From a virus (taxonomy: Duplodnaviria > Caudoviricetes): a stretch of 36,613 bases of DNA. The DNA lies in the IMG/VR virus record IMGVR_UViG_3300050196_000132, positions 1-36,613 of that record; one strand, 5' to 3'. Below the pieces are notes generated by a model. That model saw nothing but the letters and a program-made list of their open reading frames with translations. It did no database searches and had not been told where the DNA came from. Below are positions 1 through 36,613 of the stretch, one piece after another. Numbering within the stretch: position 1 is the stretch's first letter; the number at the start of each line of letters is the position of its first letter. The translations under genes were made by a program, and so were the position numbers.

Positions 1-136
1 CTATAACGCCGAGCGGGACCACGAAATTGCAAATTTGCCCGTGGCCCGCTCGGCCACCGCTCCGTCTTGGGCCGCCCTAGCCGCCGCCTTCTTTGCGGGC
101 GTTCTCGTGGTCGCGGGGGTGCTGCGTTATGTCTAG
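1..136 (+). CDS. 5'-truncated hypothetical protein with a C-terminal transmembrane helix
   Basis: Frame 2 is open from the window edge: YNAERDHEIANLPVARSATAPSWAALAAAFFAGVLVVAGVLRYV*. The stop overlaps the next ATG region. Confidence 0.55.
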   Translation, partial: YNAERDHEIANLPVARSATAPSWAALAAAFFAGVLVVAGVLRYV

Positions 137-323
137 CGTTCTCGTCAATTTTGAGGGTGGCCCGCTTGCCGACACCTGTCGCCGCGTGCCGTTTTACCGC
201 GCGCTTAACGGGCCGCCCGTTCGGTTCCGCGCGTATGGCTGGCTTTACCGGTTCAAACGAACGGGCGGCCCTGCGCGGATTGATTGGGCTGGCGGGTATT
301 ATGAGGCGGTACGCCATGCGTGA
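129..323 (+). CDS. Hypothetical protein (64 aa)
   Basis: ATG at 129 lies inside the 93..323 ORF (MSSVLVNFEGGPL...). It overlaps both neighbours by 8 nt, as expected for a packed operon. Confidence 0.55.
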   Translation: MSSVLVNFEGGPLADTCRRVPFYRALNGPPVRFRAYGWLYRFKRTGGPARIDWAGGYYEAVRHA

Positions 324-708
324 AAGTGGCAATCAGACGCTTATCCGCGACCACTATAGCGCCCTTGGTTGGCGACTCTGGCGGAATAACGTCGGCGCGC
401 TCGTCGACAATAACGGCCGGCCGGTGCGCTTCGGGCTAGCAAACGACACCAAAGCCCTTAACGAGACGCTAAAATCCGGCGACCTTATCGGCTGGCGGCC
501 TTTGCTCGTCACGCCCGATATGCTCGGGGATTGCATCGCGCAATTCGTCTCGATCGAATGCAAGCCTGACGGTTGGGCCTATCGACCGGCGGAACCCCGC
601 GCCGTCGCGCAAAACCGGTGGGGCTCTATGATACGGCGTGAAGGGGGGTACGCGGGCTTTATGATCGACCCGGACGAGGGGGTATTTTATCCCCCCGGCG
701 GGAATTAG
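316..708 (+). CDS. VRR-NUC / PD-(D/E)xK family phage nuclease
   Basis: LWRNNVG...RFGL...SGDLIG...FVSIECK...Q..W motifs. ATG 316 is preceded by GAGGCGG. The N-terminal extension in the ORF track is unlikely to be real. Confidence 0.8.
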   Translation: MRESGNQTLIRDHYSALGWRLWRNNVGALVDNNGRPVRFGLANDTKALNETLKSGDLIGWRPLLVTPDMLGDCIAQFVSIECKPDGWAYRPAEPRAVAQNRWGSMIRREGGYAGFMIDPDEGVFYPPGGN

Positions 709-735
709 CCAAGGACCGCGCGAAAGACCGAACAG

Positions 736-764
736 TTGACCGCAAAGACAATAGCAGCTAAAGG
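736..764 (+). promoter_or_regulatory. Degenerate palindrome copy and sigma70-like promoter (TTGACC-17-TAAAGG, preceded by GC)
   Basis: TTGAC-cgcaaa-GACAATAG has one mismatch to the TTGAC-N6-GTCAA repeat. GCTAAAGG sits at 17-bp spacing. Confidence 0.5.
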
Positions 765-769
765 GGCGC

Positions 770-843
770 TGCGCTCCATGCGTAACCCTCCTGCCCTCCA
801 CCTTTGCGGCCCTAGGTTTCATTCCGAGCCTAGGGCCTTTTTT
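770..843 (+). ncRNA. Candidate small RNA with two CCUCC motifs
   Basis: Lies between the promoter-like element at 736-764 and the intrinsic terminator at 808-843, with no convincing ORF. Confidence 0.35.
808..843 (+). terminator. Rho-independent terminator
   Basis: GGCCCTAGG (808-816) pairs with CCTAGGGCC (829-837) and is followed by T6. It sits between convergent genes. Confidence 0.8.
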
Positions 844-1312
844 ATGCTGCGGTATAAAGCACAGCCTCGGCCGCCCGGCGGCGCGTTAGGCCTGGCATGA
901 CTTTGCCCGCCGCTTTGTTCCATCGGCTAAACTCTGCCGCCGCGCCTTTCAAGTCGCCCGCCAAGTGTTTATGCAAGAGCGTGCTTCCTTCAAAATTTCC
1001 AAGCCCAATGTTATAAGCCAAGGCGACCAGCGCGTCGAACTGGTTTTGCGTGGTAACCGCGCCAACCAGCAATCGGTTAACCCCCGAAGCGCACCGGGAT
1101 ATGCCCGCATCGAACGCCGCTTCACATTGCACGACCGACCAGATTGTGCCGGGGCCAATATTTTGGCCGGTCGTGCCGTGGCCGATAGTCCAGGGGGCGC
1201 CGCCGGTCGCGGGGTCGGGGTAGGCCTGCACTCGGCCGTCGGGTAGCGACCGCCCAAACCCCTCAAACTCGGCGATAAGAGCTTTTGCGCGCGGAGAAGC
1301 GTTTAGCGTCAT
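842..1312 (-). CDS. Endolysin, GH24 phage lysozyme
   Basis: FEG...AYPDPATGGAPWTIGHG (catalytic E/D/T), QNQFDALVALAYNIG, GLTRRRAAE. The likely start is ATG 1312. Confidence 0.92.
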   Translation of the reverse strand: MTLNASPRAKALIAEFEGFGRSLPDGRVQAYPDPATGGAPWTIGHGTTGQNIGPGTIWSVVQCEAAFDAGISRCASGVNRLLVGAVTTQNQFDALVALAYNIGLGNFEGSTLLHKHLAGDLKGAAAEFSRWNKAAGKVMPGLTRRRAAEAVLYTAA

Positions 1313-1314
1313 AG

Positions 1315-1332
1315 TTGACAATCCCGTCAATA
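1315..1332. promoter_or_regulatory. Palindromic operator/promoter TTGAC-N6-GTCAA(TA), site A
   Basis: TTGAC-aatccc-GTCAATA between the divergent endolysin and TetR-like genes. Confidence 0.7.
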
Positions 1333-1373
1333 GGTCGTAACCAAAGGCCAACGTATATAAGGGAGCCTAGCCC

Positions 1374-1724
1374 GTGTCGACCATGACGCCGGAACACGAA
1401 ATTGACGAACGAAACGCCGCGCGCGACCTTCGCGTGCTTAACGCCGCGCGGCGGGTGATTGAAACTAACGGCCTTTCGGCATTGACGCGGGAAGCTTTGG
1501 CAGACGAAGCGCGCGTTAGCGCGGCCAGCGTTTCCAATTTTGGCCGAACCCGGATCACCAACGGCGAACACGACCGCGAAGGGTATCGACCGCGAATTCT
1601 GCGGGCCTTGATGGACGCCGCCCTTGAATCCAGCGATTTGCCTATGTTGCGGGTCGGTATTGCCGACGGTTGCCTGCGGCTTGAGGATTTGCCGGTGCAT
1701 TTACGGCTGGCCTTAAAAGCCTAA
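1374..1724 (+). CDS. TetR-like helix-turn-helix transcriptional regulator (short C-terminus)
   Basis: RVLNAARRVIETNGLSALTREALADEARVSAASVSNF fits the TetR N-terminal HTH pattern. GGGAG lies 8 nt before the GTG. Confidence 0.75.
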   Translation: MSTMTPEHEIDERNAARDLRVLNAARRVIETNGLSALTREALADEARVSAASVSNFGRTRITNGEHDREGYRPRILRALMDAALESSDLPMLRVGIADGCLRLEDLPVHLRLALKA

Positions 1725-1857
1725 ACGGGCGGCACGTCGACCCGACTCGAGAACGTGCCGCCCTTCCGACGCGACGAGGCCGAAAGACAAAGCCGCGCGC
1801 CAGATTTGCCGACGGTACAGAATACCGCGGCCGAATACAACCCGAGGGATTCTAAGC

Positions 1858-2043
1858 ATGGCCAAGATTGTCCAGACGTGTGGCAACTGCAAATTTTGGG
1901 GGTTGCCCGGAACCTCACGCGCTATGACCACTTCGAGCGTTTGCCGCCGCTACCCGCCTACGCATGAGTGGCCGCCTCGCACGCTTCGAACTGATTGGTG
2001 CGGCGACTGGTATTTGCTGACGACCGCGCAGGCTGCAGTATAA
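1858..2043 (+). CDS. Small Cys-rich, probably metal-binding phage protein
   Basis: CGNC...CRRYPP...DWCGDW pattern, GAGGG RBS, and a TAATG overlap with the primase start. Confidence 0.7.
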   Translation: MAKIVQTCGNCKFWGLPGTSRAMTTSSVCRRYPPTHEWPPRTLRTDWCGDWYLLTTAQAAV

Positions 2044-4439
2044 TGGCCGATTGGTCGTTCTTTGACCGCGGGTTTTCCCTTTTCCCGCTCCTGCCCCGCA
2101 CAAAGCACCCCGCCCTAGATTGGGAATCCTACCAGGCCACACGCGCCGACGCGCCGCTCGTAGCTCTTTGGGCTTCGCGCGACTGGAACACCGGCATTGC
2201 GACCGGCGCCGTTTCGGGCTGCATTGTGCTGGACTGCGACAACGCCTTGGCGCGTGTGGCGGCTGAAACTTTTGGACTTCCCGATACGCTGACCGTAGCT
2301 ACGCCGCGGGGAACGCATTTTTATTTTCAACACCCCGGCTGGCAAGTGCGCAACCGTGCGGGCCGCACATGGACCAAAGACCTCGACGGCGTCGGGCTAG
2401 ACGGCTGGGATATGCGCGGCGATGGGGGCTTTGTCGTTGGGCCAGGCAGCTTTTACCAACCGACGCCCGCCGAGCTGGCCGCGGGCAAGCTGGCGGGCCA
2501 TTACGTTATCGAGCGGGACGCGCCTCTAGCTCCCGCGCCCGATTGGCTTTTGGGGCTCGTTTACCCCAAGGACGTTAAACCCGCGGCGCCGGCTCGAACG
2601 ACCGTCGAGACAAGCAATTACGGCCGCGCGGCTCTTAACGCCGAAATTCTCATTTTGACTGGTACGGCGGCGGGCGGCATTAACAACCAAGTCAACCTAT
2701 CCGCTTTTGCGGTCGGCCAGCTTGTCGCGGGCGGGGAAGTAGCCAGCGAGGAAGGTTGGGGCGCCCTGCTAGAGGCCATGGCCGTTCTTGGCGTGGCGGA
2801 CGAGGGGAAAGCGGTCGGCACGCTTGAGCGCGGTTGGTTGGCGGGCATGGAAAACCCCCGCGCCGCCGAGATGCTCGACGCTGCTCAAATTTTAGGCACG
2901 CGGGGGTCTATAGCACCCCCGCCGCACCTAGATAACCCCCCGGCTGAAAATGGCGAAAAACTGGGGCCTTGCGAAGACTTACCCCCCGCCGCCGCCCAGC
3001 CGTCGGAACCGGTTAAAGCCCTTCAACGCGGGCAAACTGTATGGGCCGACCAAATGCCCCAACTGTTTGCCAATTGCTATTTCGTGCAGTCGGTCGACCG
3101 CATTTTCGTTCGTGGCATGGGGCTTTTGACGCCGACCAGCTTCGACACGGTCTTTGGTGGTTTCCAATACCCGACCGACGCCCAAGGCACCAAGACCACC
3201 CGGTCGGCGTGGGAGGCGTTTCGCACGTCGCCAGGGTGGAAATGCCCTATTGTTTTTGACACGTGTTTCCGGCCCGAACTAGAGCCGGGCGCGATTGTCG
3301 ATATCGAAGGCCTGCCTTTCCTTAACACCTACGAGCCTATCGTTACCCCGCGGCGCGCGGGCGACCCCGCGCCGTTCTTGCGTCACGTGCGCACGCTGCT
3401 ACCTAACGGACAAGACGCCAACTTACTCCTTCATTGGATGGCCAGCGCTGTGCAAAATGTTGGGCGCAAGTTTTTCTGGTGGCCGGTCGTCCAAGGTACG
3501 AAAGGCAATGGCAAGTCGCTGCTGCTGCGCGTTATGACCCACGCCATGGGCGAGCGCTACACGCATTTGGTACGGGCCGACTCGGTGATTAAGACCGGCA
3601 ACCAGTTTAACGATTGGGTCGTCGGGAAGCTATTCCTCGGCTTTGAAGAAATCCGCTCGAGCGAAGGGCGCCGCGATTTTGTCGAAATGATGAAAGACAC
3701 TGTTACCGACATGCGAACGTCGGTCGAAGCCAAGGGCCGCGGCCAGCGCACAGCGGACAACCGCGCCAACGGCATGATGCTGTCAAACTGGAAAGACGCC
3801 TGCCCCGTCGACGACGACGAACGACGGTGGGGCATTTTCTTCACCGCCCAACAATGTGCCGAAGACCTCGAACGAGACGGTATGACGGGCCGCTACTTCC
3901 CCGACCTCTATGTTTGGCTGCGCTCGGGCGGGTATGAGATTGTCACGAATTACTTGGCAACCATGCCCCTGCAGGCCGCTTTAGACCCCGCCCAAGATTT
4001 GCACCGTGCGCCGTTCACGTCGTCGACCCAAGAGGCCATTACCGAATCGCTCGGTTTGGTTGAACAGGAGATTGCAGACGCCGTAGAAGCCGAGGCCGTG
4101 GGGTTCAGGGGCGGCGTGGCCACCTCGATCGCCCTGCGCGGCTTGCTGGACCGCCTGCGCAAACATATCGCCCCTAAGCGCTACCGCTCAATTATGGCGT
4201 CGGTCGGGTTTGTGGTTCACCCCGCTTTAAGCGTCTGTCGGGGGCGGCCCAATAACCGCCTGACGGACGGCACGCGCCCGGTTTTGTATTTTGAAAAAAA
4301 CCACCCGGCTTTGAATTTGTCCGAGCCTTCGGAAATTGCACGGGCGGCTGAATTGGCCTTGTCGGGCGGCACGATACGCGAAGGGGCGTCTAACGTGGTC
4401 GCGTTCCGCCCGCCCCCTCCTGCAGCCACGATGTCTTAA
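2043..4439 (+). CDS. Bifunctional primase/polymerase (Prim-Pol) fused to a D5-like SF3 helicase
   Basis: N-terminal NTGIATG, VLDCD, TPRGTHFYF and DMRGDGGFVVGPGS motifs. C-terminal Walker A GTKGNGKS, FEE Walker B and DDERRW. Confidence 0.9.
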   Translation: MADWSFFDRGFSLFPLLPRTKHPALDWESYQATRADAPLVALWASRDWNTGIATGAVSGCIVLDCDNALARVAAETFGLPDTLTVATPRGTHFYFQHPGWQVRNRAGRTWTKDLDGVGLDGWDMRGDGGFVVGPGSFYQPTPAELAAGKLAGHYVIERDAPLAPAPDWLLGLVYPKDVKPAAPARTTVETSNYGRAALNAEILILTGTAAGGINNQVNLSAFAVGQLVAGGEVASEEGWGALLEAMAVLGVADEGKAVGTLERGWLAGMENPRAAEMLDAAQILGTRGSIAPPPHLDNPPAENGEKLGPCEDLPPAAAQPSEPVKALQRGQTVWADQMPQLFANCYFVQSVDRIFVRGMGLLTPTSFDTVFGGFQYPTDAQGTKTTRSAWEAFRTSPGWKCPIVFDTCFRPELEPGAIVDIEGLPFLNTYEPIVTPRRAGDPAPFLRHVRTLLPNGQDANLLLHWMASAVQNVGRKFFWWPVVQGTKGNGKSLLLRVMTHAMGERYTHLVRADSVIKTGNQFNDWVVGKLFLGFEEIRSSEGRRDFVEMMKDTVTDMRTSVEAKGRGQRTADNRANGMMLSNWKDACPVDDDERRWGIFFTAQQCAEDLERDGMTGRYFPDLYVWLRSGGYEIVTNYLATMPLQAALDPAQDLHRAPFTSSTQEAITESLGLVEQEIADAVEAEAVGFRGGVATSIALRGLLDRLRKHIAPKRYRSIMASVGFVVHPALSVCRGRPNNRLTDGTRPVLYFEKNHPALNLSEPSEIARAAELALSGGTIREGASNVVAFRPPPPAATMS

Positions 4440-4966
4440 AGCCCGTGGCTGCGCAACCATTCGCCCAGTTGCGCTACCTCGACCCGAAAAAACTGCAGCC
4501 CGTTGACTTGGGGGTAGCGGCCCGAAATTGAGTTGCAAACCGCACTCGGGCTAACACCAAAGGCATTGGCCGCGCCCCGCACATTTGAGTACGTGGCACC
4601 CGTAGGCAGAACGGCTATAGTCGTACCCAGGTCGGGGTCGCGGGCCACTTGCCATCCGTCGACGACGCAATCAAACCATTCAATAGGAACCGACGCCTCG
4701 TAAGGGCCGTTGGCCATAGGCCGGTACTTTTTGATTTGCTCGTACTCGACGCGACGCGCCTCGGCTCGGCTACCAAACCTCCCAAAAATAAAAACAGAAA
4801 CCGGGTGGCCGCCGACGTAAATGTTCCACTTTTCGTTACGGCGGGAATTTCCCGCGTCAAAAGCCCGCGATAAAATCCCGCTGCCAATATAAAAAAGTTT
4901 ACCGTTTGCAAAATGGCCATAAACCGCAAATTCCGAAGCAGGATCAATAACGTCTGGCAAATACAT
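4436..4966 (-). CDS. Free-standing GIY-YIG homing-endonuclease-like protein with a C-terminal NUMOD1-like HTH
   Basis: AVY..(10)..FYIGSG, conserved R, E...I...P..N. C-terminus TGATYSNVRGAANAFGVSPSAVCNSISGR. ATG 4966 follows AAGGCGG. Confidence 0.75.
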   Translation of the reverse strand: MYLPDVIDPASEFAVYGHFANGKLFYIGSGILSRAFDAGNSRRNEKWNIYVGGHPVSVFIFGRFGSRAEARRVEYEQIKKYRPMANGPYEASVPIEWFDCVVDGWQVARDPDLGTTIAVLPTGATYSNVRGAANAFGVSPSAVCNSISGRYPQVNGLQFFRVEVAQLGEWLRSHGL

Positions 4967-4995
4967 TTTTCCGCCTTTCTTTAAATTGCCACGCC

Positions 4996-5024
4996 ACGTT
5001 AAAAGTTTTTTCGGCGCCGTCAAT
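4996..5024 (-). promoter_or_regulatory. Promoter TTGACG-16-TAACGT (half copy of the palindrome)
   Basis: ATTGACGGCGCCG is identical to one arm plus spacer of site B, and it points into the endonuclease gene. Confidence 0.55.
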
Positions 5025-5049
5025 GCTAAAAGTTTTGCAGAAACGGCTG

Positions 5050-5393
5050 TACCCTCGATAGGGGAAGATTGGGGGTAGCGTTTGAGGGTACGATTTTTTC
5101 CAACAATTTGAAAGGTTTAGCGAACAAAAATTGAGCTTTACCCTCATAAACTCGTTACCCTCATAGAAAGTCAGGTTGCGCCCAGCATAGGGGGCGGCAC
5201 AATGCGTTTTGAGGTTTTGCCCACGTGGCCCATAAATGTTTTGCCCAGCCCAACCCGTACGCGTGTCAATGTTGGGTTTTATGTGGGTATTGAGGGTGTT
5301 GAGGGTATTATATTCTAATAGTGTGATTTTATTAGAGAATTTTTTACCCTCAAACCGAAAGGCTATATGGGTAATTTGGAGAAATTGAGGGTA
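5050..5393. repeat. Iteron-like GAGGGTA/TACCCTC cluster with an AT-rich core; putative replication origin or packaging site
   Basis: Seven exact heptamers at 5050, 5084, 5139, 5156, 5301, 5345 and 5387 in both orientations, plus variants. AT-rich segment at about 5307-5346. Confidence 0.65.
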
Positions 5394-5531
5394 ACGGCAG
5401 ATTTTGGCCGTTTCGGGTAAAACCGGCAATTTTGGTAGGCGGCAAGAGCGGGCAATGTTTGGGGGCTGGTTCGGTAAGCGGAGAAGGTTCGCGCGTAATG
5501 GGGTAAGCGCCCGTACGGGGCGGCTAAAGCC

Positions 5532-5560
5532 TTGCAGGCGGCCAGCACCGGCGGTATATA
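5532..5560 (+). promoter_or_regulatory. Promoter TTGCAG-17-TATATA, probably giving a leaderless terS mRNA
   Basis: The -10 ends 6 nt before ATG 5567 and there is no SD. Confidence 0.55.
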
Positions 5561-5566
5561 CGCGGC

Positions 5567-6088
5567 ATGACTGACCAGCCTGACAAACCGGACTATGGCG
5601 ACACGATAGAGGCGCATTTGATTTGCGATATAGTGGCGGCCGGGGACACGCTAATCGACGCCCTGCGGGCTTTGGGGCTGGCGTACAGCACGACTTACAA
5701 ACGGATTCACGCTAACCCGAAATTCCGAGATATGCTCGAGCAAGCGCGGCAAGACGGGTACGAGGTGATAGCCAATAGTTGCTTGGCGCTGACGAACGAA
5801 TGTGTCGAAATTGCCGATGACAAAACGAACGATTTTGTCGAAAAGAAATTGGCGGATGGCAGTACGGTCGAAGGGCTCGACCGCGAACACGTGCAACGCT
5901 CAAAGCTGCGGGTCGACACGCGGTTGAAGGTGGCCGAAGGCCGCCTCAAATTGCTGGCTAAATGGCACCCACGCAAATACGGCGAAAAGCTGCATGTCGA
6001 ATCAACAAACACCAACGCCGAAATTCCCATGTCCGACGACCCGATTGAAGCGGCACGGGCTTACGAAAAAATGATGAAAGGAGATTGA
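5567..6088 (+). CDS. terS: Terminase small subunit (Sf6-like)
   Basis: ICD.V..G.TL, EIADD, EHVQRSKLRVDTR...LAKWHPRKYGEK signature. Confidence 0.85.
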   Translation: MTDQPDKPDYGDTIEAHLICDIVAAGDTLIDALRALGLAYSTTYKRIHANPKFRDMLEQARQDGYEVIANSCLALTNECVEIADDKTNDFVEKKLADGSTVEGLDREHVQRSKLRVDTRLKVAEGRLKLLAKWHPRKYGEKLHVESTNTNAEIPMSDDPIEAARAYEKMMKGD

Positions 6089-6113
6089 CGGCGCCGTCAA
6101 TAGGTCTTAGGCT
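6084..6113 (+). promoter_or_regulatory. Palindrome site B with promoter TTGACG-17-TAGGCT
   Basis: Perfect 18-bp palindrome ATTGACGGCGCCGTCAAT at 6084-6101, overlapping the terS stop codon. Confidence 0.8.
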
Positions 6114-6138
6114 CCTGTCATTCTAAGGAGTTACTACC

Positions 6139-6252
6139 ATGGATAGAGACGAAGGAATTAAGGTTTTCAAGGGGCTTTGCCTCGCCCTGCCGTTTGTTTG
6201 GGTTAGCGGGATTGTCATCGCGGCGGTTGTGCGCTTTTGGCATTTGCTATGA
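6139..6252 (+). CDS. 37-aa single-pass membrane microprotein (not in the ORF track)
   Basis: MDRDEGIKVFKGLCLALPFVWVSGIVIAAVVRFWHLL. TAAGGAG RBS and ATGA coupling to the next ORF. Confidence 0.7.
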   Translation: MDRDEGIKVFKGLCLALPFVWVSGIVIAAVVRFWHLL

Positions 6253-6398
6253 ACTGCCAATCCCAAGAGGCGTTTAACCGCCAGCGCGCGCGGGCCCGCA
6301 ATAAGCCGCCGCGCGTCGTTCACCGTACGCGCCGCGAGAACGACGAAATTGCTTGCTCGTGCGGCGCGCGCTGGCCCGTAGGAGAGGACCACCCATGA
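6249..6398 (+). CDS. 49-aa basic microprotein with H/CxC (not in the ORF track)
   Basis: MNCQSQEAFNRQRARARNKPPRVVHRTRRENDEIACSCGARWPVGEDHP, with ATGA overlaps at both ends. Confidence 0.65.
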   Translation: MNCQSQEAFNRQRARARNKPPRVVHRTRRENDEIACSCGARWPVGEDHP

Positions 6399-6712
6399 CC
6401 CCGCTTGAGCAAGCTGTCGAGCATATGGAAGCCGAGTATGCGGCGGCCAGCCCGAAAGCCGACCTGTGGCGCGCGGTTCTTGACGCGTTAGACGACGGCC
6501 AAGCGTGCCGTGAACGGTACGAGATGGTAACCGAAGCGATTGAATATGGGCGGGCCATTAACCAACCTGGCTACGAAGTTATTGACCAAGCCATTCAAGC
6601 GGGAGCGGATTGGGCGTGCGTCGTGGTTCGCCTAGAAAACGCCGGGATTATAGAAAACGGCGCGTCGGCCGATCAAGTCTTGGCGGCCTTGTCGCTTTTC
6701 CTGCCCGACTAA
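6395..6712 (+). CDS. Hypothetical acidic helical protein (105 aa)
   Basis: ATG 6395 follows GGAGAGGA, with an ATGA overlap. Confidence 0.75.
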   Translation: MTPLEQAVEHMEAEYAAASPKADLWRAVLDALDDGQACRERYEMVTEAIEYGRAINQPGYEVIDQAIQAGADWACVVVRLENAGIIENGASADQVLAALSLFLPD

Positions 6713-6715
6713 AAC

Positions 6716-6744
6716 TTGCGTCGGGCAGCGCGGCGGGGTAAGTT
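6716..6744 (+). promoter_or_regulatory. Promoter TTGCGT-17-TAAGTT
   Basis: Intergenic, upstream of the 1015-aa gene, with exact 17-bp spacing. Confidence 0.5.
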
Positions 6745-6772
6745 GCGGGCCTACCGCTAGGAAACGCCCCGT

Positions 6773-9700
6773 ATGACCGCCGCTAACCTCGTCGACCTCG
6801 TAAAAGTTAACGTTTTGTCGGCGGGGTCTGGCTCGTTTGTTTTAGGCTCGGCGGTCTACGGGTTCCGTGGAACCGAAGCCTTGGCCGACGGGTCGCTTTA
6901 CTCATACTCGATCCAAAAGAACGGCGATTATGAAGTGGGTTTCGGGCTTTGGGTCGCGGCGTCGGCCACTTTAACCCGAAGCCCGACCGCCTCGTCAAAT
7001 GGGAATGCGCCGGTCGCTTTCTCTGGCGCCTTCGAGCTATCGTTCGTAGCGCGCGCCGCCGACTTGGTCGGCCGTGGAAGTTCTTCGCCAGTTACAGTTT
7101 CCTACGAAATGAACGACGCTTCGTTCGATATGGCGGGCGACTTTGGAAGCCTAATAACCGTCACGTGTACGCAGGCGCTAACGGCAAACCGAACTCTCGG
7201 CCTGTCGTGTTGGGCCTCTTTGGCCCAAGCGAACAATTTGCCTTTGCGGCAAACTAACGACCTAATTTCGGTCCGCCGGGTCGACGCGGGGCCTTTTTGG
7301 TTGGCTATCGCGTTGGTCAATTGGTCGACCACCGATAATGCTTGGTCTTACGTGCCTATTTGGGGGTTCCACCCGGGTATGGCGTGCGGGCTAACCTCGG
7401 GCTCGGCTCACGTCAGCACCGCCGACACGACGGGGATGGTTATCGGCACGTCCATTGAAGGGCCGTACGTGCCCGCGGGCGCGGTCGTTCAATCAATCGA
7501 CAATAAAACCTCGTTTACTATGGCGTACGCCGACCACCGGCCAGCGCTGGCAGCTGCTACCGGAAGTCAAACGTTATCGTTCGGGGGGTCGCTGGCGAAT
7601 TTTAAATGGACGGGGAACGGCTGGAATACTAACCCCGGCACGCTGGAACAGCTCATTGCGGGGCAAACAAATTACACGCAAACCGGCCGCATGAACGGTG
7701 CGCCATATACGGCCTTTTGGTCGCAATGGAATGTGGGGTCTTTGGAACCTGGCGATTCGACCACAAACAGCATTGTCGCGTATCCAGCCATGTTCCCAAA
7801 TGCGACGATTCTTAATTGGAATTGGCCAAACTATGCGCCCAGCGGCGTTTGGGGGTATGGTTTTGTGAGTTACGGGGATTACGCGGGCGGCCCTACCCCG
7901 CCGCTGGGGTTTTCGTCTACCGGGCCGAAACCAATCCAGCACAAAGACACGGCGTTTTTTGAAGCCCCCTACGCCTACCACGTGCGTTGGCAGTCGGACG
8001 GGGCGGATTGGGATTTGCTAACCGAGTATTGGCTCTATGCCACCGACGCCCCTTCGCGGGGTAACACGACGTTGGTCGAAGTGGCTTGGACGCCCCGCGC
8101 TGCGCATTACGGCACAATAATGTACCCGCAATATGAAGCTAACTTTCTAGGCGTCTGGACTGATAAGTTCGGGGTCGCGTGGAACGTTAACGGCAAGCGC
8201 GGGAAAGAAATCGTGTTTAGCCCGGCCAACGGGTCGGAAATCACCGGGGGTACAATCGACTACCGGGGCGGCGCGGCCTACTTGATTTCCCAAGGGCAGG
8301 TCGACGGAACCGAGTGGAACCACGGCGCGGCGTTTGGGATGGAACCTATTGTGGGTTCGGGGTCGCTACAAATAGACCGCTGGGAACCCGTGCTAGGCGG
8401 CGGCAAGGTGACGTTGACACCGGGCACACCCCCAGCTCCTTCGCTTCTTAGCGGCAACAATCTGAGTTTGACGCTCGGGTACACCGTACCGTCGAACGCC
8501 GTGGGTTGCGTCTACACGACGGACGGGGGCGCTACCTTTTCGGGGTGGGGGGCGACAACTCACACCACGAGGCGCTTGCGGCCGGGTACAACGTATAACG
8601 TGGGCGTCGCGGGCTATAACGACGGCTTGCGTGGCGGGGCCTCCCCAACGGTAAGTATGGCCACCACCTTTGCCGAGGTGGACTTTTCGAGCTCCAGCCT
8701 TTGGGAATCGACCCTAATTAACGACGCGACGAGCCTACAGCACGTAACGGTTACGCCTGCTACCTACACCCTGCCCGGTGGGTCCACTCCTAAAGGGGCT
8801 TTGGTGCAAGACGTTTCAGGCGCTTCGCCAGTCACTTGCCGGCTTAAATGGTCGGCGGTTCTTCCCTCGTTGCTTCCGGGAACGTACGGCCTTTCGGTGT
8901 ACTATAACAATATCGGCGACAACCTAAATTTTGCGTTGTCGATATTTTTCTCGCCCTCTAGGTATCTCGGGTTTAACGTTGAAGACAACGCCCTTGCCTA
9001 TTTTGGCGTGCCCGGGCTTACTGATGGGTTTTACGGCGGCAGCTTCTCTACGTCCGAAGACGTGTTTAAGGGCGTCACTTTTGACGGTTGCCAAGGCGAT
9101 TGGTGGCGGGTCACGGGCCTATGGGATATAATCGACCCTGTGGCGGCCGGTGGCGAGGCCAATATTACCTTGCTTTACCGCGACCCCGTTTCGGGTAAGC
9201 AGTACGAAACGCCCTATACGCCTAATGGTTCGGGGGAACTTGGGTTTTCTCGCTTCGCGTTGCAGGCTGTTGATTTTTCAACGGCCAATTCCGCGTATTA
9301 CGGGGCTAATCTTGCCGCCCCGATAGTTTGGACGCCCGACCATTCGACGGCAACCAGCGTGACGGCTTGGGATGGCGTGGGCCTCGCGACAAAGTACCTA
9401 GAGCAAACCGGAAGCGCGGTGACTACGGGGGTAAATAGCAACGGCAATACCGTTACGGTCGACACGGCGGCCCATGAATACATCGCGTGCTTTGACGTGG
9501 AGCCCTTAGGGCGGGACTTCCTCACCTTGGTTTTTGACAACACCGGTTTTACGCAGAACCTTAGCGTTACCTTTCAACTGTCGACACGACAAGCGACGGC
9601 CGTTTCGACGGGCGGCGGGGGCATGACGTGCGCTCAATGTGGCGTCGTTCTGCTGGCCCCGGGCCGCTATCGCGTATGGGCTCGGGTTCACAAGCCCGCT

Positions 9701-9820
9701 GCCGTTACGACGTTGTTTTTCGCGTTGTACGGTTCCGGCACGAGTTCGACCGTTCACACCGGGGACGCCACAAAAGGGTTTGTCCTGCAACCCAACTCGC
9801 GTATTTGCCAAGTGCTATAG
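6773..9820 (+). CDS. Large modular fibre/spike protein: fibre-anchor N-terminus, GH12-like glycoside hydrolase, FN3, C-terminal beta-sandwich domains
   Basis: N-terminus like phage fibre anchors (VKV...GSGSFVLGSAV.GF...YEVG.G...LTR). GH12-like WNWP..VWGY, DLLTEYW, VEV, FGMEP. FN3 motif LRPGTTYNVGVAGYN. Confidence 0.65.
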   Translation: MTAANLVDLVKVNVLSAGSGSFVLGSAVYGFRGTEALADGSLYSYSIQKNGDYEVGFGLWVAASATLTRSPTASSNGNAPVAFSGAFELSFVARAADLVGRGSSSPVTVSYEMNDASFDMAGDFGSLITVTCTQALTANRTLGLSCWASLAQANNLPLRQTNDLISVRRVDAGPFWLAIALVNWSTTDNAWSYVPIWGFHPGMACGLTSGSAHVSTADTTGMVIGTSIEGPYVPAGAVVQSIDNKTSFTMAYADHRPALAAATGSQTLSFGGSLANFKWTGNGWNTNPGTLEQLIAGQTNYTQTGRMNGAPYTAFWSQWNVGSLEPGDSTTNSIVAYPAMFPNATILNWNWPNYAPSGVWGYGFVSYGDYAGGPTPPLGFSSTGPKPIQHKDTAFFEAPYAYHVRWQSDGADWDLLTEYWLYATDAPSRGNTTLVEVAWTPRAAHYGTIMYPQYEANFLGVWTDKFGVAWNVNGKRGKEIVFSPANGSEITGGTIDYRGGAAYLISQGQVDGTEWNHGAAFGMEPIVGSGSLQIDRWEPVLGGGKVTLTPGTPPAPSLLSGNNLSLTLGYTVPSNAVGCVYTTDGGATFSGWGATTHTTRRLRPGTTYNVGVAGYNDGLRGGASPTVSMATTFAEVDFSSSSLWESTLINDATSLQHVTVTPATYTLPGGSTPKGALVQDVSGASPVTCRLKWSAVLPSLLPGTYGLSVYYNNIGDNLNFALSIFFSPSRYLGFNVEDNALAYFGVPGLTDGFYGGSFSTSEDVFKGVTFDGCQGDWWRVTGLWDIIDPVAAGGEANITLLYRDPVSGKQYETPYTPNGSGELGFSRFALQAVDFSTANSAYYGANLAAPIVWTPDHSTATSVTAWDGVGLATKYLEQTGSAVTTGVNSNGNTVTVDTAAHEYIACFDVEPLGRDFLTLVFDNTGFTQNLSVTFQLSTRQATAVSTGGGGMTCAQCGVVLLAPGRYRVWARVHKPAAVTTLFFALYGSGTSSTVHTGDATKGFVLQPNSRICQVL

Positions 9821-9837
9821 CCCCTCCCCCCAGCGGG

Positions 9838-9866
9838 TTGCCTGCAACGACCCCAGCTGTTAGGCC
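9838..9866 (+). promoter_or_regulatory. Promoter TTGCCT-17-TAGGCC
   Basis: Intergenic, upstream of 9908. Confidence 0.4.
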
Positions 9867-9907
9867 TAAGAGGCTAGTAAATCTCACAAAGCGAAGGGGC
9901 GTACTAA

Positions 9908-10174
9908 ATGGCCGATTCCATAAACGCCAACATTTTGATCCCAGACGCGACTTGGGTTGATCTAACGGCTACGTACGGCACGCTGGCGAACGCTCAGTCG
10001 TGGGTGCAAAATCGAGGCGCTAACCGCGTCGTGCTGGCCTACTCGTCGTCCGGCAGCGCTCCGACGGCAGGCGGCTATGCGCTCGACCCCGGCGGCACGT
10101 TTGGCGGGAACGCCGCGCATATTTGGGCCAGCGCGCCCGCCGGGCCCGCCACCCTATCGGCTGGCATTGTTTAA
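9908..10174 (+). CDS. Small beta-rich virion protein (possible spike base/adaptor)
   Basis: 88 aa with a VQNRG.N.V.L...G..L.PG pattern seen in small phage virion proteins. GAAGGGG RBS. Confidence 0.65.
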   Translation: MADSINANILIPDATWVDLTATYGTLANAQSWVQNRGANRVVLAYSSSGSAPTAGGYALDPGGTFGGNAAHIWASAPAGPATLSAGIV

Positions 10175-10185
10175 GGAGCAACGCA

Positions 10186-11934
10186 ATGCAAGGGACCGAT
10201 GGATACGCGCAGATTTTGGCAGCCGCGGCTTTGGGGCGCGTTGCCCCGGCCGCCAACACTGTCGCAGTTGTTGCCGATAGCTATGGTTGGTACGCGTCAC
10301 CGCAAACTGCAAATTTCTCCATTACCAGCACTACGGCGGGTCAAACGTCAATCACGGTGTCTCAAGCCTCGCAAACGGGCTACCTCGCCGTGGGCGACCG
10401 TATTCTGCTAGTGAACAACGCCGCCAACCCAACTATGAGCGAAACAGTGATTGTTGGCGACACTTGGGGCGGCCCGGGCAGCACCAGTGTACCCCTTACG
10501 TCCGCAGTCCAGAACAGCGGCCTGGTTGTGGGTATAGTCTATGCAGCGCGGTTGCCTTCCGTGAACTCGTGGTTTTCGATTGCGATGGCCCGCCTTGGGC
10601 AACCGCTAGCCGTATTGCCAAACCAGCGGGGTGGCGCGGTGACGGCTCAATGGGCTTCCGGCATTTCGATATGGGGCATATCGGGCGGAACGTCGAGCCA
10701 GCTTAATGGAAGCCTACCATACACAGACGCAGTAGGTGTTACTTCCCTAAATAACTACGAGGCGTTAGCAATCGCCTCGGGGGCTAAGTATATCGTTCGC
10801 TCCATCGGCACCAACGACGTAGCGGCGGGCGTGAGTGCTGCAACTATCATCGCAAACGACGCGTCGTTTCTCTCCGCGTGCACCGCCGCGGGGCGTATCC
10901 CGGTTCTTTTCACAATTCCCCCGCGGGGGTCGCTAACAAGCTCGCAATACGCGGTGCAGCAACAAGTTAACTCTTTTCGTCGTGGCCTTGCGCGAAAAGG
11001 CGTGCTTCTCGCAGACATTAACCGCTGGCTGGCGGACCCCTTGACGGGCCAGTGGCTTGCCGCCCCGTCGACTGGTTTGTGGGGCATTCCCGCCAACGTC
11101 TATTACACCAATGACAGCGTTCATCCCGTGTTTTTCTCGGGCGCGTGGGCGATGGCCTCCGCATTGGTTGACGCCCTGCAGTCTGTGCTCCCCCCCGTTG
11201 CGCATGTTTCGGATATTTATAACCCGACCGGGGCGCAACGCCCCGTCATGGGCACTACGAATGCGGGTAATTTTGACCTTAACTACAGCGCTACTTATGG
11301 GGCCAACCCTCTTGGAAACTTTCTCGGGAATGGGCAATTTTCGGGTACGAGCGGCGGCGGCACGCTAGTTCCGGGTTCGGGCAGTGCTGGAACGGGATGG
11401 AATGTTAACACCCTCCATACCCCAACGAGCGGTAGTTTTACCGTGGCGGGTAACGTCGCTAGGCCTAACACTGTCGGCGACCCCTACGCCCGGGGGTACT
11501 CGCAGACGGTCGCAGTAAGCCAAGGCACCGGCACCGATTACGGGGCATTTGAACTATATAACACCAGTTTCGACGTGGCGAGCGCCGCCGGTCAAGCCCC
11601 CGGCGCGTTTACGTGGCAAATTGGGGAACTCGTGTACGGCGCCGTATGGGTGAATATCGCGTCCCCCGGCGGGGCGGGCACTACGCACGAAACCTACGCC
11701 ACTATGCAAGTTTCTTTTTATAACTCCGCGGGAACGCAGATTGGGGCGACTTCGGCGCTTAAATACATCACCAATTCCTTGCCCGCTTATGACCCCGCCA
11801 TTGGAAGCCCGGCTTTGTTGCTACGGACCCCGCCCTGCCCTATCCCCCCAAATACGGCTAAGGTGCAAATGTACCTTACGGGGGTCGGCGTCGGAACTTT
11901 CACTTTTACAGACGCCGAAATTCGGGCTTGGTGA
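10186..11934 (+). CDS. SGNH/GDSL esterase-domain virion protein with a C-terminal carbohydrate-binding-like domain
   Basis: Block I VADSY, block II GISGGTS, block III IGTND, block V DSVHP. TAAGGAG RBS before ATG 10186. Confidence 0.8.
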   Translation: MQGTDGYAQILAAAALGRVAPAANTVAVVADSYGWYASPQTANFSITSTTAGQTSITVSQASQTGYLAVGDRILLVNNAANPTMSETVIVGDTWGGPGSTSVPLTSAVQNSGLVVGIVYAARLPSVNSWFSIAMARLGQPLAVLPNQRGGAVTAQWASGISIWGISGGTSSQLNGSLPYTDAVGVTSLNNYEALAIASGAKYIVRSIGTNDVAAGVSAATIIANDASFLSACTAAGRIPVLFTIPPRGSLTSSQYAVQQQVNSFRRGLARKGVLLADINRWLADPLTGQWLAAPSTGLWGIPANVYYTNDSVHPVFFSGAWAMASALVDALQSVLPPVAHVSDIYNPTGAQRPVMGTTNAGNFDLNYSATYGANPLGNFLGNGQFSGTSGGGTLVPGSGSAGTGWNVNTLHTPTSGSFTVAGNVARPNTVGDPYARGYSQTVAVSQGTGTDYGAFELYNTSFDVASAAGQAPGAFTWQIGELVYGAVWVNIASPGGAGTTHETYATMQVSFYNSAGTQIGATSALKYITNSLPAYDPAIGSPALLLRTPPCPIPPNTAKVQMYLTGVGVGTFTFTDAEIRAW

Positions 11935-11958
11935 CCGCGCAGCCCGTGGAAAGGAAAC

Positions 11959-13599
11959 TTGGTGCTGGCCGACCCGCAGTTTGATTTTAAGCATCCCGTC
12001 TACACGCCGATAATTAAGGAGCGTATGCGGCGCCTGCAGCGGCTACGCGACGAGCCTGCCCTCGTCGGCCATCTACTGCGGGTCTACAAAGACGCGCCGT
12101 GGCTAATGATTGTCGATTGGGGCGTGACATTCGACCCGCGCAATGTCGAACGCGGTTTGCCTGCGTCTATCCCGTTCCTGCTTTTCCCGAAACAAGTCGA
12201 ATGGTGTCAATGGGCGTTCGAGCGTTGGAAAGCCCAAGAGCCGGGCATAACCGACAAAAGCCGCGACCTCGGCATGTCGTGGTGCGCGATTGGCATGGCG
12301 TGCGCGCTAGCGATCACCCACGACGGGTTTACGGCGGGTTTTGGAAGCCGAAAAGAGGAGTATGTGGATAAGATCGGGTCGCCAAAGGCCTTATTTTGGA
12401 AAGCCCGCAAATTCCTAGAGAACCTGCCGCGCGAATTGCGGGCGGGCCACGACCCCCGCCAGCACGCGCCGCACTTGCGCCTAACGTTTCCGCGTACGGG
12501 TTCGGTCATAACCGGCGAGGCGGGCGACAATATCGGGCGCGGCGATCGCGCTTCAATCTATTTTGTCGACGAGTCGGCTCACCTTGAACGACCTATGCTT
12601 ATTGAAGCCTCGCTGTCGGCCACTACCAACTGCCGAATCGACATCTCCAGCGCGAACGGTATGGGCAACCCGTTTGCCCAAAAGCGCCATAGTTGGCCCG
12701 AACGCCAAATTTTTACGCTGCACTGGCGAGACGACCCGCGTAAAGACGACGTTTGGTACGCCAAGCAAATTGCGCAACTAGACCCCGTAACGGTTGCCCA
12801 AGAAATTGACATTGATTACGCGGCGGCGGTCGAAGGCGTGATTATCCCCAGCGCTTGGGTACAGGCGGCCGTAGACGCGCATATCGCGCTTGGCCTAGAC
12901 GATAGCGGCGAACGGACCGCCGCGTTCGACGTGGCCGACGAAGGGGCCGACAAGAACGCCTTTATCAGCATGAAAGGCATGGTTATTGACGTGGCCGAAG
13001 AATGGTCAGGCAAAAATTCCGACATTTTCCATTCGGTGCAAAAAGTCTTCGGGTTTTGCGACGATATTGCGCTTGACGGCTTTTTGTACGACGCGGACGG
13101 CATGGGCGCGGGCGTGCGGGGGGACGCGCGAGCGATAAACGACAAACGGCGGGCGCTGGCGTTCGAGACGGGGAAGCCCCCTCGCCTAGTCAATCCGTCG
13201 CCCTTTTGGGGCTCGGGCGCAGTCGAGCGGCCCGATAGCCCGTTCATGGCTGGGGCCGACCGAACCAACGGCGATTATTACGCCAACCGCAAGGCGCAAA
13301 ATTGGGGCGTCACCATGCGTCGGTTTCGCGAAACCTATCGCGCGCGGACCGAGCCAGGGTATAAATACGACTCGTCTTTGCTGATTTCCATATCGAGCAA
13401 AATCCCAAGCGTGACCCGAACGAAGCTGCTTTCGGAACTTTCGCAACCCACGTGGGAACGCAATATGGTTGGTAAAATGGTCGTCGACAAAAAGCCCGAC
13501 GGTTCGAAGTCGCCAAACCTCGCAGATGGCGTTATGATGGTTGCCGGCGGCGGTCGCCGCCGTATGCGGATTAGCGACGAGGCGGCAAACAGGCGATGA
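11959..13599 (+). CDS. terL: Terminase large subunit
   Basis: KSRDLGMSW (Walker A-like), YFVDE (Walker B), ISSANG, nuclease FDVADEG.D, YDADGMG and SPNLAD. Confidence 0.93.
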   Translation: MVLADPQFDFKHPVYTPIIKERMRRLQRLRDEPALVGHLLRVYKDAPWLMIVDWGVTFDPRNVERGLPASIPFLLFPKQVEWCQWAFERWKAQEPGITDKSRDLGMSWCAIGMACALAITHDGFTAGFGSRKEEYVDKIGSPKALFWKARKFLENLPRELRAGHDPRQHAPHLRLTFPRTGSVITGEAGDNIGRGDRASIYFVDESAHLERPMLIEASLSATTNCRIDISSANGMGNPFAQKRHSWPERQIFTLHWRDDPRKDDVWYAKQIAQLDPVTVAQEIDIDYAAAVEGVIIPSAWVQAAVDAHIALGLDDSGERTAAFDVADEGADKNAFISMKGMVIDVAEEWSGKNSDIFHSVQKVFGFCDDIALDGFLYDADGMGAGVRGDARAINDKRRALAFETGKPPRLVNPSPFWGSGAVERPDSPFMAGADRTNGDYYANRKAQNWGVTMRRFRETYRARTEPGYKYDSSLLISISSKIPSVTRTKLLSELSQPTWERNMVGKMVVDKKPDGSKSPNLADGVMMVAGGGRRRMRISDEAANRR

Positions 13600-16199
13600 T
13601 TACATATAACGGCTACCGGCTTTCCGAAGGCGCGGCGCGCGTGGCCCGAGGGCTTCCCCCGCTGCGCCCCGTCTCGCCTATGACCATTAGCCCCGGCGCT
13701 GCCACGCTATCCCGTGTTGTGCCGCCCAATCCGTCGCCGATGGCCATGGGCGCCGAAAGCATTTTTGCGCCCTATAAGTTTCCCGAAGGCGTTTACCCGG
13801 CCAGTGCGGGGATGGCGATGGACAGTTGCCCGCCGCTGCCTGCCGCCGTGGGCGCTTGGGCCAGCGGGGCGCTGTTCCACGAGGGCCAAGGGTTCTTTGG
13901 GTTTCCCTACCTGGCCGAACTGATTCAGCGTGTCGAGTATCGCAACGCCTGCCATATTTGGGCCGAACACGCGGTGCGTAAATGGATTCGGTTCGTTAAT
14001 ATTGACGATAAAAAAGCTGACGAACTCGACAAGGCGTTTCGCGCGCTCAAAGTACGGTCGACCTTTTACAATTGGGCCATGCAAGACAACATTTTCGGGC
14101 GCGGGCAGATTTTCTTGGACTTTGGGGACGCGGGCAAACCCGAAGAACTCGAAACGCCTTTGACGCTCGACAAGTCCAAAATTAACATAGACCGCCCAAT
14201 CAAGGCGCTAAAAGTCGTAGAGCCGTTTTGGTGTGCGCCCGGCCCATACGGCGCCAGTAGCCCCCTGTCGCAGGACTTTTACGTCCCTTCTAAATGGTAC
14301 GCTTACGGCACGACGGTTGACGCCTCCCGGCTCCTGACCCTGACCAGCCGACCGGTTCCCGATATGCTCAAACCGGCGTATGCGTTTGGCGGCCAATCGC
14401 TTACCCAAGTGATGAAAGCCTATGTCGACAACTGGTTGCGGACGCGCCAATCGTCTTCGGACTTGCTCGATATGCACAGCCAGCCAGTCCTAAAGACGGA
14501 TATGTCCTCTATTCTCCAAGGCGGCGCGGGTAACGATTTCTACGCCCGGCTCGACATTTTCCAGAACAACCGCAACAACCGAGGGGTTTTGGCGCTGGAT
14601 ATGGCGGACGAAGACTTTTCGTTCGTCACTACGCCGTTGTCCGGAATTTCCGAGTTAGTCGCCCAAGCGCAAGAGCAAGTCGCCAGCGCGGCCCGCCTGC
14701 CGCTGTCGATTTATCTGCAAATCACGCCGACCGGTCTCAACGCCACAAACGACGGCGAGACGCGCAATTTTTATGCCGACGTCCATGCGTTCCAAGAGGC
14801 GCACTTTCGGCCTGGTCTGGAGGTAATCCTTAAAGTCGTGCAGCTTTCCTTGTGGGGGGAAATTGACGCAGATATTGACTTTGACTTTTTGCCGCTTTGG
14901 GAAATGTCGGACAAGGACAAGGCGGACATTCGTAAGGTCGACGCCGACACGGACGTGGCCTACTGCAACGCCGGGATTATCGACCCCGAGGAAGCGCGCG
15001 AACGTCTGCGACTCGACGAGACCGGGCTTTACGCGGGCGTCGACTTGACCGGCCCTGCACCCGAATTGTCAGAGGAGCCAGACGACGACGCCCCGGACGG
15101 TTCGGGCGGGGATAAGCCCGCGATGGACGCCGAGTGGAAAGAGGAAGACCACCCGCGCGCAGACAATGGGCAATTTGGCAACGGCGGCGGCGCGGCATTA
15201 AAAGCCAAGGCCGAAGCGGACCCCGCTAAACCGTTCATGGGCGACCAACCAACCAACCAACCCGCCGCTTCTGCGGCTAAGGAAGGCAGCCAAACGGCGC
15301 CTTTCGTCACGTCGTCGAATAAGCCCACACACCCGCTTGTTACGAAAGAATTGGGCGAAAAGGGCGTCGAACGCGTGCGGGAACTAATTGCGCGAAAAGA
15401 CAGCACGGCGGCCGAAATTTTTGCCGCGCTCAAGCCGCTTGACGAGCTTAACAAGCGTTCGGTCGTCACCATGCGCGAAGAGGATGTTGACACGCCTGAA
15501 AAGGTCGAGAAGTTCATAGCGTCGCGGCAATACGTCACTTTGCAAGGCGACAAAACCGACGCGGCGGGAGCGGTCGGGTCGCTGATCTCTAAAGCCGAAA
15601 GCTATGCGTATGAGAATGGCGGCGTCGGGGTTAGGCGCGAAAAGAAAGCGCGGCTTATTTTGGGGCCGCCCGCCGCCGGTAAATCCACAAGCGCCGAACG
15701 AATCGCGGCCACGCAGGGATACGCGATTGTGGATAGTGACGACGCAAAAAAGGTCGTGCCTGAATTTGACGACGGGTTGAACGCTAACGGGGTTCACGCC
15801 GAGTCGTCAGAACTTCAAAAGGAAGTGTTACGCACGATGTTGAAGCGGGGCGATAACGTTATTTTGCCACTCGTCGGCGGTTCCCCAGGCTCGATTGAAA
15901 AGCGTATAAAGGGCCTGCAGGCGGCGGGCTATGACGTAACGGTCGACGTCTTAGACGTGCACCCAGACGAAGCCGCGCGGCGCATGGCAGGCCGTACGCT
16001 GTCGAAGGGCCGTCACATTGCGACCGGTTACGCGGCTTCCATCGGTTCGTCACCTTTGCAAACGTACGAGACGCTAAAAACCCGCTACCCTAGCCTAGCT
16101 TTTGGCAAGATTAACGGTAACGGGTCGGCGAAAGAAGAAATATATGAAGAGGCCATTAACCACCCGTCGGCTCGGGCGGGGACGCGACTATTTACGTAG
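13596..16199 (+). CDS. Portal protein (DUF1073-type) fused to a C-terminal zeta-toxin-like P-loop kinase domain
   Basis: Follows TerL. Portal motifs FGG.SL, TPTGLNAT.DGE.RNFY, F.PLWEMSDK. After an acidic linker: GPPAAGKS (aa 690-697), VDSDDAK, VHAES, R...GRHI. Confidence 0.88.
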   Translation: MITYNGYRLSEGAARVARGLPPLRPVSPMTISPGAATLSRVVPPNPSPMAMGAESIFAPYKFPEGVYPASAGMAMDSCPPLPAAVGAWASGALFHEGQGFFGFPYLAELIQRVEYRNACHIWAEHAVRKWIRFVNIDDKKADELDKAFRALKVRSTFYNWAMQDNIFGRGQIFLDFGDAGKPEELETPLTLDKSKINIDRPIKALKVVEPFWCAPGPYGASSPLSQDFYVPSKWYAYGTTVDASRLLTLTSRPVPDMLKPAYAFGGQSLTQVMKAYVDNWLRTRQSSSDLLDMHSQPVLKTDMSSILQGGAGNDFYARLDIFQNNRNNRGVLALDMADEDFSFVTTPLSGISELVAQAQEQVASAARLPLSIYLQITPTGLNATNDGETRNFYADVHAFQEAHFRPGLEVILKVVQLSLWGEIDADIDFDFLPLWEMSDKDKADIRKVDADTDVAYCNAGIIDPEEARERLRLDETGLYAGVDLTGPAPELSEEPDDDAPDGSGGDKPAMDAEWKEEDHPRADNGQFGNGGGAALKAKAEADPAKPFMGDQPTNQPAASAAKEGSQTAPFVTSSNKPTHPLVTKELGEKGVERVRELIARKDSTAAEIFAALKPLDELNKRSVVTMREEDVDTPEKVEKFIASRQYVTLQGDKTDAAGAVGSLISKAESYAYENGGVGVRREKKARLILGPPAAGKSTSAERIAATQGYAIVDSDDAKKVVPEFDDGLNANGVHAESSELQKEVLRTMLKRGDNVILPLVGGSPGSIEKRIKGLQAAGYDVTVDVLDVHPDEAARRMAGRTLSKGRHIATGYAASIGSSPLQTYETLKTRYPSLAFGKINGNGSAKEEIYEEAINHPSARAGTRLFT

Positions 16200-16353
16200 C
16201 CGCGGGGACTTCGGGAAGCTGGACGCCTTTGTCAGGATTAGCCATTAGGTAATCAAAATATTCCCAGCTTTTTTCTTCGACTTGGTCATGCCATTCGCGG
16301 CTTCCTACTTCCGGCGCCTTAACGGGCGCCGGTTCGTTCTTTTTATCTACCAT
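16192..16353 (-). CDS. 53-aa acidic protein, candidate antitoxin/immunity protein (not in the ORF track)
   Basis: MVDKKNEPAPVKAPEVGSREWHDQVEEKSWEYFDYLMANPDKGVQLPEVPAAT. It starts 4 nt after the upstream stop, fills the gap exactly and overlaps the portal-zeta 3' end by 8 nt. Confidence 0.65.
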   Translation of the reverse strand: MVDKKNEPAPVKAPEVGSREWHDQVEEKSWEYFDYLMANPDKGVQLPEVPAAT

Positions 16354-16357
16354 GATC

Positions 16358-17086
16358 TTACCTTTGGTTTGCGTCTGGCGCCCAATAGTCGGCGGGGGCG
16401 TCGGCCGCCTCGGCTTTCAACGCGGCCCAATCGCCAGCAAAGCCAACGCTACCATAAAAATTCACGTTGAAATAGTCGCTTTGGCTGTCGGAATTGTCGC
16501 GCTTGTAGGCCATGTAAATCGCGTCGAGTTTGGCGCGCAATTCGTTATATTCCGCGCTGTGCCGCTCGTCCCCCCGCAAAGGCGCGCTGTGGTCGAAGTT
16601 GTCGCCGAATTGCTTGCGCCAAGCGGCCATTTTGACCGACCAGAACTTGAAGCCCTCGGGGACTTGGTCAACCCGAAGGTCGATCGACTGGCCCCCGGCA
16701 AAGCGTTCAATCCAAATCCGCACTTTGAACCCCGCGGGCAGCTTAAGGGCCTTCACGTCGACCCGCATACGCTTGGCGATTTCCTTAACGTCGAGACTGC
16801 GGACGGCCTCAAACTTGGCGCCGCGGAACTCGTTAGCGGGGTCGCAGTAGGCGGGCATGCGGTCGGCCAGCTTTTCGGCTCTAAGGGCTTCGGCCTTTTC
16901 GAAAATCGCGTTTGCCACGTACGCCGCGGCGTGCAAATCCTTAACCAAACCCGCGGCCATAAGGTCGGCGGCGATTTCCACCTTTTTACCGACAACCCGT
17001 TGCGCTTGGGCCTTAGCTTGCACGACCTGTGCGGCTTCTACTCGCTTAGCCTGCTTCCATGCCCCAAAATCAATAATCTGCGCCAT
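16358..17086 (-). CDS. Early protein with an LPD29-like (polyvalent-protein-associated) domain
   Basis: KEIAKRMR...K...FKV.I...FAGGQSID.RV and C-terminal Y.RDNSDSQSDYFNVNFY. It has its own promoter and RBS. Confidence 0.6.
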   Translation of the reverse strand: MAQIIDFGAWKQAKRVEAAQVVQAKAQAQRVVGKKVEIAADLMAAGLVKDLHAAAYVANAIFEKAEALRAEKLADRMPAYCDPANEFRGAKFEAVRSLDVKEIAKRMRVDVKALKLPAGFKVRIWIERFAGGQSIDLRVDQVPEGFKFWSVKMAAWRKQFGDNFDHSAPLRGDERHSAEYNELRAKLDAIYMAYKRDNSDSQSDYFNVNFYGSVGFAGDWAALKAEAADAPADYWAPDANQR

Positions 17087-17111
17087 GATTCGTTCCCTTC
17101 GTTACTGCTTG

Positions 17112-17142
17112 ATCCTAAGAGGTATTGACGCCGTCGTCAATA
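17112..17142 (-). promoter_or_regulatory. Palindrome site C with promoter TTGACG-17-TAGGAT
   Basis: TATTGAC-gccgtc-GTCAATA at 17123-17142. Confidence 0.8.
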
Positions 17143-17178
17143 GCTAAAGCGCAAAGCGGCGTCAGGGGGGGGGGGTAG

Positions 17179-17403
17179 CTATTCAGGCAAAGCGCGAAGG
17201 GCTTTAAGTGTCGGTTTACCTTTGCCGCCGATTTCTTTCCACGCTTGGCAACTGGCAACACCGTTAAACTCGTAGCTTGGCCCTTTGCCCGCCAAGCTGT
17301 CGGCCACGACGGCCATATACTTTTCAAGACGGGCCTCGTCGGCGGTCCATTGGTACCAGCTTAGGGCAACACGCAGGGCGGCAAGATATTTGGCTTTGTT
17401 CAC
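17179..17403 (-). CDS. Hypothetical early protein (74 aa)
   Basis: GTG 17403 is preceded by GAAAGGAACGAAC, the same leader as its neighbours. Confidence 0.7.
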   Translation of the reverse strand: MNKAKYLAALRVALSWYQWTADEARLEKYMAVVADSLAGKGPSYEFNGVASCQAWKEIGGKGKPTLKALRALPE

Positions 17404-17414
17404 GTTCGTTCCTT

Positions 17415-17717
17415 TCAAAGGTTAATTTTGGCAACGACGAACCGAGGGACGGCGGGCCCAAGAACCGCTTTAACCGCTCCGACGGGGTCGCCTTCAAATT
17501 CCCGCAAGTCGACGTCCTTTTCGACCATGCCCCAACCGTCCAGCCGTTCAAGATACCGGCCCCGCTCGTCAAGTGCCAGCCGCACAACCCGGGCCCCATC
17601 GCTAAACTGACCGGCGTCCGCAAAACCCGCAACCAAGCATTGCCACGCGCTACCCGCGCCCACGCTCAAAGCCAACCAACCTTCGTTTTCGAGCAATTCC
17701 GCGATTTGTTCCCGCAT
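17415..17717 (-). CDS. Hypothetical early protein (100 aa)
   Basis: ATG is preceded by GAAGGGAACGAATC and lies downstream of the site D promoter. Confidence 0.75.
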   Translation of the reverse strand: MREQIAELLENEGWLALSVGAGSAWQCLVAGFADAGQFSDGARVVRLALDERGRYLERLDGWGMVEKDVDLREFEGDPVGAVKAVLGPAVPRFVVAKINL

Positions 17718-17742
17718 GATTCGTTCCCTTCGTCACCGCCTA

Positions 17743-17772
17743 ACCCTAGCAGTATTGACGCCGCCGTCAATA
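17743..17772 (-). promoter_or_regulatory. Palindrome site D with promoter TTGACG-16-TAGGGT
   Basis: TATTGAC-gccgcc-GTCAATA at 17753-17772. Confidence 0.78.
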
Positions 17773-17835
17773 GCTAATTGCCCCGCCCGCGCTGCCAGTT
17801 ATCGGGGGCGCCGAGGATCATCCCCTTTGCGCAAA

Positions 17836-18606
17836 TTATTCTCCTTGCATGAACTGTTTGGCCGCATAGACCCCCGCGTTATTGAGGTGGCGTTGCCATG
17901 CCCCTTCGCTCGGCGCCCAACGGAACCCTAGGCCTTTCAGTTTGGCGCGAACGTCGGCGTCGGGCTTCCCGTCAAAGAGAATTTGAACGCGGTTGGCTTC
18001 GACGTTCTGGACTACCTTGCACCCGCTGGGGCCTTCAAGTTCGACGTGCTGGCGTTCGGCCGCTTTGGCCAAGACCTCAAGCCGGGCTTTAAGCCGCCGG
18101 ATTTCCGCCCGGCGGTTGGCCACAACATAATAGCCTCGCTGCATATAGGGCCACTTGGCGATGCTGGCCGCAACGCGGGCCCGCTCGTCTTCGGGGGCAT
18201 TAATCATGGCCGCTGCGCCGCCCTTGCGAATTTGGGCGTTCCATTTGTTTTCTTGGTCGGCCTGAATTTCCAATGCGGCCAACTTGGCTTTGATTTTTTC
18301 GGCCGCGTTCGGGTCGTCGCTGCTAATGCCGCCTTGACCGACGCCCTCGGCGCGCGCGGCCACGGCCTTGGCTTTGTCGTGCAACTCGCACCCTTTGACC
18401 ATAGCGGCATGGGCGCGGGCGATCTGGCGGCGCATTTTCCCTTCGCTATGGTGGCCGACAAGAATCGGCTGGCCAAAGGGAATGCCGCTGGCCTCTTCGC
18501 GCAAATCCCCCTTGCGGAATTGGGCGTCCGCAGCAGCGGCCAGTCGTTCGGCGCGGGCTTCAAGGCGTTCTTTGCGGGCAGCTTGTTTTTGTTCGTAGGC
18601 GTCCAT
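17836..18606 (-). CDS. DUF3560 domain protein
   Basis: IPFGQPILVGHHSE signature, ISSDDP.A, NRVQILFDGKP...LK..GFRWAPS.GAWQR. Confidence 0.88.
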   Translation of the reverse strand: MDAYEQKQAARKERLEARAERLAAAADAQFRKGDLREEASGIPFGQPILVGHHSEGKMRRQIARAHAAMVKGCELHDKAKAVAARAEGVGQGGISSDDPNAAEKIKAKLAALEIQADQENKWNAQIRKGGAAAMINAPEDERARVAASIAKWPYMQRGYYVVANRRAEIRRLKARLEVLAKAAERQHVELEGPSGCKVVQNVEANRVQILFDGKPDADVRAKLKGLGFRWAPSEGAWQRHLNNAGVYAAKQFMQGE

Positions 18607-18626
18607 GGCTATCTCCTTCGACTCAG

Positions 18627-18689
18627 TAACTAGCCCGTATTGACGCCGCCGTCAATACCCTATCGTACTATTTTTTCGCGTGGTAACTG
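18627..18689. promoter_or_regulatory. Palindrome site E, divergent promoter cassette
   Basis: TATTGAC-gccgcc-GTCAATA at 18638-18657. Leftward TTGACG-17-TAGTTA; rightward CCCTATCG...TGGTA shared with sites F and G. Confidence 0.75.
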
Positions 18690-18695
18690 CGGGCC

Positions 18696-19523
18696 ATGGC
18701 CAACGCAAAAACCCTAACGCCTGTCCGCCCTGCCGTGCCGACGCGCGTCAAATACGAGCGGGCGCTATTAGCGGAAATCGACGCCATGGCGAACAGCCTC
18801 GCATATTGGCTGCGGGCAGCTTACCGAGCGAACGAGCCGGCGACCGTGGCGCTCGCTCAAGACGCTAGCCCCGTCGACGTGCTGCAAACCGCGTTCGACA
18901 CCCTGGCGCGCCGATGGGTTCGCAGATTTGACGACCTCGCCCCTCGACTTGCTGGCCATTTTGCCAACGCGCATAAGACTCGCGTCGACCGCGCTCTTAA
19001 AGCCGACCTTCGCAAATCGGGTTTCACGGTTAAATTCCAGCAATCGCAGGCCATGCGGGACGCTTTTGTCGCCGTGGTCGACGAAAACGTCGGCTTGATA
19101 AAGTCGATTGCCGAACAATACCTAGCGGGCGTGCGAACGGTTTTAATGCAGTCCGTCCAGACGGGCCGCGACCTGGCGACACTTACCGACCATATTGAAA
19201 AGCGGACGGGCGTCACCCGCCGCCGCGCCGCGTTTATCGCCCGTGACCAGAACAACAAAGCGACTGCCGTCATGGTGCGAACCCGCGCGCTTGAACTCGG
19301 CGTCACGCGGGCGCGCTGGCTGCACTCGGCAGGCGGGAAAGAACCGCGCCACGAACACGTCGCGTTTAGCAGCGCGCGGGGCACATTTGATCTTGCGACG
19401 GGCCACGACTTCCACAACGGCGAGGGCGTCGTTTGGCCGGGCACGGCCATAAATTGCCGTTGCGTAGCGTTGCCTATTGTGCCGGGCTTTGACGACGTGG
19501 CACGCGGCCCGCTTGTGGCGTGA
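18696..19523 (+). CDS. Head morphogenesis protein (MuF / SPP1 gp7 family)
   Basis: RAAFIARDQ, W.HS.G...R..H, PG.AINCRC. Confidence 0.9.
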   Translation: MANAKTLTPVRPAVPTRVKYERALLAEIDAMANSLAYWLRAAYRANEPATVALAQDASPVDVLQTAFDTLARRWVRRFDDLAPRLAGHFANAHKTRVDRALKADLRKSGFTVKFQQSQAMRDAFVAVVDENVGLIKSIAEQYLAGVRTVLMQSVQTGRDLATLTDHIEKRTGVTRRRAAFIARDQNNKATAVMVRTRALELGVTRARWLHSAGGKEPRHEHVAFSSARGTFDLATGHDFHNGEGVVWPGTAINCRCVALPIVPGFDDVARGPLVA

Positions 19524-19541
19524 CTTCCGGCCTGCTAGATT
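19513..19541 (+). promoter_or_regulatory. Promoter TTGTGG-17-TAGATT
   Basis: TGCTAGATT upstream of the capsid operon. Confidence 0.45.
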
Positions 19542-19575
19542 GGCCTGTCTTTGATTTGGGGGGGGAAATTCCGCC

Positions 19576-20835
19576 GTGTTGCTAATTGCTATGGACCGCG
19601 CTCCTGCCAGCGTTCGCAGTTTTGATGTGGACGGCCGTTTGCACGTGGCGGAAAGCCCTATAAGCAAAGCGAACGTTTGCGAGTATTTCGGCGAAGAAAT
19701 CCCAAGTTGGCAACGGCTCGGGCTAGAGCCTCGGCGGGTCTATAAACTCTTGCGGCACCCTGACGAACTCGCAAAAGCGGTGAAAACCTTTAATAATCTC
19801 CAAATTCTTTCTGACCATATCCCCGTGACGGCTTACGGCGATGAAAGCCATAAGGCCGAAATCACCGTCGGTTCGACCGGAACCGACGCGCGGTTCGATG
19901 GGAAATTCTTGCGGAACTCTCTCGTTATTTGGGCCAAGCCAAGTATTGACGGCGTGGTCAACGGCGAAAAGAAAGAATTGTCGAGCGCCTACCGCTATAA
20001 AGCGGATATGACCCCCGGTACTTTTGAAGGCGTTGACTATGACGGAATTATGCGCGATATTATCGGCAATCACGTTGCGCTAGTCGGAGACGGACGCGCA
20101 GGGTCTGACGTTGCAGTTGGAGACAAAAAGCCTATGTCCTACAATTCAAAACGGGCGCTTATGCTGGCTGGGGGCCTCGGCGGTCTTTTGGCGCCAAAGT
20201 TGGCTCAAGATTCCAAGCCCGTCGACCTAACGCCCGTTTTGAAAAACGTCAACGCCAAGAGCCTTGCGGCCAAGGGCGCAGTCGCCTCTTTGGCCGCTAC
20301 GGTCTTCGGGCTTGTGCAGCCTTTTCTCGCGCAGGACGCCGGTCTGGAAGTGGGGGACGTGGTGCAAGTTATCGAAGCTATCAAAGGTGCGCCCGGCGTG
20401 GCCAGCGACGAAGATGATACGATCGCCCCCGCCGCCGACGAGCCGGGCAAAGTTGCCGAAGACGAGGACGACGAAGACCCCGACGAGGACGGCAATCCTA
20501 AGAAAAAGGACGAGGATAAACCCGCCATGGACACTGCCGCAGTGCTGGCCAAAATGAAGGCTGACGCCCGCGCCCTTCGGCAGGCCGAACGTGAAGTAGC
20601 CCCCGTCGTCGGCACGCTTTCGCTGGCCATGGACAGCGCCACCGACGTTTACGCGGCGGGCCTACGCCAGTTGGGCGTCGACACGGCCAAGCTGCCCGCT
20701 TCGGCCTATGCCGAAACGTTCCGCGCGCTGCGGAACGCCAAGCCCGCCATTGCGCAAGATAGCCGCCCAGCGGCCACCGCTCGCAAGGATTTTGATGCAC
20801 GGTACGCTAACCGCGGCCGTTTGGTTCAGGGGTAA
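19576..20835 (+). CDS. DUF2213 prohead protease/scaffold
   Basis: D.DGRL, ELSSAY, NHVALV..GRAG. Acidic scaffold-like C-terminal half. Confidence 0.88.
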   Translation: MLLIAMDRAPASVRSFDVDGRLHVAESPISKANVCEYFGEEIPSWQRLGLEPRRVYKLLRHPDELAKAVKTFNNLQILSDHIPVTAYGDESHKAEITVGSTGTDARFDGKFLRNSLVIWAKPSIDGVVNGEKKELSSAYRYKADMTPGTFEGVDYDGIMRDIIGNHVALVGDGRAGSDVAVGDKKPMSYNSKRALMLAGGLGGLLAPKLAQDSKPVDLTPVLKNVNAKSLAAKGAVASLAATVFGLVQPFLAQDAGLEVGDVVQVIEAIKGAPGVASDEDDTIAPAADEPGKVAEDEDDEDPDEDGNPKKKDEDKPAMDTAAVLAKMKADARALRQAEREVAPVVGTLSLAMDSATDVYAAGLRQLGVDTAKLPASAYAETFRALRNAKPAIAQDSRPAATARKDFDARYANRGRLVQG

Positions 20836-20841
20836 AACCGC

Positions 20842-21594
20842 ATGTCCAATTTCCAGACCGCCGTTCGGTCGTACCTCGCGCCCCTGAAAAAGGGCGGTTG
20901 GGCTTCGGCTAACCCCTATGTGACAATGGTCCCGCCGAACAATGGTGACCTTGGCGCGGCCAATTCCGCAAGCTGGCGCGTCGGCGCGTCCGGCGCAATC
21001 CTTGGCCAGTTTGCTTTTGCCGACGCGGTTTCGGGTAGCGTTACCAATGCTCACCCCGGCACCGGCCCGACCATGCTCGAAGGTCCTAACCCGGCCGCCG
21101 GTACTGTTCGGGTTGGCTTCGTCCACATTGACCAGATTTCGCTGATTACGGCTTATCTCGGCGGCGACACCATGCAAGCGCTGCCCGGGCAGGGGATTTC
21201 GCTCCTAACGCGCGGCGACGTGGGCGCGCTGTTTGCTTCGGGCGCAACGGTCGGCCAGTTTGTTTTTGCCTCCTATGCCGACGGTTCGGCAATTGCGCAG
21301 AACAGCACAACCGCCCCGACCGCGTCGGTTGCCGTCACTACGGCCAACACGTCGACTGCTCTTACCGGCGTAGGCGCGGGCGCGTACGCGGGCCAGCCAA
21401 TTTCAGGAACCGGCATTCCGGCGGGCGCTTATCTCGTGTCGGTCAATCCGACCGCGGGCACAGCGGTTCTTTCCGCTGCGGCCACGGCCACAGGCTCGAT
21501 CACCGCTACCGTCTCCACCGCCGCCTACACCGGTTGGCGCGTCGACAGCGTTGCCGCTGCCGGCGACATTTCCAAAATCTCGGTTTGGGGGTAA
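20842..21594 (+). CDS. Capsid decoration/cement protein
   Basis: Lies between protease and MCP. FQT.V, ASANP, GFVH, GD...F and V.A...DG motifs. Confidence 0.7.
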   Translation: MSNFQTAVRSYLAPLKKGGWASANPYVTMVPPNNGDLGAANSASWRVGASGAILGQFAFADAVSGSVTNAHPGTGPTMLEGPNPAAGTVRVGFVHIDQISLITAYLGGDTMQALPGQGISLLTRGDVGALFASGATVGQFVFASYADGSAIAQNSTTAPTASVAVTTANTSTALTGVGAGAYAGQPISGTGIPAGAYLVSVNPTAGTAVLSAAATATGSITATVSTAAYTGWRVDSVAAAGDISKISVWG

Positions 21595-21600
21595 CTACCG

Positions 21601-22632
21601 ATGCGCGATACACAAGAACGTCTCATGCTGGCCGCCTACGGCGTTCACTTCGCCGATAACGCGGTTTATGCGCAAGACGAATGGCGCGGTAGTCTTGACC
21701 TCGCTATGGACGCTCAGCCGCAGCTGGTGACCACCGTCAACGCGGGCATTCCGTCCTTTCTGGCCAATATCATTGACCCTCAAGTCGTTGAGGCCGTCTT
21801 GGCTCCGCTGCGGGCGGCGGAAATTGCGGGCGGCGAAATCAAAAAGGGTGACTGGACGACTCAGTCGATGCTTATGCCGCTGGCCGAGCCGGTGGGTCAT
21901 ATTGTCACCTACGGCGACTATGAGAACAGCGGCACGGTCGACGCGAACGTTAATTGGGTCGGTCGCCAGCCCTACCACTACCAATCGGTCAAGCGCATGG
22001 GCGAACGCCAGCTTGCGATTTGGGGTCTTGCCGCAATTGACTTTTCGTCGCGGCTTGATCGCTCGGTTGCGCAGACCTTTGGCCGGTTTCAGAACCGCTC
22101 GTATTTCTACGGCATTTCGGGCCTGCAAAATTACGGCTATTTGAACGACCCTTCGCTCATTACGCCGATCACACCCGCCACCAAGGTTGCAGGCGGCACG
22201 GCGTGGACGGGCGCAACGGCGGAAGAAATCTACAAGGACGTGTTGGCGCTCTTTATTCAGACGCAAACCCAAATGGGCGGCAATCTGGAAATGACCGACA
22301 AAATGACTTTGGTTCTTTCCACCACGCGCCAGCCTCGCCTTGCGACCATTTCGAGTTTGACTCTAATTGCCGTCAATGTGGCCATTAAAGCGGCTTTCCC
22401 AAATATGACGTTCAAAGCCGCGCCGGAATATACCACCGGCTCGGGCGAATTGCTGCAGCTTATCGTCGACGAATACGAAGGCCAACAAACTATCTGGACG
22501 GCCTTTACCGAAAAAATGCGCGCTCACCCAGTCGTGCAGGAACTTTCGGCCTGGGCTCAGAAGTTCAGCGCGGGCACGTGGGGGGCAATTGTCCGCCGCC
22601 CCATTTGCATCGGTCAGATGTTGGGCATTTAA
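21601..22632 (+). CDS. Major capsid protein (DUF2184-type)
   Basis: AMDAQP.L.T..NAGIP, KKGDW, YGD, YG.LNDP, GTWGAI.RP. Confidence 0.92.
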   Translation: MRDTQERLMLAAYGVHFADNAVYAQDEWRGSLDLAMDAQPQLVTTVNAGIPSFLANIIDPQVVEAVLAPLRAAEIAGGEIKKGDWTTQSMLMPLAEPVGHIVTYGDYENSGTVDANVNWVGRQPYHYQSVKRMGERQLAIWGLAAIDFSSRLDRSVAQTFGRFQNRSYFYGISGLQNYGYLNDPSLITPITPATKVAGGTAWTGATAEEIYKDVLALFIQTQTQMGGNLEMTDKMTLVLSTTRQPRLATISSLTLIAVNVAIKAAFPNMTFKAAPEYTTGSGELLQLIVDEYEGQQTIWTAFTEKMRAHPVVQELSAWAQKFSAGTWGAIVRRPICIGQMLGI

Positions 22633-22656
22633 AAATTTTGGTGTAAGACTGGTTAG

Positions 22657-22699
22657 AAGCCCCGCCCCTCCTTTTCGTCGGGCGGGGCTTTCCGCTTTT
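22657..22699 (+). terminator. Stem-loop/terminator after the MCP gene
   Basis: AAGCCCCGCCC (22657-22667) pairs with GGGCGGGGCTT (22680-22690), followed by an imperfect T tail. Confidence 0.7.
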
Positions 22700-22715
22700 A
22701 GAAAGAAGACGACCT

Positions 22716-23138
22716 ATGGCTTTTATTGCTTGCAAGCTGCCTCACGGCCTGACCATCTGCCATAATGCGACCCGCATTATATTGCTTGGCGCGAATGTCG
22801 GCGAAGACCTCGAAAACGTCTCGCGCAACGGTTCGCCTAGCGACAACGCCCGCCGCGTTTCGGGTTTCGGGGTCACCGAACTTGACGCCGGGAAAACCGA
22901 GACGTTTGTGGATTGGGCCGCCTCGGTTACCTATGTCGACGGCGATAGGGCCAAGGGCAAGCTGACCGAGCCGTTCCAAGCACTCGACAACGGCGCGATT
23001 TTGGGGCCGTTTAAAACCTTTGACGAAGCGCGCAAGGAATGCGCGGGGCTGTCCGCTCAAATCGTGACCGGCGTTGAAGGTCTTAACCCTGAAAAGGAAA
23101 AGGTCGAAACGGACAAAGACGCAGGCAAGAAATCGTAA
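22716..23138 (+). CDS. Conserved post-capsid hypothetical protein
   Basis: ACKLPHGL N-terminus and TG.EGL.P C-terminus, typical of this position in the lineage. Confidence 0.75.
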   Translation: MAFIACKLPHGLTICHNATRIILLGANVGEDLENVSRNGSPSDNARRVSGFGVTELDAGKTETFVDWAASVTYVDGDRAKGKLTEPFQALDNGAILGPFKTFDEARKECAGLSAQIVTGVEGLNPEKEKVETDKDAGKKS

Positions 23139-23153
23139 TTGAAAGGGCGCCCC

Positions 23154-23609
23154 GTGGCCGTTGCAGTTTTCGACTATGCGCTTTGGGGCGTTCTTTTCCC
23201 CGAATTGGCCGCCGTGCCCGAACCGGTGGCCCAAATGTTTTTCGACATTGCCGCGGGTTCGCTCGTCGACAATTCCGATTGCTCGGTTGTGAAGGACGTG
23301 AAGGTCCGTTCAACGCTCCTCGATTACGCGACGGCGCATTTGGCCAGCCTTGCGGGCTACCCGTTGCCGACCGGCTCGACCACGCCCACGCCTAGCGGTT
23401 CGGTCGGTCGGGTTTCCAGCGCTAGCGAAGGGGCGGTATCGGCTAGCATGGGCTACGGCCAAGTGCGCGAGTCGCAAGCGTGGTGGGTTCAAACGCAATA
23501 CGGCGCGTCGTTTTGGCAGTTTACCCGGGCCTTTCGCACTTTCCGGTTTAGCGCTCGGCCGCCGTACAATTTCGGGCCGGGGGCCTACGGCGGGTGGTTC
23601 CCTCTTTGA
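23154..23609 (+). CDS. Head-tail adaptor (DUF4054)
   Basis: FDY..W...FPE, AHLA.L, GRVSSASEG.VS, QTQYGA.FW. GTG start inferred. Confidence 0.85.
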   Translation: MAVAVFDYALWGVLFPELAAVPEPVAQMFFDIAAGSLVDNSDCSVVKDVKVRSTLLDYATAHLASLAGYPLPTGSTTPTPSGSVGRVSSASEGAVSASMGYGQVRESQAWWVQTQYGASFWQFTRAFRTFRFSARPPYNFGPGAYGGWFPL

Positions 23610-24148
23610 CGACGTTCAATCTTTCGGGCGGCGAAAAGCTAGAGGCCAAACTTGCGGAACTAGCGCAACGCGTTAGCCGCCCTTTTGCCGTGCGCGTGGG
23701 TTTCTTGGAAGACGCCACGTACCCCGACGGCACGCCGGTTGCCAAGGTGGCGGCAATCAATAATTTTGGGGCGCCGGGCGCGGGCGTTCCTGCCCGTCCA
23801 TTCTTTACGCAGATGATCGCCGAAAAGTCGCCCGAATGGGGTAAAATTCTGGCCGGCCTTTTAGTGTCGTCAGATTACGACCCTGAAAAGGCGCTCGGCC
23901 TTATGGGTTTGGGGATTGCCAACCAACTGCGAGAATCTATTGAAGCAATGGACGCCCCGCCGAACGCCCAATCAACTAACCTCTTAAAACAGCGCTTTCC
24001 TATGGGGGGCTACGGCTTTGACGACGTGCTGCAGGCCTTTGCCGACGTTGCGGCGGGCATGACCGCTGCGCCAGGCAAGCCACTCGTTTGGACGGGCCTT
24101 ATGCTTAATTCTGTGGATTTTGAAGTCGTGGGAGATAACGGCCAATGA
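23606..24148 (+). CDS. Neck/tail-completion protein
   Basis: VGFLE.ATYPDGTPVA.VA..N.FG, PARPF, KPL..TG.M..SV. TTGA overlap start inferred. Confidence 0.75.
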   Translation: MTTFNLSGGEKLEAKLAELAQRVSRPFAVRVGFLEDATYPDGTPVAKVAAINNFGAPGAGVPARPFFTQMIAEKSPEWGKILAGLLVSSDYDPEKALGLMGLGIANQLRESIEAMDAPPNAQSTNLLKQRFPMGGYGFDDVLQAFADVAAGMTAAPGKPLVWTGLMLNSVDFEVVGDNGQ

Positions 24149-24522
24149 ACCTCCGTAACATTGCAAACGCCGTAACGAGCCGCGTCAACCCGAACTTGGT
24201 CGCCCAATGGTTAGCGTACGCAGGCTATACCGTTCTCCCGAGCGGTAAGACCCAACCGGTCTATGCGGCGCCTGCCAATATCCAAATTCAGGCACAAGCC
24301 ATCACGTCGCAAGATTTGCAGAAAATCGACGCTATGAACCTTAGCGAAATTACGCGAGTAATTCTGACGAGCGCCAAGGTGCAAGACCTTGATCGCGAAT
24401 CGCAGACTGGCGGGGATTTGCTCGTTTTCGACAACGCGACTTGGCTCGTGGCGGGCATTATCGAAGATTGGTCAACAAGCGGCTGGATGCGGGTCGGCCT
24501 TATTCGCCAGAACGGGGGGTAA
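24145..24522 (+). CDS. Head-closure/collar protein
   Basis: MNL..IA, VNP, Q.Q, GGDL, E.W..GW; syntenic position. Confidence 0.7.
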   Translation: MNLRNIANAVTSRVNPNLVAQWLAYAGYTVLPSGKTQPVYAAPANIQIQAQAITSQDLQKIDAMNLSEITRVILTSAKVQDLDRESQTGGDLLVFDNATWLVAGIIEDWSTSGWMRVGLIRQNGG

Positions 24523-24523
24523 A

Positions 24524-25036
24524 ATGACCGCCCTGTCGATCATAGACGACGACGTTTTCACGGCGCTGGCGGCCTTGATAAACGACGTTTTGCCCGCGCT
24601 TGGCGTCGTGAACGTCCAACAAGGCCAGCAGAACCGAACGCCTATGCCGCCGGGGCCTAATTTTGCGATTATGACGCCCGCCGACCGCGTGCAGCTTTCC
24701 GCCAACGCGCGGGACTACGACACTTCGACCGGCAAGCGGTTAATCGGGCGTAGCGTGCAAGTCGGCGTAGCGGTAAATTTTTATGGCGCCAACGCTACCG
24801 ACAACGGCCAGATTTTCAGCCAGCTTTTCCGCGACCCGTACGGCTGCGATTTTTTGAGGCCGTTTCACGTCCAACCGCTTTGGTGCGACGACGGTCGGCA
24901 AATGCCTTTGACGGATTCCGAAAAGCAATACGCTACGCGGTGGATGATTCACACGTGGCTGCAGATTAACCCTACCGTCTCGACAAGCCAGGCATTCGCC
25001 GATACAGTGACGGTCAACCAAAAGAAGGTCGATTGA
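24524..25036 (+). CDS. Tail/neck terminator protein
   Basis: Q.NR.P.P, FYG, FRD, PL..D, E.QY..RW, LQ.NP; immediately precedes the sheath. Confidence 0.72.
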   Translation: MTALSIIDDDVFTALAALINDVLPALGVVNVQQGQQNRTPMPPGPNFAIMTPADRVQLSANARDYDTSTGKRLIGRSVQVGVAVNFYGANATDNGQIFSQLFRDPYGCDFLRPFHVQPLWCDDGRQMPLTDSEKQYATRWMIHTWLQINPTVSTSQAFADTVTVNQKKVD

Positions 25037-25037
25037 A

Positions 25038-26519
25038 ATGGCAGCAGCTATTCCCGCTTCGGACATTGTCAACATCCTGCCGGGCGTCGTTTCGGTGGGC
25101 GGCAACGGGCTGGCGACGGTCGGCAATCTCCTGACAAACAGCGTTCGCGCGCCCTATGGCGCGGTCTTGTCGTTCAACTCGGCGGCGGCGGTTGCTTCGT
25201 ATTTTGGCGCGGGCAGCGCCGAGGCCAACGCGGCGGCGATTTATTTTAGCGGCTTCCTTGGCTCGACTACTAAACCGGCCGTCCTACGGTTTGCGGCCTA
25301 CGCGACCGCCGCGCGTGCGGCGTGGCTGCGCGGCGCAAATATGGGCCTGACGCTATCCCAATTGCAGGCGCTGACCGGCACGTTGACAATTACTGTTGCG
25401 GGCACGGCGCTGACTAGCAGCGCAATCAACCTTTCGTCGGCTACGTCGTTCAGCAACGCGGCGTCGATTATGCAAGCCGCCTTTACGACGCCCGCGTTTA
25501 CAATCACCTACGACAGCGTGTCGGGGGGCTTTCTCGTCACTTCGAACGCAACCGGGGCGGTTGCCATTCTTTACGCAACGGGCACGCTGTCGGCGGCTTT
25601 GGGGCTTACGCTGGCGTCTGGCGGCACCTTGTCGCAAGGCGTGGTTGCGGATACCCCGGCAACCGCCATGGCGGCTATTGTGGCCCAAACGCAAAATTGG
25701 GTTGCGTTTACGACTTTGTGGGCCGCGTCGGGTTCTGACATTGTGGCTTTTGCCGCGTGGAACAATACCCAGAACAACCGGTATCTTTATGTCGGATGGA
25801 CTTCGGACGCGACCGCCTATTCGAACCCCGACACGTCGTCGCCCGCGTATACGATTGCGCAGGCGGGCTATTCGGGGACGTGCCTTTATTGGGCGCCAAG
25901 CTACGACAAAGCCGTCTTTATGCTCGGCTATATCGCGTCGCTTAATTTCGCGCAGTCTGGCGGTCGCTCGGTCGCCGCGTTCCGTTCGGGCGCGGGCCTA
26001 GCCGCCGACGTGACAAACCAAACGATTGCCGACCAACTCGTTACCAACGGGTACACTTTTTACGGCGCGTGGGCGACCGCGGCGCAGCAATTTACGTTCG
26101 CGTATAGTGGCCAAGTTTCCGGCCCGTTCAAATGGGTCGATAGCTATATCAACCAAATTTGGATGAATAACGCGTTCCAGCTTTCACTTATGAATTTGCT
26201 GACGACCGTCGGCCTAATTCCGTACAATGCCGATGGTTATGAATTGATCCAGTCGTCTTTGCTGTCGGATATTAGCAACGCCGTGTCGTTCGGGGCTATC
26301 CGAACGGGCTTGGTGCTGACCGAGGCGCAAAAGTCTTACGCCGCGTCACTGGCCGGGCAGGACGTGTCGGACACGCTGTTTACGCGCGGTTGGTACTTGG
26401 CGGTTCTCGACCCCGGCGCTTCGGCCCGCGCGGCTCGTACGACCCCGCTGTGCTATTTTCTTTATACCGACGGCGGTTCCGTACAGAAAATCAACCTTAA
26501 CAGCTTGATGGTGCAGTAA
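25038..26519 (+). CDS. Tail sheath protein (DUF3383)
   Basis: IPAS.IV.I.PGV, V..YFG..S.E, QNW..F, IPYN.DG, YTDGGSVQ. Confidence 0.9.
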   Translation: MAAAIPASDIVNILPGVVSVGGNGLATVGNLLTNSVRAPYGAVLSFNSAAAVASYFGAGSAEANAAAIYFSGFLGSTTKPAVLRFAAYATAARAAWLRGANMGLTLSQLQALTGTLTITVAGTALTSSAINLSSATSFSNAASIMQAAFTTPAFTITYDSVSGGFLVTSNATGAVAILYATGTLSAALGLTLASGGTLSQGVVADTPATAMAAIVAQTQNWVAFTTLWAASGSDIVAFAAWNNTQNNRYLYVGWTSDATAYSNPDTSSPAYTIAQAGYSGTCLYWAPSYDKAVFMLGYIASLNFAQSGGRSVAAFRSGAGLAADVTNQTIADQLVTNGYTFYGAWATAAQQFTFAYSGQVSGPFKWVDSYINQIWMNNAFQLSLMNLLTTVGLIPYNADGYELIQSSLLSDISNAVSFGAIRTGLVLTEAQKSYAASLAGQDVSDTLFTRGWYLAVLDPGASARAARTTPLCYFLYTDGGSVQKINLNSLMVQ

Positions 26520-26521
26520 TC

Positions 26522-26962
26522 ATGGCAAACACGCGCACGCTTACCTCCGCAAACGCGGTTCTCACCCTCGGCGTTAAAGGGCTTTTCGACACGCCTCGCC
26601 GTTTGCAGGGCTTTTCTGCGGACGACGTCACGGACGTTGACCCCCTGACTAACGGCGAGGCGACCATGGGCGTCGACGGGCGACTGTCGGCGGGCTATGT
26701 TTTCAACCCTCAGAACCAAGCGATTGTGCTGCAGGCCGATAGCGTCTCTAACGACTTTTTTGACCAGTGGCAGGCAGCGGAACGGCTTGCGCGCGAAAAG
26801 TACGAAGCGTTTGGCACGATTTTACTGCCTTCGACCAACAAGCGATATGTGCTGACGCGCGGGTTCCTGATGCAAGTTTCGATTGTGCCGGGCATACGCA
26901 AGACGCTGCAATCCCGCCGGTTTCAATTGACTTGGGAAAAGGTCGAACCCGGCCCCGCGTAA
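26522..26962 (+). CDS. Tail tube protein
   Basis: TLTSAN, LQGF.ADD, MGVDG.LSAG, LQADS.S; follows the sheath. Confidence 0.82.
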   Translation: MANTRTLTSANAVLTLGVKGLFDTPRRLQGFSADDVTDVDPLTNGEATMGVDGRLSAGYVFNPQNQAIVLQADSVSNDFFDQWQAAERLAREKYEAFGTILLPSTNKRYVLTRGFLMQVSIVPGIRKTLQSRRFQLTWEKVEPGPA

Positions 26963-26975
26963 AGGAAGCCCTTAA

Positions 26976-27464
26976 ATGCGAAAGACGAAAACCGTCACAA
27001 TCCAACCGACCCAGGGGCGTGAAAACCGAGACGCGGGCAAAACGTTTTTCCTGACCGAAATGTCGGCCGTGCGGCTCGAAAAATGGTCGCAGCGGGCCTT
27101 GCTGGCGCTGGCAAACAGCGGCCTAGACATTCCACCCGAAGTGCTGCGCATGGGTGCGGGCGCGGTCGTGGCTGCCGGTATGCGGGCCTTGCTCGGCGTA
27201 TCGTTTGCCGAGGCCGAGCCGTTGCTCGACGAAATGCTGCAAAGCGTGCAATTCGTGCCGGATGTAAGGCGGCCGGAAGTACTGCGCGCATTTGACCCCG
27301 AAGATATTGAGGAAGTTTCGACGCTCTTTACCTTGCGATCCGAGGTTATCGAACTTCACGTGGGTTTTTCAATTGCCGGCTACCTCTCGACTTTGGGGCA
27401 GTCGGCGACCGGCAAGAGCCCGAATACGCCGAATACCCAAACGTCGCCCCCACAATCGGCGTAA
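26976..27464 (+). CDS. Tail assembly chaperone (gpG-like)
   Basis: Lies between tube and tape measure. RD.GK.F.LTEM, DIEEV.TL..LR...LH.GF. Confidence 0.78.
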   Translation: MRKTKTVTIQPTQGRENRDAGKTFFLTEMSAVRLEKWSQRALLALANSGLDIPPEVLRMGAGAVVAAGMRALLGVSFAEAEPLLDEMLQSVQFVPDVRRPEVLRAFDPEDIEEVSTLFTLRSEVIELHVGFSIAGYLSTLGQSATGKSPNTPNTQTSPPQSA

Positions 27465-27601
27465 TCGTCAGTCGGGGCCTTGCGACGCTCCACGAACTCG
27501 ACTCGATTTATGGGCTTGAAGCGGCCTACGATCTACTGGAAATAATTCAGGTCGACGCGTACAACGAGCGCTTGGCGCAAAAGGCGTTCGAGAGAGAATA
27601 G
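27362..27601 (+). CDS. -1 frameshift extension of the tail chaperone (gpGT-like)
   Basis: Slippery G GGT TTT at 27362-27368. The -1 frame is open for 77 codons to TAG 27601 (LATLHELDSIYGLEAAYDLLEIIQVDAYN). Confidence 0.78.
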   Translation, partial: GFFNCRLPLDFGAVGDRQEPEYAEYPNVAPTIGVIVSRGLATLHELDSIYGLEAAYDLLEIIQVDAYNERLAQKAFERE

Positions 27602-27609
27602 GACGAGCC

Positions 27610-29307
27610 ATGGCCGACATTATTGACGCTTTTGTCGTGACCCTCGGTCTAGACCCAACGGCCTATAACCGCCAAATCCGCGAGTTTCGCGATACGCAAA
27701 AGCGCTTGCGGGACCAAGAGGCCAAGGATACCCGCGCGCAGGAAGACGGGCAAAAGCGGCTCCTGTTCGGCATGAAAGAACTGCGGAACGAGACGGCCGG
27801 TTTCCTTTTCATGCTGGCCGGTGCGAACGGCATTAAAGACTTCGTGTCAAATATCGTATCGGGCGACGCGGCAACCGGTCGACTGGCCGCGAATATGGGC
27901 ATGGCTACCAGAAATCTTGCGGTATGGCAGGCCGCCCTTGGCCAAGTGGGTGGCACGGCGCAAGACGCGACCCAAGCCTTGCAGACCCTGACGACGCTTT
28001 ATCAAAACTATCAGCTTGGGCAGGCCAACCCGCAGCAGTTGGCGGGAATGCAAGGCCTTGGAATTACGGACATTAGCGACCCCGAAAAGGTGCTGATGAA
28101 AATGGCCGCCGCGTCGCAACGTATGTCCCGGCCTGAATTTACGGCGCGTATGTCGATGCTTGGTATCAACCAAAATATGACCACCCTGCTTGCCCAAGGG
28201 CCGGGCAAGGTGGGCGGCATTTTGGAAGAAATGCGCAAAATTGGCGTAACGACGGACGAAGACGCCAAGGCCGCCCAAGCATTTGACGCCGCGCTGAATA
28301 AGATCGGGGTATCTCTAAAATCGGTTTTTCGTCCTGAAATCGAGAAAGTTGGGGGCGCTACGGCTACCTGGTTAGGGGACCAAAAAAACCTAAATCTTGC
28401 TATGGACGCGGGGGCCGGGCTCTTAGGGGCTTTCGCGGTAGCGGCTGTGGCCGCGTCTTGGGAAATCCTGTTGGTCGCGGGGGCGATTACGGCGGTCATT
28501 GGCGCGTATCGCGAGCTAAAAGCCCAGACGCCCGAAGCGCTCGCTAAGGACAAAAAAGATCGACTGCAAAAAGCGCAACTGACCCCAGACCAAGCTAAAC
28601 AAATTTACGGCGCTTTTGGGGGCGGGGGAGATGGGGAGGAGCGGTTTAATGGAGCGCTCCGCTGGGTAGCCGACCGCGCCGTGGACGCGTGGGGCTACGT
28701 GACGGGTTCCGGCGGTGCGCCCAGCTCGTCGAGCGCACCTCCGGCCAACGCCAAGACGCTGCAGACCGGCGGAGGCGGAAAAGCCGTTGCGCTCGACGGC
28801 AATAACCCTGGCGGGATTATGGACGGGCAATTTGCTCGTTCCCAACCGGGGTATGTCGGCGCAAACGGCAAGTTCGCGGCGTTCTCCTCGCTCGCGGCGG
28901 GCGAAGCGGCACAGCAAGCGCTTTTGCGGTCTTACGTGCGGCGGGGGATTGATACCCCGCTAGCCATCGCCCGGCGGTGGGCCCCACGAAAGGACGGAAA
29001 TAACCCGGAGTCATACGCGGCGGGAATTGCAAGCCGTATGGGAATCGGGGTAAACGACCGTATCACCCCGCAGGCAATTAATGCTTTCCAGCGGTCGCAG
29101 GCTTTCGGGGAAAACGCGGCGTACGGTAAATTGCGCGGAATGACCGCCTCGCCGCGTGCCGGTGGAGGTTCTGTGAATCAAACGACAACCGTCGGGACAA
29201 TCGTCATTAACACCGCGGCGACTTACGCAAACGAGATTGCCCGCGATATCCGCGGGGCGATGGCCAAGCGGGGGCTCGTCGTTCAGGCCAACCCCGGCTT
29301 GCAATAG
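27610..29307 (+). CDS. Tape measure protein with a C-terminal lysozyme-like domain
   Basis: IID..V.LGLD start and helical Ala-rich body. C-terminal NNPG.I...FA.F...G...LL.SY...RWAP..DGNN..SY. Confidence 0.82.
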   Translation: MADIIDAFVVTLGLDPTAYNRQIREFRDTQKRLRDQEAKDTRAQEDGQKRLLFGMKELRNETAGFLFMLAGANGIKDFVSNIVSGDAATGRLAANMGMATRNLAVWQAALGQVGGTAQDATQALQTLTTLYQNYQLGQANPQQLAGMQGLGITDISDPEKVLMKMAAASQRMSRPEFTARMSMLGINQNMTTLLAQGPGKVGGILEEMRKIGVTTDEDAKAAQAFDAALNKIGVSLKSVFRPEIEKVGGATATWLGDQKNLNLAMDAGAGLLGAFAVAAVAASWEILLVAGAITAVIGAYRELKAQTPEALAKDKKDRLQKAQLTPDQAKQIYGAFGGGGDGEERFNGALRWVADRAVDAWGYVTGSGGAPSSSSAPPANAKTLQTGGGGKAVALDGNNPGGIMDGQFARSQPGYVGANGKFAAFSSLAAGEAAQQALLRSYVRRGIDTPLAIARRWAPRKDGNNPESYAAGIASRMGIGVNDRITPQAINAFQRSQAFGENAAYGKLRGMTASPRAGGGSVNQTTTVGTIVINTAATYANEIARDIRGAMAKRGLVVQANPGLQ

Positions 29308-29330
29308 GTCCGTGCCGACGGGCCCGCCAA

Positions 29331-29381
29331 ATTGACCGCCTCGTCAATACCCTATCGCACTATTTTTTGCCGTGGTATGCC
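29331..29381 (+). promoter_or_regulatory. Palindrome site F with the rightward late-type cassette
   Basis: ATTGAC-cgcctc-GTCAATA. 29343-29377 matches 18651-18685 at 32 of 35 positions. Confidence 0.72.
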
Positions 29382-29386
29382 AAGTC

Positions 29387-30319
29387 ATGACCGCGCAATT
29401 CCCTAACGTGCCAGACGCCCCCGGCGTGCCCGCCGTGGCCCGCGCCGACGCGATTTTGCGCTTGGCCAGTAGTTCGACGGGCGTTGCGCTGACCTCGGTT
29501 AGTTCGGCGGTCGGGGCGATTACGAGCGGCGATTATGTTTCGGCGGCGGCCAGCCTTTTAGCGGGCGCGGCGGCGGCTTCCTCGTCGGCAGCTACAGTTA
29601 GTGCGGCGGTCGGCGGGGCCTTGGCCCTTGGTTCGGACCTAACGGGCGCGGCGGCGGGTGCACAGGGCGCTTGGCAGGCTTTGCAGTCGGGTGACGTTCT
29701 AGGCGCGCTGCGTCAAGCAAGCGGCGCGGTCGACCGGCTTAAAAGCGCCGCCGCCACTATCCAAAACCTTCTGAACCCGCTGACGCCGGCCGCTGTTACG
29801 GGCAGCGGGGTTCGGGCAAATGCGGAAATTGCGGCCAAGTGGGGGATTTACGATGCGGCTGGGGCGGCCCTCGCCACGTTTGATAATATCGTGGCCGTTG
29901 AAGTCGACTTAGAGGCGCAAATTTCTGATTATGTCGTCGAGCAAGGCGGCTTCGCCAGCTACAACAAAGTCGTTCGGCCGTTCGACGTGCACGTTATCGC
30001 AACAAAAGGCGGCTCGGTCGAAGACCGGCAAGACGTTATCGGTGCGGTGCAATCTGCGTGGGCGTCAACCGGCCTATATAACGTGGTGACGCCCGAGTCG
30101 GTCTATCTGAACGTCAACGTAACCTCTATGCGCCGGTCGGCCGCCGCTGACCGAGGCGGCGGGCTCTTAACGTTGGAGATCGGCTTGCGGAACGTGCGGC
30201 AAACAGCGTCTTCGGCATTTATCAAAACAAAAAGCCCTGCCGGTTCCGCGACGACCCAAAAAGGCAGTTTGCAGGCAGCCGCGACGACAGGCGACGGCGG
30301 GGCGGGAGCAACGCGGTGA
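29387..30319 (+). CDS. Dit-like baseplate/tube-initiator protein with an Ala-rich insertion
   Basis: FPNVP..PGVP.V.R, WGIYD, ISDY.VE.G.FASYNKV..P, VVTPE. Confidence 0.75.
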   Translation: MTAQFPNVPDAPGVPAVARADAILRLASSSTGVALTSVSSAVGAITSGDYVSAAASLLAGAAAASSSAATVSAAVGGALALGSDLTGAAAGAQGAWQALQSGDVLGALRQASGAVDRLKSAAATIQNLLNPLTPAAVTGSGVRANAEIAAKWGIYDAAGAALATFDNIVAVEVDLEAQISDYVVEQGGFASYNKVVRPFDVHVIATKGGSVEDRQDVIGAVQSAWASTGLYNVVTPESVYLNVNVTSMRRSAAADRGGGLLTLEIGLRNVRQTASSAFIKTKSPAGSATTQKGSLQAAATTGDGGAGATR

Positions 30320-30615
30320 CGACGTTTATTATTCCTTTGTCGGCGGACCCGTCGCAAACCCTGACCGTGCAGCTCGGCCAGCAGGCTTGCCGCCTCGTCG
30401 TTCGCCAGCGCCGCACGGGGATTTTTGTCGATCTCTATCTGAACGACTCGCCGATTGCGCTCGGGATGAAGGCCTGCAACCTGGTGCGGCTTGTGCGGGC
30501 GAAATATTTGGGCTTTATCGGCGACTTGTTTTTTACCGACACCCAAGGCACCGCCGACCCCTTTTATACGGGCCTCGGCACGCGCTTTCAATTCTTTTGG
30601 TCGGATTCGCTATGA
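30316..30615 (+). CDS. Small baseplate (plug-like) protein
   Basis: IPL...PSQ...V.LG.Q, F.GDL.F.DTQG..DP.Y.GLG.RF. Confidence 0.75.
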   Translation: MTTFIIPLSADPSQTLTVQLGQQACRLVVRQRRTGIFVDLYLNDSPIALGMKACNLVRLVRAKYLGFIGDLFFTDTQGTADPFYTGLGTRFQFFWSDSL

Positions 30616-31502
30616 CTCTAGACCGGCGAACGCTCACCGCGGTTTTTACTCTCGGGACGGGGGATTTTGGCGAAGGCGGCGAAAATACGGTCGAACTGAC
30701 CGGTTACCGTATGTCGGCCAATATTCAAATGCCCGGCGGGGTCAATATGACGACCTTGGACTTGCGCATTTGGGGAATGCCGCTCGACGTTATGCAAAAA
30801 CTGACCGTCCTGAATATTCTAGCATTCGGGCAGGCGCGGCGGAACGTCATAACCTTACTTGCCGCAAGCGAAGGCACAACGCCGACCGTCGTTTTTTCAG
30901 GGACCCTACTAGAGGCATGGGCCGACGCCAGCGCCCCGCCAGACATGCTTTTCGTCGTCTCGGCGCAGACTGGGGGTTTTGATTCTTTTAAACCCGTGCC
31001 GCCCACTAGCTATTCAGGCTCGGTCGATATGCCAACTATATTGGCGGGCATTGGGCGGCTTATGGAGCCAGCGCGGGCAGTAGAAAATAATGGCGTGACG
31101 GCGGTATTTGACAACGTTTACTTGCCGGGGACTCCTATCCAGCAAATTCGTAAAGCCTGCCGAATGGCCGATTGCGAATACATAATAACCGACAGCGCGA
31201 TAGCTATTTGGCCGCGGGGTTCAAAACGGGGGGGTTCGACTTTATTCGTCTCGCCGGAAACCGGACTGGTCGGCTATCCTAGATTTTCGCAATCTGGGTT
31301 GGCCTTTCGTCTCCTATTTACCCCCGCGCTTATTTTCGGGCAGCAAGTAGAGGTAAGCAGCGTTTTAGGCGCGGCTTGCGGCTCTTGGAAAGTGGCCGCC
31401 CTCAGTCACACCCTCGAAGCCGAATTACCCGGGGGCGGATGGTTTACCGACGTTGAGTGCGGGCTTTGGGGCTATTTATCGCCCATAATTACGAAAGTGT
31501 AA
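30612..31502 (+). CDS. Baseplate hub protein
   Basis: L.IWGM, VF.GT...AW.D, SP.TGLVGYP, H.LE...PGG.WF; ATGA overlap. Confidence 0.78.
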   Translation: MTLDRRTLTAVFTLGTGDFGEGGENTVELTGYRMSANIQMPGGVNMTTLDLRIWGMPLDVMQKLTVLNILAFGQARRNVITLLAASEGTTPTVVFSGTLLEAWADASAPPDMLFVVSAQTGGFDSFKPVPPTSYSGSVDMPTILAGIGRLMEPARAVENNGVTAVFDNVYLPGTPIQQIRKACRMADCEYIITDSAIAIWPRGSKRGGSTLFVSPETGLVGYPRFSQSGLAFRLLFTPALIFGQQVEVSSVLGAACGSWKVAALSHTLEAELPGGGWFTDVECGLWGYLSPIITKV

Positions 31503-31505
31503 CTG

Positions 31506-32135
31506 ATGTTCAATTCGGGCGCCTATGTTGGCCAAGCGAGCCTTGCGGACGTCGGCAGCGAGTTTGCCCGCCTGTCCTTTTTGGTACGCGCAATCCAAGG
31601 GGAACAAGCGACCATGACGCTCGTCCAGATTAAGGCCGTGCGGGCCATCGGCGGCGCCTATGAAGTGGACGTGCAGCCGATGGTCCATCAAATCGACGGG
31701 GCGGGCAATGCCGTGCCGCACGGAGTAGTTAACGGCCTGCCCATTTGGCGGCTGCAGGGTGGCGACTCGGCGGTTATTGTCAAACCCGTCGTCGGCGACA
31801 TTGGGCTGGCCCTTTTTGCGCAGTCGGATATTTCCGGCGTTAAGCGCGCCAAAAAACCGACGACGCCGGGCAGCGCGCGCAAATTCGATTGGGCCGACGG
31901 GGTCTATATGGGCGGGGTGCTTAACGCCGCGCCATCGCAAAAAATTGTCATGGACGAAACGGGCATTACGATGACGCCCGCCAGCGGCACGCGCGTAAAA
32001 ATTGACGGCAAACTAGAGGTTGCGGGCGAAGTCGTAGCGACCGGCGAAGGCACGTTTAACAGCCACACAGTCGGCAACCACAAGCACGGCGGCGTCACCG
32101 CCGGAACGGGCATTAGCGGCTTGCCGACGGGCTAG
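31506..32135 (+). CDS. Baseplate central spike (Gp138-type)
   Basis: VDVQP, P.VGD.GL..F...DIS, R.FD..DG, C-terminal metal-binding HKH. Confidence 0.85.
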   Translation: MFNSGAYVGQASLADVGSEFARLSFLVRAIQGEQATMTLVQIKAVRAIGGAYEVDVQPMVHQIDGAGNAVPHGVVNGLPIWRLQGGDSAVIVKPVVGDIGLALFAQSDISGVKRAKKPTTPGSARKFDWADGVYMGGVLNAAPSQKIVMDETGITMTPASGTRVKIDGKLEVAGEVVATGEGTFNSHTVGNHKHGGVTAGTGISGLPTG

Positions 32136-33283
32136 TCGATTATCTCCATCACGCTTTCGACGAAGGTTTGGGCGACCGGCGCGACGAGCGCGTTACCATA
32201 CCCGCGCAAAGCCCCCACACGATTGGAAGCCCCATTAGCCAACGGGAATGTTCGGGGTTCAACTGGCCTCCACTTTCCATCCCGGCAAAAGAGCCAGTCA
32301 GAATTTGCCCATTCGACGTTATACGGGCGGGGCCAGTCGTTTTTGCCATGACCGCCAAGCTCGTTATCGCCGTTCGGTTTGCCCCCGTGCCGTCCCGTTC
32401 GCCCATGCGCGTTTTCATCGCTAAGTGGGCTTCCGGTGTTTTCCCGTCGTCCTTGGCTACCGGAGTCGGCCACCCAGCTAGAGGCGCACAGCCCGGTAGC
32501 CTGTCCGTCCCTTGCGAGGGTCCGCCGTTCGGCCCGTCCTGTTGGCAGGGCGTGGGCCAACCCGTTAATTGGGCCACCACGTCCAGCCGGTCCGTCGAAA
32601 TCTTGCCGTTCCGTACCCGGCCGCCCTCGTAACCCCCTTTGGAATCCGTAGTCGTGGGCGTCGGCCAGCCCGCAGACACCGCTTCTCGCACTAGGCACGC
32701 GCAACCGTGTTTCGTCCCGTGGATTGCCTTCTGGCCCGCCGAACGACCCGTCGTGTCGTGCGCTTGCGGTGTCGTCCAACCCTTTAATTCCGACCCAATA
32801 AGAGCGCTGGCGGATATGCGGAGCCCCGACGCCCGCTGCGCAGATATCAAGCGCCCCGAAGGCATAGTCCGAGTTTTCCAAATCAGCCGATACAGTATCG
32901 AGCCAAGCGAGGCCGTCCTTGCTTGATACCTGTTCGCCAAAAACGGCGTCAGGTCGGCAAGAGGCGATAAGCCAATGGAACGCGGGCCATAAATGTCTAG
33001 GGTCGTCAAACCCATTTCCTTTACCTGCCGCGCTGAAAGGTTGGCAGGGGCATGAACCCGTCCAGACGGGTCGGTCGTCGCTCCAACCGGCGGCGCGAAG
33101 GGCATGGCTCCAAACTCCTATTCCTGCGAAAAAGTGGCATTGCGTAAAGCCCGCAAGGTCGCCCGGCGTCACGTCTTCAATCGACCGACGGTCTACAAAC
33201 CCCGGCGCGATGGCCCCGACGTAAATCAGGTTTTCCAACCAATCGGCGGCAAACGGGTCAAATTCGTTGTAATAAGCGGTCAT
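32132..33283 (-). CDS. DNA cytosine-C5 methyltransferase, catalytic polypeptide
   Basis: FFAGIG (I), GSCPCQPFS (IV), GEQV (VI), PHIRQR (VIII), LRGYGNA (X). Confidence 0.9.
   Translation of the reverse strand: MTAYYNEFDPFAADWLENLIYVGAIAPGFVDRRSIEDVTPGDLAGFTQCHFFAGIGVWSHALRAAGWSDDRPVWTGSCPCQPFSAAGKGNGFDDPRHLWPAFHWLIASCRPDAVFGEQVSSKDGLAWLDTVSADLENSDYAFGALDICAAGVGAPHIRQRSYWVGIKGLDDTASARHDGSFGGPEGNPRDETRLRVPSARSGVCGLADAHDYGFQRGLRGRPGTERQDFDGPAGRGGPINGLAHALPTGRAERRTLARDGQATGLCASSWVADSGSQGRRENTGSPLSDENAHGRTGRHGGKPNGDNELGGHGKNDWPRPYNVEWANSDWLFCRDGKWRPVEPRTFPLANGASNRVGALRGYGNALVAPVAQTFVESVMEIID
32149..33105 (-). CDS. Overprinted second methyltransferase polypeptide (TRD-like repeats plus motif IX); true start uncertain
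   Basis: 318-codon alternative frame with four GW(P/T)TP repeats and GQLNPEHSRWLMGLP. Confidence 0.68.
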   Translation of the reverse strand: MPFAPPVGATTDPSGRVHAPANLSARQVKEMGLTTLDIYGPRSIGLSPLADLTPFLANRYQARTASLGSILYRLIWKTRTMPSGRLISAQRASGLRISASALIGSELKGWTTPQAHDTTGRSAGQKAIHGTKHGCACLVREAVSAGWPTPTTTDSKGGYEGGRVRNGKISTDRLDVVAQLTGWPTPCQQDGPNGGPSQGTDRLPGCAPLAGWPTPVAKDDGKTPEAHLAMKTRMGERDGTGANRTAITSLAVMAKTTGPARITSNGQILTGSFAGMESGGQLNPEHSRWLMGLPIVWGLCAGMVTRSSRRSPKPSSKA

Positions 33284-33289
33284 GCTCTT

Positions 33290-33352
33290 GGCCTAGCGGC
33301 TCTTGACGCGCCCGTCAATACCCTATCGTCCGTCCCAAGCGGCTGCTATACC
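33290..33352. promoter_or_regulatory. Palindrome site G, divergent promoter cassette
   Basis: TTGAC-gcgccc-GTCAATA at 33303-33320. Leftward TTGACG-17-TAGGCC ends 6 nt before the MTase ATG; rightward CCCTATCG...TGCTATACC. Confidence 0.75.
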
Positions 33353-33359
33353 CGCAAGC

Positions 33360-33707
33360 ATGGCTACGACAATGCTCCTAGATCGGCCCGTTTGGGATTT
33401 ATGCGTCGACGCGCTCGGTAATTGGGCGATTGCCGCCGAACCCTATGCCCAAGCGCAAGACGCGGCCAGCGAGGCGCGCGTTTTCGCCGGCGAAGCATAT
33501 TACGATACGGCGATTGGCGTGCCGTATTTTTCGGAAGTTTTTGGCCTAGCGCAGCCGACCCAAATTTTGCGGGCCAAAATCCAAGAGGCCGCGTTGCGCG
33601 TGCCGGGGGTGACCGAAGCGGTCGCGTATGTTTTTGTCGAAGGCCAACTTCTTAACGGCCAAATCCAAATAACCTCGGCGGCGGGGCAACAGGTGATCGC
33701 GATATGA
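33360..33707 (+). CDS. Baseplate wedge/sheath initiator protein
   Basis: WDL..D..GN.A, AQD, F.GE.YYD...GVPY, A..VPGV. Confidence 0.78.
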   Translation: MATTMLLDRPVWDLCVDALGNWAIAAEPYAQAQDAASEARVFAGEAYYDTAIGVPYFSEVFGLAQPTQILRAKIQEAALRVPGVTEAVAYVFVEGQLLNGQIQITSAAGQQVIAI

Positions 33708-34906
33708 CTTTGACGACCCACGTTCCCCTGCCGACATTTGGCGACACCGGCCCGGCCACGCCGCAGGAAACGGCTATCTTGGCTGGCGTCATGGCGGATT
33801 TTGTCGCGGCGTTTGGCGGCGCGCTAAACCCCTCAATCGCTTCACCGCAGGGGCAGCTAGGCCAATCGCTGACCGCCATTATTGGGGCGTTTAACGACCT
33901 ATTTGTCGACTACTGCAACCAGACCGACCCCGCGTTTGCCTCGGGCCGGATGCAAGACGCTTTGGCCCGCCTTTATTTTTTGACCCGCCTGCAGGCTCAA
34001 CCGACTGCCGTTACCGCGACTTGCTCGGGCGCGACTGGCACGTTCCTGCAATTGGGTAGTTTGGCGCTTGCCACCGACGGAACGATTTACGCCAGCACCG
34101 CTTCCGCAACTATCCCTTCCAGCGGCTCGGTCGACGTGCCGTTTGCTGCACTGACAGACGGGCCAATCGCTTGCCCCGCGGGTGCTCTAAATGCCATCTA
34201 TCGGTTCGTGCCCGGCTGGGATTCACTGTTCAACGCCGCCGACGGCGTGCCTGGGCGGGTAACCGAGACGGCCGCCGAATTGGAAACTCGCCGCCGCCTG
34301 TCGGTTAGCCAAAATGCAACGGCTATCGTGGCCGCAATGCGCGGTTGGTTGCTGGGTAATAGGACCGACGGTTCGCAAGTCGTGCCGGGGATTGTCGACG
34401 CGTGGGTTCAGGAAAACGACACTGCTTCGTCGGTTACGATTGGCGGGCAGGCCATCGCGGCGAACAGCGTTTTTGTGTGTGTCGAAGGGGGTTCTAATGC
34501 CGATGTGGCCTTAGCCATTTGGCAAAAAAAGAGCCTCGGTTGCGGTCTCGTCGGGACGACGACCGTTACCGTGACGGACACCGAAAGCGGCTATTTGTCC
34601 CCGCCGTCCTATATGATTAAATTCCAGCGCGCGGCGGCCCTCCCGGTCAACTACGTCGTAGCGGTCCAAAATAAACCGGACGTTCCGAGCGACTACCTGA
34701 CGCAAATTACGGCGGCTTTAGCCGCAGCCTTCCCGGCACAAGCCCGCATCGGCCAGCCCGTGTTTGCCTTGGGCGGCGTGGCGGCTATCGTGGCGCTCGG
34801 GCCGTGGGCGCGACTCGTCTCCATCACTGTTAACGCGGGCGCAGAACAGACCGTAGGTATTGGCGAGTTTCCGGCCTTCGGCACAGTAGCCGCCAGCCTC
34901 GTATGA
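33704..34906 (+). CDS. Baseplate J-like wedge protein
   Basis: PQGQL, DP..ASGRMQDA, G...ET.AE.E.RR, V.GG. Confidence 0.88.
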   Translation: MTLTTHVPLPTFGDTGPATPQETAILAGVMADFVAAFGGALNPSIASPQGQLGQSLTAIIGAFNDLFVDYCNQTDPAFASGRMQDALARLYFLTRLQAQPTAVTATCSGATGTFLQLGSLALATDGTIYASTASATIPSSGSVDVPFAALTDGPIACPAGALNAIYRFVPGWDSLFNAADGVPGRVTETAAELETRRRLSVSQNATAIVAAMRGWLLGNRTDGSQVVPGIVDAWVQENDTASSVTIGGQAIAANSVFVCVEGGSNADVALAIWQKKSLGCGLVGTTTVTVTDTESGYLSPPSYMIKFQRAAALPVNYVVAVQNKPDVPSDYLTQITAALAAAFPAQARIGQPVFALGGVAAIVALGPWARLVSITVNAGAEQTVGIGEFPAFGTVAASLV

Positions 34907-35541
34907 GCGGCCCTCTCGCCTTAGCCGAAGCGCCTGTTGCAACGCCGCTACCCGGTGGCTCGCTAGCGTCCGCAACGCCCGCAACGCCTTTTTTCAACAC
35001 GGACGAAACGCTTCTTTCACAATACGCGCAAAGCCCGATTATCGGCCAAATCATCAATTTCTTTTCGCAATGGTTAGACCCCGCCGCGAGGTTTAACGCG
35101 TATTTTTCTGAGGTACGCGATATTATTTCGGCAGGCACGTATGGGCTCGACGTTTGGGGCCGGATTCTGCAAGTTTCGCGGGTGCTAGCCGTGCCTGACG
35201 ATATTTACTTAGGGTTCTCGCAGGACTCCTACGCCAAGCCGTTTGGTTTTGGTATTTTTTATTCGGGGGGCCGGTCGTCGGCAAACGTATCTTTGACCAA
35301 TGACGCCTACCGCACGCTTTTGCTGGCCAAGGCGGCGCTCAATATCACCAATGGGTCGGCGCCTTCGGTCAATGCGATTTTGCGGGCGCTTTTTGGCCAG
35401 GGCTATGTCAAAGACAACCAAGATATGACGTTGGTCTATCATTTCGACGACCCTCTAACGCCGGTTCAAACGGCTATTATTTTTCAAGCCGGGGTTTTGC
35501 CAAAACCGGCGGGCGTTTCTTTCACGGTGGAGCATCCTTAA
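34903..35541 (+). CDS. DUF2612 baseplate wedge protein
   Basis: SQYA.SP, A..YGLDVWGRI, L..DAYR.L..AKA..NI, LP.PAGV. Confidence 0.88.
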   Translation: MSGPLALAEAPVATPLPGGSLASATPATPFFNTDETLLSQYAQSPIIGQIINFFSQWLDPAARFNAYFSEVRDIISAGTYGLDVWGRILQVSRVLAVPDDIYLGFSQDSYAKPFGFGIFYSGGRSSANVSLTNDAYRTLLLAKAALNITNGSAPSVNAILRALFGQGYVKDNQDMTLVYHFDDPLTPVQTAIIFQAGVLPKPAGVSFTVEHP

Positions 35542-36234
35542 ATGCGTCTTTCCAATCTCCCCGCGTGGGTCGCTAAAGTCTTTGCGCAGGACGCCACCGG
35601 CTCTTACGTGCGGACCGTGCCTGTCACCACGTCCGACCCCGCTGCCGCTTCGCACGCCCTCGGCTTTCCGCCGCAGACCTTTACCGCCGAGGGCGCGGGC
35701 GGCACGCCCCCCGATGGACGCGACGTTAACGGCGTCCTAAATTATCTGGCCGCATGGGCGCGCTGGCAGGGCGCGGGCGGCTCGGTCACCTTTAATTCGG
35801 CAGTCGCAAGTGCGGGCGGCTACCCAAGCGGCGCGGTCGTTCTTTCGGCCAGCGTCGCGGGGCTGTTCTTCGTGTCCACCGCCGACGACAATACGACCGA
35901 CCCCGAAGGCAGCAGCGCTGCCAATTGGCTAGCGGCGGGTGCGGCCACGTCGGGGTCGGGTGCGACCGGCTACTGGGAAAAACGACCCGACGGCATTATG
36001 GAGCAGTGGGGAACCGGCGTCGCGAACGACGCTTGGTCGGGCGCTTTGATTTTTCCGCAACCTTTTTTCGACACCGCGTCGATTTCTCTGCAGGTTTCCA
36101 GCCGCGAAAATAACTCGCCGGCTACCAGTGGGAACAAGGTCAACATTGATTGGCTTAGTACTTCGACTTACCGCCTCGGTTCCGACGACGGGACCGTCAA
36201 TGTTTTTTGGCGGGCTATCGGTCGTTGGTACTAA
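35542..36234 (+). CDS. Short tail fibre protein
   Basis: GFPP.T...GG.PP.G.D.NG.L and GGYP.GA anchor; C-terminal gp53-like domain (GYWEKRPDGIMEQWG...W.AIG). Confidence 0.82.
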   Translation: MRLSNLPAWVAKVFAQDATGSYVRTVPVTTSDPAAASHALGFPPQTFTAEGAGGTPPDGRDVNGVLNYLAAWARWQGAGGSVTFNSAVASAGGYPSGAVVLSASVAGLFFVSTADDNTTDPEGSSAANWLAAGAATSGSGATGYWEKRPDGIMEQWGTGVANDAWSGALIFPQPFFDTASISLQVSSRENNSPATSGNKVNIDWLSTSTYRLGSDDGTVNVFWRAIGRWY

Positions 36235-36249
36235 ACAAAGGAACTGAAA

Positions 36250-36432
36250 ATGGACCGTCAAGCAATCGCGACCGAACTAGCCGCGCTCGGGAAATCCGAC
36301 AAAAAGTTGTTGGCAAAACTAGAAACCAACCGCGCGCGCCGTTGCGAAATTCTGACCGTAGTCGCACAACACGCAGATACCGCCCTCCCTAAGGCGGCGC
36401 TGGCCGCTGTGATCGAACCCAAGGACGAATAG
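36250..36432 (+). CDS. Hypothetical protein (60 aa)
   Basis: AAGGA RBS; predicted helical. Confidence 0.6.
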   Translation: MDRQAIATELAALGKSDKKLLAKLETNRARRCEILTVVAQHADTALPKAALAAVIEPKDE

Positions 36433-36435
36433 GCC

Positions 36436-36613
36436 ATGGTGACGGTCTTCGTCTACGCCGCTTTGGGAGCCCTGTTGCTTTGGGCTTGGCTTCGGTCCCG
36501 CGACCGGGTCGTCGCTACCTTGGCTTGCGCGTTTGTCGTGTCCCTTTTCCTTGGTCGAATGCCGCCGTCTCTTGAACGGCAAGTCTGCATGATTATGGCC
36601 GAACTTGCGGTCG
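36436..36613 (+). CDS. 3'-truncated membrane protein
   Basis: MVTVFVYAALGALLLWAWLRSRDRVVATLACAFVVSLFLG...; hydrophobic and open to the window end. Confidence 0.55.
   Translation, partial: MVTVFVYAALGALLLWAWLRSRDRVVATLACAFVVSLFLGRMPPSLERQVCMIMAELAV

Follow-up and report, generated by a model that had tools for sequence, protein, structure and literature searches.

A zeta-fold kinase fused to a phage portal protein, with a predicted head-protease site and a likely inhibitor gene

Why does a phage portal gene run on, beyond its portal domain, into an enzyme? This question is raised by an ORF in the stretch of viral DNA analysed here (36,613 nucleotides; hereafter the window). The ORF (nt 13596–16199, plus strand) is open throughout its 867 aa and joins a Phage_portal_3 domain, a linker predicted to be disordered and a zeta-fold P-loop kinase; a first-pass annotation of the same DNA had likewise read it as a portal with a zeta-like kinase cargo. 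The portal domain (aa 111–453, nt 13926–14954, plus strand; PF06381, E 1e-76, 258 bits against a Pfam cut-off of 33.8) is homologous to the portal gp19 of E217 and Pa193, and the window portal matches PDB 8fvh and 9b41 at E 1e-36. The genes for MuF, the protease and the capsid lie downstream, and the portal is within the head module. The acidic linker (aa 490–575, nt 15063–15320, plus strand; pLDDT <50 at 490–515, 527–546 and 548–575) leads into the 289-aa kinase (aa 579–867, nt 15330–16196, plus strand), assigned from Pfam, fold matches and conserved residues. The portal–kinase fusion is real and not an assembly artefact, because 28 of 41 matches, the query counted, share the portal_3 plus zeta architecture (27 further clusters at 90% identity), and because contigs from two other runs, unmarked as possible source, cross nt 15100 with identical sequence (X4, record 15060–15210; X5, record 14672–15171). 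An assembly error was thereby ruled out, and the stop or frameshift near this position that the first-pass annotation had considered was found neither in the window ORF nor in the contigs of the two runs. In one related locus (L037), the kinase and the portal lie in different frames, with the break at a G run.

The modelled fold of the kinase is that of the zeta clade. The best fold match was zeta (1gvn; Z 16.2, rmsd 2.9, 198 residues aligned; Foldseek E 1e-7), followed by AvrRxo1 (4z8q; Z 15.0, rmsd 3.7, 224 aligned, 14% identity). Among natural sequences, too, zeta matched best (E 2.5e-6), and Pfam Zeta_toxin covered aa 681–829 (E 2e-14, 53.7 bits, cut-off 22.3), in agreement with the zeta-like identity proposed at first. 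The plus strand encodes a Walker A motif, GPPAAGKS (K696; nt 15663–15686), the catalytic D715 (nt 15738–15740) in DSDDAK (aa 713–718) and VHxES (nt 15792–15806). GPPAAGKS and DSDDAK had been read correctly at first, but the 'R..GRH' of that reading is actually R800-x4-G805-R806-H807. The P-loop Lys46 and catalytic Asp67 of zeta are kept as K696 and D715, and K696, D715, K718, E736 and R800 were present in 204/204 family domains. Judged from these residues, the active site looks intact.

The linker holds a predicted cut site for freeing this cargo, A509-M510-D511 (nt 15120–15128, plus strand), in which D511 is conserved in 28/28 kinase portals. It is followed by the HPR tag (W-x-E-x-D-H-P-R-x3-G-Q-F; AEWKEEDHPRADNGQFG, nt 15129–15179, plus strand), the predicted new N-terminus of the cargo. 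Both had been placed correctly before, and a cut after D511 would release 356 aa, the fragment length then estimated. The tag was detected in 28/28 kinase portals, 19/25 portals with other cargo and 0/92 short portals; the stand-alone kinases P0049 and P0050 also bear it. A second predicted head-protease site, A74-M75-D76 (nt 13815–13823, plus strand), lies in the N-terminal part of the portal; of 28 homologs, at least 90% keep A74 and D76. In five head proteins, A[MQ]D was observed 11 times against 1.05 expected (0/2000 shuffles), compared with 6 against 3.6 expected in 28 other proteins. The looser A-x-D was not enriched (21 observed, 19.3 expected), and only 8/28 kinase portals scored an exact AMD or AQD at the position closest to the HPR tag. 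The likely cutter is the head maturation protease/scaffold (DUF2213; nt 19576–20835, plus strand; PHROG 2229, E 3e-117), with six A[MQ]D of its own; the short MuF (275 aa, nt 18696–19523, plus strand), which has no C-terminal cargo, contains one AQD, and the major capsid protein (nt 21601–22632, plus strand) contains AQD24-26 and AMD35-37. AMD62-64 is present in the capsid protein of JG024, and the model of the related E217 capsid begins at residue 66, just past AMD. From this enrichment, the E217 capsid analogy and the predicted disorder of the linker, the head protease probably cuts the portal at A-M-D511, as first proposed. The portals of E217 and Pa193 are described as directing the C-terminus into the head, residues 529–765 having no density (PMC10329688, PMC11456595). 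Not all portals of this family would release a cargo in this way, since the PB1-type portal lacks A[MQ]D ahead of its own cargo; the Pam3 portal paper is silent on cleavage in its available text (PMC9942802).

The cargo slot after A-x-D/HPR is swappable, which a survey of homologous portals, suggested in the first-pass annotation, made evident. Long tails of at least seven kinds were present on 28 of the 120 closest portals, these portals carrying no tail or one of NUDIX, PBECR3, ART, LPD3, RelA-like or ParB-like type. In a quick tree of 84 rows, the kinase occurred on at least three separate portal branches, and the sister of the window portal carries a RelA-like tail. The kinase family comprises 1,218 clusters at 50% identity (E <1e-30), carried by Mu-type and HK97-type portals, MuF and large virion-module proteins, and it occurs in the same chains as Acb1, SAM lyase, InPase, ART and NUDIX. 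Cargoes in the set of portals, MuF and large virion proteins include ART-PolyVal, PBECR3, LPD3, InPase and ddrB-ParB. A single PADLOC match of the kinase (E 0.03) was disregarded, and P0042 used as a query against viral contigs gave no match.

The first-pass annotation overlooked a 53-codon gene convergent with the fusion ORF (nt 16192–16353, minus strand), together with its overprinted counterparts in relatives. This gene, preceded by an AAGG ribosome-binding-like site, is the last of a minus-strand cassette between the portal and MuF, the other members of which encode 242, 70, 100 and 256 aa (nt 16358–18606, minus strand; the last is a DUF3560 protein). The 242-aa gene ends 5 nt ahead of the partner ATG, and the cassette is probably co-transcribed with the partner; a promoter scan found 1 promoter against 1.0 expected. 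We modelled the kinase–partner complex from a custom five-row alignment and obtained a score of 0.87, the best of three controls reaching 0.01; the mark for such scores was attained by 116/157 solved complexes and by 2/215 mismatched pairs. The runs agreed in at least 87% of contacts, with a partner pLDDT of at least 72, and the predicted contacts cover the kinase positions matching zeta E100, T118 and T128. The 53-aa protein is thus predicted to bind the acceptor cleft and is likely an inhibitor of the kinase, although the score may reflect predictor memory, since solved epsilon/zeta and AvrRxo1 complexes exist.

Similar small genes accompany the kinase elsewhere. Partner-like ORFs were present at 8/8 close portal–kinase loci, and the partner region was free of indels in a relative that is about 86% similar across nt 15273–16699. 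When a partner HMM was applied to 181 loci (33,404 frames), its 12 best matches all fell in kinase loci, the first other match having E 0.85. In most relatives examined, the small gene is nested inside the kinase gene rather than beside it as in the window: an overprinted +1-frame ORF was found in 25/35 representative kinase loci versus 57/1813 control windows. The +1-frame conservation signal was small (0.79 versus 0.76 and 0.73), and the overprinted peptides of distant loci had no detectable homology to the convergent partners by HMM (best E 7). Relatives start the overprinted copy at AAT, where the window has AAC; the AAT/AAC bias at this start gave no signal (p 0.86). When left out of the partner HMM, the window copy is not recovered (hhalign probability 0.3%), unlike 9/10 of the other copies, so its family tie rests on position and model. 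The partner had no match in viral contigs (tblastn), Pfam, PHROG or PADLOC, and no co-oriented immunity gene was found past the stop codon in the window. One locus, L001, has two partner copies with a 29-nt inverted match of 76% between them, which fits gene duplication. Inverted repeats as the source of the window partner were considered and do not account for it.

Since a predicted cut site precedes the kinase and a predicted inhibitor gene accompanies it, the enzyme is likely injected by the virus and active only briefly. Built into the head through its linker, the kinase would be present in about 12 copies per prohead, as set by the portal dodecamer; the DUF2213 protease would cut after AMD511 to yield the HPR-tagged 356-aa enzyme, which would then leave with the DNA, the inhibitor remaining behind. 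In the first minutes of infection, it may phosphorylate a nucleotide-type acceptor other than UDP-GlcNAc, such as NAD, another nucleotide cofactor or a defence signal, and this pulse may help host takeover or counter-defence. Expressed from the minus-strand cassette or, in relatives, from the overprinted copy translated with the late genes, the inhibitor would end the pulse and shield the cell producing new portals. This mechanism, a virion-delivered kinase with a cognate inhibitor that serves takeover or counter-defence, is the reading that we favour, with its chances about evenly balanced.

A dedicated inhibitor points to toxicity, and a killing role therefore fits as well as counter-defence. 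With the same loading and the same inhibitor, the kinase could strike an essential metabolite as a fail-deadly entry toxin: if the incoming DNA is destroyed or silenced, no inhibitor is made and the cell is arrested, and the phage would gain by eliminating immune hosts or shutting out competitors. The second-best fold match, AvrRxo1, is an NAD kinase; Mycobacterium tuberculosis PezT is described as still inhibiting growth without the UDP-GlcNAc motif (PMC6362051, PMC10532202), and transient zeta expression as blocking SPP1 phage amplification. However, each particle would deliver only about 12 molecules, and the chain partners Acb1, SAM lyase, NUDIX and InPase are counter-defence or nucleotide-clearing enzymes, leaving this role a tentative second choice. 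Slightly less doubtful is a broader proposal, that apparently lytic viruses widely carry an undescribed toxin–inhibitor system, comprising a zeta-clade kinase, delivered in the virion and acting on a new nucleotide substrate, together with an inhibitor, encoded in the +1 frame or on the opposite strand, that plugs the acceptor cleft, as a fail-deadly answer to restriction or CRISPR; if true, cells destroying incoming DNA would be left with an unchecked kinase.

A canonical zeta activity, directed at UDP-GlcNAc or related UDP-sugars and weakening the cell wall or the surface polysaccharide through their phosphorylation, was part of the initial interpretation. It agrees with the first rank of zeta among fold and natural sequence matches and with the retained catalytic Asp and Lys, and gonococcal zeta is described as handling UDP-sugars with other residues. 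However, the zeta GTxR motif (Thr118, Arg120) is missing: the window reads L759-V760-G761-G762, with P-L-V-G (nt 15867–15878, plus strand) at the position of zeta's E-G-T-G. Across the 204 family domains, Pro takes the place of E116 in 199; at the T118 position, 185 have Val and 12 have Thr, and the five most frequent residues at R120 do not include Arg. The zeta UDP contacts Glu100 and Thr128 are not kept, the alignment placing K743 and R770 there, both in variable columns. A relative with the same VHxE motif is gp115, in the head module of the haloarchaeal virus HVTV-1, whose host has no peptidoglycan. An epsilon/PezA-type antitoxin gene is absent upstream, where a 546-aa ORF abuts the portal start. 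PezT with Val for Thr at the GTxR position is reported as non-toxic (PMC3062530), and MuF-fused zeta kinases were read as cell-wall toxins by Iyer et al. 2017 (PMC5512222). Because of the L-V-G-G reading and the Val at Thr118, UDP-GlcNAc phosphorylation and a cell-wall block are unsupported; cell-wall poisoning is unlikely, and we regard the canonical activity as improbable.

Equally improbable is a cargo that is not ejected, acting late in the producing cell or remaining in the head, with the fusion merely tying its synthesis to the late genes. Ejection is something that we infer, PB1-type cargo has no cut site and stand-alone kinases exist, but a late cytoplasmic enzyme would need neither repeated attachment to unrelated virion proteins nor a cut site and tag conserved only ahead of cargo. 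Least probable is a Pnk-like RNA-end-healing kinase repairing tRNA cut by host anticodon nucleases. Pnk folds (Z 13.3 and 11.6), a phage Pnk (weakly, E 7e-5) and PHROG 505 (E 1e-4) match the kinase, but zeta-clade folds score higher and cover N-terminal helices missing from Pnk, ligase and phosphatase are absent among the 28 window ORFs scanned, and an inhibitor would be superfluous for an enzyme of repair.

The portal kinase with its putative inhibitor is best read as a variant of the MuF and polyvalent phage-delivered effectors, the 53-codon partner being new here. Polyvalent proteins likewise have effector domains fused to head proteins; Iyer et al. 2017 (PMC5512222) name PBECR, 2H and InPase as fused to portals, and a zeta-like kinase on MuF. 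The available passages of that paper name no portal–zeta fusion, although its supplement may list one, nor do they describe a cognate inhibitor or an overlapping gene (in the main text, 'immunity protein' and 'overlap' occur 0 times). MuF polymorphic toxins share the head-protein carrier, the variable C-terminal enzyme and proposed delivery with DNA, and they have a small downstream candidate immunity ORF to which the predicted partner here may correspond (Jamet et al. 2017, PMC5576092; 'zeta', 0 times in that paper). In contrast, the carrier here is the portal, the window MuF being short and tail-less, and the partner gene is either convergent with the kinase gene or overprinted on it. This kinase family also has MuF carriers. 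MuF toxins are described as confined to temperate phages (PMC5576092), whereas no tyrosine integrase or resolvase (PF00589, PF00239) was found in 5/5 records here (two at least 90% complete, the window record 71%), and these viruses may be lytic. Epsilon/zeta and PezAT (PDB 1gvn, 2p5t) share the fold, the P-loop Lys, the catalytic Asp and a small protein partner, but the present kinase lacks GTxR and is part of a virion protein, and its partner is predicted to lie over the acceptor cleft, whereas epsilon and PezA are described as blocking the ATP site (PMC3062530). AvrRxo1, likened by fold, and M. tuberculosis PezT (PMC6362051) are also zeta-clade kinases with a protein partner and no UDP-GlcNAc motif, but neither is phage virion cargo. 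HVTV-1 gp115 is a related kinase on a different carrier, and the role of haloviral zeta proteins is given as unknown (PMC4284463). In open-licence papers and preprints, we found nothing on a portal–zeta fusion, an HPR tag, an A[MQ]D site or a nested inhibitor; in their available text, Kronborg 2026 concerns the T7 portal itself, not cargo, and the EVADES preprint and PMC13728456 do not mention zeta or portal-fused cargo.

The pair of a 289-aa kinase and a 53-aa protein, with an interface predicted between them, makes testable what has long been predicted: that phage enzymes fused to head proteins are effectors for delivery and have cognate immunity proteins. The locus also points to an unannotated class of genes nested within large virion genes, and to a zeta-clade kinase whose substrate is new. 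The portals of Bcep1 (portal–NUDIX) and of PB1 and E217 (gp19) belong to the same family and have C-terminal tails, the cargo of Bcep1 and PB1 being different, and the cut site with its HPR tag might serve as a rule by which capsid cargo is found, or loaded, in phages of the PB1/Bcep1 type.

The portal reading frame (13596–16199, plus strand) was open over 867 aa without interruption in the window, and Pfam matched both Phage_portal_3 (aa 111–453) and Zeta_toxin (aa 681–829) above cut-off, confirming the proposal of the first-pass annotation that the portal runs on into a kinase domain. The motif coordinates listed there were correct except for the last motif, which reads R-x4-GRH, and at nt 15100, where a stop or frameshift was to be looked for, contigs of two runs that were not flagged as a possible source of the record read through unchanged. 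The same two domains were present in 28 of the 41 proteins matching aa 500–867 (query included; identity 45–84%). The ORF lies in a head–tail module of myophage type and is followed by MuF, head protease, capsid, sheath, tape measure and baseplate genes, on a virus contig of 36.6 kb (completeness 71%).

The structure model of aa 579–867 (mean pLDDT 97) was most similar to zeta (1gvn; Z 16.2, rmsd 2.9, 198 residues aligned), followed by AvrRxo1 (Z 15.0, rmsd 3.7, 224 aligned), PezT (Z 14.5) and Pnk (Z 13.3); Foldseek concurred, in agreement with the zeta-type fold expected at first reading. Residues were mapped by counting along a profile alignment with zeta, and zeta K46 and D67, here K696 and D715, were kept in all 204 domains (202 proteins). 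The possibility that the kinase phosphorylates UDP-GlcNAc was not supported by the motif test. Using the UDP-GlcNAc contact residues of zeta named in passages of Mutschler 2011 (PMC3062530), we found Val in 185 and Thr in 12 of the 204 domains at the T118 column, Pro in 199 at the E116 column, mostly G/A/D/H/S at the R120 column, and variable residues at the E100 and T128 columns. In the same passages PezT is non-toxic once Thr is replaced by Val at the T118 site, and GTxR, which is not kept here, is described in part of PMC6362051 as necessary to bind UDP-GlcNAc. By these motifs, the portal-kinase falls outside the UDP-GlcNAc kinases of the zeta/PezT type. Invariants peculiar to the family (H734, E736, S737, R644 and R806) point to another acceptor, probably one that bears phosphate.

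Cleavage after A509-M510-D511 (AMD511) is likely, given the enrichment of A[MQ]D, the parallel with the PB1/E217 capsid, and the invariance and predicted disorder of D511. In the portal, MuF, protease/scaffold, decoration and capsid proteins, A[MQ]D was seen 11 times vs 1.05 expected (0/2000 shuffles), and in the 28 other window proteins 6 times vs 3.6 expected; plain A-x-D was not enriched in the same head-protein test. The capsid protein of JG024, with a related PB1 head, carries AMD at 62–64, and the virion capsid model of E217 begins at residue 66 according to a section of PMC10329688, the residue offset being confirmed by chain 8frs. Sections of PMC10329688 and PMC11456595 describe a portal C-terminus projecting into the head in E217 and Pa193, with density missing for 529–765. 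In the Bcep1 portal, AQD stands immediately ahead of a NUDIX domain; no A[MQ]D site was found ahead of the cargo of the JG024 portal. D511 was invariant in 28/28 kinase portals and lies within a stretch of predicted disorder.

A survey of homologous portals revealed several kinds of tail at one slot, as anticipated by the idea of swapped cargo after the HPR motif. Among the closest 120 of 1,067 portals, 92 end near 500–545 aa and 28 have long tails: zeta-fold kinase (3), NUDIX (6), PBECR3 (6), ART-PolyVal (1), LPD3 (2, one below cut-off), RelA/SpoT-like (2, one by a Pfam match below cut-off and the other by likeness to the first), presumably ParB-like (5, from a DGNHR motif, with no Pfam match) and unknown (3). 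A quick tree of 84 rows was built from the portal part (kinase portals, 28; other cargo, 25; short portals, every third of the 92). On it the kinase label needed four changes, at least three of them forced by well-supported branches, and the sister of the window's portal was a RelA-like carrier. The HPR tag directly after the predicted cleavage site was present in 28/28 kinase portals, 19/25 other-cargo portals (the six without it are all NUDIX) and 0/92 short portals, and was also found at the head of stand-alone kinases. Since the cargo is already joined to the portal, a role in ejection or as the mark of a mobile cassette is more likely than capsid targeting. Four portal tails (P0025, P0026, L087 and L092) carry a second tag, W-I-T-x-x-x-G, after an A-x-D site, replacing or preceding the HPR tag, and protein P0178 has the AMD-HPR unit twice in tandem. 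At the related locus L037, a run of seven G lies just after the HPR tag (~7590–7625), with portal and kinase in different frames, reflecting either a sequencing error or slippage yielding fewer cargo copies.

The kinase family comprises 1,218 clusters at E <1e-30, mostly viral in Atlas. Among 49 scanned from the best 150, the carriers were portal_3 (4), HK97-type portal (2) and MuF (5), and the companion domains ART (5), Acb1, NUDIX and GNAT (1 each); in another scan, of 30 proteins, the kinase occurred together with Mu portal and Acb1, and with SAM lyase and InPase. At many viral loci the kinase forms the end of a 1,100-aa protein, ahead of a PHROG 684 virion protein, and the head module of halovirus HVTV-1 contains a relative. 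Proteins P0029 and P0278 combine portal, Acb1 and zeta-fold kinase in one chain (P0278 also ART), on two different portal families.

The first-pass annotation missed a partner gene of 53 codons, seen in the follow-up analysis (16192–16353, minus strand). Its 3′ end shares 8 nt with the end of the portal ORF, its start comes 5 nt downstream of the stop of the preceding gene, and an AAGG site lies upstream; in a relative ~86% alike, the gene is free of indels. At four related loci (L001, L037, L040 and L045) comparable convergent ORFs terminate at the kinase stop. An HMM built from those four picked up, without prompting, ORFs on the plus strand that overprint the 3′ end of the kinase at L048 (7060–7230; E 7e-6) and L044 (4062–4232; E 5e-4). 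At L032 an RHH-like gene precedes a copy located at a distance of 2.2 kb. A partner-like ORF occurred in 8/8 distinct close portal-kinase loci; at L110, a more distant locus, the convergent ORF is 35 aa long and does not match the partner. Leaving out one locus at a time recovered 9/10 copies (E 5e-15 to 0.04), the window's own partner not being recovered, and the 12 best matches among 33,404 frames of 181 loci were all in kinase loci. L001, L044, L045 and L048 show two facing copies at the kinase stop, overprinted plus-strand vs minus-strand, as if caught mid-relocation. Ahead of the partner gene, the minus strand of L037, L040, L045, L032 and L086 has a conserved 50-aa ORF, which we take to be RHH-like (no Pfam match) and which is missing at the corresponding place in the window.

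In the wider family, we counted +1-frame ORFs with ATG, a ribosome-binding-like site, at least 40 codons and a start in one shared 25-codon stretch. These were found in 25/35 representatives (106 loci clustered at 70%; counts inflated by shared ancestry) vs 57/1,813 control windows. When the start rules were relaxed (no control run), six of the ten misses showed a 47–66-aa +1 frame; one other is truncated, and three are portal phages with a minus-strand gene, the window included. Altogether 54/61 +1 ORFs are fully nested in the main ORF. For 13 disjoint pairs, conservation in the first part was highest in the main frame (0.87 vs 0.81 for +1); in the second part the +1 frame led (0.79, ahead of 0.76 for the main and 0.73 for the third frame). 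This is the direction expected, but the signal is weak; an AAT/AAC test in the wider family was null. HVTV-1 gp115 (L017) has an unannotated acidic +1-frame ORF of 39 codons right after the zeta-like domain (~6644–6763, plus strand), a candidate nested inhibitor. RelA/SpoT-like-tailed portals have convergent 61/63-aa minus-strand genes (L030, 8592–8774; L065, just after 4306), mutually alike and unlike the kinase partner, and no such gene was found at the NUDIX, PBECR and InPase-type carriers compared, which suggests that the toxic cargoes have cargo-specific inhibitors.

The predicted complex of the kinase with the window's partner scored 0.87 vs 0.01 for the best of three controls (input alignments of 64 and 5 rows); the score mark, reached by 116/157 solved and 2/215 mismatched pairs, is only a rough guide for these alignments, and the existence of solved zeta and AvrRxo1 complexes is a caveat. 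At least 87% of contacts agreed between runs, with partner pLDDT of at least 72, and the model supports predicted kinase–partner binding. Its named contacts include H734, K743, V760 and R770, which match zeta's acceptor contacts; P-loop residues are absent from them, although touch there is not thereby disproved. Whereas epsilon and PezA obstruct the ATP site (passages of PMC3062530), the predicted partner contacts are on the acceptor side.

Taken as a whole, a delivered kinase serving host takeover or counter-defence has about an even chance, and is favoured because of the domains accompanying the kinase. Some 12 kinases would be built into each head, freed by the cut after AMD511 and injected without inhibitor. 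Their brief action, on a nucleotide-type acceptor that is not UDP-GlcNAc, would end once the inhibitor, the predicted product of the partner gene, is made; the inhibitor would also shield the cell producing new portals. A fail-deadly toxin is a distinctly poorer prospect. We consider a canonical cell-wall toxin improbable, since zeta's UDP-GlcNAc contacts are not kept, and an enzyme that is not ejected equally so; an RNA-healing kinase is the least probable. A lysogen weapon is less likely, because a search of 5 records turned up neither a tyrosine integrase nor a resolvase in any of them. In its working, the kinase with its partner would resemble a delivered MuF-type effector with immunity. 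Parts of Iyer 2017 (PMC5512222) describe zeta-like kinases on MuF and portal fusions of other enzymes, and parts of Jamet 2017 (PMC5576092) describe MuF toxins of temperate phages, each followed by a small ORF. Neither a portal–zeta fusion nor a nested inhibitor came up in the open-licence literature searched.

Elsewhere in the window, the stretch from the small terminase gene to the ORF that precedes the portal (6773–11934, plus strand) encodes a GDSL-like esterase and a 1015-aa protein that matches no family. Two long overlapping frames on the minus strand (32132–33283, 383 aa; 32149–33105, 318 aa) both match PHROG DNA methyltransferases.
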